From Desulfobacterales bacterium (GTDB taxonomy: Bacteria > Desulfobacterota > Desulfobacteria > Desulfobacterales > JAHEIW01): 64,000 bases of DNA. Positions within the stretch are counted from its first letter, which is position 1; every line of letters starts with the position of its first letter. Of this stretch, positions 1 to 64,000 are shown piece after piece. The notes under the pieces are model-generated. The model made no database searches, was not told where the DNA came from, and saw nothing but the letters and a program-made list of their open reading frames with translations. The stretch spans positions 6,004-70,003 of the forward strand of contig JASFNW010000002.1 of NCBI GenBank assembly GCA_050116835.1. Direction: 5' to 3'. The position numbers were made by a program, and so were the translations under genes.

Positions 1-677
1 CTTGTGAAAAGAGTCTTAAGCGTCTGGGTACCGAAAAGATCGACCTGTATTATCTTCACCGTGTTGATCCGGCCACGCAAATCGAGGATACCGTGGGTGA
101 GATGGCGAAGTTAGTACAAGAGGGCAAGATCGGGGCTGTTGGCTTGTCAGAGGCTTCAGCCAAGACGATTGAGCGGGCACATGCTGTTCATCCCATTGCC
201 GCCCTTGAGACCGAGTACTCGATATTTAGCCGTGATATTGAGAAGGACATACTCCCCACATGTGTGGAGCTTGGCATCAGCTTGGTAGCCTACTCGCCCT
301 TAGGCAGGGGAATGCTGACCGGACGCTACACCTCATTCAAAGACCGGCCCACCAGCGAGATTGATTTCCGGGCCCAGATGCAACCTCGGTTTCAGCCGGA
401 AAATATCGAGACTAACCTCAAACTGGTGGAAGCGATCAAGGAGATTGCTGCCCAAAAGGGATGCGTGGCAGCGCAGGTTGCTTTGGCCTGGGTGTTGGAC
501 AAAGGAGATCATGTTGTAGCCATTCCAGGCACGACCAAGCTCGCCAATCTCCAAACCAACCTGGGGGCAATTGACTGTCGCCTTACAGAGGAGAATCGAG
601 CTACGCTCAATGAATTGGCGGATCAGGTGCTCGGGGATCGATACACGCCTGAAGGGATGGCGGGGGTAAACCAGTAA
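1..677 (+). CDS. aldo/keto reductase family oxidoreductase (5' end cut by window edge)
   Basis: The frame is open from nt 3 ([23 protein letters not shown]) and runs into the listed ORF 93..677. AKR-type motifs are present: [25 protein letters not shown]. Confidence 0.85.
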
Positions 678-979
678 CAGTCGCGGGCCCTGACTCTCAG
701 TCTTGGAGCGGCAACAGGTTTCCACCTAACAGGGCGCTTAGCTTGGTACGTTAAATACAAATTACTCTTACAAATCAAAGGTTTTTGAGCCCGGATAAAT
801 GTTGTGATACTTTAGCAAATCTGTACTTTTGGTATTTTTCAGGTCTTATCTCAATGTTTCACATATAGTTAGAATCCTGAGCGCAGAACCCAAACTGTAG
901 GAGATCTGTCTCCTTAGAGGAGATATGCCACACTTGTTCTAATCTCAACCAACCACCCCAAACAGGAGGACAAATACTC

Positions 980-1999
980 ATGATGAGCAAAATGTGCCTG
1001 ATCACTACCTTGACATTCACGTTGCTCGCAGCTACATCACTCCACGCTGGGAGCGTGGAGGTAAATCTCGGCAACTACATCCGAGCAGAGAGCGACATGC
1101 AAATCAAGGACTATGCCGAGAAGGCCGGCGGCATTGGCAAGTTTCTACATATGCGCGAGCCGTACTCGGTTAAGAATCAGACCACCATTCGCGGCAACAG
1201 AGACACGTTGTACTCCATGGGTGTGTTTGATCTCATCGAGCCGGTAACGATTACGAAGCCTGATCCCTCTGACCGCTTTCAATCCATGCTTGTCATAGAT
1301 CAAGACATGTACAACCCAGTTCTGAAGACAGGTGGCGGTAAAATCACCCTTTCGCTGGACAGCGTGGGTACCCGCTATGTGCTGATACTGTTCCGGACTT
1401 TCGCGGACCCAAACGATCCTGCCGACATGAAGGCGGCTCATGCCCTGCAGAATGCAATCAAGGCCGAGCAGAGTTCTTCGGGAAAACTGGAATTGCCCGA
1501 TTGGGATACAAAGTCCCTCGAAAAGACACGAAATGGAGTCAACGCACTCGCTTCTCAACTTATTGATTTTTCTGCCGGTTTTGGCAAGCGGGGTGAAGTT
1601 GATCCGATCATTCATCTTGCCGCTTGCGCCATGGGATGGGGAGGGAACCCGCCACGTGGCGCGAAGTATTTCGTGATAACACCAGAACAGAACGATGGAG
1701 TGACTGCCCAAACGCTTACAATGCCTAAGGACGTTCCTGTGCAGGCATTCTGGTCCGTGACCGTTTATAATAAAGATGGATTCTTCACGCCGAACAAATT
1801 CAATGCGTATTCCGTGAATAACGTCACAGCCAAGCCCAATGATGACGGGAGTGTCACGATCCACTTTGGTGGGGATTCCGGGCAGCCGAATTTTCTACCG
1901 ATCACTGAGGGCTGGAATTACGCTATTCGACTCTATCTGCCGAAATGGCAGATCATCGAGGGCAATTGGACTCCGCCGGCCCCACAGCCAGCGAAATAA
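980..1999 (+). CDS. secreted DUF1254/DUF1214-like protein, function unknown
   Basis: 339-aa ORF with a signal peptide ([15 protein letters not shown]) and an AGGAGG RBS just upstream. The NYIRAESD and [10 protein letters not shown] segments recall the DUF1254/DUF1214 family. This is from memory and needs an HMM check. Confidence 0.5.
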
Positions 2000-2307
2000 G
2001 CTTTCCGTGATAAGAAGCCGGCAGAACAAAACGGTGCAGGCAACGGCGCTCCGCGCCTCTCCTGCCCTCCGCCCTAATAGATATCCAGCTAATCGAAGGT
2101 GAGCCTAAACTGCAGATATCATCCGTGAAACACAAGTATTTTGCGCCGTTTCATTTTGCAAATATTGTAAACTGATAACAAGAGAATCATCTTTTAGGTT
2201 TATACCGTTTGGTGGTAAATAAAACTGCCTTATCTTGCATTGGCAACATGAAACCGATAGTTTGAAGTGAATTTGTCTCTTGGATTCGCGACAACAGGAG
2301 GTATCAA

Positions 2308-2835
2308 ATGACATACGAGGAGATTATCCAGTTTCACGGTCATGAATGTCCTGGGCTTGCCATGGGTTACAGAATGGCCACAGCTGCAATGGAACGACTT
2401 GAATCGATTCGTGCTGAAGACGAAGAACTGGTGGCAATCGTGGAAAATGACGCCTGCGGGGTTGACGCTGTGCAGTGTGTGACCGGCTGCACGTTCGGCA
2501 AAGGGAATCTGTTGTTTCGAGACTACGGTAAGCAGGTTTATACCATTTACTGCAGATCGTCCCGATCCGGTGTCCGTGTGCATTTTCATAGGAATCAAAT
2601 TCCAGAGGGCTTTCACGAAGACCGACGTGCGCTTACCGACTGGATTTTATCTGCTCCCAAAGACAGCATTCTTTCGATATCCCAAACATCCATTCCAGAG
2701 CCTGAACCGGCAAAGATCCTTGAGTCGGTGCCATGTGCATTCTGTGGTGAGAGCGTCATGGAGTCGCGCATCCGGCAATGGCATGATAAGCCCGCTTGCA
2801 TTCCCTGTTATGAGAAGCAGCACAGGGCCGAATAA
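2308..2835 (+). CDS. FmdE family protein with C-terminal zinc ribbon
   Basis: FHGHECPGLAMGYRM, DACGVDAVQCVTGCTFGKGNL, and a C-terminal CAFCGE...CIPC. RBS caggagg lies upstream. Confidence 0.75.
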   Translation: MTYEEIIQFHGHECPGLAMGYRMATAAMERLESIRAEDEELVAIVENDACGVDAVQCVTGCTFGKGNLLFRDYGKQVYTIYCRSSRSGVRVHFHRNQIPEGFHEDRRALTDWILSAPKDSILSISQTSIPEPEPAKILESVPCAFCGESVMESRIRQWHDKPACIPCYEKQHRAE

Positions 2836-3091
2836 AAAATTCAGGCGAAAATTAGATGAAATATCCAAAATTGGAACCGTAAACGGGGAAATGCCCGTCT
2901 ACCAATAACCATTTAACTGTTTTTATCCAATGCAGACGGTTTGCAAAGGAGGGAGAATGCCAAAGACCAACTACCCATCATTGTTCAAGCCTTTTCAGTA
3001 AAGGCGCAATCAAATACCTCTCTGGTGTTATGGCCTGATAACATCGATAGGCACAATCGGGATGTGCATTAAAGCAGCTTTTGAGGGTTTT

Positions 3092-3661
3092 TCAGTTGAG
3101 TCCTGTATCTTTGCGATATTTTGTTCCGGCAATGGTGGCCTGAAGGGCGACACCGGCTTCTGTCATTTGATAGATTTCAATATCTTGCTCGACATACGTC
3201 TCGCCGCCGACAGCCATGCCCTTTTCACCCGATTTCGCAGCGGCATCCGCCTGACCGCCAAATTCCCAGCCCTTTTCAACAAAGTCGTTAAAAACATATT
3301 TATTTTTGAAGATGAAAACAGCCCTAAAATCCTTAAGGCCGATTCCCGGTCCGACGCCAATAAAGTTCATTTTCATGTAAGTTTTTTTGCCGCTTGCGTT
3401 GTCAATCGCGATCCCGTATCCATTGCCGCTGCTAAAGAGAAACAAATTTGTGTTGATGCTGCTAAAAACGGCATGCCCGGCGGCATTCTTTATTTTGGTT
3501 CTGGCTTCCGGGTATTCTCTGTATAATCGACTTAAGGCTTCATTTTTCATATTCAAAACATAGTTTCTTTTATCCTCTATGGTGTTACCTTTCGGTGTCG
3601 CGCAGCTGACCAGCAAAATTGAGGCGACTAGAAAAATTCCGAATAAATGCAAAAATCTCAT
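3092..3661 (-). CDS. lipoprotein with SYLF/Ysc84-like (DUF500) lipid-binding domain
   Basis: I start it at MRFLHLF (ATG at 3661), which has GGAGG 5 nt upstream. Lipobox-like LLVSC is present. The body (GYGIAIDNASGKKTYMKMNFIGVGPGIGLKDFRAVFIF...GWEFGGQADAAAK) resembles a SYLF domain. Confidence 0.6.
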   Translation of the reverse strand: MRFLHLFGIFLVASILLVSCATPKGNTIEDKRNYVLNMKNEALSRLYREYPEARTKIKNAAGHAVFSSINTNLFLFSSGNGYGIAIDNASGKKTYMKMNFIGVGPGIGLKDFRAVFIFKNKYVFNDFVEKGWEFGGQADAAAKSGEKGMAVGGETYVEQDIEIYQMTEAGVALQATIAGTKYRKDTGLN

Positions 3662-3730
3662 CCTGACCTCCTCTAACATGTAAAGCTTTATAATTTGCGA
3701 TTGAATTTAATCGAGATGTGTTGAAGAAAA

Positions 3731-3747
3731 AGCAGGAATTGTGCCAA
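3731..3747 (-). promoter_or_regulatory. candidate sigma-54 (-24/-12) promoter for the SYLF lipoprotein gene
   Basis: The minus strand reads TTGGCACAATTCCTGCTT. GG and GC have the canonical GG-N10-GC spacing, about 75 nt upstream of the ATG at 3661. Confidence 0.3.
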
Positions 3748-4023
3748 AAGCGGTAGGACTGTATTGTATTAAATTTTAAATAGATATGTACGACTTAATG
3801 TGAAAACTCATCAACTATTGAACGACACTTCGTCAAACTTTTGACCGATGGGTATTTCAAACAGTTTCCGAACATCGATGTTCAACAGTAGAAAGTAGAA
3901 TAGGGGCGGTAATCCCGCTTGAGATAAAACGGAGGATTCGATTACAGAAACGTCGGGTCTTGTTCGGGACAGCGAAGATGTATCCCTGTTTGGTGCCAAG
4001 TGCGGTTGAGGTCCAGTTTTCGT

Positions 4024-4524
4024 TCACATTTCATCAATCCTCAGCAAAACCAGATCAGCAAGCCTCTCGGTGGAGATCAGCAGTCTAACGTTCTTCGAAT
4101 TCTCTGGATAATAGCGGTTGAGGGTGGCGGGAACCCTTAAAAAACTTCTGCCTGTCCCATGGGTTTCCATCACGGTTCTCCTTATGGTACAGCCTGAACA
4201 GTGAGTTGTGCTTCCGCATCCTTCGGGCAATCGAGCATGGGAACACTCAAATACCTCGCCTCCCTTGTATCCCTCAATCTCCGTCAATTTCTTTCCGAAC
4301 AACTGCCTTGCCTGATTGTTTCCGGTAACAATTTTTCCCTTCCGATTAACCACGACGATCGGCAGTTTCAGGCTGTCAAGAAACACTCCAAGGTCAACAC
4401 CCATCTGGAATAACACATTGTCTCTGCAGCTCCCGCAGATTCCATGAGTGATCACATTTTCAGAGCCGTCTTGCGAATCGACCCTGCCCATTTCTTTACT
4501 GCACCAGGAGCAGATTCTCTTCAT
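4024..4524 (-). CDS. Cys-rich zinc-ribbon plus PAS-like sensor protein (hypothetical)
   Basis: 166-aa ORF. N-terminal CSWC...HGICGSC. The central region resembles a PAS fold (PIVVVNRKGKIVTGNNQARQLFGK). A C-terminal Cys cluster is present (CSHARLPEGCGSTTHCSGC). Confidence 0.5.
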   Translation of the reverse strand: MKRICSWCSKEMGRVDSQDGSENVITHGICGSCRDNVLFQMGVDLGVFLDSLKLPIVVVNRKGKIVTGNNQARQLFGKKLTEIEGYKGGEVFECSHARLPEGCGSTTHCSGCTIRRTVMETHGTGRSFLRVPATLNRYYPENSKNVRLLISTERLADLVLLRIDEM

Positions 4525-4558
4525 TTTCTACCTCACTACACATGCGGCCATAGCAATC

Positions 4559-4606
4559 CGACCGTCGTCATGAACGAAAAATCGACCGTCGTCATGAACG
4601 AAAAAT
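4559..4606. repeat. perfect 24-bp tandem duplication (2 units)
   Basis: CGACCGTCGTCATGAACGAAAAAT occurs at 4559-4582 and again at 4583-4606, read directly from the sequence. Confidence 0.95.
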
Positions 4607-5002
4607 ATCGATCGGGGGTGTAAATTTCCTCTGGAGTTCCTCAAGCCATTTTACTGTCTATTCTATCATAATCAATCGAAAGATCAATCTAACTTAGTTT
4701 TTTATAAATATTATCATACTGTTACCCAATATACAGCATCATTTTTTTACGTGAATGATCAGTATAAATATGGGTTTAGCTCCCATCCCGCACAGGGAAA
4801 TCGCTTATGACCGGGTGCATTTGACATACCGTAAAATGGTAGTTACGTTACTGTATCAGGTAGATTTACCTGAGAAAAACGGATCTATTTTGCACCTCAT
4901 ACGCATTTGATGAATCCTGTGATTGATCAAAGCGCGTCAAACTTTCTGCTTCGCCATGAGAAATCGGTAGGAAAAGATGCAGAATACTGAGGGGGTGAAA
5001 GT

Positions 5003-5152
5003 ATGGCTAAAAGCGATAAAAAGAAAAAGAACGATAAGTCTGCAGCAAATTCTTGTTGTTATTATGTCGTAGACAGCTGTGGTTGCGTTGTTGGAACATA
5101 CTGTTGTGACGGATCAGACATGTCGAGTTGCCGATTTGAAAGTTGCTGCTGA
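5003..5152 (+). CDS. unlisted small cysteine-rich peptide (49 aa, 10 Cys)
   Basis: ATG at 5003 lies 7 nt after GAGGGGG. Translation is MAKSDKKKKNDKSAANSCCYYVVDSCGCVVGTYCCDGSDMSSCRFESCC, with TGA at 5150-5152. A hairpin plus T-run follows. The peptide is below the 60-aa cutoff of the ORF track. Confidence 0.5.
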   Translation: MAKSDKKKKNDKSAANSCCYYVVDSCGCVVGTYCCDGSDMSSCRFESCC

Positions 5153-5183
5153 TATATATTGCCTGAATAGGTATATAAAAAAA

Positions 5184-5210
5184 GGCCGGATGCAATGTCC
5201 GGTCTTTTTA
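5184..5210 (+). terminator. rho-independent terminator after the Cys-rich peptide ORF
   Basis: GGCCGGA-tgcaatg-TCCGGTC forms a 7-bp stem with one G-U pair. It is followed by TTTTTA and preceded by an A-run. Confidence 0.6.
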
Positions 5211-5816
5211 TATGGATGTAAGCAAAAAACGCATAGATTTTAAGTACAACATTGCCGGGGATTGGTAAAATGATAAATACGGTTCAATTATGGCACCGGG
5301 CACCCCATAAAATCAACAATGCAGTGACAGCAACATTGCCTTCATGCCGAGTTCAAGTGGCCGTAAAAAGTCGGCCAAAAGCTGAGCTGTTTGTCCTTGA
5401 CATGAAGACATGTTGAATTAATTTTCGACTATAAGGAAGCACGACAGCCTCGACTCATGATGAACGTTATTTTGTGCTCAAGGGGGCGTGACTGCTTCCT
5501 TTTTTTTGCAAACCGTACTTTTTCAGAAAAACCTCATTTTTTCCCCATCGAATAAATTAATGGTTACTATTGGGTATGTGAGATCTTGTTCGGCTTGGAG
5601 ACCCACGATCTTTTATCTTCAAATGTAAATTAAAGCAAACGGATTCTGAGGGGCATACCAATCTTTGCTGCTGTTACATTCTCAATCAAGACGATCAGTA
5701 TGAGGACCTCTGCTATATGCCGGTACACGAATGTTGCCTTAGGCAGCAACATAGGCCGAACATTCATCAACAGGTGCAAAAACCGTAATATGTGTTCACC
5801 CGCTGGAGGAGGATAA

Positions 5817-7760
5817 ATGAGACAGAATGCAACCCAAAAGCTAATTGAAGCTCATTTGGTGGATGGGCGCATGCAGCCAGGGGAAGAAATTGGCCTTCGT
5901 ATTGATCAAACCCTAACACAGGATGCCACCGGCACAATGGTCATGCTGGAATTTGAAGCCATGCAAATTCCACGGGTTAAAACCGAGCTTTCCGCTCAAT
6001 ATGTCGATCATAACCTGCTGCAAACCGATTTTAAAAATGCTGATGACCATTTGTATCTTTTGAGCGCCTGCCAGAAATTCGGTGTTTGGTATAGCCGCCC
6101 GGGCAACGGTGTCAGCCATCCCGTTCATATGGAACGTTTTGGAATTCCAGGTCGCACGCTGCTGGGTTCCGACAGCCACACACCGGCGGCGGGAGCGCTG
6201 GGAATGCTGGCGATGGGAGCCGGCGGCCTTGAGGTTGCGCTAGTCATGGCCGGAGAACCCATATACATCAAAATGCCTGCGGTCATGGGAGTGAAGCTGA
6301 CCGGAGCATTACCGGACTGGGTCAGCGCCAAGGATGTCATTTTGGAGATGCTGCGGCGCCATGGTGTTGACGGCGGATTCGGCAAGGTAATTGAATACTA
6401 TGGCCCGGGTCTAAAATGTCTGACGGCGATGGACCGGCATGTGATCGCGAATATGGGAACCGAACTGGGCGCCACGAGTACGGTCTTTCCGTCGGACGAA
6501 AGTGTGAAGCGGTTTTTGCGCGCTCAGGGTCGGGAGCAAGACTGGACTTCCATTCAGCCCGATGCGGATGCCCTCTACGATGAGAAAGATGAAATCGATT
6601 TATCCGATTTGGAGCCGTTGATTGCTCTGCCCAGCAGTCCCGGCAATGTGGTGGCGGTCAGGGAAGTCGCGGGGCGTGAAATTTATCAGGCGTATATTGG
6701 ATCTTCAGCCAATCCGGGACTGCGAGACTTCGCGGTACCCGCACTCATGGTAGATGATAAACAAGTTCATGCGCGCGTTTCTTTTGACGTCAACCCCACC
6801 TCCAGACAAATTCTGGAAAATCTGACGAATCTGGGATTGCTGGAAAAATTGATCCGCAGTGGAGCCCGGATCCATCAGGCCGGTTGCGGCGGCTGTATCG
6901 GTATGGGGCAGGCCCCGGCGACCGGGAAAATAAGTTTGCGAACGGTTCCACGGAATTTTCCGGGGCGGTCCGGCACCAAAGACGACCAGGTCTATTTATG
7001 CAGCCCGGAAACCGCGACAGCCTCTGCATTAACCGGCGTCATCACCGATCCGCGTACCTTGCCCGCAGAATATCCCCATTTTTCCGAACCGGATGAGATC
7101 CGTATTAATACCCAAATGCTGATAGCGCCGCCACGTTCAGGAGATGGCATCGAGTTGGAAAAGGGGCCGAACATCAAACCGCTGCCCATCTTTGAGCCTT
7201 TGGCGGATAGCATCTCGGGGCAGGTTTTGTTAAAGGCCGGAGATGACGTATCCACCGATGAGATTATGCCGGCCGGCTCGCAGATATTGCCCTATCGCAG
7301 CAATATCCCGCAAATCAGCAAATATGCTTTCATACGGCTGGACGACCGTTTTTATGATCGGGCTGTGGAGCACCAGCAGCAGGGATTCATCATTATCGCC
7401 GGCAACAATTATGGTCAGGGCTCCAGTCGCGAGCATGCAGCAATTGCTCCGCGTTATCTCGGTATGAAAACCGTCATCGCCAAAAGCTTTGCGCGGATTC
7501 ACTGGCAGAATTTGATCAATTTCGGAATCCTACCCTTGACCTTTGTGAACCCCGATGACTACGGTCACATTGAACCAGACGACACGCTCGAAATTAAAGA
7601 TGCCCCTCGCAACCTGCGCCAGGGCAAACAAATTCGTGTCTGCAACAAAGGCAAAAATGAAGCCTATGACACGCAGCACAGCCTGAGCAAACGCCAGATC
7701 GAAATGATTCTGGCAGGCAGCCTGATCAATGTGGTGCGCAAACGACAGAAGCGGAAATGA
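5817..7760 (+). CDS. aconitate hydratase (short, about 650-aa type)
   Basis: 647 aa with RBS GGAGGAGG. Aconitase-family motifs are present: DQTLTQDATG, GSDSHT, GCGGCIGMG, NYGQGSSREHAA. Confidence 0.9.
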   Translation: MRQNATQKLIEAHLVDGRMQPGEEIGLRIDQTLTQDATGTMVMLEFEAMQIPRVKTELSAQYVDHNLLQTDFKNADDHLYLLSACQKFGVWYSRPGNGVSHPVHMERFGIPGRTLLGSDSHTPAAGALGMLAMGAGGLEVALVMAGEPIYIKMPAVMGVKLTGALPDWVSAKDVILEMLRRHGVDGGFGKVIEYYGPGLKCLTAMDRHVIANMGTELGATSTVFPSDESVKRFLRAQGREQDWTSIQPDADALYDEKDEIDLSDLEPLIALPSSPGNVVAVREVAGREIYQAYIGSSANPGLRDFAVPALMVDDKQVHARVSFDVNPTSRQILENLTNLGLLEKLIRSGARIHQAGCGGCIGMGQAPATGKISLRTVPRNFPGRSGTKDDQVYLCSPETATASALTGVITDPRTLPAEYPHFSEPDEIRINTQMLIAPPRSGDGIELEKGPNIKPLPIFEPLADSISGQVLLKAGDDVSTDEIMPAGSQILPYRSNIPQISKYAFIRLDDRFYDRAVEHQQQGFIIIAGNNYGQGSSREHAAIAPRYLGMKTVIAKSFARIHWQNLINFGILPLTFVNPDDYGHIEPDDTLEIKDAPRNLRQGKQIRVCNKGKNEAYDTQHSLSKRQIEMILAGSLINVVRKRQKRK

Positions 7761-8090
7761 TAAACCGCATACAATCCTCACCCTTGCCAGCTTGTTCGAA
7801 GAAGAGGGCGGTCATAAAATTCTGTTCACCCATCCTTAAGTTATAGCAGATGCACTTGTGAAGGCGCCTAAGTAGGTCGGAATGATTTTGAGTTGAATAC
7901 CCTTGCATTTGGGTGTTTTGCCTGCAGCACAGGGTCCGTCCGATAAGTCTCTTGTAATTCATATAATCTGAATATCAATATATTTCATATGGTTATGCCA
8001 TTTTTTGACGCCATACTTGAGTTCTGTAAGAAAGTGCAAATAGTATAGAGAAAAGTATTTTTGGCGATCCCATCATTTTGGAGGTATACC

Positions 8091-8945
8091 ATGCGATGGA
8101 GAAGTGGGAGAAGAAGCACAAACATTGAGGATCGGCGCCGGGTGCGTGTATCACGCAAAGCCGCGGGGGGCGGTATCGGTATCGTTGTGATTGCATTGAT
8201 TGCCATGTACTTTGGTGTTGACCCGAGCATATTCCTTAGTCAACCAGGCCCCAGTAGCAGTGTCAGCACCCAGCAGACCACGCGGCAGATTCCCGCGGCT
8301 GAAAATGAGCTGGCCGAGTTTGTCTCGGTCGTTCTGGCCGATACCGAAGACACCTGGAACGATTTGTTCAACCAGATGGGCAAAACCTACCGGGAGCCCC
8401 AGCTCGTGCTGTTTTCCGGAGCCGTGCAATCGGCCTGTGGTTTTGCCCAGGCGGCCATGGGGCCCTTTTACTGTCCGGCCGATCAAAAAGTCTATATTGA
8501 TCTGAGTTTTTATCAGGATTTAAAAAACCGTCACGGTGCTCCGGGCGATTTTGCCCAGGCTTACGTGATTGCCCATGAAATCGGTCACCATGTCCAAACC
8601 CTGCTGGGAATATCGGAAAAAGTTCACTCGGCGCGAAGTCGCGTCAGCCAGGTGGAGGGCAATCGGCTTTCGGTGATGCAGGAGTTGCAGGCAGACTGTT
8701 TTGCAGGAGTCTGGGCATACCATGCCAACCGAGCCCGCCAGATCTTAGAGGAAGGCGATATCGAGGAAGCTCTGGGAGCGGCGAGTGCCATCGGTGATGA
8801 TCGGCTGCAGCGTAAAACCAGAGGCTACGTAACGCCGGATTCATTTACCCACGGAAGCTCAGCCCAGCGTGTGCGCTGGTTCAAGCAGGGTTTGAAAGGC
8901 GGTGAAGTGCTGGACTGCAATACTTTCCGTGCCGACAATCTTTAA
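8091..8945 (+). CDS. YpfJ-family neutral zinc metallopeptidase
   Basis: I start it at ATG 8091 (MRWRSGRRSTNIEDRR), which has GGAGG upstream. One TM segment, an HEIGHH zinc motif, and a typical C-terminus (GSSAQRVRWFKQG). Confidence 0.85.
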   Translation: MRWRSGRRSTNIEDRRRVRVSRKAAGGGIGIVVIALIAMYFGVDPSIFLSQPGPSSSVSTQQTTRQIPAAENELAEFVSVVLADTEDTWNDLFNQMGKTYREPQLVLFSGAVQSACGFAQAAMGPFYCPADQKVYIDLSFYQDLKNRHGAPGDFAQAYVIAHEIGHHVQTLLGISEKVHSARSRVSQVEGNRLSVMQELQADCFAGVWAYHANRARQILEEGDIEEALGAASAIGDDRLQRKTRGYVTPDSFTHGSSAQRVRWFKQGLKGGEVLDCNTFRADNL

Positions 8946-9041
8946 CAAAAGTTGAGTGATTGCCGATATGATCACATAAACGTTTCGGAGTTCCAGGTAA
9001 AGATTTTTGTTGGGGTGATGATGGCCCAAAAACGAACCTGA

Positions 9042-9440
9042 TTAAAATCGAAAACCCGATATCAAATGAAAGAACAGATAATACAGGCCGCCGGCGATGC
9101 CGATCAGACCGGCAATGAGGAATCCGATTCGACGGCGCCCGGCCCGCCGGTCTCTGATTTCCTGTTTTTCGTTGAGATACCCGATGGCCGAATCGACCAC
9201 CGTGGTGCGCAACGCTAAAACCGATGGTTTTCTACAGTGCGGACATAATTCGAGAAAGCAACCCAGGTTGCGGGTTTCGTAATGATAACGGCTAACATAC
9301 TGGTGGGGTGTGCTGATCGTCTCATCAATTTTTTTGCGAGGTTTGCCTTCCAGAAGAATTAAGGATCTTTCTTCAATATCAACCTCGGATTCGACATCTA
9401 TAACAGTTGCCGGCGCCTCTTTTATTTTTTTGGCCTCCAT
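9042..9440 (-). CDS. hypothetical tail-anchored membrane protein with CxxC pair
   Basis: I start it at MEAKKIKE (ATG 9440), which has GAGGTGA upstream. It has CFLELCPHC and a C-terminal TM (IGFLIAGLIGIAGGLYYLFF). Confidence 0.45.
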   Translation of the reverse strand: MEAKKIKEAPATVIDVESEVDIEERSLILLEGKPRKKIDETISTPHQYVSRYHYETRNLGCFLELCPHCRKPSVLALRTTVVDSAIGYLNEKQEIRDRRAGRRRIGFLIAGLIGIAGGLYYLFFHLISGFRF

Positions 9441-9792
9441 TTCACTCACCTCTGACGGAATTATAGTCGTGCATGCCTCTCCCTGATGAGAATTTTGCAG
9501 AAACCATGCCAATTCCTTCTTTAGTAAAATTTGCTGAAATTAAAGAAAGTTACGTTATACATCAATCTTTTTACTCAAAAGATTTTAAGAATTAAATTAA
9601 ACAAAAATGGGCAGGATATTACATATTTCTAAGGGGTTATGTAGATCACAACAAGAATAGTTGACGATTCAAGATGTTGTTCAAAAGGGCCGATAGTATA
9701 GATCAGCAACTGTGCAAATTGTTTTGCAAACCCGACCGGTGATGACAATTGCTTAACGGTTGCAATGATTCGGATGAATAAGGAGATGCGCA

Positions 9793-10932
9793 ATGGCTAT
9801 TCCCCAACATTTAGAAATCCTCAAGCAAGGTGTCGCAGCCTGGAATCAATGGCGCACGGACAATGCCGGCACTGAACCTGATCTGGCGGGTTCTGATTTA
9901 AACAAAGCAGATCTCAAAGGCGCCAATTTGGGCGAAACCGATCTCAGGTGGGCGAATCTGACCTGGGCCGATCTGAGGGGTGCCAACCTTAACCGTGCCG
10001 ACCTGCGGCGGGCGAACCTCAGTCGCGCGATTTTCAATATGGCCAACCTCAGCGAGGCCAACCTCAGCGAGACTTACCTCAGTGGGGCTGATTTAAGTGA
10101 AGCCGACCTGAAACGCGCTATTTTCATCCGAGCAGATTTATCCAGCGTGGATCTATCTAACGCTGATTGTCAGCGGGCGGATTTTAGATGGGCTTATTTA
10201 ATCAAAGCCGGATTTAACGGAGCCAATCTCAGTGGTGCCAATTTGATTGAGGCCAATCTAACAAAAGCCGAACTCAAACAGAGCAACCTTGAAGAAGCGT
10301 TCGTTGCCTGGAGCTGTTTTGGTGACAACGATTTGAGCGAAACCGTCGGGTTAAATGCCGTCAAGCATTTCGGTCCGTCTACCATTGGTGTCGATACTAT
10401 TTATCGCTCGAAGGGCAGCATCCCGGAAAAATTCTTAAGGGGCGCAGGTGTTCCGGAACACTTTATTTCCTACACCGGTTATTTGAACGAAAAAGCCTTT
10501 AGGCACAATAGCTGCTTTATCAGCTTTTCCGGAAATGATCGCAATTTTATTGAAAAAATTGGCGATGACTTACAGCGAGAAGGCGTCCGCTGCTGGTATG
10601 CACCTGAAGAACTGAAGATGGGGGATGCCATTCGACAACAGGTGGATCAGCTGATTCGGGTACAGGATAAACTGCTGGTGGTCTTATCAAAATTTTCCGT
10701 TGAAAGCCAATGGATTCAAAAAGAAGTAGCGGCCGCCATCGAAGAAGAGCGCCATCGCAATAAGACAGTTTTATTTCCATTGCGACTGGACAACGGTCGC
10801 ATGGATGCTGAAAAGGACTGGCTGAAAGACCTTCAAAAAACCCATCCCATTTATGATTTTACGGCCTGGCAGAGCTGGGAAGCCTATTTTGCACAATTTA
10901 GCCGATTGGTTGACGATATAAAAGCAGCCTGA
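9793..10932 (+). CDS. pentapeptide-repeat / TIR-domain fusion protein
   Basis: 379 aa with RBS AAGGAG. Residues about 31-180 are tandem pentapeptide repeats (ADLKGANLGETDLRWANLTWADLRGANLNRADLRRANL...). Residues about 238-379 look like a TIR domain (CFISFSGNDRNF...VRCWYAPEEL..GD...LLVVLSKFSVESQWIQKEV). Confidence 0.85.
   Translation: MAIPQHLEILKQGVAAWNQWRTDNAGTEPDLAGSDLNKADLKGANLGETDLRWANLTWADLRGANLNRADLRRANLSRAIFNMANLSEANLSETYLSGADLSEADLKRAIFIRADLSSVDLSNADCQRADFRWAYLIKAGFNGANLSGANLIEANLTKAELKQSNLEEAFVAWSCFGDNDLSETVGLNAVKHFGPSTIGVDTIYRSKGSIPEKFLRGAGVPEHFISYTGYLNEKAFRHNSCFISFSGNDRNFIEKIGDDLQREGVRCWYAPEELKMGDAIRQQVDQLIRVQDKLLVVLSKFSVESQWIQKEVAAAIEEERHRNKTVLFPLRLDNGRMDAEKDWLKDLQKTHPIYDFTAWQSWEAYFAQFSRLVDDIKAA
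9883..10332 (+). repeat. 15-nt periodic coding repeats (pentapeptide repeat region)
   Basis: About 30 consecutive A(D/N)LxX pentads appear in the translated product. This is periodicity at the protein level, not a CRISPR array. Confidence 0.8.
10504..10929 (+). other. TIR-like domain of the 9793..10932 product
   Basis: Beta-strand/helix pattern FISFSG, CWYAPEEL, LLVVLS. The candidate catalytic Glu sits in the SQWIQKE motif (Glu311, nt 10723-10725). Confidence 0.7.
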
Positions 10933-11298
10933 GACCGGCCCGGTATGGCTCTGTCCGGAGCAAGCCGTCAACGTCGGTTGAATTGCCGGTAATAAATGCA
11001 CAAGGAAGTATGGAAAGGCTGGACTGCCCCCCGACGCCTTGCGGTAGTCGGCTTCCTTGCGCTAGTTATTTATATCCTACTTTGTGGTATATGTCAAGGT
11101 GAATCCCGGTAACGAAATCCGCTTGTAACCGGCCACCTGGGCCTCTGCTTGACACCTCAGCCTATCGATGCACTATCAGCAGATGCCCGCCTTACCGCAA
11201 AATCAAGTGATATCAACAAATTGGCTTAAGAAAATTCCTGTTCTGCCGATAGTACCCTATGGAATCTCTTGCGCAGACGTCAAACGGGATAATCAATT

Positions 11299-13323
11299 AT
11301 GGACAGCACAGAAAAAGAAACAGCAGAACTCGGCCAATCTGAACCATCGGACGCCGAAAGCGCTGATTCAGACCAAAGTTTACAAAACAAAAAAGTTAAA
11401 TTATCTTATAATTTTACGAAAAATACTGAAAGTGATCATTTAGATATTGAAGATGCGGATGCAGAACCGATTGCCCCAGACGACAACACATTGGAAACTG
11501 CGAAAACCGACCAACCCGATTCAGCCGAAACGCGTCAGACAGATGAAAAAGGCGATCCCGTAGACCACCCCCCGGACGACCCGGACCCGCAACCGAATCG
11601 CCACCACGGTGGGGAAAAATTAGCTAAAAGCAGTCCGAATGAACCTCGAGAAGGGAAGGGCGATGATGCTTCTTCGGATGCGGATGAAATTCCGCCTGGT
11701 AAAGAGGCACAAGACCTGGATCGCCCTGAACCGGACGACGGCGATCCAGAGACAAATGAACAGCCATCGCAATCATCGAATGGCATGGCAAATGATGAAC
11801 GTGCCGCAGGTGATTCGGTTGATGAGATTGAAATTAAAAACCACGGCCAACCAGCAGAACCTGCTGTTGAGCATGCGGAATTAGCAACTGATGATGCAGA
11901 TATCATGAGCACTGAAATGGATCTCGCTGCTCAATCCGAATTGTCTGACGAAAAAGTGGATGAATCTGATCAGCAACAGAGCGTCTCGGAAGAAGCGTCG
12001 ACCCCGCCAGCAAATACAGAAACAGCATCAGAAGCGGATGATGATGCAACCGATGTTTCACCCGTCGACAATCTATCGATGGAAGATCAGGCGGATTCGA
12101 TCCCCGAGACTGCAGAACCAACACTAAATGCTGCAGCTCCCAGATCACCAATCGCAAAGATAGTGGTGTCTGCAGTTTTGATCACCGCTCTTTTTTCTGG
12201 TTTTTTTATCTTTGGAAACAAGTCAAAGATAAAGCAGGACGAACCCGCGGCTGAGGCACCATCAGAGGATCAGGCACAACCGCTTAAATTTGAAAGAAGA
12301 GAAATAGTGGACATTCCCACCGCGGTGACCGCCGGTATTTATGACGACCTCATTAATGAAGTCAGTGCTCTCAGAGACTCCCTATTGAAAAAACAGGCAG
12401 AAGTGCTTGCGCTCAAAAACCGTTACCAGCAGAGCATTGAAGAACTGGAAAAAGAAATTTTAGACGAGCAACGCAAAGCCCATGTCCAGACATTTCAGCA
12501 GGCCATCAACCGTCATCGTATCGATTTCAGTCTGAAGACCATCCAGCGTCGACAGGCCTATATCAGACAGTTAGAAAAGCCACTTGAGTGGGTTTCGGGA
12601 GCCTGTGAAGAATTGCTGTACTTAAAAAGACGGGTGATGACCGATCTTCAGGTGTCTGCCATTGCCAGCGGAATTGACATGGACAGACATGTTCAGCAGA
12701 TGCATCGGTCCCTTAAAGAATACCGACCCACAGCAGACAAACTGGCCATTGATCCGACAAATGCCCATCTGGAATCGCTTGAAACCATATGGCAGCAGAT
12801 CCAGTCAAAGCAGAATGTAGAATCAGTTGAACGCGTTTTTTCCAAAAACCGAATGATATCGGCGCAAATTTGTGCTGGAGATTTTAGTCGTATCAACGAG
12901 CTATCTGAAATGACGGCTGAAACGGCAAAGTGCATTACCGGGATGCGGGCTTCAGATCTTTTTCTGAATCAGATTACCGAGATGACTCCAGCAGCTGCCA
13001 GACAACTGTGTCAATGGAAGGGCAGCTGGATATGTATGAATGGCATCAGAGCACTTTCGCCCCGGGCGGCGCACTATCTATTTCAGTGGGACGGCCGATG
13101 GATTTCTTTAAATGGACTGACAGAATTTCCGGCTGAAATCGGAGAAGCCCTTTTACGATGGCCAGGTCGGCAACTGGAACTTATGGGTTTGCTCGATACG
13201 ACCGATTCCCAAGCGCGGATCGGGATTGAATACCTGGCGGAGTGGGAACGATCGGGTGGGAAATTATTTGTCCCGAGAGACCTCCGCAAAAAAATAGACG
13301 CCTTGCACCAGCAGTCGGGTTAG
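11299..13323 (+). CDS. large acidic single-pass membrane protein with coiled-coil and C-terminal ~24-aa Trp-containing repeats (hypothetical)
   Basis: 674 aa. Residues 1-280 are a D/E/P/S-rich low-complexity region. A TM segment lies at about aa 286-305 (IAKIVVSAVLITALFSGFFIFG). The region after that is heptad-rich. The C-terminal repeats are LFLNQITEMTPAAARQLCQWKGSW / ICMNGIRALSPRAAHYLFQWDGRW / ISLNGLTEFPAEIGEALLRWPGRQ. Confidence 0.6.
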   Translation: MDSTEKETAELGQSEPSDAESADSDQSLQNKKVKLSYNFTKNTESDHLDIEDADAEPIAPDDNTLETAKTDQPDSAETRQTDEKGDPVDHPPDDPDPQPNRHHGGEKLAKSSPNEPREGKGDDASSDADEIPPGKEAQDLDRPEPDDGDPETNEQPSQSSNGMANDERAAGDSVDEIEIKNHGQPAEPAVEHAELATDDADIMSTEMDLAAQSELSDEKVDESDQQQSVSEEASTPPANTETASEADDDATDVSPVDNLSMEDQADSIPETAEPTLNAAAPRSPIAKIVVSAVLITALFSGFFIFGNKSKIKQDEPAAEAPSEDQAQPLKFERREIVDIPTAVTAGIYDDLINEVSALRDSLLKKQAEVLALKNRYQQSIEELEKEILDEQRKAHVQTFQQAINRHRIDFSLKTIQRRQAYIRQLEKPLEWVSGACEELLYLKRRVMTDLQVSAIASGIDMDRHVQQMHRSLKEYRPTADKLAIDPTNAHLESLETIWQQIQSKQNVESVERVFSKNRMISAQICAGDFSRINELSEMTAETAKCITGMRASDLFLNQITEMTPAAARQLCQWKGSWICMNGIRALSPRAAHYLFQWDGRWISLNGLTEFPAEIGEALLRWPGRQLELMGLLDTTDSQARIGIEYLAEWERSGGKLFVPRDLRKKIDALHQQSG

Positions 13324-13350
13324 GACAATTGTGAACACTCAGGAGTTTAA

Positions 13351-13926
13351 ATGAAATTGCTAGTAATTGGAAAATATAGTTTGCTGATTGTCATTCTGTC
13401 AATCGCATGTTCGTCGATGGCCGCCGGCGGAGCCAAAGCGCATACCCTCGAAGGAAGAATAAACGATATAGCCTTGTTACGAGCGAAGATCATCGATAAA
13501 ATCGATCAGGCCGTTGAAATCAGACGTTATCTGGAGCAGCGGTCGGATAAACTGCAAGCGGAAATCCGCTCCGAGCAGATGCGCGCTGACATACATTCTT
13601 ATCAGGCGGCTCTGCAAAATTTGCGCATTCGTAATAACCTCCGTTTAATACAAACCCTCCAGGCGTATATAAAACTAATCAACGAGCGTATTGATTACTA
13701 TCAAACCGGCAATGGGCGCTTAAGGTTTTTGATCGATCAGATCCATGATGATTTGGCCATTATCGGCATTTTAAAGGACATGCAGACCCAAGACCTTATC
13801 GATCGTATCGACCTTGTTTTCAATGAATTCAATCCTGAATTGCAAAAACCGATCATCAACATAGCCCACATCCGCCTGCTTCCCACAGAATATGTGTGGG
13901 AAAATATTTGCCTCGAGGACAATTAA
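13351..13926 (+). CDS. secreted coiled-coil protein, paralogous to the central domain of the upstream 674-aa protein
   Basis: 191 aa, AGGAG RBS, signal peptide. It aligns without gaps to aa 352-455 of the 11299..13323 product, sharing LR, EI, EQ, RI, IQ..QAYI and DL. Confidence 0.55.
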   Translation: MKLLVIGKYSLLIVILSIACSSMAAGGAKAHTLEGRINDIALLRAKIIDKIDQAVEIRRYLEQRSDKLQAEIRSEQMRADIHSYQAALQNLRIRNNLRLIQTLQAYIKLINERIDYYQTGNGRLRFLIDQIHDDLAIIGILKDMQTQDLIDRIDLVFNEFNPELQKPIINIAHIRLLPTEYVWENICLEDN

Positions 13927-14205
13927 GCCAGAACCGACCAAAGGCGCATGCACGGATGTTAGACAGCTTGAGCCCCCTGCCTGCTGAAGGTCGCGTGGCG
14001 TAAACCTTTTGCGTTTGCCCCCAATTCTCAAAAATCAGATCCTTTTTTGGCAGAAACAACATCAATCCCGTTATACGCAGACCTGCGGCCGGCTGAACAG
14101 GTTAAACGAATCAATCGAATGGCGCGGCGACATTGAAAGCAACCGGAACATGTTTAGGTTTATATAGCCATTCTTTTTGAAACCTAAAACGTGGAGGTTA
14201 TCGCC

Positions 14206-14673
14206 ATGCGCGACCGAATCTTTCAAACAACCGTTTGCCTGCTGATGCTATTATTGTTTTCTTTTGGCCATGCACTGGGGACGGAAAATGTTTCCACTGT
14301 AACCGATCAGCTGTTCAATGGCCATATGTGGCTACTGCTCAACGATTCTCAGAAAATCACTCACTTGACGGGCATTCAGGAGGGCATCCAGTTGTGTCTG
14401 TCGCAGATCAAAGAAGATCTCTTAATCCCGCCTGCGCTGATGGCTTCGATGCAGGAAACCGGCATGTTTGATCGGAGCCGCATGCTGTTTAGCATGCAGG
14501 GTGTGAGCGGTATTTCTAAGCGTATAGATGTCTTTTACCGTAATGCCGACAATCTGATCATTCCAATCGTTGAAGCGTACCGGCATGTCACCCTCCGGTT
14601 AAATTTTAGTGATCCCCAGGAAGTAGCGCAAAATCTAACCCGGCTGAGATTAAAATATAAAAAAATAGATTAG
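14206..14673 (+). CDS. hypothetical secreted protein
   Basis: ATG at 14206 lies 8 nt after GGAGG. Signal-peptide-like N-terminus (TTVCLLMLLLFSFGHALG). No family recognised. Confidence 0.45.
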   Translation: MRDRIFQTTVCLLMLLLFSFGHALGTENVSTVTDQLFNGHMWLLLNDSQKITHLTGIQEGIQLCLSQIKEDLLIPPALMASMQETGMFDRSRMLFSMQGVSGISKRIDVFYRNADNLIIPIVEAYRHVTLRLNFSDPQEVAQNLTRLRLKYKKID

Positions 14674-14712
14674 TATAACTTTCTGTAATTAATGGTTAAT
14701 TTAACATTGACC

Positions 14713-14741
14713 TTGTCAAGAGCCTTGATTTACGCTATGAT
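14713..14741 (+). promoter_or_regulatory. candidate sigma-70 promoter for the 14807 gene
   Basis: TTGTCA (14713-14718), a 17-nt spacer, then TATGAT (14736-14741). Confidence 0.35.
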
Positions 14742-14806
14742 ATAAGGAGTCGATCGCTCGTTAGGCCACGCGAGTGCTTATATCATGGCGAAATGAGGCA
14801 ATTTAA

Positions 14807-15211
14807 ATGAAAAAATGCACGTTGATCGGAGTCGTTCTGCTGGGTATGATCGTATACGGCTGGTCGTGCTCGGGTCCCAAAATATCAGTGGAAGAAGAAA
14901 ATGTGCTGGCCTCGCTTTCCAACATCCAGCAAAGCCTGGAAAACAACGTGACTTACGAAGAATTCATTGAATTGTTGAATCAGGCCAAAACTGAAATCGA
15001 TCAACTAAAAAGCAATGGTGAAAATAGTCCCTGTTTTTTAGGGGCTGTCGATAAGTGCTATGCATTTTACTACACCGGCAGCAAGGCCTGGCGGCAAAAA
15101 ATAGAAGCAACCGACGAGGCCCGTAAAAACGATATGGACCTGACCCTATCGGTGCTGCAATCGCGCGCAGCACTCACCATCCAACTGGCGGGCGAATGCT
15201 ATGAAAATTAA
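14807..15211 (+). CDS. hypothetical lipoprotein/secreted protein
   Basis: 134 aa. N-terminal MKKCTLIGVVLLGMIVYGWSCSG is signal/lipobox-like. No family recognised. Confidence 0.5.
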   Translation: MKKCTLIGVVLLGMIVYGWSCSGPKISVEEENVLASLSNIQQSLENNVTYEEFIELLNQAKTEIDQLKSNGENSPCFLGAVDKCYAFYYTGSKAWRQKIEATDEARKNDMDLTLSVLQSRAALTIQLAGECYEN

Positions 15212-15306
15212 CATCCGCTCAACCCGCCGTACCCGATTCGTTCCTTTCTCAAATTATAGCGCTTATCATTAAAATGTTCCCCAAAAAGGATGGCGGCATA
15301 AGTGTT

Positions 15307-15352
15307 GTCGCAAAAAAACGTTCTGCAATCGGAACGTTTTTTTGACAGCGAC
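15307..15352. terminator. bidirectional hairpin terminator between convergent genes
   Basis: AAAAAAACGTTC-tgcaatcg-GAACGTTTTTTT forms a perfect 12-bp stem with A- and T-runs on each side. It is extended by GTCGC/GCGAC. Confidence 0.55.
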
Positions 15353-15409
15353 TATAAACCTGTAGCGTTCCAACTTGCAACTGTTCAGATATCCCGATGT
15401 GCTTTAAAT

Positions 15410-15577
15410 TTAGGCCGACGGATTCTGCTGATCCAGTTGCTGCAAAAATTCCCTGAACCAGGGCGGATTGTGCCAGATGATATAGACCAGAAACATGGCG
15501 GTGAGGGGAAGAAAAAAAACAGCCAGGTCCAGCAACAGAATGATAATGCAAATCAGGATCCGTTGCTTTTTATTCAT
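15410..15577 (-). CDS. small hydrophobic membrane protein (55 aa, hypothetical)
   Basis: I start it at MNKKQRILICIIILLLDLAVFFLPLTAMFLVYII (ATG 15577), which has GGAGG 5 nt upstream. Confidence 0.4.
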   Translation of the reverse strand: MNKKQRILICIIILLLDLAVFFLPLTAMFLVYIIWHNPPWFREFLQQLDQQNPSA

Positions 15578-15712
15578 GTATTCCTCCGTATGAAAAACGG
15601 TTTGAAAAATTAATATAATAGTGTTTGCGGGATTTTGTCTCAAGATGCCGAATATTCCATCCGGCATGATTGAAAAGGGACGGGTAAACAGCAGATGATC
15701 AGGTGATCGATG

Positions 15713-16069
15713 TCACATAAGCCCGTTGTCTTTTAAAATGGTCATGGTTCTTTGGCCGATAGTGGTCACCTGTGTCAGGGCCTGAGTGAGGTGGTAGCCG
15801 GCTTCGTACGCCACATTGGAATTGATCATGACCATAGCCGTATCGATACTTTTTTCAACTTCCTGCCAGAGTTCATTCGGCGCTGTTTTTTTGCATATCA
15901 GTATCTCGCTGCCGATCATATCGATCAGGGCCTTAATGATCTTTTCAGCGCCAGGTTTATCTGCTTCAGGCAACGCTTTGAAAAGTTCAACCGTCTGCGA
16001 GGCCCAGATCAACCCGCCCTTAATTTTTTCACTTTGAGAAAAAGTCGTAATTGCATCCGCTGTCTTCAT
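15713..16069 (-). CDS. hypothetical protein
   Basis: I start it at MKTADAITTF (ATG 16069), which has AAGGTGG 7 nt upstream. No family recognised. Confidence 0.45.
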   Translation of the reverse strand: MKTADAITTFSQSEKIKGGLIWASQTVELFKALPEADKPGAEKIIKALIDMIGSEILICKKTAPNELWQEVEKSIDTAMVMINSNVAYEAGYHLTQALTQVTTIGQRTMTILKDNGLM

Positions 16070-16302
16070 AAAAAGACCACCTTTCCGTGGACGATATCTA
16101 TAATTCAAATAAAAATTCCAAATTTACACCTGGCGTGATGGCGACCTGGATTACTGGTTGCGCAAAACGCATGAAATTTGAATTCAATCAATTAGGCATT
16201 TCAGCACTCCATTACGCCAACATTCCAATACTCCGGTATCAGAATGCTAAAATGTTTAATGTAACTCCAAGGTCTTTGTAAGCTATTTGATAGGATTCGA
16301 AC

Positions 16303-17052
16303 CTATGGTCGGTTGATCATCGCCGCCACATACCCAGCCCCAAAACCGTTATCAATATTGACGACCGCAACATTTGAGCTGCAGCTGTTCAGCATTGCAA
16401 ACAAGGCCGCCAGGCCGCCTAGGCTGGCACCGTATCCGATGCTCGTCGGCACTGCAATCACCGGGCGATTGATCATTCCGGCGACAACGCTTGGCAAGGC
16501 ACCCTCCATGCCGGCTACAACAATCAGCACAGATGCCTTTTGAATGGTTTCTCGATGACTCAAAAGTCGATGTAGACCCGAGACGCCCACGTCAAATATG
16601 GTTTCTACCCGGTTGCCCATGGCCTGGGCAGTCAGAAACGCTTCCTTTGCAACCGGAATATCCGATGTGCCGGCTGAAATGATGAGAATGGTTCCGCGGC
16701 CGGTCACTTCCGGTTTTTTACGCATCCACACGATCATACGAGCATCCGGGTGATAAACTGCACCTGGAAATCGGGTAGTGACCGCATCGGCTTTTTCCGG
16801 CCCAATGCGGGTGACCAGTAAAATGCTTTCCTGCTGGGTCATTTTTTGCATGATGCCGATCACCTGATCCGCGGTTTTCCCCTTACCGAAAATGACTTCA
16901 GGAAAACCTTTACGCAACGAGCGGTGGTGATCGACATGGGCAATTTCGATATCTTCAAAACACAGGTGACGTAATTTGTTGATGGCATCTGGAACTGCCA
17001 GCTGACCGTCAGCCACGGATTGTATAATTTCCGCCAGCAAATTATGATCCAT
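16303..17052 (-). CDS. larB: LarB-type AIR-carboxylase-like protein (nickel-pincer cofactor biosynthesis)
   Basis: 249 aa. N-terminal extension with RSLRKGFPEVIFGKGKT, followed by a PurE-like domain (ILIISAGTSDIPVAKEA...VVAGMEGALPSVVAG). Confidence 0.8.
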   Translation of the reverse strand: MDHNLLAEIIQSVADGQLAVPDAINKLRHLCFEDIEIAHVDHHRSLRKGFPEVIFGKGKTADQVIGIMQKMTQQESILLVTRIGPEKADAVTTRFPGAVYHPDARMIVWMRKKPEVTGRGTILIISAGTSDIPVAKEAFLTAQAMGNRVETIFDVGVSGLHRLLSHRETIQKASVLIVVAGMEGALPSVVAGMINRPVIAVPTSIGYGASLGGLAALFAMLNSCSSNVAVVNIDNGFGAGYVAAMINRP

Positions 17053-17053
17053 G

Positions 17054-17902
17054 TTATTCCTTTAATTCCTGCTCGGTAAAACTGTCGGAGGGCCCCGGAG
17101 ACGCCAGCGGCGCCTGCGCTAATTTTTCCAGATCCTTTATCTTTCTGAGCATTGAATCGAGTCGCTTGTCAATTGCCAGCTTGGCGACATCTAAATCTCT
17201 TTGAAAGTTTTTTCTGGCTTTTAGCAATTCCAGCTGCAGCGCATCTTTGTCCATTTTGCGTTCCGAAAGGGTTGTGATGTCGGATTGGATGCGTGCTAAA
17301 TCGCTCAGGGATTTATCGACGTTTTTAGAAAGCGTTGACAGCTGCTGTTTGAGGTCCTTGTTTAATGCTGTCATGTCCTCAGAAACCGTTTTGATATCAT
17401 CGCGCATGGCAGCCAGATCTTTTAATTCCTTGTGGACGGGTTTCAGAGCCGCATCGATTTTGGCAACAACTTCCTGCTGGTCTTTTTTATCTGCCTTTGT
17501 CGCATTTATTTTGGCTACGGTGTCTTCGGCCTCTTTAAGATTGGCTTTCATGGCTAGGTCGACTTTTTCGAGTTGAGCCAATTTTTCGTTCAACGCAGCT
17601 TCAAGGTCGTTGTATTTTGAGGATAAAACGTCAAATCTTTCTTCCAACTGACTGGAAAGCGTTTGAATTTCCATGGCGCCGACATCCTGGCTCTGGTTGA
17701 CGCGACTGGTAATCTCTCGAAAGGCAATGTAGAATATTGCCCCGATGAGCACCGGGATAAGAATCGATATGATGGTCACCCGATGGCTCAGTTTTTCAAC
17801 TTTGCGGTCCTTGACGTCCTCCCGGTAGACCTCTTGCTCGGAATCCGGTTCTTCATCATTGCCTTCAAATTTAAATGAGGGATATTGTTCGTCGTCGATC
17901 AT
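17054..17902 (-). CDS. membrane-anchored coiled-coil protein (hypothetical)
   Basis: 282 aa. Acidic N-terminus, one TM (IISILIPVLIGAIFYIAF) and a long heptad-rich region. It is packed tightly between guaA and larB (18-nt and 1-nt gaps). Confidence 0.55.
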   Translation of the reverse strand: MIDDEQYPSFKFEGNDEEPDSEQEVYREDVKDRKVEKLSHRVTIISILIPVLIGAIFYIAFREITSRVNQSQDVGAMEIQTLSSQLEERFDVLSSKYNDLEAALNEKLAQLEKVDLAMKANLKEAEDTVAKINATKADKKDQQEVVAKIDAALKPVHKELKDLAAMRDDIKTVSEDMTALNKDLKQQLSTLSKNVDKSLSDLARIQSDITTLSERKMDKDALQLELLKARKNFQRDLDVAKLAIDKRLDSMLRKIKDLEKLAQAPLASPGPSDSFTEQELKE

Positions 17903-17920
17903 AATTGCGGTCCTTATATT

Positions 17921-19450
17921 TTATTCCCATTCAATGGTACTGGGCGGCTTGGAACTGATATCATAAACCACCCGATTTACACCATTAATTTCATTGATAA
18001 TCCGATTGGAAATTTTGCCGAGCAATTTGTGGGGCAGTTTAGCCCAATCGGCAGTCATGGCGTCCTTGCTCGTCACCGCCCGAATTGCTGTGATATATTC
18101 ATAGGTTCGTTCGTCACCCATAACGCCCACGCTTTTCAGAGGCAGCAGGACGGCAAAAGATTGCCATAATGTTTTATAATATCCGGCATCCTTGATCTCT
18201 TCAAGTAAAACATCATCCACTTCCCGCAATATGCGCAGGCGCTTGCGCGTAATCTCGCCCAGGACGCGAACAGCAAGTCCCGGTCCGGGGAAAGGCTGTC
18301 GCCAGATCAGATCGTCCGGCAGCCCCAACTCCCTGCCCAACAGGCGAACCTCGTCCTTGAATAGATAGCGCAGGGGTTCAATCAGCTTCAATTTCATTTT
18401 TTTTGGAAGCCCACCGACGTTATGGTGTGATTTTATAACCGACGTCGGGCCGCCAAATGCCGATACCGATTCAATCACATCCGGATACAAGGTTCCCTGG
18501 GCCAGAAAATCAGCATTTTTAATTTTTTTGGCTTCAGCTTCAAATACATCCATGAAAATTCGACCGATTATTTTGCGCTTCTTTTCCGGATCTGTGACGG
18601 TTTTCAAGGTCTTTAAAAATCGGCCTGCGGCATTGACAAATCGGATATTGATGTTCAAGTGCTGCTTAAAAGTTGTTTTTAGTTTGCTGGCCTCGTTTTT
18701 GCGCAAAAGGCCGTTGTCAACGAAAATGCATGTCAGCTGTTTATCGATGCTCTGATGGAGCAGCATTGCCGTTACTGAAGAATCCACGCCTCCGCTTAAA
18801 CCCAGAATGACCTTTTTGTCAGCAACCGTTTGGCGAATTTCCTGGATGGCTTCCTTGGCGAATGATTTCATCGACCAGGATTTTTTGCATCCACAAATGC
18901 CAAACAAAAAATTTTGCAGAATTTTTTTGCCCAACGGCGTATGGGCCACCTCGGGATGGAACTGGACACCGACCAGATGCTTTTTCCGATTGGCCGCAGC
19001 CGCTACGGCCGTATTTTCGGTGGAGCCCAATAGGGTAAAACCTTCGGGCAAGCGCTGAATGGAATCGCCATGGCTCATCCAGCATTGCGTCTTTTTGGGA
19101 AGGCCTTTGAAGACACCGCTTTGACGTTTTATGCGAAGTTCGGCAAAACCGTATTCCCGTCGCCCGGCCCGTCTGACCGTTCCCCCCAGCGCTGCCACCA
19201 TAAACTGCATGCCGTAACAGATACCCAGAATCGGTATGCCCATTTTGAATACAGCCGGGTGCATTTTAGGACTGTCCTTTTCATAGATGCTGGCAGGGCC
19301 GCCCGACAGGATGATACCCTCAGGATTCAGGCGCCTGATGGCATCGGTTTTGATGGACGGCGGTTCAATTACGCAATACACTTTATTCTCACGCACACGA
19401 CGGGCAATCAATTGATTGTATTGAGAACCAAAATCGATAATAAGTATCAT
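17921..19450 (-). CDS. guaA: GMP synthase (glutamine-hydrolysing)
   Basis: 509 aa with GATase and ATP-PPase motifs ([20 protein letters not shown]) and the canonical C-terminus (PPSTIEWE). Confidence 0.97.
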
Positions 19451-19595
19451 AGGGTTTATCGAAGTCCTTCAGCCTGTTGAAATGATATGATTTTTAATTT
19501 TGCTCTGAAATGAACGATTTTGCGGCCATTGGTTTGCGAATTCAGGGTGAATATGTTAGAGACGGCACTAAATGTCAACCATTTAACGTCTATGT

Positions 19596-19649
19596 TGAGC
19601 GTTTCAAATTTAAAAATGAGACTATTTTATCGATGGAATTCTATCGATT
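19596..19649. repeat. 54-nt intergenic repeat, copy 1
   Basis: TGAGCGTTTCAAATTTAAAAATGAGACTATTTTATCGATGGAATTCTATCGATT. Confidence 0.9.
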
Positions 19650-19796
19650 CAATTTTTTAAATATGAAACCCTGCGGGCTTGCCGATCTTGCCGCATCTAC
19701 TGTGTTAGATGCCGTTTCGCATAGTTTACTATAGCGAAACATCATCTGCCGTGTAGCTGCAGCAACCTCGACAAGCGCTCAACATAGAACTTGAAA

Positions 19797-19850
19797 TGAG
19801 CGTTTCAGATTTAAAAATGAGACTATTTTATCGATGGAATTCTATCGATT
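19797..19850. repeat. 54-nt intergenic repeat, copy 2 (53/54 identical to copy 1)
   Basis: Same sequence as copy 1 with one A-to-G change (CAGATTT versus CAAATTT). Confidence 0.9.
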
Positions 19851-19876
19851 ATTCTAAATGAATTCCGTACTGAAAT

Positions 19877-19895
19877 TGAGCGTTTCGACTATTTT
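19877..19895. repeat. truncated third copy of the intergenic repeat
   Basis: TGAGCGTTTC+GACTATTTT equals copies 1 and 2 with the internal 14 nt AAATTTAAAAATGA removed. Confidence 0.7.
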
Positions 19896-19910
19896 TCCAG
19901 CGGTTGGCCC

Positions 19911-20702
19911 GTGCAGCGATTAATAGTTCAGATATATGAAGTTCAGGCACCGACTGAGGCAGAACAACTGATCGATTTGGATGTAAACCATATCGGCAGC
20001 GTCATCCTCTCAGAAGAAAACTGGCAACAGCCAGCTATAAAAGAGACCATTCGAACCATCCGGTCATCCGCCGCCAAAAGCTGTTTGATACCCTTGTATC
20101 ACCGTCCGGATACAGTTTTGCGAACGCTGGAATATTATCAGCCCGATATCGTTCACTTTTGTGAGGCCCTGGTGGGACATGAGCGCTTATGGGATTTTTG
20201 TGATCAATTAATCAAACTACAGGCTACCGTTAAAAGCCATTTTCCGGAAGTTAACGTGATGCGATCCATACCGATTGCCCAAAGCGGTGGTAGCAATGCG
20301 GTTCCAACGTTGGATTTTGCAAAACGATTTGAATCCACCAGCGATTTTTTTTTGACCGATACGTTCCTGTCGGCGACATCCGGCAGCAACCAAAGCAGCC
20401 AGCCGGTGCAGGGTTTTGTCGGTATTACCGGTAAGACCTGTAATTGGAAAACAGCCCGAAAACTGGTCGAATCCTTCACTGTCCCGGTCATCCTGGCAGG
20501 TGGTATTTCCCCGCAAAATGCAGTGGACGGCATCAGACAGGTCCATCCGGCCGGGGTCGACAGCTGCACCCTGACCAATGCGCGCAATAAAAACGGCCAG
20601 CCGATCCGGTTTAAAAAAGATCTGGCTAAAGTCAAACAGCTGGTTGCAGCGGTCCGTGGTGCTGAAATGGCGATAGCGGGCCAGAGCGATGATATCGCTT
20701 GA
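19911..20702 (+). CDS. phosphoribosylanthranilate-isomerase-like TIM-barrel protein (tentative)
   Basis: 263 aa with a GTG start. The N-terminus (IVQIYEVQAPTEAEQLIDLDVNHIGSV) and C-terminus (VILAGGISPQNAVDGI...PAGVDSCT) resemble the PRAI (TrpF) family layout. Confidence 0.45.
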   Translation: MQRLIVQIYEVQAPTEAEQLIDLDVNHIGSVILSEENWQQPAIKETIRTIRSSAAKSCLIPLYHRPDTVLRTLEYYQPDIVHFCEALVGHERLWDFCDQLIKLQATVKSHFPEVNVMRSIPIAQSGGSNAVPTLDFAKRFESTSDFFLTDTFLSATSGSNQSSQPVQGFVGITGKTCNWKTARKLVESFTVPVILAGGISPQNAVDGIRQVHPAGVDSCTLTNARNKNGQPIRFKKDLAKVKQLVAAVRGAEMAIAGQSDDIA

Positions 20703-20753
20703 TATGAAGTTTATCTTTGAGGTAGCGTATAGTAGTGAAGGAGGTATATAGTA

Positions 20754-21317
20754 ATGCTCGAAAGCGGTGATTTGAGAAAGGGGCTAAAACTCGAATTGGA
20801 CGGAGAGCCCTATGTGGTTGTCCAGTTTGAATTCGTCAAGCCCGGTAAGGGACAGGCCCTGTACAAATGCAAGTTAAAAAACATGCTCACCGGCGTCCAA
20901 TTTGATAAAACTTTTCGATCCAGTGAAAAATTTAATTCTGCCGATCTGGAAGAGGTCGAAATGGAATACCTATACGCGGATGGGGATCGATTCTGTTTTA
21001 TGAACACGACCAACTACGAACAGGAATTTGTTACTGCAGAACAAATCGGTGACGCCAGAAATTTTCTAAAAGAGAACACCATCTGTAATGTTCTATTGTT
21101 CCAGAACCGTCCGATTGAAGTCACGCTGCCGTTTTTTATCGATTTGAAAGTCGATAAAACAGATCCCTGGGTAAAAGGCGACACCGCCTCGGGTGACTCC
21201 AAACCGGCAACCCTGGAGACCGGTCATGTCTTGAATGTGCCGCCGTTCATACAGGAAGGTGAATTGATTCGCATCGATACCCGCACCGGCCAATATGTCG
21301 AGCGTGTAAAAGACTAA
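20754..21317 (+). CDS. efp: elongation factor P
   Basis: 187 aa, GAAGGAGG RBS. LRKGLKLELDGEPYVVVQFEFVKPGKGQA is the EF-P signature, including the KPGKG loop. Confidence 0.95.
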   Translation: MLESGDLRKGLKLELDGEPYVVVQFEFVKPGKGQALYKCKLKNMLTGVQFDKTFRSSEKFNSADLEEVEMEYLYADGDRFCFMNTTNYEQEFVTAEQIGDARNFLKENTICNVLLFQNRPIEVTLPFFIDLKVDKTDPWVKGDTASGDSKPATLETGHVLNVPPFIQEGELIRIDTRTGQYVERVKD

Positions 21318-21364
21318 AAAAGGGGCAACCGTATGGATTCTGAATTCCACCGTTTCTCAAACAC

Positions 21365-24286
21365 ATGGCTTTAGAATCCAACATAAGCAAATTTTCGCAA
21401 TCGCTGTTGAATTCCAAAAAACTGGGTTCTCAGACAGTATATCACCAGACCCTGCCGGCTACAGCGGCCCAGTGGGCTGAACCGATCCGTCCGTGGCCGC
21501 CTGCGATCGAAACCATGATGGAAGCTGCCGGCATCAAACGATTATACCGGCATCAGGCACGAGCCATTGATCTTATCCGTGACGGCCGGCATGTGATGGT
21601 TGCCACTCCAACGGCCAGCGGTAAAACCCTGATTTACAACCTTCCGGTGTTGGAACGTTTTGCAGCAGATCCGGAAGCTACCGCTCTGTATATATTTCCC
21701 CTAAAGGCGCTGGCGCAAGATCAGTTGCAGACATTTGAAATGCTGGCCACCCACCTGGAATTTGCCAGGCCGTCGGCAGCTATTTATGATGGTGACACTT
21801 CCGCCTATCACCGCAAAAAAATCCGTCAGGCACCGCCGAATTTGATTATTACCACACCGGAGATGCTGCATCTGTCATTGATGGCCTTTCATCAAAAATG
21901 GGCTGCTTTTTGGTCGCGACTGCGAGTGGTGGTGGTCGATGAAGTCCATACCTATCGCGGTGTGATGGGCTCCCATCTGTCCCAGATTTTCAGAAGATTC
22001 CATCGCATTTCCCGACACTATGGCAGCACACCGACTTTTGTCTTCAGCTCGGCGACGCTAGCCAATCCGGCGCAGCTGATCAATCAACTCGCCGGCCTGA
22101 ACGTTGAGGTGGTGGATACCAGCAGTGCACCCCGGGGACGTCGGCATTTACTATTTCTTAATCCAACCCTTGGTCCGGCCCGCACGGCCATCCGGTTGCT
22201 TAAAATGGCCCTGGAACAGAATCTGAGGACCATCGTTTATACCCAATCCCGAAAACTGACCGAACTGATTGCTATGTGGGCCGGCGCTGAATCCGGCCAC
22301 TTTGCCGATCGGATCAGTGCTTATCGCGCCGGACTTCTTCCACAGGAACGACGGGAAATTGAAGCACGGTTGGCAAACGGCGATCTGCTGGCCGTCATTT
22401 CAACCAGTGCACTGGAGCTGGGAATCGATATCGGGGATCTGGATCTTTGTCTGCTGGTGGGCTATCCGGGATCAATCATTTCGACCTGGCAGCGGGGTGG
22501 GCGAGTGGGTCGAGGCGGTCAGGATTCAGCGTTGATCCTGATTGCCGGAGAAGATGCGCTCGATCAGTATTTTATGCGACATCCGCAGGATTTTGTCGAG
22601 CGCCCGCCGGAACCGGCTGTCGTCAATCCATATAATGCCCGGATCATGAAGCCGCATTTGATCTGTGCAGCGACAGAATTGCCCCTGGACATCGAAGAAC
22701 GCATGATCGCCGATGCGCCTGCAGCTGAAATCATAGCCAAACTTGAGCAGGACGGCCAGCTGCTGCGAAGTGCAGATGGGCGTACGATTTACGCGGGGCA
22801 CAGAGCGCCTCACCGAAAGATCAATTTGCGGGGAGCCGGAAATCCCTTTCAGATCATTGCGGCCGGGACCAACAGCCCCATCGGCGAAATTGACGAATAC
22901 CGGGCCTTCCGGGAAACCCACCCCGGAGCAGTATATCTTCACAAAGGGGATACCTTTGTGGTGAAAAGCCTGGATATCCCCCAGCGAAAGATTACCGTTT
23001 TCCAGGATCAGGTTGCGTATTATACGCGTGTGAGGAGCCATAAATTAACGGAGATCTTAAAGATTGAAGCATCAAAATATATATTAAACACAAATTTTTA
23101 TTATGGAAAAATTAAAGTAACAGATCAGGTAACTGATTATGAACGCCGGTGCATCCGAACCCATCGACGATTAAGCCAATACGCATTGAACCTGCCACCT
23201 CAACAGTTTGAAACCGAAGGATTCTGGTTTAGCATACCCGCTGCAATTCAGCATGCATGCGATGCAAAGGGTGTGGACTTGATGGGGGCGCTCCACGCTA
23301 TTGAGCACGCGGCCATTGGCATCTTTCCGCTGATGGTCATGGTGGATCACAAGGACATCGGTGGGATGTCCACCCATTATCATCCCCAAACGGACGGCGC
23401 TGTTATCTTTATTTATGACGGGATCCCCGACGGTGCCGGTTTGACCCGTGCGGCATTTGCAGACGCGCAGCACCTGCTACACTACACGGTTAAGGTTATT
23501 AAGTCCTGTCCTTGTGAATCCGGCTGCCCTTCCTGCGTTCACTCACCCCAGTGCGGCTCCGGTAACCGGCCGATGGATAAAGATGGAGCTGTTTTTATAT
23601 TGGAGCGTCTGGAGACCCGCGAAGCCACCAAAGGCCGTGTTCAAGCAACATTTGGCCGGCCGTCTTCAAAGGGGCAGACATCCCGCACGCCAGCAGACTT
23701 ACCGCCACGCAGACAAAATCAGTCTTCTCGTGATCTATTTTATGGGGTATTCGATCTGGAAACGCAGCGATCTGCCGCAGAAGTCGGCGGTTGGCAACAT
23801 GCCGACAGGATGGGCATCAGCTGCGGCGTGGTTTATGACGCGCGCAAAAAAACATTCCGCTCATATTTGGAAAATCAGACGGCAGACCTGATTTCTTCTC
23901 TTCGCCGTTTTGACCTGGTTGTCGGTTTTAATATCAAACGATTCGATTATCATGTTCTGAAGGGCTATTCATCGTTTGATTTTACGGTGCTGAACACTAT
24001 TGATATCCTCGAAGAAATTCACAACCACTTAGGATTCAGGCTTTCATTGGCCCATCTGGTTGAGCAGACGCTGAATACCAGTAAAACAGCAGATGGGCTC
24101 CAGGCTTTAAGGTGGTGGAAAAAGGGACGCATTAATGACATTATCGAATACTGTAAAATGGATGTTAAACTGACTCGTGACCTTTTCGAATTCGGCCGCC
24201 GGAAGGGCTACCTGATTTTCCGCAATCGCCGTCAGAAGAGGATCAGGATACCGGTCAACTGGCAAACAGAACGGTTCTTCAAATAG
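21365..24286 (+). CDS. YprA/MrfA-type DEAD/DEAH helicase with DUF1998 (4-Cys) domain fused to a C-terminal DEDD-type 3'-5' exonuclease domain
   Basis: 973 aa. Walker A is TPTASGKT, motif II is DEVH, and helicase-C is GRVGRGG. The DUF1998 region is HAIEHA...CPCESGCPSCVHSPQCGSGN. A Ser/Arg/Pro linker follows. The exonuclease motifs are FDLET, GFNIKRFD and YCKMD. Confidence 0.88.
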   Translation: MALESNISKFSQSLLNSKKLGSQTVYHQTLPATAAQWAEPIRPWPPAIETMMEAAGIKRLYRHQARAIDLIRDGRHVMVATPTASGKTLIYNLPVLERFAADPEATALYIFPLKALAQDQLQTFEMLATHLEFARPSAAIYDGDTSAYHRKKIRQAPPNLIITTPEMLHLSLMAFHQKWAAFWSRLRVVVVDEVHTYRGVMGSHLSQIFRRFHRISRHYGSTPTFVFSSATLANPAQLINQLAGLNVEVVDTSSAPRGRRHLLFLNPTLGPARTAIRLLKMALEQNLRTIVYTQSRKLTELIAMWAGAESGHFADRISAYRAGLLPQERREIEARLANGDLLAVISTSALELGIDIGDLDLCLLVGYPGSIISTWQRGGRVGRGGQDSALILIAGEDALDQYFMRHPQDFVERPPEPAVVNPYNARIMKPHLICAATELPLDIEERMIADAPAAEIIAKLEQDGQLLRSADGRTIYAGHRAPHRKINLRGAGNPFQIIAAGTNSPIGEIDEYRAFRETHPGAVYLHKGDTFVVKSLDIPQRKITVFQDQVAYYTRVRSHKLTEILKIEASKYILNTNFYYGKIKVTDQVTDYERRCIRTHRRLSQYALNLPPQQFETEGFWFSIPAAIQHACDAKGVDLMGALHAIEHAAIGIFPLMVMVDHKDIGGMSTHYHPQTDGAVIFIYDGIPDGAGLTRAAFADAQHLLHYTVKVIKSCPCESGCPSCVHSPQCGSGNRPMDKDGAVFILERLETREATKGRVQATFGRPSSKGQTSRTPADLPPRRQNQSSRDLFYGVFDLETQRSAAEVGGWQHADRMGISCGVVYDARKKTFRSYLENQTADLISSLRRFDLVVGFNIKRFDYHVLKGYSSFDFTVLNTIDILEEIHNHLGFRLSLAHLVEQTLNTSKTADGLQALRWWKKGRINDIIEYCKMDVKLTRDLFEFGRRKGYLIFRNRRQKRIRIPVNWQTERFFK
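23732..24283 (+). other. DEDD/RNase-H-fold exonuclease domain (YprB/MrfB-like) at the C-terminus of the helicase
   Basis: Residues 790-973. ExoI is F-D-L-E-T, ExoII is N-x-x-x-F-D and ExoIII is Y-x3-D (YCKMD). Confidence 0.7.
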
Positions 24287-24320
24287 AGATGAATAAATTT
24301 CAGTCGTGTGTGCTTGTCAT

Positions 24321-24348
24321 CTGGCTCTTGGCTCCTGGCTTCTGGCCA
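24321..24348 (+). repeat. TGGC heptad tract (4 units)
   Basis: CTGGCTC TTGGCTC CTGGCTT CTGGCCA. Confidence 0.85.
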
Positions 24349-24357
24349 GCAGCCAAG
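24327..24357. terminator. GC-rich hairpin in convergent spacer (no U-tract)
   Basis: CTTGGCTCCTGGC-ttctg-GCCAGCAGCCAAG gives 12 pairs with one mismatch. It overlaps the TGGC heptad tract at 24321-24348. Confidence 0.45.
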
Positions 24358-24380
24358 CACTGAACCGTTGAACCCAGAAC

Positions 24381-25229
24381 CTACTCGATATATCCAATTA
24401 GCTGCTCAAGGTCGGTGACAATGAGGTCTGCTGACTGATTGCGGCAGCGGGGGTCATCTTTTCTTAAGCGCAGCGAGCGTGCATCGCCGGCGAACAGAGC
24501 GGTCTGAAATCCATTTTGTTTGGCTGGATATATATCATTGAGCATGTCATTGCCAACAACCAGCGTTGAAGATCTGGCAATGCCTCTGGCCTCAATCGCA
24601 GCGGCAGCTGTCTCGAAGAGAACCGGTGACGGTTTGGCATAGCCTTCTTGATACGACAAAATGATCAGCTCGGGGCTAAACCCAAGCGTTGTCACATCGG
24701 CGCCCAAGAACCACTCGAATAAAAGTAGTGTAAAAAACTGCGCATTGGAAATAAGGCCCATGCGACAATTTTGCTGCCGGCAGGCCTTCAGCAGTTTTGC
24801 GAGATTGGGCATGGGATAAACCGGATTGACAATCAGCTCATATTCGATGGCGAAGTTACGCGCCTGCTCAATATCATTGCATGCCAGTATGCTTTGCCAG
24901 ATGATGTCAATTTCGACCTCAGGTATATCGATCCCGCTCTTTGATAACTGATGGTGGCGTGCCTCGATGGTGCGGTGCAGTTTTTCGATCAGTATCCGTG
25001 GATCGATATTGAGATCAAATTTAGAGATCAGCTGTTTCAGCTTTGAGATTTGGGGCGATGTTTGGCGGGCCATACCGATATCGCCAGCTTCGCTGATAAA
25101 TAGCGTGCCGTAAATATCAAAGAAGATACATTCAATTGCGCCTGCGGGCTGACCGGCGGGAGACAGACCTGTGGGCTGAGGTGACATGGGTGCCACATAC
25201 GATTTGATCAAATCATTGCGGATCATCAT
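24381..25229 (-). CDS. HAD-superfamily hydrolase/phosphatase
   Basis: 282 aa. Motif I-like FFDIYGTLF is present, followed by a cap region, then LISNAQ and VGNDMLNDI. It overlaps the upstream GT gene by 17 nt. Confidence 0.65.
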   Translation of the reverse strand: MMIRNDLIKSYVAPMSPQPTGLSPAGQPAGAIECIFFDIYGTLFISEAGDIGMARQTSPQISKLKQLISKFDLNIDPRILIEKLHRTIEARHHQLSKSGIDIPEVEIDIIWQSILACNDIEQARNFAIEYELIVNPVYPMPNLAKLLKACRQQNCRMGLISNAQFFTLLLFEWFLGADVTTLGFSPELIILSYQEGYAKPSPVLFETAAAAIEARGIARSSTLVVGNDMLNDIYPAKQNGFQTALFAGDARSLRLRKDDPRCRNQSADLIVTDLEQLIGYIE

Positions 25230-26625
25230 CTCCCCATTTCAACAGGCTGAATCGTTTCAGATCGAAAAATTCAGCCAGTAATTTTTTTTTGTCGATTCGT
25301 TGCTTTACAGGTGTTGTCGCCACTTGGGCATAAAGATTCAACAGCGTTTGGCGATACAGGTCCATATTATAGCTGCGCACGATAGCGTTGCGGTTTGTTT
25401 CAATGCGGTTTTTTTGATCCGTTCCATGGCTGACTTCCGAAAGCAGCGGATTGCGCGCTAACAGGTTTTGCAGATGTGTTTTGCTTGACATGAGATAGTG
25501 CAGAACCTGTTTCTGGTAGGGTTCTGCGAGCAAACCGAAATCAATGAAACCACCCTCGGTGATGGCCTCGAATGTTCTTCGTATTTGCATTGCATCAATT
25601 CGGAGATCAAATTCTCGGGCGCTATTCAAAATCATGCGATTCCATCGGCCATGAAATCCATTTGCATCAAATCCTTCAAGCGGCACCATCAGCCGGCTGT
25701 ACATGTGATCAAGATGAATTCCCCGAATTTCAAAGTCATTGCAGATATCATCCAGTTTTCGTCCGCTGACGAACTTATGATAAAGCCAGGGTTCCAGAAA
25801 AGAAAATCCAAAACCTTCTGTAATGCTGGTGGTCAGCACATAGCGGGCCGAACAGACAATGGTTTCAAACGGCGTATCCAACCCCTGATCGAATTCAACC
25901 GGCAGCTGGTGATCGACGCAAAACGCTTTCCAGGCCTCATAGCTTACCATATCGGCTGCGCTGTTTGGTGGCAGCGTAATGGACAACCTCTCCCGGGCAT
26001 CGAAATAAAGAGATAATAATATGGCTTCTCCGATATTTTTACGGCGAATCGCTCGGATCGGATAGACGACAAAGGATTTTTCTGCAACTGGTTCAGGCGG
26101 TAATTGCGGTAAACTCACGCAATTGAAGAGTTGATGCAGACCTTGTTTTTTCAATCCGCATTTAAGCAGAATCTTATAGTCACGCGAATTTACGACGCAG
26201 TAATGACAGTTAACCGGATAATCTTCGTGAAAATACAGGCGGGCGCGGCCATCTTCGGCGAAATCATGGACCTGCAGCAACAGGTTTAGGCCTTCTTGTT
26301 GCAACAGGTTCAAAAACCTTAAGAATTTTAAATTCTTTGCCAGCAGGGGATTATGAACATGGACAATATCACAGGGTCCGTTAAAGTGAGCCCTTATTTT
26401 CTGGATCACCGTTGCCGCGACCTTTTCGGGTGTATACGGCTTACGATAGACACTGCTGTAAGCCAGTTCCGGAATATAAATGGTTTCTGCCGGAAAATTG
26501 TTAGGCGGCGGCTCGCCGGTGATGACGCACATATCGCAATCGCTTTTGAGTGCCTTTAGCTGATGCTTTAGACAGGTGGTCACCCCGCCGGTCTTGAGAT
26601 GATAATGGATGAAGGCGATTTTCAT
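25213..26625 (-). CDS. GT4-like glycosyltransferase
   Basis: I prefer the start at MKIAFIHYHLKTGGVTT (ATG 26625). The ORF track starts at a TTG at 26646. The TEGFGFSFLEPW motif resembles the GT4 EX7E region. Confidence 0.55.
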   Translation of the reverse strand: MKIAFIHYHLKTGGVTTCLKHQLKALKSDCDMCVITGEPPPNNFPAETIYIPELAYSSVYRKPYTPEKVAATVIQKIRAHFNGPCDIVHVHNPLLAKNLKFLRFLNLLQQEGLNLLLQVHDFAEDGRARLYFHEDYPVNCHYCVVNSRDYKILLKCGLKKQGLHQLFNCVSLPQLPPEPVAEKSFVVYPIRAIRRKNIGEAILLSLYFDARERLSITLPPNSAADMVSYEAWKAFCVDHQLPVEFDQGLDTPFETIVCSARYVLTTSITEGFGFSFLEPWLYHKFVSGRKLDDICNDFEIRGIHLDHMYSRLMVPLEGFDANGFHGRWNRMILNSAREFDLRIDAMQIRRTFEAITEGGFIDFGLLAEPYQKQVLHYLMSSKTHLQNLLARNPLLSEVSHGTDQKNRIETNRNAIVRSYNMDLYRQTLLNLYAQVATTPVKQRIDKKKLLAEFFDLKRFSLLKWGDDDPQ

Positions 26626-26886
26626 TGAATTTTGGTAGGCAAACAAATCCTTTCCGGAATTGGGGTTGAAATAATTCGTCGATGTTTAAAATGGGTATCT
26701 CGAATATCACCGTCCGTCAAGCGGCGATCGGGGGAAAATGTTGGGTTCAACTGCGGGATCGCTGACAGCAGGCGAGCAACAATTGAAAAGACACAGAGGA
26801 TAACAACACTCAGAATAGGCGCACGACAATGACGGATTCACTTTGGGACGCGGATTCACCGGTTAAAAAATGCGCCGCAAAACGGC

Positions 26887-27651
26887 TCAGGAGGCTTTTT
26901 CCATTTTCGGCTTTTTGCCGATAAACTGTAATTTGACGGGACCGATCTGGATGATATCCAACTCATTTAGTTTTATCGGTTTGTTGGATGTCTTTTGATC
27001 ATTGATTTTGGGTTTCGCCAGGCCGTCCACATAGCTGAAATAATAGCCATCCCGGGTGCGACTGATGGTGGCAGCCGTTTTTCCGATATTCCATCCTTTA
27101 ATGACGATGTCACTGGACGCGTCTTTGCCAATTTTAGTGACCTTTTGTTTGAGGGCCAGTGTGCCCTCACCACCGACCAGATAGGTGATGTATCCTCGGA
27201 CCGGCTTTTTTTTGCTGTTCTCAGCGGGCTTCAACTCCGGCCGAGCAGCAGTTTTCGGCTGGGGAGCGTTTGGGTTCATCATGGATCGGTACTCACTGGT
27301 GTCCATCACCATGGTTTTTTCCATTTCGCTTTGTTCTTTGTCTTCCGGTCGGACTTCACTGTCAAAATAGGCAAAGGTAAGAGAATGCTTGCCGATATAA
27401 ACGACATCACCATCCTGCAGCCAGTGCGAGCCGACCAGTTGCTGGTTGATAAAAGAGCCATTTTTGCTCTTCAAATCGATGTAGACAAATCCGTCGCCGG
27501 CAGAATCGATTTTACCATGATGGCTGGATACTGCCAGGTTATCAATGACAATATCGTTGTCTTTGCGGCGTCCAATTTTCAGGGAACACCCCGGTGGCAA
27601 ATGATAATCGGCTAAAACGTTATTTTTAAATTTAAGCGTGATTTTTGGCAT
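26887..27651 (-). CDS. double FHA-domain protein
   Basis: N-terminal FHA: LKIGRRKDNDIVIDNLAVSSHHGKI...SKNGSFIN. C-terminal FHA-like: TKIGKDASSDIVIKG...TISRTRDGYYF...IQIG. A Pro/Lys-rich linker separates them. Confidence 0.8.
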   Translation of the reverse strand: MPKITLKFKNNVLADYHLPPGCSLKIGRRKDNDIVIDNLAVSSHHGKIDSAGDGFVYIDLKSKNGSFINQQLVGSHWLQDGDVVYIGKHSLTFAYFDSEVRPEDKEQSEMEKTMVMDTSEYRSMMNPNAPQPKTAARPELKPAENSKKKPVRGYITYLVGGEGTLALKQKVTKIGKDASSDIVIKGWNIGKTAATISRTRDGYYFSYVDGLAKPKINDQKTSNKPIKLNELDIIQIGPVKLQFIGKKPKMEKAS

Positions 27652-27683
27652 AAGTCAGTTCGATTTTTTTGTTTTTCGGGCTG

Positions 27684-28511
27684 CTAATGGATGTTGAATA
27701 ATTTTTGAAATATGTTTTTAAAGCGCCCGGAAATCCTACGGTTATTTTTTGCGTCGAATTTAATTCTAAGCACAATTGCGGTAATATTGTCTTCACCACC
27801 CCGGGCATTTGCCAGATCGACGAGTTTACGGCAGGCCCGGTCTGATCGTTGATTATCAACCAGGTCAAGAATTTCTTTAGGAGTTGCTTTGTCGGTCAAT
27901 CCATCTGAACTAATCACCAGGATATCGTTCCTGAAAAACGGCATTTCCTTTATGTCGGCTTTCACGAATTTGTCGACACCCATTGCACGGGTCAGTACAT
28001 GCTTAAAGTCATTCCATAATAATTGAGCGTTTTCCGGATCCAGTTCGGCTTGCTCGGCCACCAGTGTATGCGGAACAGAAAGCAACTCAATTTTGCCATC
28101 CCGAATCAAGTAAACCAGACTGTCGCCCACATTGGCAACAATAAAGGTTTCGTCGGTCAGGTACACGGCAGAAACCGTTGACCCCATCCCCCTGTAGTCC
28201 TCGTTTTGCTGAGCCGCCTGATGAACGACATGGTTGGACAGGTGTATACCGGTCAGCAGTCGGCGTGCATCCTCAGACAGTTTATCATCGGCTTTGATCG
28301 AATGCTTCACGGAGTCCTGGCTTGAGTTCTGATTCAAGTAGTCACGGATGGTATCGACAACCAGTTTGCTGGCCACTTCGCCCGCATTGTGCCCGCCCAT
28401 GCCGTCCGCTACTACGTAAAGCCCCATGCCGTCATCGTAGAATAAAGAATCTTCATTCAGTTCTCTTCTTCTGCCGATGTCGGTAATGCCCGCAGATTCA
28501 ATTTCAATCAT
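27684..28511 (-). CDS. PP2C-family Ser/Thr protein phosphatase
   Basis: TDIGRRRELNEDS, VADGMGGHNAGEVAS, SSDGLTD, GGEDNITAIV. Confidence 0.9.
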   Translation of the reverse strand: MIEIESAGITDIGRRRELNEDSLFYDDGMGLYVVADGMGGHNAGEVASKLVVDTIRDYLNQNSSQDSVKHSIKADDKLSEDARRLLTGIHLSNHVVHQAAQQNEDYRGMGSTVSAVYLTDETFIVANVGDSLVYLIRDGKIELLSVPHTLVAEQAELDPENAQLLWNDFKHVLTRAMGVDKFVKADIKEMPFFRNDILVISSDGLTDKATPKEILDLVDNQRSDRACRKLVDLANARGGEDNITAIVLRIKFDAKNNRRISGRFKNIFQKLFNIH

Positions 28512-28841
28512 ATAACCTTTTTTCAGAATTTGGTTGACTTTTCGCCGATGAATGCGTTTTGATGCTTAAATTGTGCGTCTGAGATAGTAATTTAACTAAC
28601 TAGCTATTATTATTATTTATATTATAAAAATGGCTTTTGGTCAAGTCTTAGGGAATTTCTGATTTATTATCAATGGGTTGGCAGAATGGCCGCCAAGCGG
28701 GCCTTGTTGCAAAAAAGCAGTTGCAGGCAGGTGGGCCTTTTAACATGTGCATCATTAATGGCCATGATAATAGCGTCATAAGAATGCCGGCGCTGGTATG
28801 GTTTTTTAAGCGTATCTGCGTCCGCGAAACGGAGCAGTGAG

Positions 28842-30077
28842 ATGGCGGGCATTTGTTTTTTGAAAAATTCGATTCAGGAATATGCCTGGGGTTCGACACA
28901 ATCAATTCCGAAGCTGCTCGGCCGGCCGAATACCGAAAATCGACCTCAGGCAGAACTCTGGATGGGGGCACATCCCAAAGCCCCATCCTTAGCCCGCCAC
29001 AAGGGACGCTGGGTATCCCTGCAACATCTGATATCTCAGGACCCCGAAGGTATCTTGGGGAAGACGGTCGCAAAAAAATTCAATAACCGCCTGCCATTTT
29101 TGTTTAAGGTGCTGGCGGCCGCAAAGCCACTTTCCATTCAGGCCCATCCCAACAGACAACAGGCTCAAAAAGGTTTTCAGCGCGAAAATGAGCAAAAAAT
29201 TCTTTTAGATGCCGTCGAACGCAATTACCGTGATGATTATCACAAACCCGAATGTATCTGCGCATTAACCCGTTTTTGGGCCCTAAGCCGATTCCGAAGG
29301 ATTGCGAGCATCATAACCGATCTGCAACAGCTGAATCTTACACCGCTCAATGATATGCTGACCAAATTAAAACAACACCCAACACCCCAAGGGCTTAAGC
29401 GATTTTACACATCCTTGATGTCTCTAAGTCAAGATCAAAACAAACGGGTTGTTGGTGAAGCGCTCAAAAAAGCACGACAAGATACAGCTGATGGTCCGGA
29501 GTTTCAGTGGATGATAAAACTGGCCAGTCATTATCCGGAGGACATCGGAGTGCTTTCACCATTTTTTTTGAATCTGATCTGTCTTGAACCGGGTCAGGCC
29601 ATTTATTTGGATGCCGGTGAACTCCATGCTTATCTGGAGGGACTGGGAATTGAACTGATGGCGAATTCCGATAATGTCCTGCGTGGCGGATTAACGCCCA
29701 AACACGTGGATGTGCCGGAGTTGCTGCGCATATTGAATTTTGAAGGTCGCGATATTACCCTTCTGACACCTCAGGCTTCAGGCGCAAATGAGCTCATTTA
29801 CCCCAGCCCGGCTGCAGAATTTGTTTTATCGGTTATCACCCTGAGCGCGGGCGACGGTTATCAAAGCCCCTCGCGGCGCAATGTCGAAATTATCATCTGC
29901 ACACAGGGAAATCTGACGATCGCCGAGCACGATTCGCAGGTCGAAATCGCGCTACCACAGGGCACTTCTGCGCTCATACCTGCATCCGTGACGCGATATG
30001 GCCTGAAAGGGGAGGGGGTCTGTTATAAGGCCGGCGTACCCCTCTCCGTTGAGCACGATCGCTCAACGGAAAGTTAA
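28842..30077 (+). CDS. manA: mannose-6-phosphate isomerase, class I
   Basis: QEYAWGS, ELWMGAHP, LPFLFKVLAAAKPLSIQAHPN, HAYLEG..IELMANSDNVLRGGLTPKH. Confidence 0.9.
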   Translation: MAGICFLKNSIQEYAWGSTQSIPKLLGRPNTENRPQAELWMGAHPKAPSLARHKGRWVSLQHLISQDPEGILGKTVAKKFNNRLPFLFKVLAAAKPLSIQAHPNRQQAQKGFQRENEQKILLDAVERNYRDDYHKPECICALTRFWALSRFRRIASIITDLQQLNLTPLNDMLTKLKQHPTPQGLKRFYTSLMSLSQDQNKRVVGEALKKARQDTADGPEFQWMIKLASHYPEDIGVLSPFFLNLICLEPGQAIYLDAGELHAYLEGLGIELMANSDNVLRGGLTPKHVDVPELLRILNFEGRDITLLTPQASGANELIYPSPAAEFVLSVITLSAGDGYQSPSRRNVEIIICTQGNLTIAEHDSQVEIALPQGTSALIPASVTRYGLKGEGVCYKAGVPLSVEHDRSTES

Positions 30078-30291
30078 TCGTTAAATGAATAACAGTCACC
30101 GGGTAATACTTTTTCATTACTAAATTCATTTGCCCCGCCTCCTTTCCTAATACTCCTTTAGAGGTCTTGCACTTAAAGTATTAAAAAAAATACGACAGGT
30201 GCCGTATTGCGATCAAAGTGTGTATCAGCTAAAATATGCCTAAATTGATATGCGAACGTCTTAATTTTAAGCGTCTGGGGGTGATTGAAAT

Positions 30292-30573
30292 ATGAGGCGT
30301 TTTCCATTATTTTGGTTGGGTTTCGTGGTCCTGTTTGTCGCCTATGTCTGTCTGGGCTCGGTGTGGGCACAGGAAAGCGAAAGAATTAATATCAACACCG
30401 CTTCTGCCAAGGAACTGGCTGGTTTGCAGAATGTCGGTCCCAAATACGCGGTGCGCATCATCGAGCATCGCCAGAAGTACGGCCCCTTCAAACTGACCGA
30501 AGAGCTGATGGATGTTCCGGGAATTGGCTTTCGGACGTTTGATAGAATCAAAGATCAGATCATCGCGCAATAA
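30292..30573 (+). CDS. ComEA-like helix-hairpin-helix DNA-binding protein (secreted)
   Basis: Signal peptide, then ININTASAKELAGLQNVGPKYAVRIIEHRQKYGPFKLTEELMDVPGIG. Confidence 0.8.
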   Translation: MRRFPLFWLGFVVLFVAYVCLGSVWAQESERININTASAKELAGLQNVGPKYAVRIIEHRQKYGPFKLTEELMDVPGIGFRTFDRIKDQIIAQ

Positions 30574-30606
30574 GCGCCATACTCCATCATGTGAGCGCTC
30601 CGAAAA

Positions 30607-30643
30607 TCAGCCACCCCAGATAGACGGGTGGCTGATTCATTTT
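30607..30643 (+). terminator. rho-independent terminator after the first ComEA-like gene
   Basis: TCAGCCACCC-cagatagac-GGGTGGCTGA forms a perfect 10-bp stem and is followed by TTCATTTT. Confidence 0.6.
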
Positions 30644-30778
30644 GGAGCGGGTCAATTTGCTTTTGTCCTGCAATAAGAAGTCTCTCTACAAAATGGCAGC
30701 ATCAGGGTAAAGAAAAAACGACGTTGTCGCATTATGCTGTTAGCTGCTCCTGTAAACTGCTCTTAAAGGAGGTACAAC

Positions 30779-31066
30779 ATGAGGAAGCGAAACCCCTTTT
30801 TCCGAATGGTCGTAATTTTGGCTGCGATCTTTTTGAATGTGGCGGCTTTGCAGGCCGATGATAATCGCAAAATAAATATCAACGTGGCATCCGTCGAAGA
30901 ATTGGTTCAGCTAAAAGGTATTGGTCCCAAAAAAGCGGCAATGATCATCGACTTCAGGGAAACCAACGGTCCGTTCCGGCTGCCCGAAGATATCATGAAG
31001 GTTCCTGGAATCGGTCCCAAAACTTTCGAGTTCAACAAGGAACGAATTGAGGTAAAAGTCGATTAA
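30779..31066 (+). CDS. ComEA-like helix-hairpin-helix DNA-binding protein (secreted), paralog
   Basis: AGGAGG RBS, signal peptide, then ININVASVEELVQLKGIGPKKAAMIIDFRETNGPFRLPEDIMKVPGIGPKTF. Confidence 0.8.
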   Translation: MRKRNPFFRMVVILAAIFLNVAALQADDNRKININVASVEELVQLKGIGPKKAAMIIDFRETNGPFRLPEDIMKVPGIGPKTFEFNKERIEVKVD

Positions 31067-31376
31067 GGGCGGGGATCGCTTCAATCACACCTATGGTCTG
31101 CTGTTGAATATTAAAATACTGCCGCTCACCGGTCATATTCCAATCGAGAATTTCTTCAGACAACCACACCCGTATCAAAAGCAGGTATTGATAAAAAAAT
31201 AGCCTGTATTTTTCTAATTTTTGCAAATTTTCATTTTTTTCTGGCATGCTTTTCGCAGCAAACTATCAATTATTTGCTTAAATTTAAGATATTTCTTGAC
31301 AAACCCCATGTAGATAAGTTAGCACTTGCGTGCAAAATTATTTAAGTCGTTAACGCTTCGGAGGAGCAGGTGATCT

Positions 31377-31664
31377 ATGACACTCACAAAAGCAATGATC
31401 GTTGATGCCATTCATGAGCAGCTTGGATACCCCAAAAACAAATCCGCCGAAATGCTAGAAACGCTGCTGGAATTGATCAAAACGAACCTCGAAAAAGGCG
31501 AGGATGTGTTGATCAGCGGATTCGGTAAATTTTGCGTCAAGGCAAAGAATCAGCGTCGCGGACGTAACCCTGCTACCGGAGAGGACATGATACTCGATCA
31601 ACGCCGAGTGGTCACCTTCAGATGTTCCCACCTGCTGAGAGAAAAGATTAACAGCTCCTATTAG
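31377..31664 (+). CDS. ihfA: integration host factor / HU-family DNA-bending protein (IHF-alpha-like)
   Basis: 95 aa, GGAGGAG RBS. LISGFGKFCVKAKNQRRGRNPATGEDMILDQRRVVTFRCSHLLREKIN. Confidence 0.85.
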   Translation: MTLTKAMIVDAIHEQLGYPKNKSAEMLETLLELIKTNLEKGEDVLISGFGKFCVKAKNQRRGRNPATGEDMILDQRRVVTFRCSHLLREKINSSY

Positions 31665-31838
31665 TATTTGGGATTCGACGGATTCTGCGGCTCCGTCGTT
31701 AAATCCAAACCCGTCACAGAAGATTAACGGATTGGAGGAGGTCACAGGCTGACATGCCACTTCAATTTTCACGCTTGGCTTCTTTTGATTCAGGCATCTC
31801 TTCAATTTGAATGAGATGCTTTTTTATGGATAAGATCA

Positions 31839-32285
31839 ATGCCTGGCATTTTGATCCGATGGCTAACTACCACAGCCGCCATTTTAGCCACCGCTTATTT
31901 GCTGGATGGCATCCATGTGAGCGGTTTTTTTCCCGCATTTTTTGCAGCGGCCGTGTTGGGAATTCTGAACGCTTTTTTCAGACCGATCGCATTGCTGCTG
32001 ACCCTGCCCATTAACATTTTAAGCCTTGGCCTGTTTACCTTTATCATCAATGCACTGATGTTAAAACTGGCTTCGGGTATGATTCCGGGATTTGGTGTCT
32101 ATGGTTTCTGGACAGCCATTTTCGGGTCCTTGTTGATCAGCCTGATCAGCTGGCTCCTCAATTCCTTTATCAACGAAAAGGGTACGGTGACCTCCATTCA
32201 CTTCAAGCATGGTCATCGTCCGATGAGGGACGAGCAAAACGATACGATTGATCTGGAGCATAAGGGGGATAACCGCTGGGAATAA
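31839..32285 (+). CDS. DUF360 / holin-superfamily-IV-like 4-TM membrane protein
   Basis: 148 aa. WLTTTAAILATAYLL.GIHV....AFFAAAVLGILNAFFRPIALLLTLPINILSLGLFTFIINALML matches my recollection of the PF04020 family. Confidence 0.65.
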   Translation: MPGILIRWLTTTAAILATAYLLDGIHVSGFFPAFFAAAVLGILNAFFRPIALLLTLPINILSLGLFTFIINALMLKLASGMIPGFGVYGFWTAIFGSLLISLISWLLNSFINEKGTVTSIHFKHGHRPMRDEQNDTIDLEHKGDNRWE

Positions 32286-32295
32286 AAACAAAAAG

Positions 32296-32332
32296 AAAAC
32301 CCTCCAGCCGATTCGGGCTGCAGGGTTTTTTG
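32296..32332. terminator. bidirectional rho-independent terminator
   Basis: CCCTCCAGCC-gattcg-GGCTGCAGGG forms a 10-bp stem with one mismatch. It is flanked by an A-run upstream and TTTTTT downstream, between convergent genes. Confidence 0.65.
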
Positions 32333-32350
32333 GGCTTGAGATAAACGTTG

Positions 32351-33757
32351 CTATTCTTTGAAAATAGCCTTAGGTCGCTGGGTGTCTCCGGTGGCGTTGG
32401 GGAAATCTTCTGCGACGTATGCTTTCTTGCCGGTTTCAATCAGATGGTTGGCCTCTTCCATAAAGCCGGTAAAACGCAATTTGCACTCGTAGAAGCCGTG
32501 CCACCAGGCGTAGTCAGGCGCCATCATCATCGCACCCATGCGGGCGCGCCGGCCTTCATGGTGCCATAATTCGTAATACTCGACCTCTAAGCGCTCATCG
32601 AAAAACGTGGTTTTGTCCAGAAGGCCCTTTTCGTAAAGCTCGTCAAGTTTGGCCTTTGCCGGTTTGAAGTAAACCTCGTTATACTCCTCCACCGCCTTGT
32701 CGAAACCATTATAAAAATCATTGATCCAGGCATCGCCATGGCAGGCGCTGCAGATGTTTTTCATTTTCTGGCGTTCATCTTGCCAGTTGGTTCCTGAGGG
32801 AAAAGGCTTGAAGTCCTGGGGACGAACCGTCAGAGGAGCCTGGGTCTCCCAGGAAAGCCGCGAAGTCACATCATGGCTGGTGGGTTCTTTTCCGGAGCCG
32901 GACATGTGGCAGGCCGCACAGGTAGGCGCGCGGTAATCCACACCCGCAGTCCAGGTGCCGCCAGCCGCATTGAAATTGTATTCAGACTTGTATGCATGGT
33001 AGATGGTTCCGTGCTTGGACTCTTCATAGATTTCGATCTGGGGATGATCCGGACCCAGGTGGCACTGATCGCAGGCCTCCGGCATGCGGGCTTCGGCCAC
33101 CGAAAACCGATGACGGGTATGGCACGAGGTGCAGGCGCCCTTACTGCCGTCTAAATTGAGCCGCCCGACACCGGCGTTGGGCCAGGTACTGGGATCGATT
33201 TTGCCGTTTTCATCGATTTGGATCACCGTGCCGTGACAGTTGAAGCAGCCGGTCTTGCGCTCATTGTCCGAGTTCATCCCCTTGTTCAACCAGGGATCCA
33301 GCTTCCATATAATTTCGATGGTGTTGGCATGTTTGCTTTTGCTGTACTGGGTCGCTTCATCCGGATGGCAGCGGGAGCAGTCCTTGGGCGTGACAATCGA
33401 GGCGATCGGCATTTTGTATTTGGTTTCTCCCCAGGGCATATCCGATCGGCTATAGTACTTCTCATGATCCTGAGCGATGTCCCGATCTCCGGGCTGGACC
33501 AGGTGGCAGTCAAGACAGGTAATATTGGCATTGGCATGGCGGCTCTTGGCCCAGTCTGCGAAAACACCGGGAGTGGTTGTTCGGTGGCATTCAATGCATG
33601 CCTGGGCCTCCGGAGGGACACTACGCTCGATTCGATATTCCTTGACCTTGGCAAAATTGGGTTGCTGGGCCATGGCTGTAAAGGCGATCAGCCCGACGGC
33701 CAGCAAACCGATGGTAAACGACAGCAATGTTCGCCTCATGGGTCCTGCTCCTTTCAA
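32351..33757 (-). CDS. octaheme hydroxylamine-oxidoreductase-like cytochrome c (HAO family)
   Basis: Signal peptide plus eight CxxCH motifs: CIECH, CLDCH, CSRCH, CFNCH, CTSCH, CDQCH, CAACH, CSACH. The overall layout is HAO-like. Confidence 0.8.
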   Translation of the reverse strand: MKGAGPMRRTLLSFTIGLLAVGLIAFTAMAQQPNFAKVKEYRIERSVPPEAQACIECHRTTTPGVFADWAKSRHANANITCLDCHLVQPGDRDIAQDHEKYYSRSDMPWGETKYKMPIASIVTPKDCSRCHPDEATQYSKSKHANTIEIIWKLDPWLNKGMNSDNERKTGCFNCHGTVIQIDENGKIDPSTWPNAGVGRLNLDGSKGACTSCHTRHRFSVAEARMPEACDQCHLGPDHPQIEIYEESKHGTIYHAYKSEYNFNAAGGTWTAGVDYRAPTCAACHMSGSGKEPTSHDVTSRLSWETQAPLTVRPQDFKPFPSGTNWQDERQKMKNICSACHGDAWINDFYNGFDKAVEEYNEVYFKPAKAKLDELYEKGLLDKTTFFDERLEVEYYELWHHEGRRARMGAMMMAPDYAWWHGFYECKLRFTGFMEEANHLIETGKKAYVAEDFPNATGDTQRPKAIFKE

Positions 33758-33801
33758 TTGATTTTATTATGATGATAGAAGAAAGTTCCCTAAGAACAGT
33801 T

Positions 33802-34404
33802 CTAAAGTTGTCTGAGCCCTTTGGCCTGGTAAGGCACCTTGCGGGTCTGGCGAAACATCACCAGGCCTCTTTCTGAATGCACCAGATCATAATGACAGTC
33901 GACACATTTTTTCGCATATCCCGGTCTGGCATACAGCACCGAGCGATGGGCCAGCATGGCACCGCGTTGATAGGGCATGTGGAGTAAATTGCGGTGGCAT
34001 TTTTGGCACTCCCGGTTATCAAAAGCGGCATAGGCATTTTTGCGTGCTTTTTCCCGGTTATAGTCACCGCTAATAAAATGAATCACCACGTCTTTGATGC
34101 CGTGGTAGCTCTTGGCAAAGAAAAAGTCGAAGGTTTCCTGGGGGGACGGCAGGTGACAATCCATGCAATCGACGACAACGCCGGAGGCATTATTGGCATG
34201 TGTCGATGAACGCCAGGCCACCACCGCAGGTTTTATTTCATGGCAGGTTGCGCAAAAATCAGGCGTGGAGGTGCGAACCATGGTAAAATAAGACATGCTA
34301 AACAAGGGAAAGGCGATAAGGATGCCGATGGCAATGAAAATGGCAGGTTTGATGGCTTTTTTCCAGAAAGGTTTCTTTATCGCAGAATTACCCGCCTTGG
34401 CCAT
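33802..34404 (-). CDS. NapC/NirT/NrfH-family membrane tetraheme cytochrome c (quinol dehydrogenase)
   Basis: N-terminal TM helix and four CxxCH motifs (CATCH, CMDCH, CQKCH, CVDCH). It lies 44 nt upstream of the HAO-like gene on the same strand. Confidence 0.85.
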   Translation of the reverse strand: MAKAGNSAIKKPFWKKAIKPAIFIAIGILIAFPLFSMSYFTMVRTSTPDFCATCHEIKPAVVAWRSSTHANNASGVVVDCMDCHLPSPQETFDFFFAKSYHGIKDVVIHFISGDYNREKARKNAYAAFDNRECQKCHRNLLHMPYQRGAMLAHRSVLYARPGYAKKCVDCHYDLVHSERGLVMFRQTRKVPYQAKGLRQL

Positions 34405-34662
34405 AGCACCTCCTGCGTTTGGGGTTGGCTTTCGTAGACGAAAATTTCTATATGACAGTGTATGATTAAAATCAAGAGAGAAATTCGCATATTTGACTCA
34501 AAATTGTGGCCTGTAAAAAAAATGCGGTTGCGGGTCAGGCTGATTTGAATGTTTGACAAATCAGGCCATCCGCGCTTATGATGCGGATAAACCAGCTCTG
34601 ACGCTTTGCATACGCTTTCGGTTTTTCATTTAACACCTGCCGGGTAATTAAAGGGTAGCACG

Positions 34663-36102
34663 TTGACTCAAAAACACAAAGTTCTGATCATGCGCTGTGA
34701 TGGGTATGACCCGGACCGAATTGCCGGCATTGTCAGCGAAGGCATGGCTGAATTGGACGTTGTTCCCACCGGCAGAATTCTGCTAAAACCCAACGTCGTG
34801 CTTGCCCATCCGCAATTTTTTCCCAATGCCTATACGCGGGCAGAATTTTTGGATGGTGTCCTGACAGCCATAAAATCACGGGCAGACGCCCCTGAGGAAA
34901 TTGCGGTGGGTGAGCGCTCCGGCATCACGGTGCCGACGCGTTTTAATTTTAAAAATGCCGGCTATCCGAAAATCATTAATCGGCACGGGGTCAAAGCCTA
35001 TTATTTTGACGAATCCAGACAGGTGCCGGTAAAGCTAAGAAGCCCGAATGCATTGCGATCTTCAGTTTACATTCCCAGGCCCATTGCCCGCAGTGATTTC
35101 CTTGTCAACCTGCCCAAATTTAAAGCCCATCCCTGGAGCCGCTTGACGCTGAGTCTTAAAAATTTTATCGGCCTGCAGGATGATCGTCATCGGCTGGTTG
35201 ATCATAATCAATTTCTGGAGCATAAAATTGCCGATTTGCAGGAAGTCATCGAGTCCAAATTCATTGCCATCGATGGCATTATTGCCGGCCAGAAAATGAT
35301 GCTCACCCCAACGCCATTTTTGCTGGGCGCCATTGTAATGGGGACCAACTCGTGTGCGGTTGACACCGTCGGATGCCACATGGTCGGTATAGACCCGCAA
35401 GAATTGACGCATCTGCGGTACGCATCCCAACGCGGCTACGGCCCGCTATCGTTGGACCAGGTTGATGTCGATGGGGACTATCCGCTGGAGGCGGTGCAGG
35501 AACACACCCAAAGCTTTAAGTTTTGTGTCGAACGCATTGATGATTATTTCAGCGGCAGCCGCAGACTCAACTGTACGGTGGGTAAATTTCCTGAAATGCA
35601 TTCCACTGAATATTGCTGGGGCGGATGCCCTGGAGCCCTGCAGGAAGCCATTCACATATTTCGCGCCTTTAATCCGGATGTCGGCCAACAGATGCGAAAA
35701 CTTCACTATGTTGTCGGTAAGGTTGATAAACCGCTTGACCTGGATGAAGACGAACGGGTCATCTTTGCCGGTGACTGCACCAGCTGGGAAGGCCAAATGG
35801 ACGGCAAAACCGTCAAGATTGAAGCGGGCTACAAAACTGTCGCGCAGGTCAATGTCCAAAAAACAGCTTCAAACGACATGTTCCAAAAAACGGTTTCAGC
35901 CCTGCTGCATGCCTTCAAAAAGCGATCGTCGCGATATATTCACGTCAGGGGATGTCCGGTATCGGTTGCCCAGCACGTCAATTACATCTCTGCGCTGGCA
36001 AACATCAAAAATCCCAATTTTGACCGTCGATTGATATTGCCGGTTATCCTGGCCTACGTACAAATGCGTCTCTTCCGGTTTCTAAATCGTTTTATGCCTT
36101 AG
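34663..36102 (+). CDS. DUF362-domain protein
   Basis: 479 aa with a TTG start. N-terminal VLIMRCDGYDP...ILLKPNVV and NLPKFKAHPW resemble DUF362. Family recalled from memory. Confidence 0.55.
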   Translation: MTQKHKVLIMRCDGYDPDRIAGIVSEGMAELDVVPTGRILLKPNVVLAHPQFFPNAYTRAEFLDGVLTAIKSRADAPEEIAVGERSGITVPTRFNFKNAGYPKIINRHGVKAYYFDESRQVPVKLRSPNALRSSVYIPRPIARSDFLVNLPKFKAHPWSRLTLSLKNFIGLQDDRHRLVDHNQFLEHKIADLQEVIESKFIAIDGIIAGQKMMLTPTPFLLGAIVMGTNSCAVDTVGCHMVGIDPQELTHLRYASQRGYGPLSLDQVDVDGDYPLEAVQEHTQSFKFCVERIDDYFSGSRRLNCTVGKFPEMHSTEYCWGGCPGALQEAIHIFRAFNPDVGQQMRKLHYVVGKVDKPLDLDEDERVIFAGDCTSWEGQMDGKTVKIEAGYKTVAQVNVQKTASNDMFQKTVSALLHAFKKRSSRYIHVRGCPVSVAQHVNYISALANIKNPNFDRRLILPVILAYVQMRLFRFLNRFMP

Positions 36103-36147
36103 GCGTTTATCAGCAGTCAACGCAGCGAAAAAGAAAGATATTATCGT

Positions 36148-39100
36148 ATGCCCGGCCTGAACATCTTTACCAGCAACAAACTTGAAATTCTGGCAACACA
36201 ACTGGCGCAACAGCTGAAAAAACCGGTGTCCAAAACGCTGAAACCCGAAATTATTGTCATCCAGAGTTCCGGCATGGAACGCTGGATATCTCAGGAACTT
36301 GCGCGCTTTAACGGTATCTGTGCCAACATCCATTTTCCGTTCCCCAATACCTTTTTGGACCACATCGCACAACAGGTCATGCCCGATGAAGAACAGCCCT
36401 CGGCCTTTGAACCCGATGTTTTGATGTTTAGAATCATGAGTGCGCTTCCGGAATGCACGATCAGGCCAGGTTTTGAGCGCCTGAAAGCCTACCTGACCGA
36501 TGATGCCAGCCGTCTCAGGGAATTGCAGATATCAAGCAAACTGGCTGATCTTTACGACCAGTACCAGGTGTTTCGACCGGAAATGATCATTCGCTGGGAG
36601 CAGGGTGAAAATCCCGAGCACGCCAACGACCACTGGCAGGCTGAGCTTTGGCGGCAGTTGCAAGAGGGTCGGCAAAATCAGCACCGTGCCAGCCAGCAGC
36701 GAAATTTGATACAACGCATCCAAGCTCATCCGGAGTCCTTTCCGGATTTGCCGCACCGCTTTTTTATGTTTGGCATTTCTTACCTGCCGCGATTTCATCT
36801 GGAGACGTTTGCAGCGCTGTCAGAGGTTGTTGAAACCAACCTGTATTTGCTGAATCCGTGTCAAGAGTACTGGGGCGACATTGTTTCCCAAAAACAAATG
36901 CAGCGCATCCAACGCACATATGCGCATTCGGCTGAAGTCGCAACGGAACTGCACCTGGAAGAGGGCAACCGTCTGCTGGCATCCATGGGGTCTCACGGTA
37001 GAGATTTTCATACCGTGATCAGCGGTTTTGATTTTCAGATTCACGAAAACTATCAGGATCCAGGATGCACAACCCTGCTGAGCTGTATTCAATCGGATAT
37101 TCTTAATTTAAGAGATCGCCGGCCGATACCGGCCAGTACCAACAATCAAGACGATTCTATGACCGCAACGACCTACGCACCGGTATTGGCAATCAAGCCA
37201 TCAGACACGTCCATTCAGATCCACTGCTGCCACAGTCCGATGCGTGAAACGGAAGTATTGCATGATAACCTGCTGTCAATGTTTGAAGCGGATTCACAAC
37301 TGCGACCAAAGGACATTGTGGTCATGACGCCCGACATTGATGCTTACGCCCCCTACATTCAGGCCGTTTTTGATACGGTGATCGATAAACGTCTGCAAAT
37401 TCCGTTTAGTATTGCAGACCGCGGGGCTCGGGAACAGGGTCGTCTGGTCGACGGCTTTTCATTGTTTCTGGAGCTCAAGGACGCCCGGTTCAGCGTATCT
37501 CGCGTTCTGCGATTACTGGAAGCGCCGGGTGTTCGAGAAAAATTTGGACTCAACCGCAGGGACATCGAAATTGTCGAACGTTGGATACGCGATACGCGAA
37601 TCCGCTGGGGAATCGATGCCGACCATCGCCGCAAGCTGGGTCTTCCGGCGGTTTCCGAAAACACTTGGCATGCGGGCATCCGGCAGCTGCTGCTGGGATA
37701 TGCGATGCCTGAAAATCAGCTGCGAATGTTCGACGATATTTTGCCCTATGATGCCGTTGAGGGGGCCGACATTCATAGCTTGGGTAAATTTTTAAATTTC
37801 TGCGATGCAGTATTTCAATATGCCCGGGAACTGATTGGGGCCAAAAGCTTGCGAACCTGGAGCATTTTTTTTAAGCGTTTGCTCGACGAATTCTTTCAGC
37901 CGGGGGAAGAAACCGAACGCGAAATAAAACGTTTGCGATCCATCCTGGATAACCTGGGCCAGCGCCAGACGGATGCAGACTTCGATGACAAACTCGAATT
38001 CGAGCCCATTCGGTTTTATCTGGAGCGCCAGCTGGATAAATTGCAATTTTCATCCGGCTTCATGACGGGAGGGGTAACTTTTTGTGCCATGCTTCCGATG
38101 CGCAGCATTCCTTTTAAGGTTGTCTGTCTGATGGGCATGAATTCAGATGCATTCCCGCGTGATTTTCAGCCGCTATCGTTTGATCAAATCGTACAACACC
38201 CGCGGCCCAGTGACCGCTCTCGTCGAAATGACGACAAGTACCTGTTTTTGGAATCCATTATTTCAGCCCGGAATACGCTTTATATCAGTTTTGTGGGGCA
38301 AAGCATCCAGGACAACAGTCGTATGCCCCCGTCGCCTCTCGTCAGCGAACTGCTGGACACAATTGAAAAGGGATTTGAACTGCCCGGACAAAACATTCGA
38401 GAACATGTGCTGCGTTTTCATCGTCTGCAGGCCTTTTCCCCTGAATACTTTACCCGCGAGAGTCCACTTTTCAGCTATTCCTCGGAAAACTGCGATGCGG
38501 CTGCATTTATCAACAATAACAAAACCGCCTCGCCGCTGATCACGAACACTATTCCCCTGACAGCGGCTGAAAAAACCGAATGGCACAATCTGGATATTGA
38601 TTCTCTTTGCCGCTTTTTTAGCCATCCCACGCGGTTCTTGCTCGAGCAGCGCCTGGGCATTTATCTGGAACAGACCGCTGTTTTAACTGAAAAACGTGAA
38701 GATTTTGAATTAGATCCTTTAGATCAATTCCACGTTGGCCAGAATCTTTTAAAAACCCGCATGTCCGGTCACGATCTGGACGCTTGCCGAGCGGCCCAGA
38801 TGGCCAGGGGGTATTTTCCGCATGGAAATGTCGGTACCTTACTGTATAACAACATGAGCAGCGCAGTGGAGCAGTTTGCCAACAGAGTAGAAACCTTGCA
38901 AGAAAAATACATTGCAGGACCATCAGAAAAGCACATCGATATTGATGAATTTAGCCTGCTGGTCAGAATGCCGAAAATTTATGAGCACGGACTGGTTCAA
39001 TACCGCTACGCAAATCAACGCGCCCAGGATTTGTTGGGCCTTTGGATTTACCATCTAGCTCTCTGTGACAATGTCCAGACCAATTTGCCCCGAACCAGTA

Positions 39101-39459
39101 TAATGCTGTTCAAGAATTCGGTTTGGAAATTTGATCTTGTTGATCACCCGCGAACTATTCTGGCGGAACTGCTCAGCGCGTTTAAGGCGGGACTGGAAAA
39201 ACCGCTGCATTTTTTCCCGGCCACGTCTTTTGTTTACGTTTTTCAGCAGCAAATCAACAATAGATCCGAAAAAGCGGCGATGGCCGCGGCCCGACGCAAT
39301 TGGATGGGAAATGATTACTCCAGAGGCGAATCGGACGATCCCTATATTGATATCTGTTTTAAAAGTGCCGACCTGCTGGACAGCCATTTTGCAGATGTTT
39401 CCCATGCCGTGTTCGGGCCTTTGCTGGCAAATGGCGGTCCGGTGGAAAATGTTCCCTAA
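36148..39459 (+). CDS. recC: exodeoxyribonuclease V gamma subunit
   Basis: 1103 aa. N-terminus FTSNKLEILATQLAQQL and overall length are typical of RecC. It lies upstream of recB/recD on the same strand. Confidence 0.85.
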   Translation: MPGLNIFTSNKLEILATQLAQQLKKPVSKTLKPEIIVIQSSGMERWISQELARFNGICANIHFPFPNTFLDHIAQQVMPDEEQPSAFEPDVLMFRIMSALPECTIRPGFERLKAYLTDDASRLRELQISSKLADLYDQYQVFRPEMIIRWEQGENPEHANDHWQAELWRQLQEGRQNQHRASQQRNLIQRIQAHPESFPDLPHRFFMFGISYLPRFHLETFAALSEVVETNLYLLNPCQEYWGDIVSQKQMQRIQRTYAHSAEVATELHLEEGNRLLASMGSHGRDFHTVISGFDFQIHENYQDPGCTTLLSCIQSDILNLRDRRPIPASTNNQDDSMTATTYAPVLAIKPSDTSIQIHCCHSPMRETEVLHDNLLSMFEADSQLRPKDIVVMTPDIDAYAPYIQAVFDTVIDKRLQIPFSIADRGAREQGRLVDGFSLFLELKDARFSVSRVLRLLEAPGVREKFGLNRRDIEIVERWIRDTRIRWGIDADHRRKLGLPAVSENTWHAGIRQLLLGYAMPENQLRMFDDILPYDAVEGADIHSLGKFLNFCDAVFQYARELIGAKSLRTWSIFFKRLLDEFFQPGEETEREIKRLRSILDNLGQRQTDADFDDKLEFEPIRFYLERQLDKLQFSSGFMTGGVTFCAMLPMRSIPFKVVCLMGMNSDAFPRDFQPLSFDQIVQHPRPSDRSRRNDDKYLFLESIISARNTLYISFVGQSIQDNSRMPPSPLVSELLDTIEKGFELPGQNIREHVLRFHRLQAFSPEYFTRESPLFSYSSENCDAAAFINNNKTASPLITNTIPLTAAEKTEWHNLDIDSLCRFFSHPTRFLLEQRLGIYLEQTAVLTEKREDFELDPLDQFHVGQNLLKTRMSGHDLDACRAAQMARGYFPHGNVGTLLYNNMSSAVEQFANRVETLQEKYIAGPSEKHIDIDEFSLLVRMPKIYEHGLVQYRYANQRAQDLLGLWIYHLALCDNVQTNLPRTSIMLFKNSVWKFDLVDHPRTILAELLSAFKAGLEKPLHFFPATSFVYVFQQQINNRSEKAAMAAARRNWMGNDYSRGESDDPYIDICFKSADLLDSHFADVSHAVFGPLLANGGPVENVP

Positions 39460-39487
39460 TGACACGTTTTACATCAAGGAGAAAGCT

Positions 39488-39871
39488 ATGGCCATGGTCG
39501 TTCAGCTGCACGAAGGTGTGGCGATTAAAAAATTTAAATTGGACAAATCCACGCTAAGCCTGGGACGCGACCCGCAAAGTGATATTTTTATCGATAACAC
39601 AGTTGTCAGCTCTAAGCATGCAATTATCACGGCCGAAGCGCATCCCGAATCCGGCGGAGAACTGCAGTACTTCATTGAAGACTTAAATAGCACCAACAGC
39701 ACCTATGTTAATGGTGAAAAAATCACGCGTCACAAGCTGGCACACGATGACGTGATCCGAATCGGCTGGAATCATTTTAAGTTTATCGATGCGGCGCAGG
39801 CAGATCCGGATCAAACTGCCAAAATCAAGAAGAGCTGGATACCGGGCGTATATTACACGGAAGACGAATGA
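39488..39871 (+). CDS. small FHA-domain protein
   Basis: I start it at ATG 39488, which has AAGGAGAAAG upstream. The listed ORF 39131..39871 overlaps the recC 3' end and I trimmed it. FHA motifs: LSLGRDPQSDIFIDNTVVSSKHAII, DLNSTNSTYVNGEKI, VIRIG. Confidence 0.8.
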   Translation: MAMVVQLHEGVAIKKFKLDKSTLSLGRDPQSDIFIDNTVVSSKHAIITAEAHPESGGELQYFIEDLNSTNSTYVNGEKITRHKLAHDDVIRIGWNHFKFIDAAQADPDQTAKIKKSWIPGVYYTEDE

Positions 39872-40090
39872 ATAGTGCATCAATTGAATTAGATCACGGT
39901 TTTTGTTGTCCATCCTGGCAATTGAGGCCGTTAAATTGGTTCGATTCGTTTAATTTGTTTGATTGGTTTTAATAGGACAAATGATTGAAACAAATCCAAC
40001 CAATTCAACCAATAAAACGGTCGATTTTCGACGACAGATAAAAATCATTCGAGAAAGTCGATTTTACTGCAAACGAAGTAACTGCCGCAT

Positions 40091-41266
40091 ATGGATATTT
40101 CTTTGCTCTTAAAAGCCATTTTTGATTCGCATATCAATCGATCCGCCTTGATTCAGAAGGTCATCAAACCGGGGGATGTCTTTGATATAAAAATCATCGA
40201 GGTCAAAGATGATCAGCGTGCCCTGGTTGATTTTGGCAAATTTCGTGCCCTTGCCAAAATCCAGTTTCCCGTTAAAGCCGGAGCTGATTTTGTTGCCAAA
40301 GTGACAGACACCGCCGGACAGCTTCACCTGCAGGTCATCGACCCGGACTCCAGAGCGGCCGGCGGGGACAAGGCCGTATCCCATCGGCTTGAAATTCTTT
40401 CTTTCGATTTATTCAACAAAATACAGACGGACATCAAACAGGCCATCCAGCACATTGTACAGTCCCCGGCAGGCACAGATGCGCCTCCGCCTTATGTCAG
40501 CCGAGCACTGGCAGCCCTGGATGCACATTTTGCATCGCTTGATCTAAATCAGGACCCGACAAAATGGCTACCGTTGGTTAAATCTTATGTAGAGAACACG
40601 GGCTTTTTCTTTGAAAAAAAAGTGGCAGACTTAATTCTTAAATTTGACCAACGCCCGGGTGCTGAAAGCATTCAGGAAATGATCCGCGATCCCCGGATCC
40701 GAAGTATTATGGACCGGGATTTAAAGCCGATTCTGTTGAGGCTCAAAGCATATCTGGATAAACCGGATCTAGATGTCAAACCCCCTGATGCCAAAACGCT
40801 TGCACAGTTCAAGGGAACACTCGACATGTTGCTGTCCGACATCCATAACCAGCAATCCCGCGCGATCAACAAAACTGAATCGGTCGATCCCTACCAGGTT
40901 TTTTCTTTCACGCTTCCGCTTGAAGAAAATGAGGAAAATGCGCGCCTGAAATTGTACTGTCCGAAAAAGAAGTCCGGGGGCTCCAAAGCAGGTTTTAAGA
41001 TTTCGCTGCTGCTGGCGTTGAGCCGTATCGGCGAGATGCGCGCGGATTTTTTCCTCCTCGATAAGGACCTGTCCATCACTTTTTTTGTTAAAGATGACGC
41101 CAGCAAAACTCTTTTCGAGCATCACCATAAAGAAATCCGTGAGTCCTTAAACCTTCTGTTCAACTACATAGTCTTAAAAACAGTAGTTTCCGATAAAAAA
41201 ATCGCGGAATTCCATCACGCAGACTTGGACATCGACAGTGATCGACAGGTCGATTTAAGGATTTAA
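40091..41266 (+). CDS. FliK-like (flagellar hook-length control C-terminal domain-like) protein, tentative
   Basis: 391 aa. The C-terminal third (FTLPLEENEENARLKLY...FKISLLLALSRIGEMRADFFLLDKDLSITFFV..ASKTLFEHHHKEIRESL) follows the Flg_hook pattern. Its stop is 2 nt before the FlhB-C-like gene. Confidence 0.4.
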   Translation: MDISLLLKAIFDSHINRSALIQKVIKPGDVFDIKIIEVKDDQRALVDFGKFRALAKIQFPVKAGADFVAKVTDTAGQLHLQVIDPDSRAAGGDKAVSHRLEILSFDLFNKIQTDIKQAIQHIVQSPAGTDAPPPYVSRALAALDAHFASLDLNQDPTKWLPLVKSYVENTGFFFEKKVADLILKFDQRPGAESIQEMIRDPRIRSIMDRDLKPILLRLKAYLDKPDLDVKPPDAKTLAQFKGTLDMLLSDIHNQQSRAINKTESVDPYQVFSFTLPLEENEENARLKLYCPKKKSGGSKAGFKISLLLALSRIGEMRADFFLLDKDLSITFFVKDDASKTLFEHHHKEIRESLNLLFNYIVLKTVVSDKKIAEFHHADLDIDSDRQVDLRI

Positions 41267-41268
41267 TA

Positions 41269-41529
41269 ATGAAAAAAAAATCCAAAGCCGTAGCGCTTAC
41301 CTATGATAAAGACAAAGACGCGGCACCCAAAGTAGTAGCCAAGGGCAGGGGACAGGTAGCTGAAAAGATTATTGAAACCGCCAGAGCACATCATGTGCCC
41401 TTGGTTGAAGATGAAAATCTGGTGCGCGTGCTGGAAGCCCTTGATTTGGAAATGCAAATACCGCCGGAGCTGTACCGCGCCGTGGCAGAGGTGCTCGCGT
41501 TCGTTTATCGGCTCAATGCTGGGATGTAA
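41269..41529 (+). CDS. FlhB C-terminal-domain-like small protein (EscU/YscU/HrcU family, COG2257-type)
   Basis: 86 aa. AVALTYDKDKDAAPKVVAKGRGQVAEKIIETARAHHVPLVEDENLVRVLEALDLEMQIPPELYRAVAEVLAFVY corresponds to the FlhB segment just after the NPTH autocleavage site. Confidence 0.8.
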   Translation: MKKKSKAVALTYDKDKDAAPKVVAKGRGQVAEKIIETARAHHVPLVEDENLVRVLEALDLEMQIPPELYRAVAEVLAFVYRLNAGM

Positions 41530-41564
41530 TCCTTAATTTGTTTTTTAACTAGAAGGTATGGTAA

Positions 41565-44500
41565 TTGAAACCCCTTGATCTCATAAACACTCCTTTAGAA
41601 GGCATCAATCTCATTGAAGCCAGCGCCGGTACCGGCAAAACTTACACTATTGAAGGTCTGTTCTTGAGACTGATCTTGGAAAGACAGTTCCAGGTGGATC
41701 AAATTCTGGTTGTCACGTTTACCAAGGCGGCCACCGAGGAATTAAAAGATCGCATCCGCACAAAATTGCTGCAGGCGGAAAAAGCCTTCACCAATGGTGA
41801 GAGCAACGACAAGCTGCTCACTGCCTTACTTGAGCGCATGCCCAACCCCGGCCCGCCCATCGCATTGATCCATGATGCACTGGTTAATTTTGACCGCGCG
41901 CCCATATTCACCATTCATGGATTCTGTGCACGAATTCTTTTTGAGCATGCATTTGAAACCGCTAATTTATTCGACACCGAGCTGGTCTCCGACCCGTCTG
42001 AATGGGAGCAGGAAGTTGCCGAGGATTTCTGGCGGCGTCATGTATACGATGCGCCGCTGGAATGTGTCAGTTTTTTAACGCAAACGATCAGAGGGCCGTC
42101 CTCCTTTCAACAGCTGCTCGGCAAATTAGGGGCAGCAGAAATGAATATCATACCGCAGATCGCCAGACCGGCCCTGGAATCACTGGCCGCTTTCCGAAAG
42201 GCCTATGATAGCGTCCGGAAGCAATGGTCGCAGTCCCGACCGGCGGTGAAAAAAGCGCTGCGTGATCCAGCTTTAAGCGGCACTCAGTATGGCGGTCTGA
42301 CAGTTCGTCAAAACGCCGCAAGCACCACTAAGCGGGATCAGACCATTTTGCGCCTGCTCAACGATATGGATCAATATGTGGCACCCCATAACACGGGGTT
42401 TCCGCCGTTCAAGAATTTTGAAAAATTTACTGCTCAAAAATTAATAGCATCCGCTCGCAAGGGTCGAATTCCTCCCAGCCATGATTTTTTTAATCTTTGC
42501 GACGACCTATACCGGTTTGCCGCCGAATTAGAAACCGAGCTGCAGCAATACCTGGTCTATCTCAAAACGCGGCTTTTGGCTGAAGCGCCGACTGAATTAA
42601 GGGCCCATAAGTCTCAGAAAAATATTCAATTTTTTGATGATTTGCTGATTCTGGTTAAACAGGCGCTGGTTTCAAAAAGTGGTAATCCGCTGGCGGATGC
42701 TGTTCGTCAAAAATACCGAGCGGCGCTGGTGGACGAATTCCAGGATACCGATAGTGTCCAGTATGAAATCTTTTGCCGGCTTTTTTCGGATCCGGACAGC
42801 CTGCTTTTTATGATCGGGGATCCCAAGCAGGCCATTTACAGCTTTCGTGGAGCGGATATTTTTTCTTACCTTAAAGCCGCCAGGGATGCGCAAAGCAAAT
42901 TTACCCTCATCGAAAACTGGCGATCTGAACCGTCTTTGATCGCTGCGATCAATTCGATTTTTTCAAACTTGAAACGACCGTTTCTTTTTAAAGACATTTC
43001 ATTTGAGCCCTCCCGGGCAGGAAAAGATCATACGCGCAAACTGCAAAAGGGCATAGCGCCAATGACCATATGGTATCTGGATTCAAGACCCTATTCAGAT
43101 AAGGGCAAGCCGGTAACCAAAACCGCAGCAACACGACTGCTGGCCGAGGCGGTCTCCGAGGAAATCTTCCGGCTTGTCAGCTCAAAAAGCTGCTCCTGGC
43201 ATCCGGGTGATATGGCAGTGCTGGTGCGAACCAACCGCCAGGCCCGCCTCATCAATAGGTGTTTATCAGCCAGGGGACTCCCATCGGTCTTGCACAGCAC
43301 CGGCAATATATTTGATTCCCGTGAGGCGATGGAGATCGAGAAAATTCTGTTGAGTATCTGTGCTCCGGACAACCCGGGACTTCTCAAGGCGGCGCTGGCA
43401 ATGGATATGATGGGCGCCCGGGGCGAAGACCTGCTGGCGACTGACCTTGACGTTGATCTTTGGGAAGATCATTTGATCCGGAATCGCGAATATACGCAGT
43501 TGTGGCAGCGTTCGGGATTTATGCAAATGTTCCAAACCTTAATGAACCGCGAGCACATCCGAAAACGCCTGTTGTCCTATACGGATGGTGAACGCCGTCT
43601 GACCAATGTGCTGCATCTTGCAGAGATCATCCATCAGGAATCCACCCGTCGTAATCTGGGCAAGCGCGGTGTCTTAAAATGGCTGGCAGAGCAACGAGAT
43701 CCCCAATCGCCACGCCTGGAGGAGCATCAACTCCGATTAGAAAGCGATGCTCATGCGGTCAACATTGTCACCATTCACAAAAGCAAGGGGCTTGAGTATC
43801 CAGTTGTGTTCTGTCCCTACGGCTGGGAAGGTTCTTTTGTAAAAGACGCTGAAATCATTTTTCATAAACCCGACACTTCCGCTAACGAACAGCATCTGAC
43901 GATGGATCTGGGATCCGATTCCTATGCCGAGCACCTGATATGCGCCCAAAAAGAGTTGCTGGCCGAAAATATCCGCCTGTTATATGTCGCTTTAACCCGG
44001 GCGCAGTCTAAATGTTACCTGGCATGGGGACGAATCAATACGGCCGAGTCTTCAGCGCTGGCCTATTTACTGCACCCGAACGCCGGGATACAGACCGATT
44101 TGCAGTCTGCTGATATCGTAACCGATTTGAAACGACAGGTTAACGCCAAATCTGATGCGGACCGATTAGCGGATCTCTCGTTGCTGGCAAAGAAATCGCG
44201 AGGCAGCATCGAGTTGGTCTCCTTACCCGAGCCATCGGAGGGTCGTTTGTGGGCGCAACCGGATAGGGACGAGATGCTCAGTTACCGGAATTTTTCCGGC
44301 TTGATCGACACCAGCTGGAAAGTTTCCAGTTATTCGGCTCTGATCTCACGGCAGACCGCTGATATTGACCTGCCGGACCGTGACGCGCTTGGAGAAAGGG
44401 TCGAACTTACGATCGACAGGAGGGAAAGTGAAATTGAACCCGATAAAACCGCAGAGGCAGAAGGTATTTTTGCATTTCCGAAGGGATCACGTGCCGGCAA

Positions 44501-45218
44501 CTTTTTCCATGACCTGTTTGAGCACCTGGATTACACCGATGTTTCTTCAGACGCTTCAGATGAAGTGATTCGGCGTACGCTGCAAGCTTACGGGTTTGAC
44601 AACACCTGGCAACGGGTTATCGCCGAAACCCTTTCCCATGCACTGCAGGTGCCGTTAATCCCGCAACAGCCTGAACTGACGCTTTCTAAAATTGACTTTG
44701 ATCATCGGGTCAATGAAATGGAATTTTATTTTCCGTTAAACACGATTCAGCCGTCAACGCTGCAGGTTGTTTTCAAAGCCAACAGCCTCGATCAGAGCCG
44801 GTTGGATTTTCCACTACAGCTACAGAAACTGATATTCAATCCGGTCGGCGGCTTCATGAAAGGGTATATGGATCTGGTATTCCAGCACCGGCACCAATTT
44901 TTTTTGGTCGACTGGAAATCCAATTATCTGGGGCCCACAATTGACAGTTACCGCCGCGATGCGCTGGATGTCGTAATGCGAGATCATTTTTATGTTCTGC
45001 AGTACCACCTTTACCTGTTGGCACTCTGCCAGTATTTGCGTCAGCGAAATTCCGCCTTTCAATATGAAACTGATTTCGGCGGTGTTTTGTACCTATTTAT
45101 CAGGGGAATTGATCATCGTCGCGGCCCGGAATGCGGGATCTATTTTGATCGGCCCAAGGCGACGCTCATCAACGCTTTGGGAAATTCCCTCATTCCGAAT
45201 TTTGTAGAATTCATATGA
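41565..45218 (+). CDS. recB: exodeoxyribonuclease V beta subunit
   Basis: 1217 aa with a TTG start. Walker A is EASAGTGKTYT and UvrD-type motifs include DEFQDT. The C-terminal RecB nuclease motif is GYMDLVF...FLVDWKSNYLG. Confidence 0.9.
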   Translation: MKPLDLINTPLEGINLIEASAGTGKTYTIEGLFLRLILERQFQVDQILVVTFTKAATEELKDRIRTKLLQAEKAFTNGESNDKLLTALLERMPNPGPPIALIHDALVNFDRAPIFTIHGFCARILFEHAFETANLFDTELVSDPSEWEQEVAEDFWRRHVYDAPLECVSFLTQTIRGPSSFQQLLGKLGAAEMNIIPQIARPALESLAAFRKAYDSVRKQWSQSRPAVKKALRDPALSGTQYGGLTVRQNAASTTKRDQTILRLLNDMDQYVAPHNTGFPPFKNFEKFTAQKLIASARKGRIPPSHDFFNLCDDLYRFAAELETELQQYLVYLKTRLLAEAPTELRAHKSQKNIQFFDDLLILVKQALVSKSGNPLADAVRQKYRAALVDEFQDTDSVQYEIFCRLFSDPDSLLFMIGDPKQAIYSFRGADIFSYLKAARDAQSKFTLIENWRSEPSLIAAINSIFSNLKRPFLFKDISFEPSRAGKDHTRKLQKGIAPMTIWYLDSRPYSDKGKPVTKTAATRLLAEAVSEEIFRLVSSKSCSWHPGDMAVLVRTNRQARLINRCLSARGLPSVLHSTGNIFDSREAMEIEKILLSICAPDNPGLLKAALAMDMMGARGEDLLATDLDVDLWEDHLIRNREYTQLWQRSGFMQMFQTLMNREHIRKRLLSYTDGERRLTNVLHLAEIIHQESTRRNLGKRGVLKWLAEQRDPQSPRLEEHQLRLESDAHAVNIVTIHKSKGLEYPVVFCPYGWEGSFVKDAEIIFHKPDTSANEQHLTMDLGSDSYAEHLICAQKELLAENIRLLYVALTRAQSKCYLAWGRINTAESSALAYLLHPNAGIQTDLQSADIVTDLKRQVNAKSDADRLADLSLLAKKSRGSIELVSLPEPSEGRLWAQPDRDEMLSYRNFSGLIDTSWKVSSYSALISRQTADIDLPDRDALGERVELTIDRRESEIEPDKTAEAEGIFAFPKGSRAGNFFHDLFEHLDYTDVSSDASDEVIRRTLQAYGFDNTWQRVIAETLSHALQVPLIPQQPELTLSKIDFDHRVNEMEFYFPLNTIQPSTLQVVFKANSLDQSRLDFPLQLQKLIFNPVGGFMKGYMDLVFQHRHQFFLVDWKSNYLGPTIDSYRRDALDVVMRDHFYVLQYHLYLLALCQYLRQRNSAFQYETDFGGVLYLFIRGIDHRRGPECGIYFDRPKATLINALGNSLIPNFVEFI

Positions 45219-47122
45219 TTATCAGAACAATGATGAATAAATCCGTAATCAGAGAATTGCAAGCGATCGGCCAGCTGTCGGCCATCGACGTTCACTTTGC
45301 CAGATTCATCAGCGGATACGCAACTGATGGAAATGCGGATCTATTTTTAGCCGCCGGCCTGGTTAGCCATGCGGTCGGCCAGGGCGATATTTGTCTGGAT
45401 ATAGCAGCAGTTGCCGGAACATCATTGATGGACAGACAGGATGAGCGCTTGGCGGTTGCCTGTCCGCAATTGGAGGACTGGCTCACAAGCTTGAAAGCAA
45501 GTCCGGCCGTGGGCAAACCCGGTGACATCCGCCCTTTGATCCTGGATGCCCATCATCGCCTCTATCTTTACCGTTACTGGGCGTACGAACAGACCATAGC
45601 CCATTCAATTAAAAGCAGAATTGAAGCGCCGACGTCCGATCTGGATCTTCAGCAGCTTAAAAAAACACTGGATCGATTATTCCCGAAAACCAAACCGCCG
45701 GAGGTGGACTGGCAGAAAATAGCGGCAGCCGTAGCCTGTTTAAAGTATTTTTGCGTAATCACTGGCGGGCCCGGAACCGGTAAAACCTTTACCATCACCA
45801 AAGTACTGGCATTGCTGCTTGAATTGTTGGCCGATCAACGGCCACAAATATATCTGGCCGCCCCCACGGGCAAAGCTGCGGCCCGTTTGCAGGAGGCCCT
45901 GGAACAGGTGCGGCATGCTATCAATTGCGCTGATCGTGTTAAGCGCACATTCCCATCCGAAGTATACACCATTCACCGGATGCTCAAGCCCATCAAGGAC
46001 ACCCCCTATTTTCATCATAACGCAGACAACCCCCTATTGGCTGATGTGGTTGTTGTGGACGAAGCATCCATGGTTGATCTGGCTTTGATGGCCAAATTGC
46101 TGGATGCCTTACCTCAAAAAGCGCGGTTAATTATCGTCGGTGACAAGGATCAACTGGCCTCGGTCGAGGCAGGATCGGTACTGGGAGATATCTGTGGCCG
46201 TCGTGTTCTGCAAAGCTTTTCGAGTCGGTTCAACGAGCAGATTCGGGACATAACCGGCGAAGACATTGATGCCGGCGTGCCATCGGCCGAAGGGGTTTCT
46301 AACCTGCAAGATGCAATTGTGGTATTACCCAAAAGCTATCGTTTTGCATCTGAAAGCGGTATCGGTGCCCTGAGCCGGGCGGTGAATCGCGGCGATGATG
46401 ATGCAGCCCTGAACATCCTCGCTGACACCACTGAAACATCTATCTCCTGGCAACCGCTCAAAACCATGGCCGACCTGACGGAAACCCTGTCCGCGCAAAT
46501 TGTCAGCGCCTGCCAACCTTATCTGAGCGCCCGCGATCCGGCTGAAGCGTTAAAACGTTTGGAACAGTACAAAATTTTATGTGCGCTTAACATCGGACCG
46601 CTGGGCGTGCAGGCTGTCAATCGGCTGGCCCGGCAGGTGCTAAGCCGCCATAATCTGATCCGACCGGATCCTGTTTCTGGAAATCCCTGGTATGCCGGAC
46701 GACCGGTATTGATTACCCGTAATCATTACCCGCTGGGATTGTTCAATGGCGATATCGGCATTACGCTCGCGCCTGCCGGCTCCCGGAACAGAGAACTGGT
46801 GGTCTATTTTCGCACCAACGACGGTAGCGTTCGCCGGTTCCTGCCCCAGCAACTGCCTGAACATGAGACCGTGTATGCCATGACGGTTCACAAGAGTCAG
46901 GGGTCCGAATTTGAAGAAGTGTTATTGATCCTGCCGAACAAAGATGTCGCTTTTCTAACCCGTGAACTGGTCTACACAGCGCTGACCCGGGCTCGGAGAA
47001 AACTCACCATCTGGAGTGCACCTGAGGTTCTGCGCGGCGCGCTGTCCCGCAAAATCCAACGAACCTCGGGGTTGCGGGATGCGCTCTGGAGTTTCTGGAA
47101 ACAGAAGTCAGAGGACGGATGA
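45215..47122 (+). CDS. recD: exodeoxyribonuclease V alpha subunit
   Basis: 635 aa. The ATGA overlaps the recB stop. Motifs: ITGGPGTGKTFT, VVVDEASMVD, TVHKSQGSEF, YTALTRAR. Confidence 0.9.
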   Translation: MIIRTMMNKSVIRELQAIGQLSAIDVHFARFISGYATDGNADLFLAAGLVSHAVGQGDICLDIAAVAGTSLMDRQDERLAVACPQLEDWLTSLKASPAVGKPGDIRPLILDAHHRLYLYRYWAYEQTIAHSIKSRIEAPTSDLDLQQLKKTLDRLFPKTKPPEVDWQKIAAAVACLKYFCVITGGPGTGKTFTITKVLALLLELLADQRPQIYLAAPTGKAAARLQEALEQVRHAINCADRVKRTFPSEVYTIHRMLKPIKDTPYFHHNADNPLLADVVVVDEASMVDLALMAKLLDALPQKARLIIVGDKDQLASVEAGSVLGDICGRRVLQSFSSRFNEQIRDITGEDIDAGVPSAEGVSNLQDAIVVLPKSYRFASESGIGALSRAVNRGDDDAALNILADTTETSISWQPLKTMADLTETLSAQIVSACQPYLSARDPAEALKRLEQYKILCALNIGPLGVQAVNRLARQVLSRHNLIRPDPVSGNPWYAGRPVLITRNHYPLGLFNGDIGITLAPAGSRNRELVVYFRTNDGSVRRFLPQQLPEHETVYAMTVHKSQGSEFEEVLLILPNKDVAFLTRELVYTALTRARRKLTIWSAPEVLRGALSRKIQRTSGLRDALWSFWKQKSEDG

Positions 47123-47433
47123 CAGGAGAAAACAATTTGCATATAATGTGAGCCTTCCAAAGACAATCGGGTCTTTGCGGAGCGTCCCCGATATGAATAC
47201 ATAATGATTACAGATGGCGGATGGTTTGGATTTTCGCTATTAGATTGATCGCCTTTATCAATATTGTCTTCCAACCGCTTGAATAACTGCTATTAAAAAC
47301 GCCTATCGCAAGGTCTGATTTTGTGCAGATTTCTTCATATCAACACTTTTAAGGATCTCTGAAAATTGGTGATATTCAAATATCCATCAACGTATAGGCG
47401 TGCCAGCCGATTCTGGCATCTCATATCCCTCCT

Positions 47434-47468
47434 CTGACCTCTGTTTTCTGATTTCTGTCTTCTGGCTT
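47434..47468 (+). repeat. CTG-phased heptad tract (5 units)
   Basis: CTGACCT CTGTTTT CTGATTT CTGTCTT CTGGCTT. It is preceded by the palindrome TGCCAG-ccgatt-CTGGCA (47401-47418). Confidence 0.85.
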
Positions 47469-47649
47469 ACGATCGGCGGGTGCAGGATACGGATTCTGCC
47501 AGAGCTATTTGAATATCATTCAGCAGACGGCAGGATTGCATACATTCAGGAAAAAGCGGCCTGTAAGGGCAATTCAGACAGGGGCTCTTGATGAGCGTGC
47601 CGATATCAAAATCGAATTGATAGTTCGGTTTTTTGGCAACTGGATTCAT
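47467..47649 (-). CDS. small Cys-containing hypothetical protein (60 aa)
   Basis: MNPVAKKPNYQFDFDIGTLIKSPCLNCPYRPLFPECMQSCRLL.... It lies downstream of the acyl-CoA synthetase gene on the same strand. The RBS is weak, so coding status is uncertain. Confidence 0.25.
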   Translation of the reverse strand: MNPVAKKPNYQFDFDIGTLIKSPCLNCPYRPLFPECMQSCRLLNDIQIALAESVSCTRRS

Positions 47650-47847
47650 TTCTTGATCGTTGGCAAAGTTGATATACAAAAGCAGCGCTTGCAATGAAAA
47701 CACAAAAGAAGCGGCACCATAGCACAAGCCCGACAGGTATTCAAGCCAAATTATAATATAAATGTTTTATTTTATATAGTATATAAGTATCATTCATTAT
47801 ACAATAATCTTTGAATTTTTTTCTTCGCGTAGGGTATAATTTATTCT

Positions 47848-50037
47848 TTATTCCTTTTGGCTTAAAAAATTTTGATACTGCACCATTTTGGCAAAGGCAC
47901 CTACCGCGCGTTCCGGTGTGGGGAAAAAGACGCCCTTAAATGTACGGTTCTGATGGGGATAAACCGTTTGGTGTTTTTCATCCGGCAGCATACTGACGCC
48001 GAAAACAGGCTTATGACAGGTTTCCATTAGGTCGATGATCTGGGCAATGTAATCCGTTTCAAATTTTTTAAATTCTGCATGAATTTTGTGGATAAAATCA
48101 GCTGAGTAAGTGGGATCGGCCTTTAATACCGCCGCCCCGTGGCTTTTGAGCACCAGCCGGCGTCCGACAATTCCCAGGTTAATCACAGCATCACAGCCGT
48201 CCCATTTCAACAGCAATTCAAGCACCGCCTTGGGGATACCGGGATCGCGCTCTCCCACCAGATCAATGGGATTGGACCGGCTCCAGTAGGGCGGCAGAAT
48301 CTGATCAATGGCGTCAATAATACCCGCTGAAAGCTCGATCACATCGAGACCAAAACGAGCGCACAGATCGGCGGTTACCACACCCCAGCCGCCTCCCAGG
48401 GTCATGATGGCAGCCCGATTACCTTTGGGCAGCGGCAGCGAAGAAAAAGCCGCTCCCAGATCGAGTAACTCCATGGGATTGTCGACCTTAACGATACCGG
48501 CCTGGCGGCAGACGGCATCAAATACCCGCCGGTCGGTGGTCAGGGCGCCGGTATGGCTGGCAGCAGCGCGCTTGCCGGCCTGACTTTCGCCACCCTTGAG
48601 GAGCACGATCGGTTTTTTACGGCCCACCCGCCGCGCGCCTTCGAAAAACCGGCGTCCGTTTTTAACGCTCTCCACATATAAGATCGCCGTACGGGTTAGG
48701 GTGTCGACTTCCAGCCCATCCAGGTAATCTTCGATGCACATCATGGCCTCATTACCCGAACCGCAGAAGCCCCGGATACCGATGCCCTGCTGCCCGGCAA
48801 AGGCCAACAGTTGCACCCCCATATTGCCGGATTGCGACACCATGGTGGTCGAGCCGGCTCTGGGTTTGGCCGGAAACCCGGTGCAGTAGAAATTGATATG
48901 CGGGTTGCAAATACCCATGGTGTTGGGGCCCAGGATTAAAATGCCGGCTTTACGGGCAGCCTTTACGAGTCTGGCTTCCATTTTTTTGCCTTTTTCGCCG
49001 GTTTCGCCAAAGCCCGAGGTAATCAACAACATATTCTTGATGCCTTTTTCCTCCAGTTGGGGAATGAGGTTCAGCACTCCGTCGGCTGGAATGGTCACCA
49101 CCGCCAGATCAACCGGATCCGCTATATCACAGACGCTCGGGTAAGTTTTGCGGCCGGCAATAACGTCTGTTTTGGGATTGACCAGGAAAACGTTGCCTTC
49201 GTATCCGCCACTGATGGTGTTGGCCATTAACATATGGCCCCATTTGCCCATCTGGGCCGAGGCCCCGATAAATGCGATGGATTTGGGATAAAAGATGGCA
49301 CCAATGGCGTCCGGTGAAACAGGTGGTGGTGATGGCCGCTGTTCGTCAGTCTTGCGCCCGGTGACCATCAGCGCGTCCACGGCCCAGAGCCTGCCATCTG
49401 AGGATGCCAGCAGGGGATTGATATCGATCTCGGAAATTTGGGGAAGCGTCTCCGCGATACGCGACAGTCCCTTAAGGGTTTGAATGAGTTGCCGGCGATC
49501 GACCGCTTCCTCGCCACGATAGGGCCCCAGTAAAGTTCTGGCTCGTATTTCGGTCAACATTTCAGCTGCATCGCTTTCGGTGATCGGTGCCAGACGGAAG
49601 GTCACATCTGCCAGCGCCTCGGTGAACACACCGCCAATACCAAACATCACGACCGCTCCAAACTGAGGATCATGAAACAAACCGGCCACCAGCTCTCTTT
49701 TGCCTTGAATTTGCGGCTGAACGACAAAACCTTCCAGATCATCACCGCCCGATTTTTTCATGGTATAAACTGCTTTTTCAACCGCCTGCCGATCCGGCAG
49801 ATTCAACTGCACCAATCCGCTTTCGGTTTTATGCATCAAGGTGCGGCTAAGACCCTTGACGACCACCGGATAGCCAAATGCTTCGGCCGCGCGGACAGCC
49901 TGCACCGCATCTTCGGCAATTGCCTCGGAAACTACCGGAACGTCAAAGGCCTTAAGCAGCGTTTTCGCTTCGGCTTCGTTGATGCCCTTTTGGGTGCCCT
50001 TTTGAATGGCCGCCATCAATTGTTTTACATCCATCAT
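47848..50037 (-). CDS. ADP-forming acetyl/acyl-CoA synthetase, fused ATP-grasp + CoA-binding/ligase domains
   Basis: 729 aa. The N-terminal ATP-grasp part is EAEAKTLLKAFDVPVV...VVVKG. A CoA-binding Rossmann follows (PKSIAFIGAS), then succinyl-CoA-synthetase-like domains (SQSGNMG). Confidence 0.85.
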   Translation of the reverse strand: MMDVKQLMAAIQKGTQKGINEAEAKTLLKAFDVPVVSEAIAEDAVQAVRAAEAFGYPVVVKGLSRTLMHKTESGLVQLNLPDRQAVEKAVYTMKKSGGDDLEGFVVQPQIQGKRELVAGLFHDPQFGAVVMFGIGGVFTEALADVTFRLAPITESDAAEMLTEIRARTLLGPYRGEEAVDRRQLIQTLKGLSRIAETLPQISEIDINPLLASSDGRLWAVDALMVTGRKTDEQRPSPPPVSPDAIGAIFYPKSIAFIGASAQMGKWGHMLMANTISGGYEGNVFLVNPKTDVIAGRKTYPSVCDIADPVDLAVVTIPADGVLNLIPQLEEKGIKNMLLITSGFGETGEKGKKMEARLVKAARKAGILILGPNTMGICNPHINFYCTGFPAKPRAGSTTMVSQSGNMGVQLLAFAGQQGIGIRGFCGSGNEAMMCIEDYLDGLEVDTLTRTAILYVESVKNGRRFFEGARRVGRKKPIVLLKGGESQAGKRAAASHTGALTTDRRVFDAVCRQAGIVKVDNPMELLDLGAAFSSLPLPKGNRAAIMTLGGGWGVVTADLCARFGLDVIELSAGIIDAIDQILPPYWSRSNPIDLVGERDPGIPKAVLELLLKWDGCDAVINLGIVGRRLVLKSHGAAVLKADPTYSADFIHKIHAEFKKFETDYIAQIIDLMETCHKPVFGVSMLPDEKHQTVYPHQNRTFKGVFFPTPERAVGAFAKMVQYQNFLSQKE

Positions 50038-50267
50038 CGATCTCCACAGATTACGCCCAACAACCCACAGGGATTTGAACCTTGTCAGATGTCATTGGGA
50101 ATAGAATTTGAAACCAGCGTGCCAATGGATAACCTGGCCAAACCCGTGCGGTCAAGTACAATAAAAAAATAAATCCGGTTTCTTTACAATCTACTTTATG
50201 ATATTGAATATGCTGTTAAAATAAAGTTATTGTTGATTATTTGACTATTTCGCGGAAGGAAGATGCG

Positions 50268-50735
50268 ATGCGGATCGGAATGGGCTACGATGTCCACCGC
50301 CTGGTAAAAGGACGCTCCCTTATTCTTGGCGGGGTATCCATTGTATTTGAAAAGGGATTGCTGGGCCATTCAGACGCCGATGTGCTGACGCATGCCGTCT
50401 GTGATGCATTGCTTGGTGCCGCCGGTTTGGGCGATATCGGAACCCATTTTCCAGACAGCGACCCGCAATTCAAAGATATCTCCAGCCTGACACTGCTGTC
50501 CGAAACTCACCGGATGTTGACCGATAAAGGATTTCAGATTGTCAACCTGGATGCCACCGTGTTTGCCGAGGCACCCAAACTAGCACCCCTTCGGCAGAAA
50601 ATGCAAACCCAACTGGCGCATGCAATGAGGATAAATCCAGGTCAAATTAACATCAAAGCAACCACCACCGAAGGCTTGGGGGTGATTGGGAAAGGGCAGG
50701 GCATGGCTGCATTGTGTATTGCCCTGATTGATTAA
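50268..50735 (+). CDS. ispF: 2-C-methyl-D-erythritol 2,4-cyclodiphosphate synthase
   Basis: I start it at MRIGMGYDVHRL (ATG 50268), which has GGAAGGA upstream. Motifs: GHSDADVLTHA, GDIGTHFPD. Confidence 0.95.
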   Translation: MRIGMGYDVHRLVKGRSLILGGVSIVFEKGLLGHSDADVLTHAVCDALLGAAGLGDIGTHFPDSDPQFKDISSLTLLSETHRMLTDKGFQIVNLDATVFAEAPKLAPLRQKMQTQLAHAMRINPGQINIKATTTEGLGVIGKGQGMAALCIALID

Positions 50736-50829
50736 ACCACCAGACTGATTAGGTTACTGTTGTTCACTTTGCTCACAACCGGTCTAGAACCTGCAGGTCG
50801 AGCGATTGGTTTGAAATCCACTTCTGGCT

Positions 50830-52824
50830 ATGACTGCATTCAAACTTGTTTCAGATTTTGAGCCGACCGGCGATCAGCCAGAGGCGATTGAAGCGCTCAG
50901 CCGACAGATTGAAGACGGTCGGCGTCACAATGTCATGTTGGGGGTAACGGGTTCGGGCAAAACGTTTACGATGGCCCACGTCATTGCCCGGGTCAACAGG
51001 CCCGCACTTGTACTGGCGCCGAACAAAACCCTGGCGGCACAGCTGTACAATGAGTTTAAACAGTTGTTTCCGGAAAACGCGGTCGAATATTTTGTCAGCT
51101 ATTATGATTATTACCAGCCCGAAGCGTATATCCCCTCCACCGATACCTACATTCAAAAAGATTCATCCATCAACGACATGATTGACAAACTGCGTCACTC
51201 CGCCACCCGTTCGGTTTTGTCGCGCAGAGATATCGTGGTGGTGGCCAGTGTGTCCTGTATTTTCGGCCTGGGCGCACCGGAAGATTATCTGGCGATGCGG
51301 GTGGATATTGAAACCGATATGGAATTTTCGCGGGATACACTTTTGTACGATTTAATATCAATGCACTATGAACGCAACGATGTGGATTTTTACCGGGGTG
51401 TTTTCCGGGTACGGGGAGACCGGGTAGAGATCTTTCCGGCCTACGAAGAGGACCGGGCCATCCGCATCGATTTTTTTGGTGACCAGGTTGAACACATTGC
51501 ATTGATAGATGCGCTCAGAGGCAAGGTCCTCAAGCGCTTAAAGCGGGTTACCATTTTTCCGGCCAGCCATTACGTCACATCCCGGGTTACCCGCAAAAAA
51601 GCTGTCGATACCATATTGCACGAGCTCAAGGACCGCATCGAATATTTCAGAAGTGAAAACAAATTCATTGAAGCGCAGCGTATCGAAGAACGCACGCGGT
51701 TTGACCTGGAAATGATGCAGGAACTGGGCTACTGTCACGGAATTGAGAATTATTCCCGGCATCTGACCGGGCGGAAGCCCGGCGCCCCCCCGCCGACCTT
51801 ACTCAGTTATTTTCCGAATGATTACCTGCTGTTCGTCGACGAAAGCCACATCGCCATTCCCCAGTTGCGCGGTATGTATCGCGGCGATCGCTCTCGTAAA
51901 GAAACCCTGGTCGAGTATGGCTTTCGTCTGCCGTCCGCTTTGGACAACCGTCCGCTGAAATTTGAAGAATCCAGGGCCCGCATATCCCAGGTGGTATATG
52001 TATCGGCCACGCCGGCTGAATATGAATTGTCGCAAGCGAAAGATGCGGTCGTAGAGCTGATTGTCCGCCCGACCGGTTTGGTCGATCCGGAAGTGACCGT
52101 CCGCAGCGCTCAAAATCAAGTGGATGATCTGTATGAAGAAATTTTGGTCCGCCAAAAGCGTGATGAACGGGTACTGGTCACCACGTTGACCAAACGAATG
52201 GCTGAAGATTTGACCGAATATTACTCGGATTTAGATGTTCGTGTTCGGTATCTGCATTCGGATATCAACACGCTTGAGCGCATGGACATTATACAAGAAC
52301 TGCGAAGCGGAGAATTTGATGTGCTGGTGGGAATTAATCTGCTGCGGGAAGGACTGGACATACCCGAAGTATCGCTGGTGGCGATCCTGGATGCCGACAA
52401 AGAAGGGTTTTTGAGATCAACACGGTCACTGATTCAAACCTTTGGCCGGGCTGCGCGAAATGTCGGCGGAACGGTTCTGTTGTATGCCGATACCGTAACG
52501 CCCTCCATGCGCCGAGCCATGGACGAAACCCGACGGCGCCGAAAAATCCAGGAGGCTTACAATGAGCGACACCAGATAACGCCACAAACCATTCGTAAGC
52601 AAGTCACCCGAATTTTCGACTTCGCTAAAGAAGCCGAGCCGGCTCCCAAATATCAAGTGGCGGAAGATCTCAGCGAATACCAATCCTTGGACGACCTGGA
52701 TGCGCTCATTAACTCGCTGGAAAGCGAGATGCGTGCGGCGGCCCAGGCTCTGGAATTTGAGCAAGCCGCTGCATTGCGCGATCAAATTCAAAAGCTCAAG
52801 AAGCTGATTGTTCTCGAGGCATGA
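50830..52824 (+). CDS. uvrB: excinuclease ABC subunit B
   Basis: 664 aa. Motifs: [24 protein letters not shown], and a C-terminal UVR motif ([11 protein letters not shown]). Confidence 0.97.
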
Positions 52825-54686
52825 AGAAGTCAGATCAAAATACAAGGCAAACAGCACCAGACCTGACCGATAAACTCGCTCGCGTTACTCATGAGCCCGG
52901 CGTGTATTTGCTGAAAGATGGTGAAGGTAAGATCATCTATATCGGCAAAGCACGAGATCTCAGAAAACGCCTGGCGGCCTATTTTAAGAACAACGGCCAT
53001 ACCGACATGAAGACCGGCGTGCTGGTAAAAAAGATAGTTGATTTTGATACCATCATCACCGGCAACGAGAAAGAGGCCTTGATTCTGGAGTCCAATCTGA
53101 TCAAGCGCCACCGACCGCGCTACAACGTGGTCTTAAAGGACGACAAACGATATCCCTCCTTGCGACTGGACCCGCAGGAAGATTTTCCCAGTTTTACCAT
53201 CGTCCGTAAAATCGGGCAAGACAATGCGAATTACTTCGGGCCGTTTGCTTCTGCCCATGCCGTCCGTGAAACCCTTAAAACCATCAATAAGACGTTTAAA
53301 TTGCGAAAATGTCGTGCCAAAGATTTTAAATCCCGTACGCGGCCCTGTCTTCACTGCCAAATGGAAGGATGCCTGGCCCCCTGTTGCCGGGATGTCGATC
53401 CCCAGGTCTATCGGGAACAGGTCAATGAAGCCATCATGTTTCTAAATGGCCGCACCCGGGATTTGATCGCCAAAATAAAACAGCAAATGAACATGGCCGC
53501 CCGGGCCCAAGAATTTGAAAAAGCCGCCCGCCTCAGGGATAAGATGTTTTCACTTCAAAAAACGATTGAAAAACAGATCGCCGTGACCACCGATTTTCAG
53601 GACCGCGATGTGTTTGCTATTGTTCGCTCCAACGGTTGTGCCCTGGTTATGGTGTTCAACGTTGTTGGGGGCTTTCTGAAAGGGACGCGGCATTTCAGCT
53701 TTGAAGAAACCATCTCAACCGACGAAGAAGCCCTGGGCACGATTATCCGCCAATATTACGAGAAACCGGTCACGTTGCCCAAAGAGGTTCTGGTATCGGT
53801 TGAAATGCCGGACGCACGGCTGATGGAAGACTGGTTCAAAGCGGTAAAGGGCCAAAGCGTAAAAATCCTGACCCCCAAAAGAGGCGAAAAAGCCAAATTG
53901 CTGACCCTGGCCCAGCGCAATGCTAAAAACGAGCTCAAGGGGCTACTAGCCGCCCGCAGTGCTGAAATGGACTTGCTGCTGCGCCTTCAAAAAAAGCTTA
54001 AACTGTCGCGCCTGCCCGAACGCATCGAATGCTTCGACAACTCCAATATCGGCGCTGCACAGGCGGTCGCCAGTATGGTGGTTTTTGAAAAAAGCAAGCC
54101 CAAAAAATCGGCCTACCGCAAGTTTAAGATCAAAGCTGTTAATATACAGGACGATTATGCCTACATGAAAGACGTCTTGAGCCGGCGATTGGAAAAATTA
54201 AAGACGCAGCCCGAATCCGAGTCCTGTCCGGATCTGCTCATGGTTGATGGCGGCCGGGGTCAGCTCGGCATAGCCCTGGCGGTCGTTCGTGAGCTGGCCT
54301 TGGAAGATCATTTTGATTTGATTGCCATCGCGAAAAAGGACAAAAAAAAAGGGCAGACCCAGGATAAAATATTTAAACCCCACCGTACCAATCCCGTCGC
54401 TTTCGGCAAGGATGCGGATTTACTTTTTTTCTTGCAACGCATCCGAGACGAAGCGCATCGTTTCGCAATTTCCTTTCACCGCAAACGCAGAAGCAAAGTT
54501 GCTTTGCAATCAGAGCTGGATAGGATCCCAGGCGTCGGTAAAACCAGAAAGGCAATTTTGCTGAAGCACTTTAAAAGCATAAAAAGCATCCGGGAAGCCA
54601 GCATCGAGCAACTCAATGCGCTTCCCGGAATTCCGTTTGCAACCGCCAAGGCGATCCAAACTTATTTTAATCCCGAATCCCAGTAG
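52821..54686 (+). CDS. uvrC: excinuclease ABC subunit C
   Basis: 621 aa. The ATGA overlaps the uvrB stop. The GIY-YIG motif is GVYLLKD...IIYIGKA. A UVR motif ([10 protein letters not shown]) and a C-terminal HhH ([13 protein letters not shown]) are present. Confidence 0.95.
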
Positions 54687-54725
54687 ATCAAAGCTCCGAA
54701 TCTGATTATTCAGCGCTTCGCATAT

Positions 54726-54767
54726 CGGCTTCTCGCTTCTTGCGGCTGGCAACCGGCGCCTGGCTGC
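54726..54767 (+). repeat. GGC-phased heptad tract downstream of uvrC (6 units)
   Basis: CGGCTTC TCGCTTC TTGCGGC TGGCAAC CGGCGCC TGGCTGC. The last units form the stem of the terminator. Confidence 0.7.
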
Positions 54768-54778
54768 CGGTTTTTTTT
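54748..54778 (+). terminator. rho-independent terminator of uvrBC
   Basis: GGCAACC-ggcgcct-GGCTGCC (alternatively CCGGC/GCCGG), followed by TTTTTTTT (54771-54778). Confidence 0.6.
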
Positions 54779-54797
54779 GCAACTGCTTCTCAATTTC

Positions 54798-54825
54798 CTG
54801 CCAAAAGCCAGAGACCAGCGGCCAG
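54798..54825 (-). repeat. TGGC heptad tract downstream of mdh (4 units, minus-strand sense)
   Basis: The minus strand reads CTGGCCG CTGGTCT CTGGCTT TTGGCAG. Confidence 0.85.
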
Positions 54826-54878
54826 AGGCCCTATTGGGTAAAACCTCTGAACTCTTGAGTCTTTGAAACCTGAACCGG

Positions 54879-55886
<1,008 letters not shown>

Positions 55887-56169
55887 TCAAAATCGTACGA
55901 TGTTGCCCTAATCATCCGTGGATTGTCAACAGGTTTATCGGTTTACAAATGTTGACAGAAAGCACATAAATAAGATAAATTATTACTACTTTCAGCAATT
56001 TTTGTTTTTTTGGATTGACAAAACAGCTGCTGATAGGTGAAGCCTAAAATGTCGGTACCACCCGAATTCTTTTCGGAGACGGGCAGTGGCTAAATATTCT
56101 ATTTCTAAAGGAAATGTGATTTTGATCCGATAGTCGTATTGGAGACCTCGACAGTTAAAGAAAGACCTT

Positions 56170-56775
56170 ATGGCAGTTGTTAATCTAAAAAAAAGACAAA
56201 TCGAATGCAAAGTCGTTTATTATGGACCGGGACGATGTGGCAAGACCACGAATCTGGAATATATCCATAAGAGTTTTAAAAAGCAAGTTATGGGAGAAAT
56301 GGTCTCCATTAACACGGATGGAGACCGTACACTTTTCTTTGATTTTCTACCGTTAAACCTGGGCAAAGTGAGAGGGTGTGACCTGCGTGTTCAATTGTAC
56401 ACCGTTCCTGGACAGGTCCGGTACAGCTCCACGCGCAAACTGGTGCTCAGGGGTGCTGATGGAATTATCTTTGTCGCCGATTCCCTTGAAGTCCGGCGTG
56501 AAAAAAACATGTTGTCGTTGAAAGATCTGCAACAAAATTTGAAAGATTACGGCCTCAACATATTTAAAGTGCCGCTGGTGATGCAGTTTAACAAAAGAGA
56601 TCTGACCGGTGAAAATATTTCCATCATGCCATTAGAAAAAATGCAGCACGATTTAAATCGTCAACTGAAGGTTCCCTCTTTTCCGGGCAGCGCCTTGAAA
56701 GGAGAGGGCGTCGGCAAAACACTGCATGCGTGTATGAAATTGGTCATGCAATCAGTCCAAAACGAGCTCAGTTAG
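56170..56775 (+). CDS. mglA: MglA-type Ras-like small GTPase
   Basis: 201 aa. KVVYYGPGRCGKTTNLEYI, DRTLFFDFLPL and LYTVPGQVRY carry the MglA-specific Thr in place of the DxxGQ Asp. Also NKRDL. Confidence 0.85.
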   Translation: MAVVNLKKRQIECKVVYYGPGRCGKTTNLEYIHKSFKKQVMGEMVSINTDGDRTLFFDFLPLNLGKVRGCDLRVQLYTVPGQVRYSSTRKLVLRGADGIIFVADSLEVRREKNMLSLKDLQQNLKDYGLNIFKVPLVMQFNKRDLTGENISIMPLEKMQHDLNRQLKVPSFPGSALKGEGVGKTLHACMKLVMQSVQNELS

Positions 56776-56834
56776 CCCTTCATTCACCATTGTATTTATG
56801 ATTAAATAGGTATTGCATTATTTAATTAGCTGAT

Positions 56835-56859
56835 AAAACACGAAAATATTTCGTGTTTT
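56835..56859 (+). terminator. perfect AU-rich hairpin between mglA-like and DUF4388 genes (possible terminator/attenuator)
   Basis: AAAACACGAAA-ata-TTTCGTGTTTT forms a perfect 11-bp stem. Confidence 0.4.
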
Positions 56860-56979
56860 CACATTTTGGCACCCGGATATATTATTTAATTTTTAATACC
56901 GGGCGTTTTTGTGGTACAATTCAGCTAATGGAGGACATCCGCGCCCTCTGTCCTGTTTGATAATTGAACGCTCTCGAAT

Positions 56980-58149
56980 ATGAATAACTCTGTGTCGCTA
57001 TCAGGAAGCCTGGATTTTTTAAATTTAGGCGAATTGTTGAATTTACTCGGCAGCAACGGGAGTTCCGGTGTGCTGCGCATAAAAAGCAGCTACAAAGCGG
57101 AGGCGGGATTGGTATACCTGGATAAGGGAAATCCGATAAACGCAACCAACGGGGCTTTATCCGGTATAGATGCCATATTTTCCCTGTTCGGATGGACGGA
57201 TGGTAATTTTGAGTTCACACAGGAAGAACCCAGCTGTCAAAAGACAATTACCAAAAGCCGAATGGAAATTATTCTCGACGGCCTGCGCTTGCTGGACGAA
57301 GGCAAGATCGAGAAACTCGGCCCGACAACAGCCGCCAGTTCCCAGGCTGAGAAAGCGACTGTATCCGGCAAGGTTCCGCTGATCAAAGGCCCCCTCGTCG
57401 ATTATTCCTACGTGGTTGACGAAGAAGGATTTTACGACGGAGATGAAATCGTGCAGGAAGGCAACCATGGAGACTGGATATGGGTCATTCTGGAAGGTAT
57501 TGCAGAGATCAGCAAAAAGATCGCAAACGGTTCAATTGAAATATTGAGAATAGGGGATGGCGCTTTTCTGGGCAGTATCGCAGCTTTGATCTCTGCAGGA
57601 CGAGTGCGCACGGCAACCATCACCGCTGTGGGCAACGTACAATTGGGTATGTTGGATTCGCAGTTGCTGGCCAATGAGCTGGCCAATGTGTCTGCAGATT
57701 TTAAAAACATTTTAAGCAGCATTGATTCCCGCTTGAAGCAGGTGGTCGAAATGGCCGTTCAGATCAAGGAGAATCAAAAAGATCCGGAAAGCTATATCAA
57801 GGGCAAAAAACAATTGATCAAACAGGGCCAGGATGAAGATCGCCTTTTTACGATAAAAGATGGCCAGGTGGTTATCGCCCGCAAAACCGAAAACGGCTAC
57901 GTACCGCTTGCCCAGCTTAAAAAGGGAGATTTTTTCGGGCGGATTCCCTTTTTGGACATGGGGCATGAGCCTTACTCTGCGGCGGTATTTTCATCAGACA
58001 ATCTCAAATTGGCTGCCGTTGACACAAAAAAGCTGGAATCAGAGCATCAGCAGTTATCGTCTACCCTAAAAAACATTATTGAACATCTGGCAACCACAGT
58101 TTCTGTAAGTACTCGGATCACCTGTGACTTTAAAAACCAGAAGCCGTAA
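56980..58149 (+). CDS. DUF4388 (PATAN) domain protein with two cyclic-nucleotide-binding-like domains
   Basis: 389 aa. The N-terminus GSLDFLNLGELLNLLGSNGSSGVLRI...GLVYLDKGNPINA looks like DUF4388. Two cNMP-like beta-barrels follow (EGNHGDWIWVILEGIAEI...IGDGAFLGSIAAL and LFTIKDGQVVIARK...LKKGDFFGRIPFL). Confidence 0.65.
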   Translation: MNNSVSLSGSLDFLNLGELLNLLGSNGSSGVLRIKSSYKAEAGLVYLDKGNPINATNGALSGIDAIFSLFGWTDGNFEFTQEEPSCQKTITKSRMEIILDGLRLLDEGKIEKLGPTTAASSQAEKATVSGKVPLIKGPLVDYSYVVDEEGFYDGDEIVQEGNHGDWIWVILEGIAEISKKIANGSIEILRIGDGAFLGSIAALISAGRVRTATITAVGNVQLGMLDSQLLANELANVSADFKNILSSIDSRLKQVVEMAVQIKENQKDPESYIKGKKQLIKQGQDEDRLFTIKDGQVVIARKTENGYVPLAQLKKGDFFGRIPFLDMGHEPYSAAVFSSDNLKLAAVDTKKLESEHQQLSSTLKNIIEHLATTVSVSTRITCDFKNQKP

Positions 58150-58194
58150 AGTCAATCAACCTAAACCGAAAACAAAATCCAATAAGAGACAATT

Positions 58195-58542
58195 ATGGCC
58201 AAAGAAGAAAAAAGAAAGCATACTCGAATCGACTCGCTGAATCTTTCCTATTTTTGTCTGGATGAAAACAACCAGATTATCAAGCAGGGTATGGGACGAA
58301 CGCTGAATGTATCTGAATCCGGGATTTTATTGGAAACCCATTTCCCGATTGATGAAGAACACACCATTACCCTGACGCTCGGACTGGAGGAAGACTTGGT
58401 CGAGATCACCGGGCGTCCAGTACACAGTCGCACCAATCAAGATGGCAAACATGTGGTCGGGATTGAATTTCTTAAGACCAATGAAAAGGCCCGCACTGTC
58501 CTTAAACAGTTCATTGATGCCTTTCAGGTCAAAAGCACATAA
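58195..58542 (+). CDS. PilZ-domain protein
   Basis: 115 aa. RKHTR is the RxxxR motif and NVSESG is the (D/N)xSxxG motif. Confidence 0.75.
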   Translation: MAKEEKRKHTRIDSLNLSYFCLDENNQIIKQGMGRTLNVSESGILLETHFPIDEEHTITLTLGLEEDLVEITGRPVHSRTNQDGKHVVGIEFLKTNEKARTVLKQFIDAFQVKST

Positions 58543-58750
58543 CGGAAAAAAGTTTCCCAAAACACCGCCGGCCCCTTGACCTTCATTCCAGAATACCCCA
58601 TATATAGTGGTTGTTAAAAAACCGTTGCGGTATGTGAGCATCTTTTTTACGATCTCTTAGGCTGCAATTCCGTATTGAGAACCCCGGATATAGCTGAGTA
58701 TTTGTTGCGAGCGCGCCGACAAAACTTTTCGACACAGAGGAGTGATCACC

Positions 58751-59647
58751 ATGATTAAACCTGTCAGTGAAACCGAATTTCCTGAATTAAACCTGTTAAA
58801 ACGCGGCAAGGTTCGAGATGTTTATGAACTGGACGCGGCGCTGTTGATGGTGGCCACCGACCGTATATCTGCATTTGATGTCGTCATGCCGGAGCCGGTC
58901 CCCGATAAAGGCATTATTTTAACCCAGATTTCGTTGTTCTGGTTTGGTATCATGCAACCGCTCGTTGAAAATCATGTCATTGCAACGGATGTCGAGCAGT
59001 ACCCAGCCGTCTGCCGTCCGTACGCAGATATTTTGCGGGGTCGCAGCATGCTGGTTAAAAAAGCCCAACCGTTGCCGATTGAATGCATTGTTCGCGGCTA
59101 TATTTCAGGGTCCGGATGGAAAGATTACCGTGAGACAGGAGCGGTTTGCGGGATATCGTTACCGGAAGGATTGAAGGAATCCGAGAAATTGCCCGAGCCC
59201 ATTTTCACACCATCCACCAAAGCAGAGCTTGGCGAACATGATATCAATATCGGCTTTGACGAGGCGGTGCGACGAATCGGCCAACCGCAGGCCGAGAAGA
59301 TCAGAGACCTCAGTTTGGCTATTTACAAAAAGGGCGCCGACCTAGCCGCTGAACGCGGCATCATCATTGCCGACACGAAATTTGAATTTGGTCAAATTGA
59401 TGATGATATCATTCTGATTGATGAAATTTTAACACCGGATTCATCGCGGTTTTGGCCGAAGGAAAGCTATCGGCCTGGAGGAGCTCAAAAAAGCTATGAC
59501 AAACAGTTTGTTCGGGATTATTTAAATTCATTGGACTGGGACAAAAAAGCGCCCGGCCCCCCACTGCCCGAAGCAGTTGTTACCAAAACGCGTCAAAAAT
59601 ATTTGGATGCTTTAACCCAGCTGACCGGCAGCCGTCATGGACTCTAA
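58751..59647 (+). CDS. purC: phosphoribosylaminoimidazole-succinocarboxamide (SAICAR) synthase
   Basis: I prefer ATG 58751, which lies 9 nt after AGAGGA. The ORF track starts at GTG 58742. Motifs: [32 protein letters not shown]. Confidence 0.93.
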
Positions 59648-60647
59648 GCCATCCGGAGATCGATCAGAAAACAAATCCGTTTCAGCGCTTCCCTCAGCCC
59701 GTATGGATACGGTTTCACTGACTGATATTGACACCCAGGATACAACTTATCGCATAACCACCCGGAACCAGCTGGAAGATCTGCTGGTAACAATTCCGTC
59801 TTTTGGATTGCTGCATCCACCGGTGTTGATCGAAAAACCATCCGTATACAGTGTTGTTTGCGGTTTTCGCCGAATTGCCGCTTGCCGCAGGCTCGGGTGG
59901 AAATCGATGGATGCCGGAATCCTTGCAGCCGTCCACGATCGTTTTCAAATAGCCCAGCTGGCCGTTGCCGATAACATCCTGCAGCGGCCGCTGAATTTGA
60001 TCGAAACTTCCAGGGCATTGAATCTGCTGATGGAAAAGAGCCCGGATCGTCAACAGTTGGAAAAGGCGGCACTGGCGCTGGGGTTGCCGGTCAATCCTTC
60101 TGTGGCAACCAAAATTCAGCAACTCTGTCAGCTGGCGATTCCCATTCAGGAAGGCATTCTATCCGATACCATCAATTTGTCGATGGCTCTGGAACTGGGA
60201 AAAATGGATGCGACGGATTCTGGAATGCTTGTTGCGCTTTTCAACCGGCTTAAACTGGGGTTGAACAAGCAAAGGGAGTTGCTCGGGCTAGTAACCGAAA
60301 TTGCCAAACGTGAAGATACTTCCATCCAGCAACTGATCGGCGAACCATCGCTTCAGGATATTTTGCAGAACGCGGATCTTGATCGCGCGATTCAACGCCA
60401 ACAAATCAGATCTTTGTTGCGCCAAAGAAGATATCCAGCCATCACCGAAGCCGAAGCGAACTTCGGAAAACAGGTCCGGCAGCTCAAACTCGGCAAGCAT
60501 ATCCAATTGGTTCCACCAAGAGATTTTGAAGGCACCACCTATACGATGACACTGCACTTTAAAAATTTGCAGGACCTTAGTGATCTGAATGCAAAGATTG
60601 TTAAAATACTTGAACAGCCTGCGCTGGGTAAGATATTGAAGCGTTAA
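59637..60647 (+). CDS. ParB/Srx-fold N-terminal domain protein (ParB-like nuclease/NTPase domain)
   Basis: 336 aa. The start overlaps the purC stop by 11 nt. [43 protein letters not shown] matches the ParB N-terminal GxRR box layout. Confidence 0.6.
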
Positions 60648-60652
60648 ACAGC

Positions 60653-61792
60653 ATGCGAATATCAAAACTTTTTATTGATCGGCAGGTCGCCGACCACCCG
60701 TTGGCGCAGTCCATTCGGGCACGTCTGGATGTGCCCGCAACTATCGTTCTGAGTGCGCGACAGGTTCACGAAACGGTCGCGTCTTCAGCGGACCCTGTCC
60801 AAAGCGGAAAAGAAATTTTATATTTATCCCGCCATCAGGGCGCCTTTTTTAAACGCTGCCCGGGCACACGCCACTACATCTGCTGTGATTACCGAATCCT
60901 GCATATCGGCACGTTTTGCTATATGGATTGCGCCTATTGTATCCTGCAGACCTATTTTCATCCGCCCGTCTTGGAGTATTTTGTGAATCATGAAGATCTG
61001 ATTGCCGAACTCGATACGGTATTGGCGCAGAAAAACATATTACGAATCGGAACCGGTGAGTTTACCGATAGTTTGATCTGGACGTTGTGGTCCGATGTTG
61101 CAAAGGTGCTGGTCGAACGTTTTGCCGCTCAGAAACACGCTGTCCTCGAGTTCAAAACCAAAACGACTGCCATCGAACAACTGCAGGATCTCAATCACAA
61201 TCGTAAAACCATCGCGGCCTGGTCGCTAAACACACCGAGGATAATCCGAACCGAAGAACGCGGCACAGCCAGCCTCTCCGCCAGGATAGACGCGGCTGCC
61301 AGATGTGAAAAATGGGGGTACCCGCTGGCCTTTCACTTTGACCCGCTGATCATCTACGATGGCTGTGAACAGGAGTACGCCCAGGTCATCGAAAGCCTGT
61401 TTTCGCGCCTATCGGCCCAAAATATAGTCTGGATCAGCCTGGGAAGTCTGCGATTCCCGCCAACGGTTAAGCCGTTAATTCAGAAACGCTTTCCGGATTC
61501 AAAAATTGTGTATGCCGAATTTATCAGAGGTTCCGATGGAAAAATGCGATATTTTAAGCCGCTGCGAATTCATCTGTATCGCAAAATCATTGCCTGCATC
61601 CGGGATCATGCGCCGGATGTCGCCGTTTATCTGTGTATGGAAGATGATGAAGTCTGGCAAAAGACATTGGGTTTTAAACCCGATGATGTCGGCGGCTTGC
61701 CGCACATGCTGGATAAAAGTGCAGCCAAGCACTGTCATCTTAATTTAGCGGTACAAACTGCAACGGGCAACCGACAACGGAAAACGGACTAG
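60653..61792 (+). CDS. spore-photoproduct-lyase-family radical SAM protein
   Basis: 379 aa. It starts 5 nt after the ParB-like stop. The radical SAM triad is CYMDCAYC (Cx3Cx2C) and the general layout is SPL-like (YLSRHQGAFFKRCPGT...GTGEFTDS). Confidence 0.7.
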   Translation: MRISKLFIDRQVADHPLAQSIRARLDVPATIVLSARQVHETVASSADPVQSGKEILYLSRHQGAFFKRCPGTRHYICCDYRILHIGTFCYMDCAYCILQTYFHPPVLEYFVNHEDLIAELDTVLAQKNILRIGTGEFTDSLIWTLWSDVAKVLVERFAAQKHAVLEFKTKTTAIEQLQDLNHNRKTIAAWSLNTPRIIRTEERGTASLSARIDAAARCEKWGYPLAFHFDPLIIYDGCEQEYAQVIESLFSRLSAQNIVWISLGSLRFPPTVKPLIQKRFPDSKIVYAEFIRGSDGKMRYFKPLRIHLYRKIIACIRDHAPDVAVYLCMEDDEVWQKTLGFKPDDVGGLPHMLDKSAAKHCHLNLAVQTATGNRQRKTD

Positions 61793-61797
61793 ATCTT

Positions 61798-62448
61798 ATG
61801 CGCATGAAGCTTCGCACAACGCTATCGGTCGTCTGTTCCTTGATCTTTTTGCTCGGAACCGCGTGTTCAGCCGATACCGATTATCAGGTGAAATGGGTTG
61901 TCGACGGCGACACGATTTTGCTGACAGAGGGGGCAAAAGTGCGCTACATCGGCATAAACTCGCCTGAACTTCCGCGGGAAGATCATGTGGGCGAACCTTA
62001 TGCCGATGAGGCCAAACGTTACAATGCCCGGCTGGTCGATCACAAAAAAGTGCGCCTGGAATTCGACGTTGAACCGAACGATCGCTTTCAAAGACGCCTG
62101 GCTTACGTTTTTCTAAAAGGCGGCACCTTCGTTAACGCTGAAATGCTTTCCCAGGGTTATGCTTATCTGCTGTATGTGCGGCCGAATGTGAAGTATCAGG
62201 CCACTTTGCTAACCGCGCAGCGGGCAGCGATGTCAGCTAAAAGGGGCATATGGTCCAACTGGCGGGAGCATAGTTCAACCTATATCGGAAACAAACGGTC
62301 ACGCCGCTTCCATCTGACCACCTGCGCATCGGGCAGGCGCATCAAGCCCAAAAACCGTATCGTCTTCAAGAAAAAATGGGATGCATACTGGGAAGGGTAC
62401 GCACCGGCAAAACCGTGCCAGCCGGTGTTTGAAATACCGCGGGATTAA
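61798..62448 (+). CDS. secreted thermonuclease (SNase-like) with C-terminal Cys-containing small domain
   Basis: 216 aa with a signal/lipobox-like N-terminus (LLGTACS). The SNase core is VVDGDTILL...VRYIGINSPE...GEPYADEAKRYN...RLAYVF...NAEMLSQGYA. The tail is RRFHLTTC...GYAPAKPC. Confidence 0.8.
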   Translation: MRMKLRTTLSVVCSLIFLLGTACSADTDYQVKWVVDGDTILLTEGAKVRYIGINSPELPREDHVGEPYADEAKRYNARLVDHKKVRLEFDVEPNDRFQRRLAYVFLKGGTFVNAEMLSQGYAYLLYVRPNVKYQATLLTAQRAAMSAKRGIWSNWREHSSTYIGNKRSRRFHLTTCASGRRIKPKNRIVFKKKWDAYWEGYAPAKPCQPVFEIPRD

Positions 62449-62449
62449 T

Positions 62450-62484
62450 CTGGTTGCTGGCTACTGGCCGCTCGCTTCCGGCAA
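62450..62484 (+). repeat. TGGC heptad tract starting 2 nt after the nuclease stop codon (5 units)
   Basis: CTGGTTG CTGGCTA CTGGCCG CTCGCTT CCGGCAA. Confidence 0.85.
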
Positions 62485-62494
62485 ATGGCCGAAA

Positions 62495-62522
62495 CCGTCA
62501 GCAGCAAGAAGCCAGCTGCCAA
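62495..62522 (-). repeat. TGGC heptad tract just downstream of the EF-G stop (4 units, minus-strand sense)
   Basis: The minus strand reads TTGGCAG CTGGCTT CTTGCTG CTGACGG. AGCCAGC here is complementary to GCTGGCT at 62456-62462. Confidence 0.8.
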
Positions 62523-62524
62523 TT

Positions 62525-64000
62525 TTATTCTTGATTCCGCTTGGTTTCTTCGATAATTTTTTCGGCGATCTGAGCGGGGACCTCGTCATAATGTGAAGAT
62601 TCCATCGTAAATATTCCCCGTCCGCCGGTCATCGAGCGCAGATCCGAAGCATAACTTAAGAATTCCGCCATGGGCACCTGGGCATTAATCACCTGATTTT
62701 TTCCGGCATTGTCCATACCCAGGACTTTGCCCCGGCGACCATTGAGATCGCCCATGATGTCGCCCATGAACTCTTCCGGTGTGGTCACCTGAACTTTCAT
62801 GACAGGCTCGAGCAGGGTCGGCGTGGCACTCTCGACGGCCTTCTTAAATGCCAGAGAGCCGGCAATCTTAAAAGCCATTTCGGAAGAATCCACCTGGTGA
62901 TAGGAACCATCATCCAGGGTAACTTTGAAATCCACCGTCGGAAAACCGGCCAGAACGCCTTTTTGAGCGGACTCAACGATGCCTTTTTCCACGGCCGGTA
63001 TATACGTCTTGGGAATCACGCCGCCGACAATTGCATCTACAAATTCAAAACCTTTGCCGCGGGGCAGGGGCTCAATTTGAATCCAGCAATCACCATACTG
63101 ACCATGACCGCCGGTTTGTTTTTTATGCTTGCCCTGCACCCGGGCCTTGCCTTTTATGGTCTCCCGATAGGGAACTTTGGGTGTATTCAGCTGTGCTTCA
63201 ACATTGAATTTTCGTTTGAGTTTATCCAGCACCGTTTCAATGTGAATCTGTCCCAGTCCTGAAAGCAGGATTTCTTTTGTTTCGGCCACACGTTCCAGCT
63301 TGAGAGAAGGATCTTCTTCCAGAAGCTTGGATAAGGAAATAAAAATCTTATCCTCATCCCCTTTGGACTTCGCAGTCATGGCAAACGAAATCAAGCTGGG
63401 AAGCGGTTCTGCGCAGGCATACTGGATTTTGTCACTGCTATCGCATAGCGTATCACCGGTAGCAGTCTCTTTTAACTTCGCTACTGCGACAATAGCGCCC
63501 GGGCCGGCTTCGGTGACTGCCTTTTGTTCCTTGCCGGTAATGGAAAGCAGTTGTGTGAACCGTTCCTTGCCATCTTTATTCGGGTTGTAGAAGGTACCAT
63601 CACTTCCCAGTTTGCCGGAAACAATGCGGAATATCGTCAGCCGACCCGCATAGGGATCCGCCAGCGTCTTGATCACATATCCTGAAAAGGGTGCATTCTC
63701 ATCCGGTGCTCTTTCGGTTTCTTTGCCGCTGTCCGGATCAACTCCTTTTGCCGGGCCGCGATCGATTGGAGAGGGCATGCTGGTAACGATAAAATCCATT
63801 AACAAATCGATGCCGACATTTTGGGACGCTGATCCACAAAGCACCGGCACAAAGGTATGCGACAGCGTTCCATTTCGCAAGGCGACGTTCAACTCCTCAT
63901 CCGATAACGCTTCGCCTTCAAGATATTTTTCGATTAAACTATCGTCAGCCTCAGCAATATTTTCAACCAAAGCCTCTCTTTCAGTTTCCACCAGATCCTG
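62525..64000 (-). CDS. fusA: elongation factor G family GTPase, C-terminal ~490 aa (5' end beyond window)
   Basis: The ORF stays open to the window edge. EF-G domains II-V are recognisable (FVPVLCGSA, GTFYNPNK, GLGQIHIE, GGHGQYG, EPVMKVQVTTPEEFMGDIMGDLNGRRG). Confidence 0.9.
   Translation of the reverse strand, partial: QDLVETEREALVENIAEADDSLIEKYLEGEALSDEELNVALRNGTLSHTFVPVLCGSASQNVGIDLLMDFIVTSMPSPIDRGPAKGVDPDSGKETERAPDENAPFSGYVIKTLADPYAGRLTIFRIVSGKLGSDGTFYNPNKDGKERFTQLLSITGKEQKAVTEAGPGAIVAVAKLKETATGDTLCDSSDKIQYACAEPLPSLISFAMTAKSKGDEDKIFISLSKLLEEDPSLKLERVAETKEILLSGLGQIHIETVLDKLKRKFNVEAQLNTPKVPYRETIKGKARVQGKHKKQTGGHGQYGDCWIQIEPLPRGKGFEFVDAIVGGVIPKTYIPAVEKGIVESAQKGVLAGFPTVDFKVTLDDGSYHQVDSSEMAFKIAGSLAFKKAVESATPTLLEPVMKVQVTTPEEFMGDIMGDLNGRRGKVLGMDNAGKNQVINAQVPMAEFLSYASDLRSMTGGRGIFTMESSHYDEVPAQIAEKIIEETKRNQE

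What the first reader, a model, noticed from the sequence alone, without database searches (positions are those of the whole stretch)
9793..10932. Pentapeptide-repeat / TIR-domain fusion protein: a candidate single-gene NADase-type immune sensor
The N-terminal 150 or so residues are an uninterrupted pentapeptide-repeat array (A[D/N]LxX). This fold forms a right-handed beta-helix and in MfpA/Qnr proteins mimics B-DNA. The C-terminal 140 or so residues have the strand/helix pattern of a TIR domain, including a Glu in the SQWIQKE context where catalytic TIR NADases carry their essential Glu. Bacterial TIR domains are established effectors or signal generators in Thoeris, CBASS, Pycsar, SPARTA and other defence systems. 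I do not know of a described system in which a pentapeptide-repeat DNA mimic is the sensor module. The gene stands alone behind an AT-rich 280-nt spacer. It heads a run of lineage-specific genes, which fits accessory or defence character.
Basis: partly seen in the sequence, partly recalled or inferred. Interest (0 to 1): 0.65.

Follow-up and report, generated by a model that had tools for sequence, protein, structure and literature searches.

The report
Pentapeptide-repeat rod fused to TIR NADase
This gene really does encode a pentapeptide-repeat rod joined to a TIR domain with an intact NAD-cleaving site, from a large unstudied family, but in this bacterial lineage it sits at a fixed chromosomal site and evolves as slowly as housekeeping genes.

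Summary
ORF 9793-10932 (+) encodes a 379-aa cytoplasmic protein with three parts: 31 uninterrupted pentapeptide repeats, a 57-aa helical linker that matches no Pfam family, and a TIR domain. In the TIR domain, E311, W307 and G277 align with AbTir E208, W204 and G174.

The protein belongs to a large uncharacterised family with a fixed PRP-linker-TIR architecture. About 2,060 clusters at 50% identity carry the linker. Members occur in Desulfobacterales, Acidobacteriota, Chloroflexota and Chlorobi.

The immune-sensor reading is only partly supported.
- In other phyla the family shows some conflict-system traits: tandem paralogue arrays in which the PRP often diverges more than the TIR, other TIR fusions nearby, and PRP-ion-channel genes.
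- In the window's lineage the gene is single-copy. It sits in a syntenic block with GuaA, EF-P and a LarB-like gene across genomes where its identity falls from about 90% to 46%.
- It has no defence neighbours. Its dN/dS of 0.05-0.09 matches GuaA and EF-P.
- It is not a Qnr/MfpA member. Its most conserved β-helix face carries an Arg/Trp ladder.

My best reading is a self-contained, ligand-gated NAD+-cleaving switch, probably guarding a conserved target. I class it as a new variant of a known kind, of moderate interest.

The parts
9793..10932 (+). Complete PRP-linker-TIR coding sequence (379 aa plus stop codon)
   Evidence: ORF list. Pfam Pentapeptide 1.1e-50 and TIR_2 8.1e-24. An identical protein, P0001, is annotated by NCBI as 'toll/interleukin-1 receptor domain-containing protein [Desulfobacterales bacterium]'.
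9793..9876 (+). N-terminal cap, residues 1-28, two helices. H6, G13, W17, N18, W20 and R21 are invariant.
   Evidence: AF2 helices at residues 4-11 and 14-23. Invariant columns from the alignment.
9877..10341 (+). 31 uninterrupted pentapeptide repeats (residues 29-183, about 7.75 coils of a right-handed four-sided β-helix). One face is preferentially conserved and carries an Arg/Trp ladder: R52 W53, R72 R73, S92 E93, I112 R113, R132 W133, I152 E153, A172 W173.
   Evidence: Register and per-face conservation: 0.86 for this face against 0.63-0.72 for the other three. Foldseek match to Np275/276, TM 0.87. The repeats are read directly from the sequence.
10342..10512 (+). Family-specific helical linker, residues 184-240. 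Motif H192-x-G-P-S-x-x-G-x-D201 ... R205-S-x-G208 ... G219. This is the most conserved stretch of the protein and matches no Pfam family.
   Evidence: Invariant columns. Short helices in the AF2 model. A phmmer search with residues 170-240 finds 2,060 clusters at 50% identity. Of the best 150, 90 have a TIR domain after the linker, 58 are truncated fragments and 2 have something else.
10513..10929 (+). TIR domain, residues 241-379, of the AbTir-like TIR_2 type
   Evidence: Pfam TIR_2 covers residues 242-367. phmmer against the PDB gives AbTir at 2.3e-9. Foldseek gives 7uxu at TM 0.72.
10723..10725 (+). Codon GAA for E311, the predicted catalytic glutamate
   Evidence: E311 aligns with AbTir E208. 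The E208A mutant of AbTir is inactive. E311 is invariant in 32 homologues.
10711..10713 (+). Codon TGG for W307, the αC tryptophan equivalent to AbTir W204. In characterised TIR domains this position goes with cyclic ADPR products.
   Evidence: Alignment. Role of W204. W307 is invariant.
9780..9785 (+). Shine-Dalgarno sequence AAGGAG, 7 nt upstream of the ATG
   Evidence: Read from the sequence. Conserved in orthologous loci.
9589..9660 (+). Conserved 72-nt AT-rich block in the divergent intergenic region. I infer that it is the gene's own promoter: -35 ATTACA at 9618-9623, an 18-nt spacer, -10 TAGATC at 9642-9647, and an A/T-rich upstream element.
   Evidence: Alignment of 10 orthologous upstream regions. 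No Rfam match and no conserved RNA structure. The promoter assignment is inference only.
9042..9512 (-). Divergently transcribed small protein with a Cys-rich motif (C-x4-C-P-H-C) and a C-terminal transmembrane helix. Its true start is probably M24, near position 9443. It is a conserved neighbour only in the clade with at least 70% identity. No functional link is shown.
   Evidence: 68% identical to the L004 neighbour. Present in 10 or more loci. Absent upstream of more distant homologues. No Pfam or PADLOC hit.
11299..13323 (+). Downstream 674-aa membrane protein: acidic disordered N-terminal region, one transmembrane helix, a long coiled coil, and C-terminal 24-residue LRR-like repeats. It belongs to a lineage-restricted family and is a frequent but dispensable neighbour.
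   Evidence: No Pfam hit. The family has 413 members. It lies directly downstream of PRP-TIR in every context I checked except L095. It is absent from L007 and L009, which keep PRP-TIR. AF2 model and weak LRR matches. dN/dS 0.31-0.34.
13351..13926 (+). 191-aa coiled-coil protein with a lipoprotein-like N-terminus. It is gained or lost together with the 674-aa protein.
   Evidence: 47% identical to the L004 neighbour. Co-occurrence table. The lipobox-like sequence 'LSIAC' is read from the sequence (alignment); its meaning is inferred.

Best explanation
The gene encodes a soluble, self-contained, ligand-gated NAD+-cleaving switch.

A rigid pentapeptide-repeat β-helix of 31 repeats presents one conserved face that carries an Arg/Trp ladder. 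This face would bind a macromolecular partner. A family-specific helical linker joins the C-terminal end of the rod to an AbTir-like TIR domain. That domain keeps the catalytic Glu (E311), the αC Trp linked to cyclic-ADPR production (W307) and the BB-loop Gly (G277).

In AbTir and SARM1 the NADase site is built across two TIR domains in a head-to-tail assembly. I therefore infer that gain or loss of the partner on the rod changes the oligomeric state. The TIR domains would then assemble and cleave NAD+ to nicotinamide plus ADPR or a cADPR isomer, which depletes NAD+ and arrests growth.

All three modules evolve as slowly as GuaA and EF-P in this lineage. I therefore infer that the rod monitors a conserved component, either host-side or invariant, in the manner of a guard. 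It is unlikely to be chasing a fast-evolving phage protein.

Shown: the architecture, the fold, conservation of the catalytic residues, the breadth of the family, the synteny and the selection regime.

Inferred: enzymatic activity, gating by oligomerisation, the nature of the ligand and the biological role.
For: - Domains and fold.
- Catalytic-site mapping onto AbTir (E208, W204, G174). E311 and W307 are invariant and G277 is nearly invariant.
- The composite active site across two TIR domains is documented for AbTir and SARM1.
- Fixed three-part architecture in about 2,060 clusters at 50% identity.
- No neighbour is conserved across phyla, which points to a stand-alone protein.
- One β-helix face is preferentially conserved (0.86 against 0.63-0.72).
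- Strong purifying selection on every module (PRP 0.08, linker 0.07, TIR 0.10). The whole gene scores 0.05-0.09, equal to GuaA and EF-P.
- Conflict-type traits elsewhere in the family: tandem arrays; PRP 37-57% identical against TIR 60-93% in three arrays; adjacent X-TIR, TIR-TIR and PRP-ion-channel genes; integrases, PglZ, a methyl-directed restriction enzyme and a reverse transcriptase nearby.
- The TIR part matches PADLOC models PDC-S66, ThsB, SAVED-TIR and retron-TIR.
Against: - There is no experimental evidence of NADase activity or of any phenotype.
- In the window's lineage the gene behaves like a core gene. It has a fixed position in housekeeping synteny, normal GC content and no defence genes nearby. 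No full-length copy exists in PLSDB plasmids, INPHARED phages or IMG/VR. This is atypical for anti-phage genes.
- Defence-gene content near family members in other phyla is modest. Apart from TIR paralogues it is not clearly above a distal control from the same loci.
- The domain arrangement in the model is uncertain (pTM 0.65). I could not test oligomerisation or ligand binding.
- AbTir K202, which contacts the NAD+ diphosphate, corresponds to Ser here (S305). AbTir S176 and R178 are not conserved across the family.
Confidence: 0.45

Rival explanations
1. The protein is a non-immune, physiological NAD+ or cADPR-type signalling or NAD-homeostasis enzyme. The β-helix would bind a cellular partner, and the TIR domain would make a nucleotide signal or adjust NAD+ during stress. 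It would be a housekeeping-grade function of this Desulfobacterales lineage.
For: - dN/dS is equal to that of GuaA, EF-P and the Zn-peptidase.
- The gene is single-copy with a fixed position across genomes where GuaA falls from 92% to 77% identity.
- It has its own conserved promoter-like block.
- There are no mobile or defence genes in the window.
- W307 is invariant, which favours a cyclic signalling product.
Against: - No receptor-type domain (SLOG, Macro, SAVED) was found among the neighbours I scanned.
- The distribution across phyla is patchy: 250 of 185,579 GTDB species, with 40-50% identity between phyla. Tandem paralogue arrays occur. Both are unusual for a housekeeping enzyme.
- As far as I know, every characterised bacterial TIR NADase belongs to a conflict system or a virulence factor.
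Confidence: 0.2
2. The protein is the cytoplasmic arm of a multi-gene envelope-linked module. The other parts would be the downstream membrane protein with a coiled coil and LRR-like repeats, its lipoprotein-like partner, and the upstream Cys-rich tail-anchored protein. This would amount to a split, Toll-like-receptor-style arrangement in which an LRR-like envelope sensor signals to a TIR enzyme.
For: - The 674-aa family has only 413 members. It lies directly downstream of PRP-TIR on the same strand in about 20 loci.
- In L004 the outer flanks differ, but the four genes stay together.
- The C-terminal repeats model as an LRR-like solenoid.
Against: - L007 and L009 keep PRP-TIR but lack the 674-aa and 191-aa genes.
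- L095 keeps those two genes but has no PRP-TIR within 6.5 kb. An inserted element there makes this case inconclusive.
- The clade of L002, L003, L018 and L020, and every other phylum, lack them.
- The selection regimes are very different: 0.31-0.34 against 0.05-0.09.
- The LRR matches are weak (E 0.02-0.3).
- The intergenic gap in the window is 367 nt, and operon status was not shown either way.
Confidence: 0.1
3. The β-helix is a B-DNA mimic that acts as a decoy for phage DNA-binding proteins. Capturing such a protein switches on the TIR NADase, giving a single-gene abortive-infection sensor locked in an arms race.
For: - The pentapeptide fold superposes on MfpA, Qnr and AlbG.
- The PRP module has a net charge of -8.
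- The PRP diverges more than the TIR in three tandem arrays in other phyla.
- Phages commonly encode PRP-only proteins. One acts as an anti-defence factor.
Against: - Scores against the Qnr and MfpA family models are far below cut-off.
- The conserved face is rich in Arg and Trp, not acidic.
- The PRP shows no sign of diversifying selection in this lineage (dN/dS 0.08).
- The gene sits in housekeeping synteny.
Confidence: 0.1
4. The TIR domain is a non-catalytic scaffold or adaptor that serves only for oligomerisation or protein-protein contact. The pentapeptide rod would then be the functional part, for example as a topoisomerase regulator.
For: Many TIR domains work as scaffolds. AbTir K202, S176 and R178 are not all conserved here.
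Against: E311 and W307 are invariant and the BB-loop Gly is nearly invariant across 50-92% identity to the window protein. The closest solved relatives are active NADases. The protein is not a member of the Qnr or MfpA families.
Confidence: 0.07

Closest known systems
AbTir-type bacterial TIR NADases and cyclases (Pfam TIR_2; Acinetobacter baumannii AbTir, PDB 7uwg, 7uxu, 8g83)
   Same: - Closest solved relative by sequence (E=2.3e-9).
- Matched by fold (TM 0.72).
- The catalytic Glu, the αC Trp and the BB-loop 'K-x-G-D' all align.
   Different: AbTir has an N-terminal coiled coil, which mediates self-association. This protein has a pentapeptide β-helix plus a dedicated linker instead. AbTir K202 corresponds to Ser here. 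No activity has been measured for this protein.
Thoeris ThsB, and other TIR defence effectors or signal generators in PADLOC (PDC-S66, SAVED-TIR, retron-TIR, TIR-pAgo)
   Same: The TIR domain matches these models at E values from 1e-15 to 1e-6. The expected chemistry, NAD+ cleavage or cyclisation, is the same.
   Different: Only the TIR part matches, for example positions 150-239 of the 282-position PDC-S66 profile. There is no ThsA, SAVED, reverse transcriptase or Argonaute partner nearby. All NCBIfam scores are far below cut-off.
Pentapeptide-repeat proteins of the MfpA, Qnr and AlbG type (DNA-mimic topoisomerase regulators)
   Same: The right-handed four-sided β-helix fold and the A(D/N)LXX repeats.
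   Different: Family scores are far below cut-off (Qnr 44 against 240 bits, MfpA 32 against 360 bits). The rod's C-terminal end continues into the linker and TIR domain; I did not look for an MfpA/Qnr-type dimerisation helix. The conserved face carries Arg and Trp. By sequence, the closest pentapeptide relatives are cyanobacterial HetL, Np275/276 and Alr5209.
Hailong HalA (pentapeptide repeats plus a K+-channel domain; a DNA-gated ion-channel effector)
   Same: A pentapeptide-repeat module is fused directly to a cell-killing effector with no NTPase between them. The description comes from PMC13586616 and PMC13434031. Genes with a PRP plus Ion_trans_2 architecture lie next to PRP-TIR genes in two Acidobacteriota loci.
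   Different: The effector here is a TIR domain, not a channel. The protein has no transmembrane segment, and there is no HalB-like nucleotidyltransferase neighbour. The primary Hailong paper was not available, so the role of the repeats in HalA could not be checked. No PDB sequence match links the two.
STAND/NACHT, TRADD-N and vWA conflict systems that use pentapeptide repeats as a superstructure-forming sensor module
   Same: The same logic of a repeat sensor joined to a death-type effector. A rare family member carries an EAD7 domain.
   Different: There is no NTPase, caspase or adaptor module. The sensor and effector are joined only by a short conserved linker.

Membership tests
TIR-domain NAD+ hydrolases (catalytic TIR; AbTir, SARM1 and plant TIR type) | TIR (flavodoxin-like) fold | tested here: met
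   Pfam TIR_2 84.9 bits against a cut-off of 28, and TIR 35.4 bits against 21.3. The AF2 model matches AbTir 7uxu at TM 0.72.
TIR-domain NAD+ hydrolases (catalytic TIR; AbTir, SARM1 and plant TIR type) | Catalytic glutamate on helix αC | tested here: met
   E311 aligns with AbTir E208. The AbTir E208A mutant is inactive. E311 is invariant in 32 homologues.
TIR-domain NAD+ hydrolases (catalytic TIR; AbTir, SARM1 and plant TIR type) | Aromatic residue four positions before the Glu (AbTir W204), which goes with cyclic ADPR products | tested here: met
   W307 aligns with W204 and is invariant.
TIR-domain NAD+ hydrolases (catalytic TIR; AbTir, SARM1 and plant TIR type) | Intact BB loop (AbTir G174 and S176 are required) | tested here: inconclusive
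   G277 corresponds to G174 and is nearly invariant. The S176 position is Ala here and varies across the family. R178 corresponds to R281, which is conserved only in the close clade.
TIR-domain NAD+ hydrolases (catalytic TIR; AbTir, SARM1 and plant TIR type) | Measured NAD+ cleavage that depends on TIR self-association | not testable with these tools
   This needs biochemistry. No multimer prediction tool was available.
Pentapeptide repeat proteins (Pfam PF00805) | Tandem A(D/N)LXX repeats that form a right-handed four-sided β-helix | tested here: met
   Pfam 169 bits against a cut-off of 20.2. 31 uninterrupted repeats. Np275/276 matched at TM 0.87, rmsd 2.0 Å.
Qnr and MfpA DNA-mimic topoisomerase-protection proteins | Score above the NCBIfam equivalog cut-off | tested here: not met
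   penta_rpt_Qnr 44.1 bits against 240. MfpA 32.1 bits against 360.
Qnr and MfpA DNA-mimic topoisomerase-protection proteins | A strongly anionic, DNA-like surface | tested here: inconclusive
   The PRP module has a net charge of only -8, and its conserved face carries Arg and Trp. I had no access to model coordinates, so surface electrostatics were not computed.
Thoeris (ThsB plus ThsA) | A TIR protein encoded next to a ThsA effector (SIR2-SLOG or Macro-TM) | tested here: not met
   None of the ten neighbours between 5817 and 19450 has a SIR2, SLOG or Macro domain. They have no PADLOC Thoeris hits. The ThsB models match only part of the protein.
PADLOC candidate system PDC-S66 | Full-length match to the PDC-S66 profile | tested here: not met
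   Only profile positions 150-239 of 282 match, which is the TIR core (E=9.3e-15).
Hailong (HalA plus HalB) | A transmembrane ion-channel effector paired with a HalB nucleotidyltransferase | tested here: not met
   The protein has no ion-channel domain by Pfam and no long hydrophobic stretch in the translated sequence. No nucleotidyltransferase was found among the neighbours.
Defence-island or mobile accessory gene (an operational criterion) | Variable genomic context, enriched in defence or mobile genes | tested here: not met
   For the window's clade, synteny is conserved with the LarB-like gene, GuaA and EF-P, there are no defence hits and no tRNA gene. For the family in other phyla the result is inconclusive. 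TIR paralogues, integrases, PglZ and a restriction enzyme lie nearby, but a distal control from the same loci also contains restriction-modification, defence-associated reverse transcriptase, Cas1 and MADS genes.

The most novel reading that the evidence does not exclude
The pentapeptide rod is not a DNA mimic but a binding platform for nucleic acid or host protein. Its Arg/Trp ladder would hold a constitutive cellular ligand, such as single-stranded nucleic acid or a conserved host protein. The TIR domain would fire when an invader removes or alters that ligand. This would be a Hailong-like 'guard released by loss of ligand' logic built on a TIR NADase. In this lineage it may additionally be wired to an LRR-like envelope protein encoded downstream, which would give a split Toll-like-receptor arrangement in a bacterium.
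Probability: 0.1. Interest if true: 0.8.

Novelty: new variant of a known kind. Interest (0 to 1): 0.45.

Why it matters
Every bacterial TIR enzyme studied so far is gated by a partner or a fused module, such as a coiled coil, SAVED, STING, APAZ/Argonaute or a reverse transcriptase.

A pentapeptide β-helix joined through a dedicated, highly conserved linker would be a different gating principle. It defines a family of roughly two thousand 50%-identity clusters that nobody appears to have characterised.

The unusual point is the selection regime. In this Desulfobacterales lineage a predicted NAD+-destroying enzyme is kept at one chromosomal site and evolves as slowly as GMP synthase and EF-P.

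- If it is immune, it is a long-term, fixed 'guard' rather than a mobile, fast-turnover defence gene.
- If it is not immune, it would be a rare case of physiological TIR/NAD+ signalling in bacteria.

Either outcome can be tested directly with one protein and two point mutants.

Tried and rejected
1. Effector swapping on the PRP-linker module. I searched with the linker alone against 1.84 billion representatives. The linker is almost always followed by TIR (90 cases against 2), so I rejected a modular sensor with interchangeable effectors.
2. Obligate partner genes. Neighbour clustering over 75 loci found none conserved outside Desulfobacterales. The upstream small protein is confined to the clade with at least 70% identity.
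3. The downstream 674-aa and 191-aa genes as an obligate operon. They are dispensable in L007 and L009. The reverse case, L095, is blurred by an inserted element.
4. Mobility. No full-length homologue exists in PLSDB plasmids, INPHARED phages or IMG/VR. Only PRP-only hits were found.
5. Second copies. The window has no other PRP or TIR gene.
6. A structured RNA or riboswitch in the upstream spacer. There is no Rfam hit and no consensus structure. The conserved block is not a σ54 promoter, because the -12 GC is missing on inspection.
7. A terminator between the TIR gene and the next gene. The scan found no + strand terminator there, and the two sites it found in the region are no more than the shuffles give.
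8. A presence/absence survey through the LarB-like neighbour in JGI metagenomes. That protein is too widely conserved, and only three informative loci came back.
9. The AFDB Foldseek library was unavailable, and the primary Hailong paper was not held.
10. Literature searches found no paper that describes a PRP-TIR fusion.
Full report
**1. What is there**

The ORF at 9793..10932 (+) encodes 379 aa. An AAGGAG ribosome-binding site lies 7 nt upstream of the ATG.

Pfam finds Pentapeptide (E=1.1e-50, six stretches), TIR_2 (E=8.1e-24, residues 242-367) and TIR (E=1.2e-8). Reading the repeat register shows 31 consecutive pentapeptides from P29 to E183 with no interruption. That is about 7.75 coils.

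An AlphaFold2 model built on 32 homologues has mean pLDDT 89.1. It shows:
- two N-terminal cap helices;
- a β-helix with one β-bridge every five residues;
- a short helical region, residues about 186-240;
- an α/β domain, residues 241-379.

Foldseek against the PDB matches the rod to Np275/276 (TM 0.87, rmsd 2.0 Å), HetL, MfpA, Qnr and AlbG. It matches the C-terminal domain to the AbTir TIR domain, 7uxu (TM 0.72).

**2. The active site**

phmmer against PDB sequences gives AbTir as the closest solved relative (E=2.3e-9). In that alignment:
- W307 and E311 of the motif 'SQWIQKEV' fall on AbTir W204 and E208;
- the BB-loop 'LKMGDAIRQQVD' falls on AbTir 'LKVGDSLRQKID', so G277 corresponds to G174.

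According to the AbTir study, E208A is inactive, W204 is needed for cyclisation to 2'cADPR, and G174 and S176 are required. That study also shows that the active site is formed across two TIR domains in a filament.

E311 and W307 are invariant, and G277 is nearly invariant, in an alignment of 32 homologues spanning 50-92% identity to the window protein. Not every AbTir contact is kept. K202 corresponds to S305, and the S176 position is Ala here and variable across the family. The catalytic core is present. Activity itself is inferred.

**3. The family**

More than 100 full-length homologues of 379-408 aa, all with the same architecture, were found. They range from 92% to 48% identity. Those that carry a source name are from Desulfobacterales or deltaproteobacterial metagenome-assembled genomes.

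A scan of one genome per GTDB species found 250 species with a relative. These include Desulfobacterales (90-46% identity). At 39-50% identity they also include Chloroflexota/Anaerolineales, Chlorobi, Acidobacteriota/Terriglobales, Latescibacterota and others.

The most conserved part of the protein is the linker, not either Pfam domain. Its motif is H192-x-GPS-x-x-G-x-D ... RS-x-G ... G219. It matches no Pfam family. A search with the linker alone against 1.84 billion representatives gave 2,060 clusters at E≤1e-3 and 576 at E≤1e-10. Of the best 150:
- 90 have a TIR domain after the linker;
- 58 are truncated fragments;
- 2 have something else.

This is a large family with a fixed three-part architecture. 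It is not a sensor with interchangeable effectors. Automated pipelines name its members 'TIR domain-containing protein' or 'YjbI with pentapeptide repeats'. I found no paper that describes it.

**4. Context in the window's lineage**

The window is core chromosome. It carries:
- aconitase, a Zn-peptidase, a LarB-like AIR-carboxylase-domain protein and GMP synthase;
- EF-P (Pfam-annotated in the syntenic locus L001; window orthologue at 20754-21317);
- a MrfA-like helicase, RecBCD, UvrB, UvrC and cytochromes.

It has no tRNA gene, and GC content shows no anomaly across the gene.

The block PRP-TIR / 674-aa protein / 191-aa / 134-aa / LarB-like / 282-aa / GuaA / 263-aa / EF-P recurs in more than 20 loci. 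Across them PRP-TIR identity falls from 90% to 46%, GuaA from 92% to 77% and EF-P from 94% to 74%.

Nei-Gojobori dN/dS among ten close orthologues is 0.14 for the cap, 0.08 for the PRP, 0.07 for the linker and 0.10 for the TIR. Against neighbours in the same genome pairs:

| Gene | dN/dS |
|---|---|
| PRP-TIR | 0.05-0.09 |
| GuaA | 0.06-0.08 |
| EF-P | 0.05-0.07 |
| Zn-peptidase | 0.04-0.06 |
| 674-aa protein | 0.31-0.34 |
| 191-aa protein | 0.16-0.17 |
| 134-aa protein | 0.17-0.25 |

No scanned neighbour hits a PADLOC defence model, apart from weak coiled-coil matches to SMC-type models (LmuB, JetC) in the 282-aa protein. No full-length copy occurs in plasmid, phage or viral-contig collections. 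The window has no second PRP or TIR gene.

For this orthologous clade the defence reading largely fails that test. The exceptions are L004 and the group of L002, L003, L018 and L020, whose flanks differ.

**5. Context elsewhere**

Outside Desulfobacterales no neighbour is conserved. However, seven loci carry tandem arrays of two or three PRP-TIR paralogues.
- In three arrays (L030, L033, L054) the PRP modules are 37-57% identical and differ in coil number, while the TIR modules are 60-93% identical.
- In two arrays (L060, L073) the TIR module is the more divergent one.
- In the remaining two (L039, L053) the difference between modules is small or absent.

Adjacent genes include TIR-TIR proteins, unknown-domain-TIR fusions and two PRP plus Ion_trans_2 proteins.

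Among 148 genes within three positions of a family member there are 6 TIR_2 proteins, 3 phage integrases, a PglZ, a methyl-directed restriction enzyme and a reverse transcriptase. A control set of 148 genes six or more positions away in the same loci has no TIR. It does contain a type I restriction-modification specificity subunit, defence-associated reverse transcriptase-type hits, Cas1 and MADS hits.

The near-neighbour signal is therefore specific to TIR paralogues. General defence enrichment is not demonstrated.

**6. The rod surface**

I assigned the 31 repeats to the four faces of the β-helix. One face has mean outward-residue conservation of 0.86, against 0.63-0.72 for the other three. 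It carries the ladder R52 W53, R72 R73, S92 E93, I112 R113, R132 W133, I152 E153, A172 W173.

Homologues with one extra coil add another 'FRWA' repeat in register. The PRP module has a net charge of -8. Scores against the Qnr and MfpA family models are far below cut-off.

A conserved Arg/Trp stripe fits a binding surface for a partner, which could be protein or nucleic acid. It could also be an intramolecular or oligomer interface. It gives no support to the B-DNA-mimic idea. I could not inspect model coordinates, so which of these applies remains open.

**7. Conserved neighbours**

*The 674-aa protein (11299-13323).* It has an acidic, poorly conserved N-terminal half and one transmembrane helix. 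It also has long coiled-coil helices and five or six 24-residue β/α repeats, which give weak LRR matches to the Nogo receptor and variable lymphocyte receptors (E 0.02-0.3). Its family has only 413 members. It lies directly downstream of PRP-TIR in almost every context I examined, including L004, where the outer flanks differ.

Three observations argue against an obligate link:
- L007 and L009 keep PRP-TIR without it.
- L095 keeps it without PRP-TIR within 6.5 kb. There, an AT-rich unknown gene and a fragment resembling a tRNA 3' end suggest an inserted element.
- More distant clades lack it.

I treat the link as lineage synteny with a possible, unproven functional connection.

*The divergent upstream gene (9042-9512, -).* It encodes a small Cys-rich protein with a C-terminal transmembrane helix. 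It is confined to the clade with at least 70% identity.

*The conserved upstream block.* A 72-nt AT-rich block at 9589-9660 is conserved in ten orthologous spacers. It has no Rfam match and no conserved structure. I read it as the gene's own σ70-type promoter. This is inference.

**8. Mechanism**

I commit to a stand-alone, ligand-gated NAD+-cleaving switch. The rod binds a partner on its conserved face. The linker transmits the change. The TIR domains assemble into composite active sites, as in AbTir and SARM1, and cleave NAD+, possibly to a cyclic ADPR isomer given the invariant W307.

All modules are under housekeeping-grade constraint. The monitored partner is therefore more likely a conserved host or invariant component (guard logic) than a variable phage protein.

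| Claim | My probability |
|---|---|
| The TIR domain is an active, regulated NADase | about 0.7 |
| The role is conflict or abortive infection | about 0.45 |
| Non-immune physiological signalling | about 0.2 |
| Multi-gene envelope module | about 0.1 |
| Non-catalytic scaffold | about 0.07 |

**9. Comparison and novelty**

The protein works like the known bacterial TIR NADases. It meets the testable membership features of catalytic TIR domains and of pentapeptide-repeat proteins. It fails the membership tests for Qnr/MfpA, Thoeris, PDC-S66 and Hailong.

Pentapeptide repeats are already recognised as sensor-type repeats in NACHT/STAND, TRADD-N and vWA conflict systems. A pentapeptide-repeat K+ channel is reported as the Hailong effector. 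A pentapeptide module in an immune protein is therefore not new in itself.

What is new is the direct PRP-linker-TIR design, the size of the uncharacterised family, and its core-gene-like behaviour in this lineage. I rate it a new variant of a known kind, with interest 0.45.

Noticed in passing
window 9589-9660: A 72-nt AT-rich block in the divergent spacer is nearly invariant across ten orthologous loci at 70-92% protein identity. That makes it more conserved than the rest of the spacer. It has no Rfam hit and no conserved RNA structure. It looks like a promoter with an upstream A/T-rich element (ATTACA, 18 nt, TAGATC).
   Followed up: partly
window 11299-13323: A 674-aa membrane protein with a highly acidic, disordered and length-variable N-terminal half. 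It also has one transmembrane helix, a long coiled coil and C-terminal 24-residue LRR-like repeats with invariant Trp, Gly and Cys positions. It matches no Pfam family. Its family has only 413 members, and it evolves fast (dN/dS about 0.3).
   Followed up: partly
window 13351-13926: A 191-aa coiled-coil protein whose N-terminus looks like a lipoprotein signal (…LSIAC…). It is always gained or lost together with the 674-aa gene.
   Followed up: no
window 9042-9512 (-): A small protein with a C-x4-C-P-H-C motif and a C-terminal transmembrane helix. Homologues are 131-132 aa and begin at 'MEAKKI'. The listed TTG start is therefore probably wrong, and the real start is M24, near position 9443.
   Followed up: partly
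L095 14200-16400: In one syntenic genome, the place upstream of the 674-aa orthologue holds two things. One is a fragment that resembles a tRNA 3' end (…GGTTCGATTCCGG…CACCA), which ARAGORN does not call as a tRNA. The other is an AT-rich 380-aa gene with no Pfam hit. This looks like a mobile-element insertion. No PRP-TIR was found within the locus.
   Followed up: partly
L088 4697-5837: Here the PRP-TIR orthologue is called as two ORFs of 96 aa and 279 aa. This is either a frameshifted pseudogene or an assembly error.
   Followed up: no
L042 8682-9698 (-) and L064 8551-9756 (-): In two Acidobacteriota genomes, genes encoding pentapeptide repeats fused to an Ion_trans_2 K+-channel domain lie divergently next to a PRP-TIR gene. 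That architecture is reported for Hailong HalA. The same sensor type therefore sits beside two different killing effectors.
   Followed up: partly
L033 3350-9373; L054 8314-12540; L039 3598-12243: These are TIR-rich arrays. They hold two or three PRP-TIR paralogues interleaved with TIR-TIR proteins, unknown-domain-TIR proteins and a fusion of TIR with a CAP12/Pycsar-type TIR.
   Followed up: partly
window 21365-24286 and 36148-54686: The window is rich in DNA-repair genes. It holds a 973-aa MrfA-like DEAD helicase with an MZB zinc domain and a C-terminal 3'-5' exonuclease domain, and also RecC, RecB-like and RecD genes, UvrB and UvrC.
   Followed up: no
INPHARED phage collection: PRP-only proteins similar to this rod (35-53% identity over 130-230 residues) are encoded by 443 phage records, including phages of Mycobacterium, Rheinheimera, Staphylococcus and Caulobacter. 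One phage pentapeptide protein has been reported as an anti-defence factor against the Sucellos system.
   Followed up: no
window 9846-10061 (-): A 71-aa antisense ORF inside the repeat region gives a weak hit to the pentapeptide profile (E=4e-4). It is a mirror artefact of the repetitive coding sequence and not a gene.
   Followed up: yes
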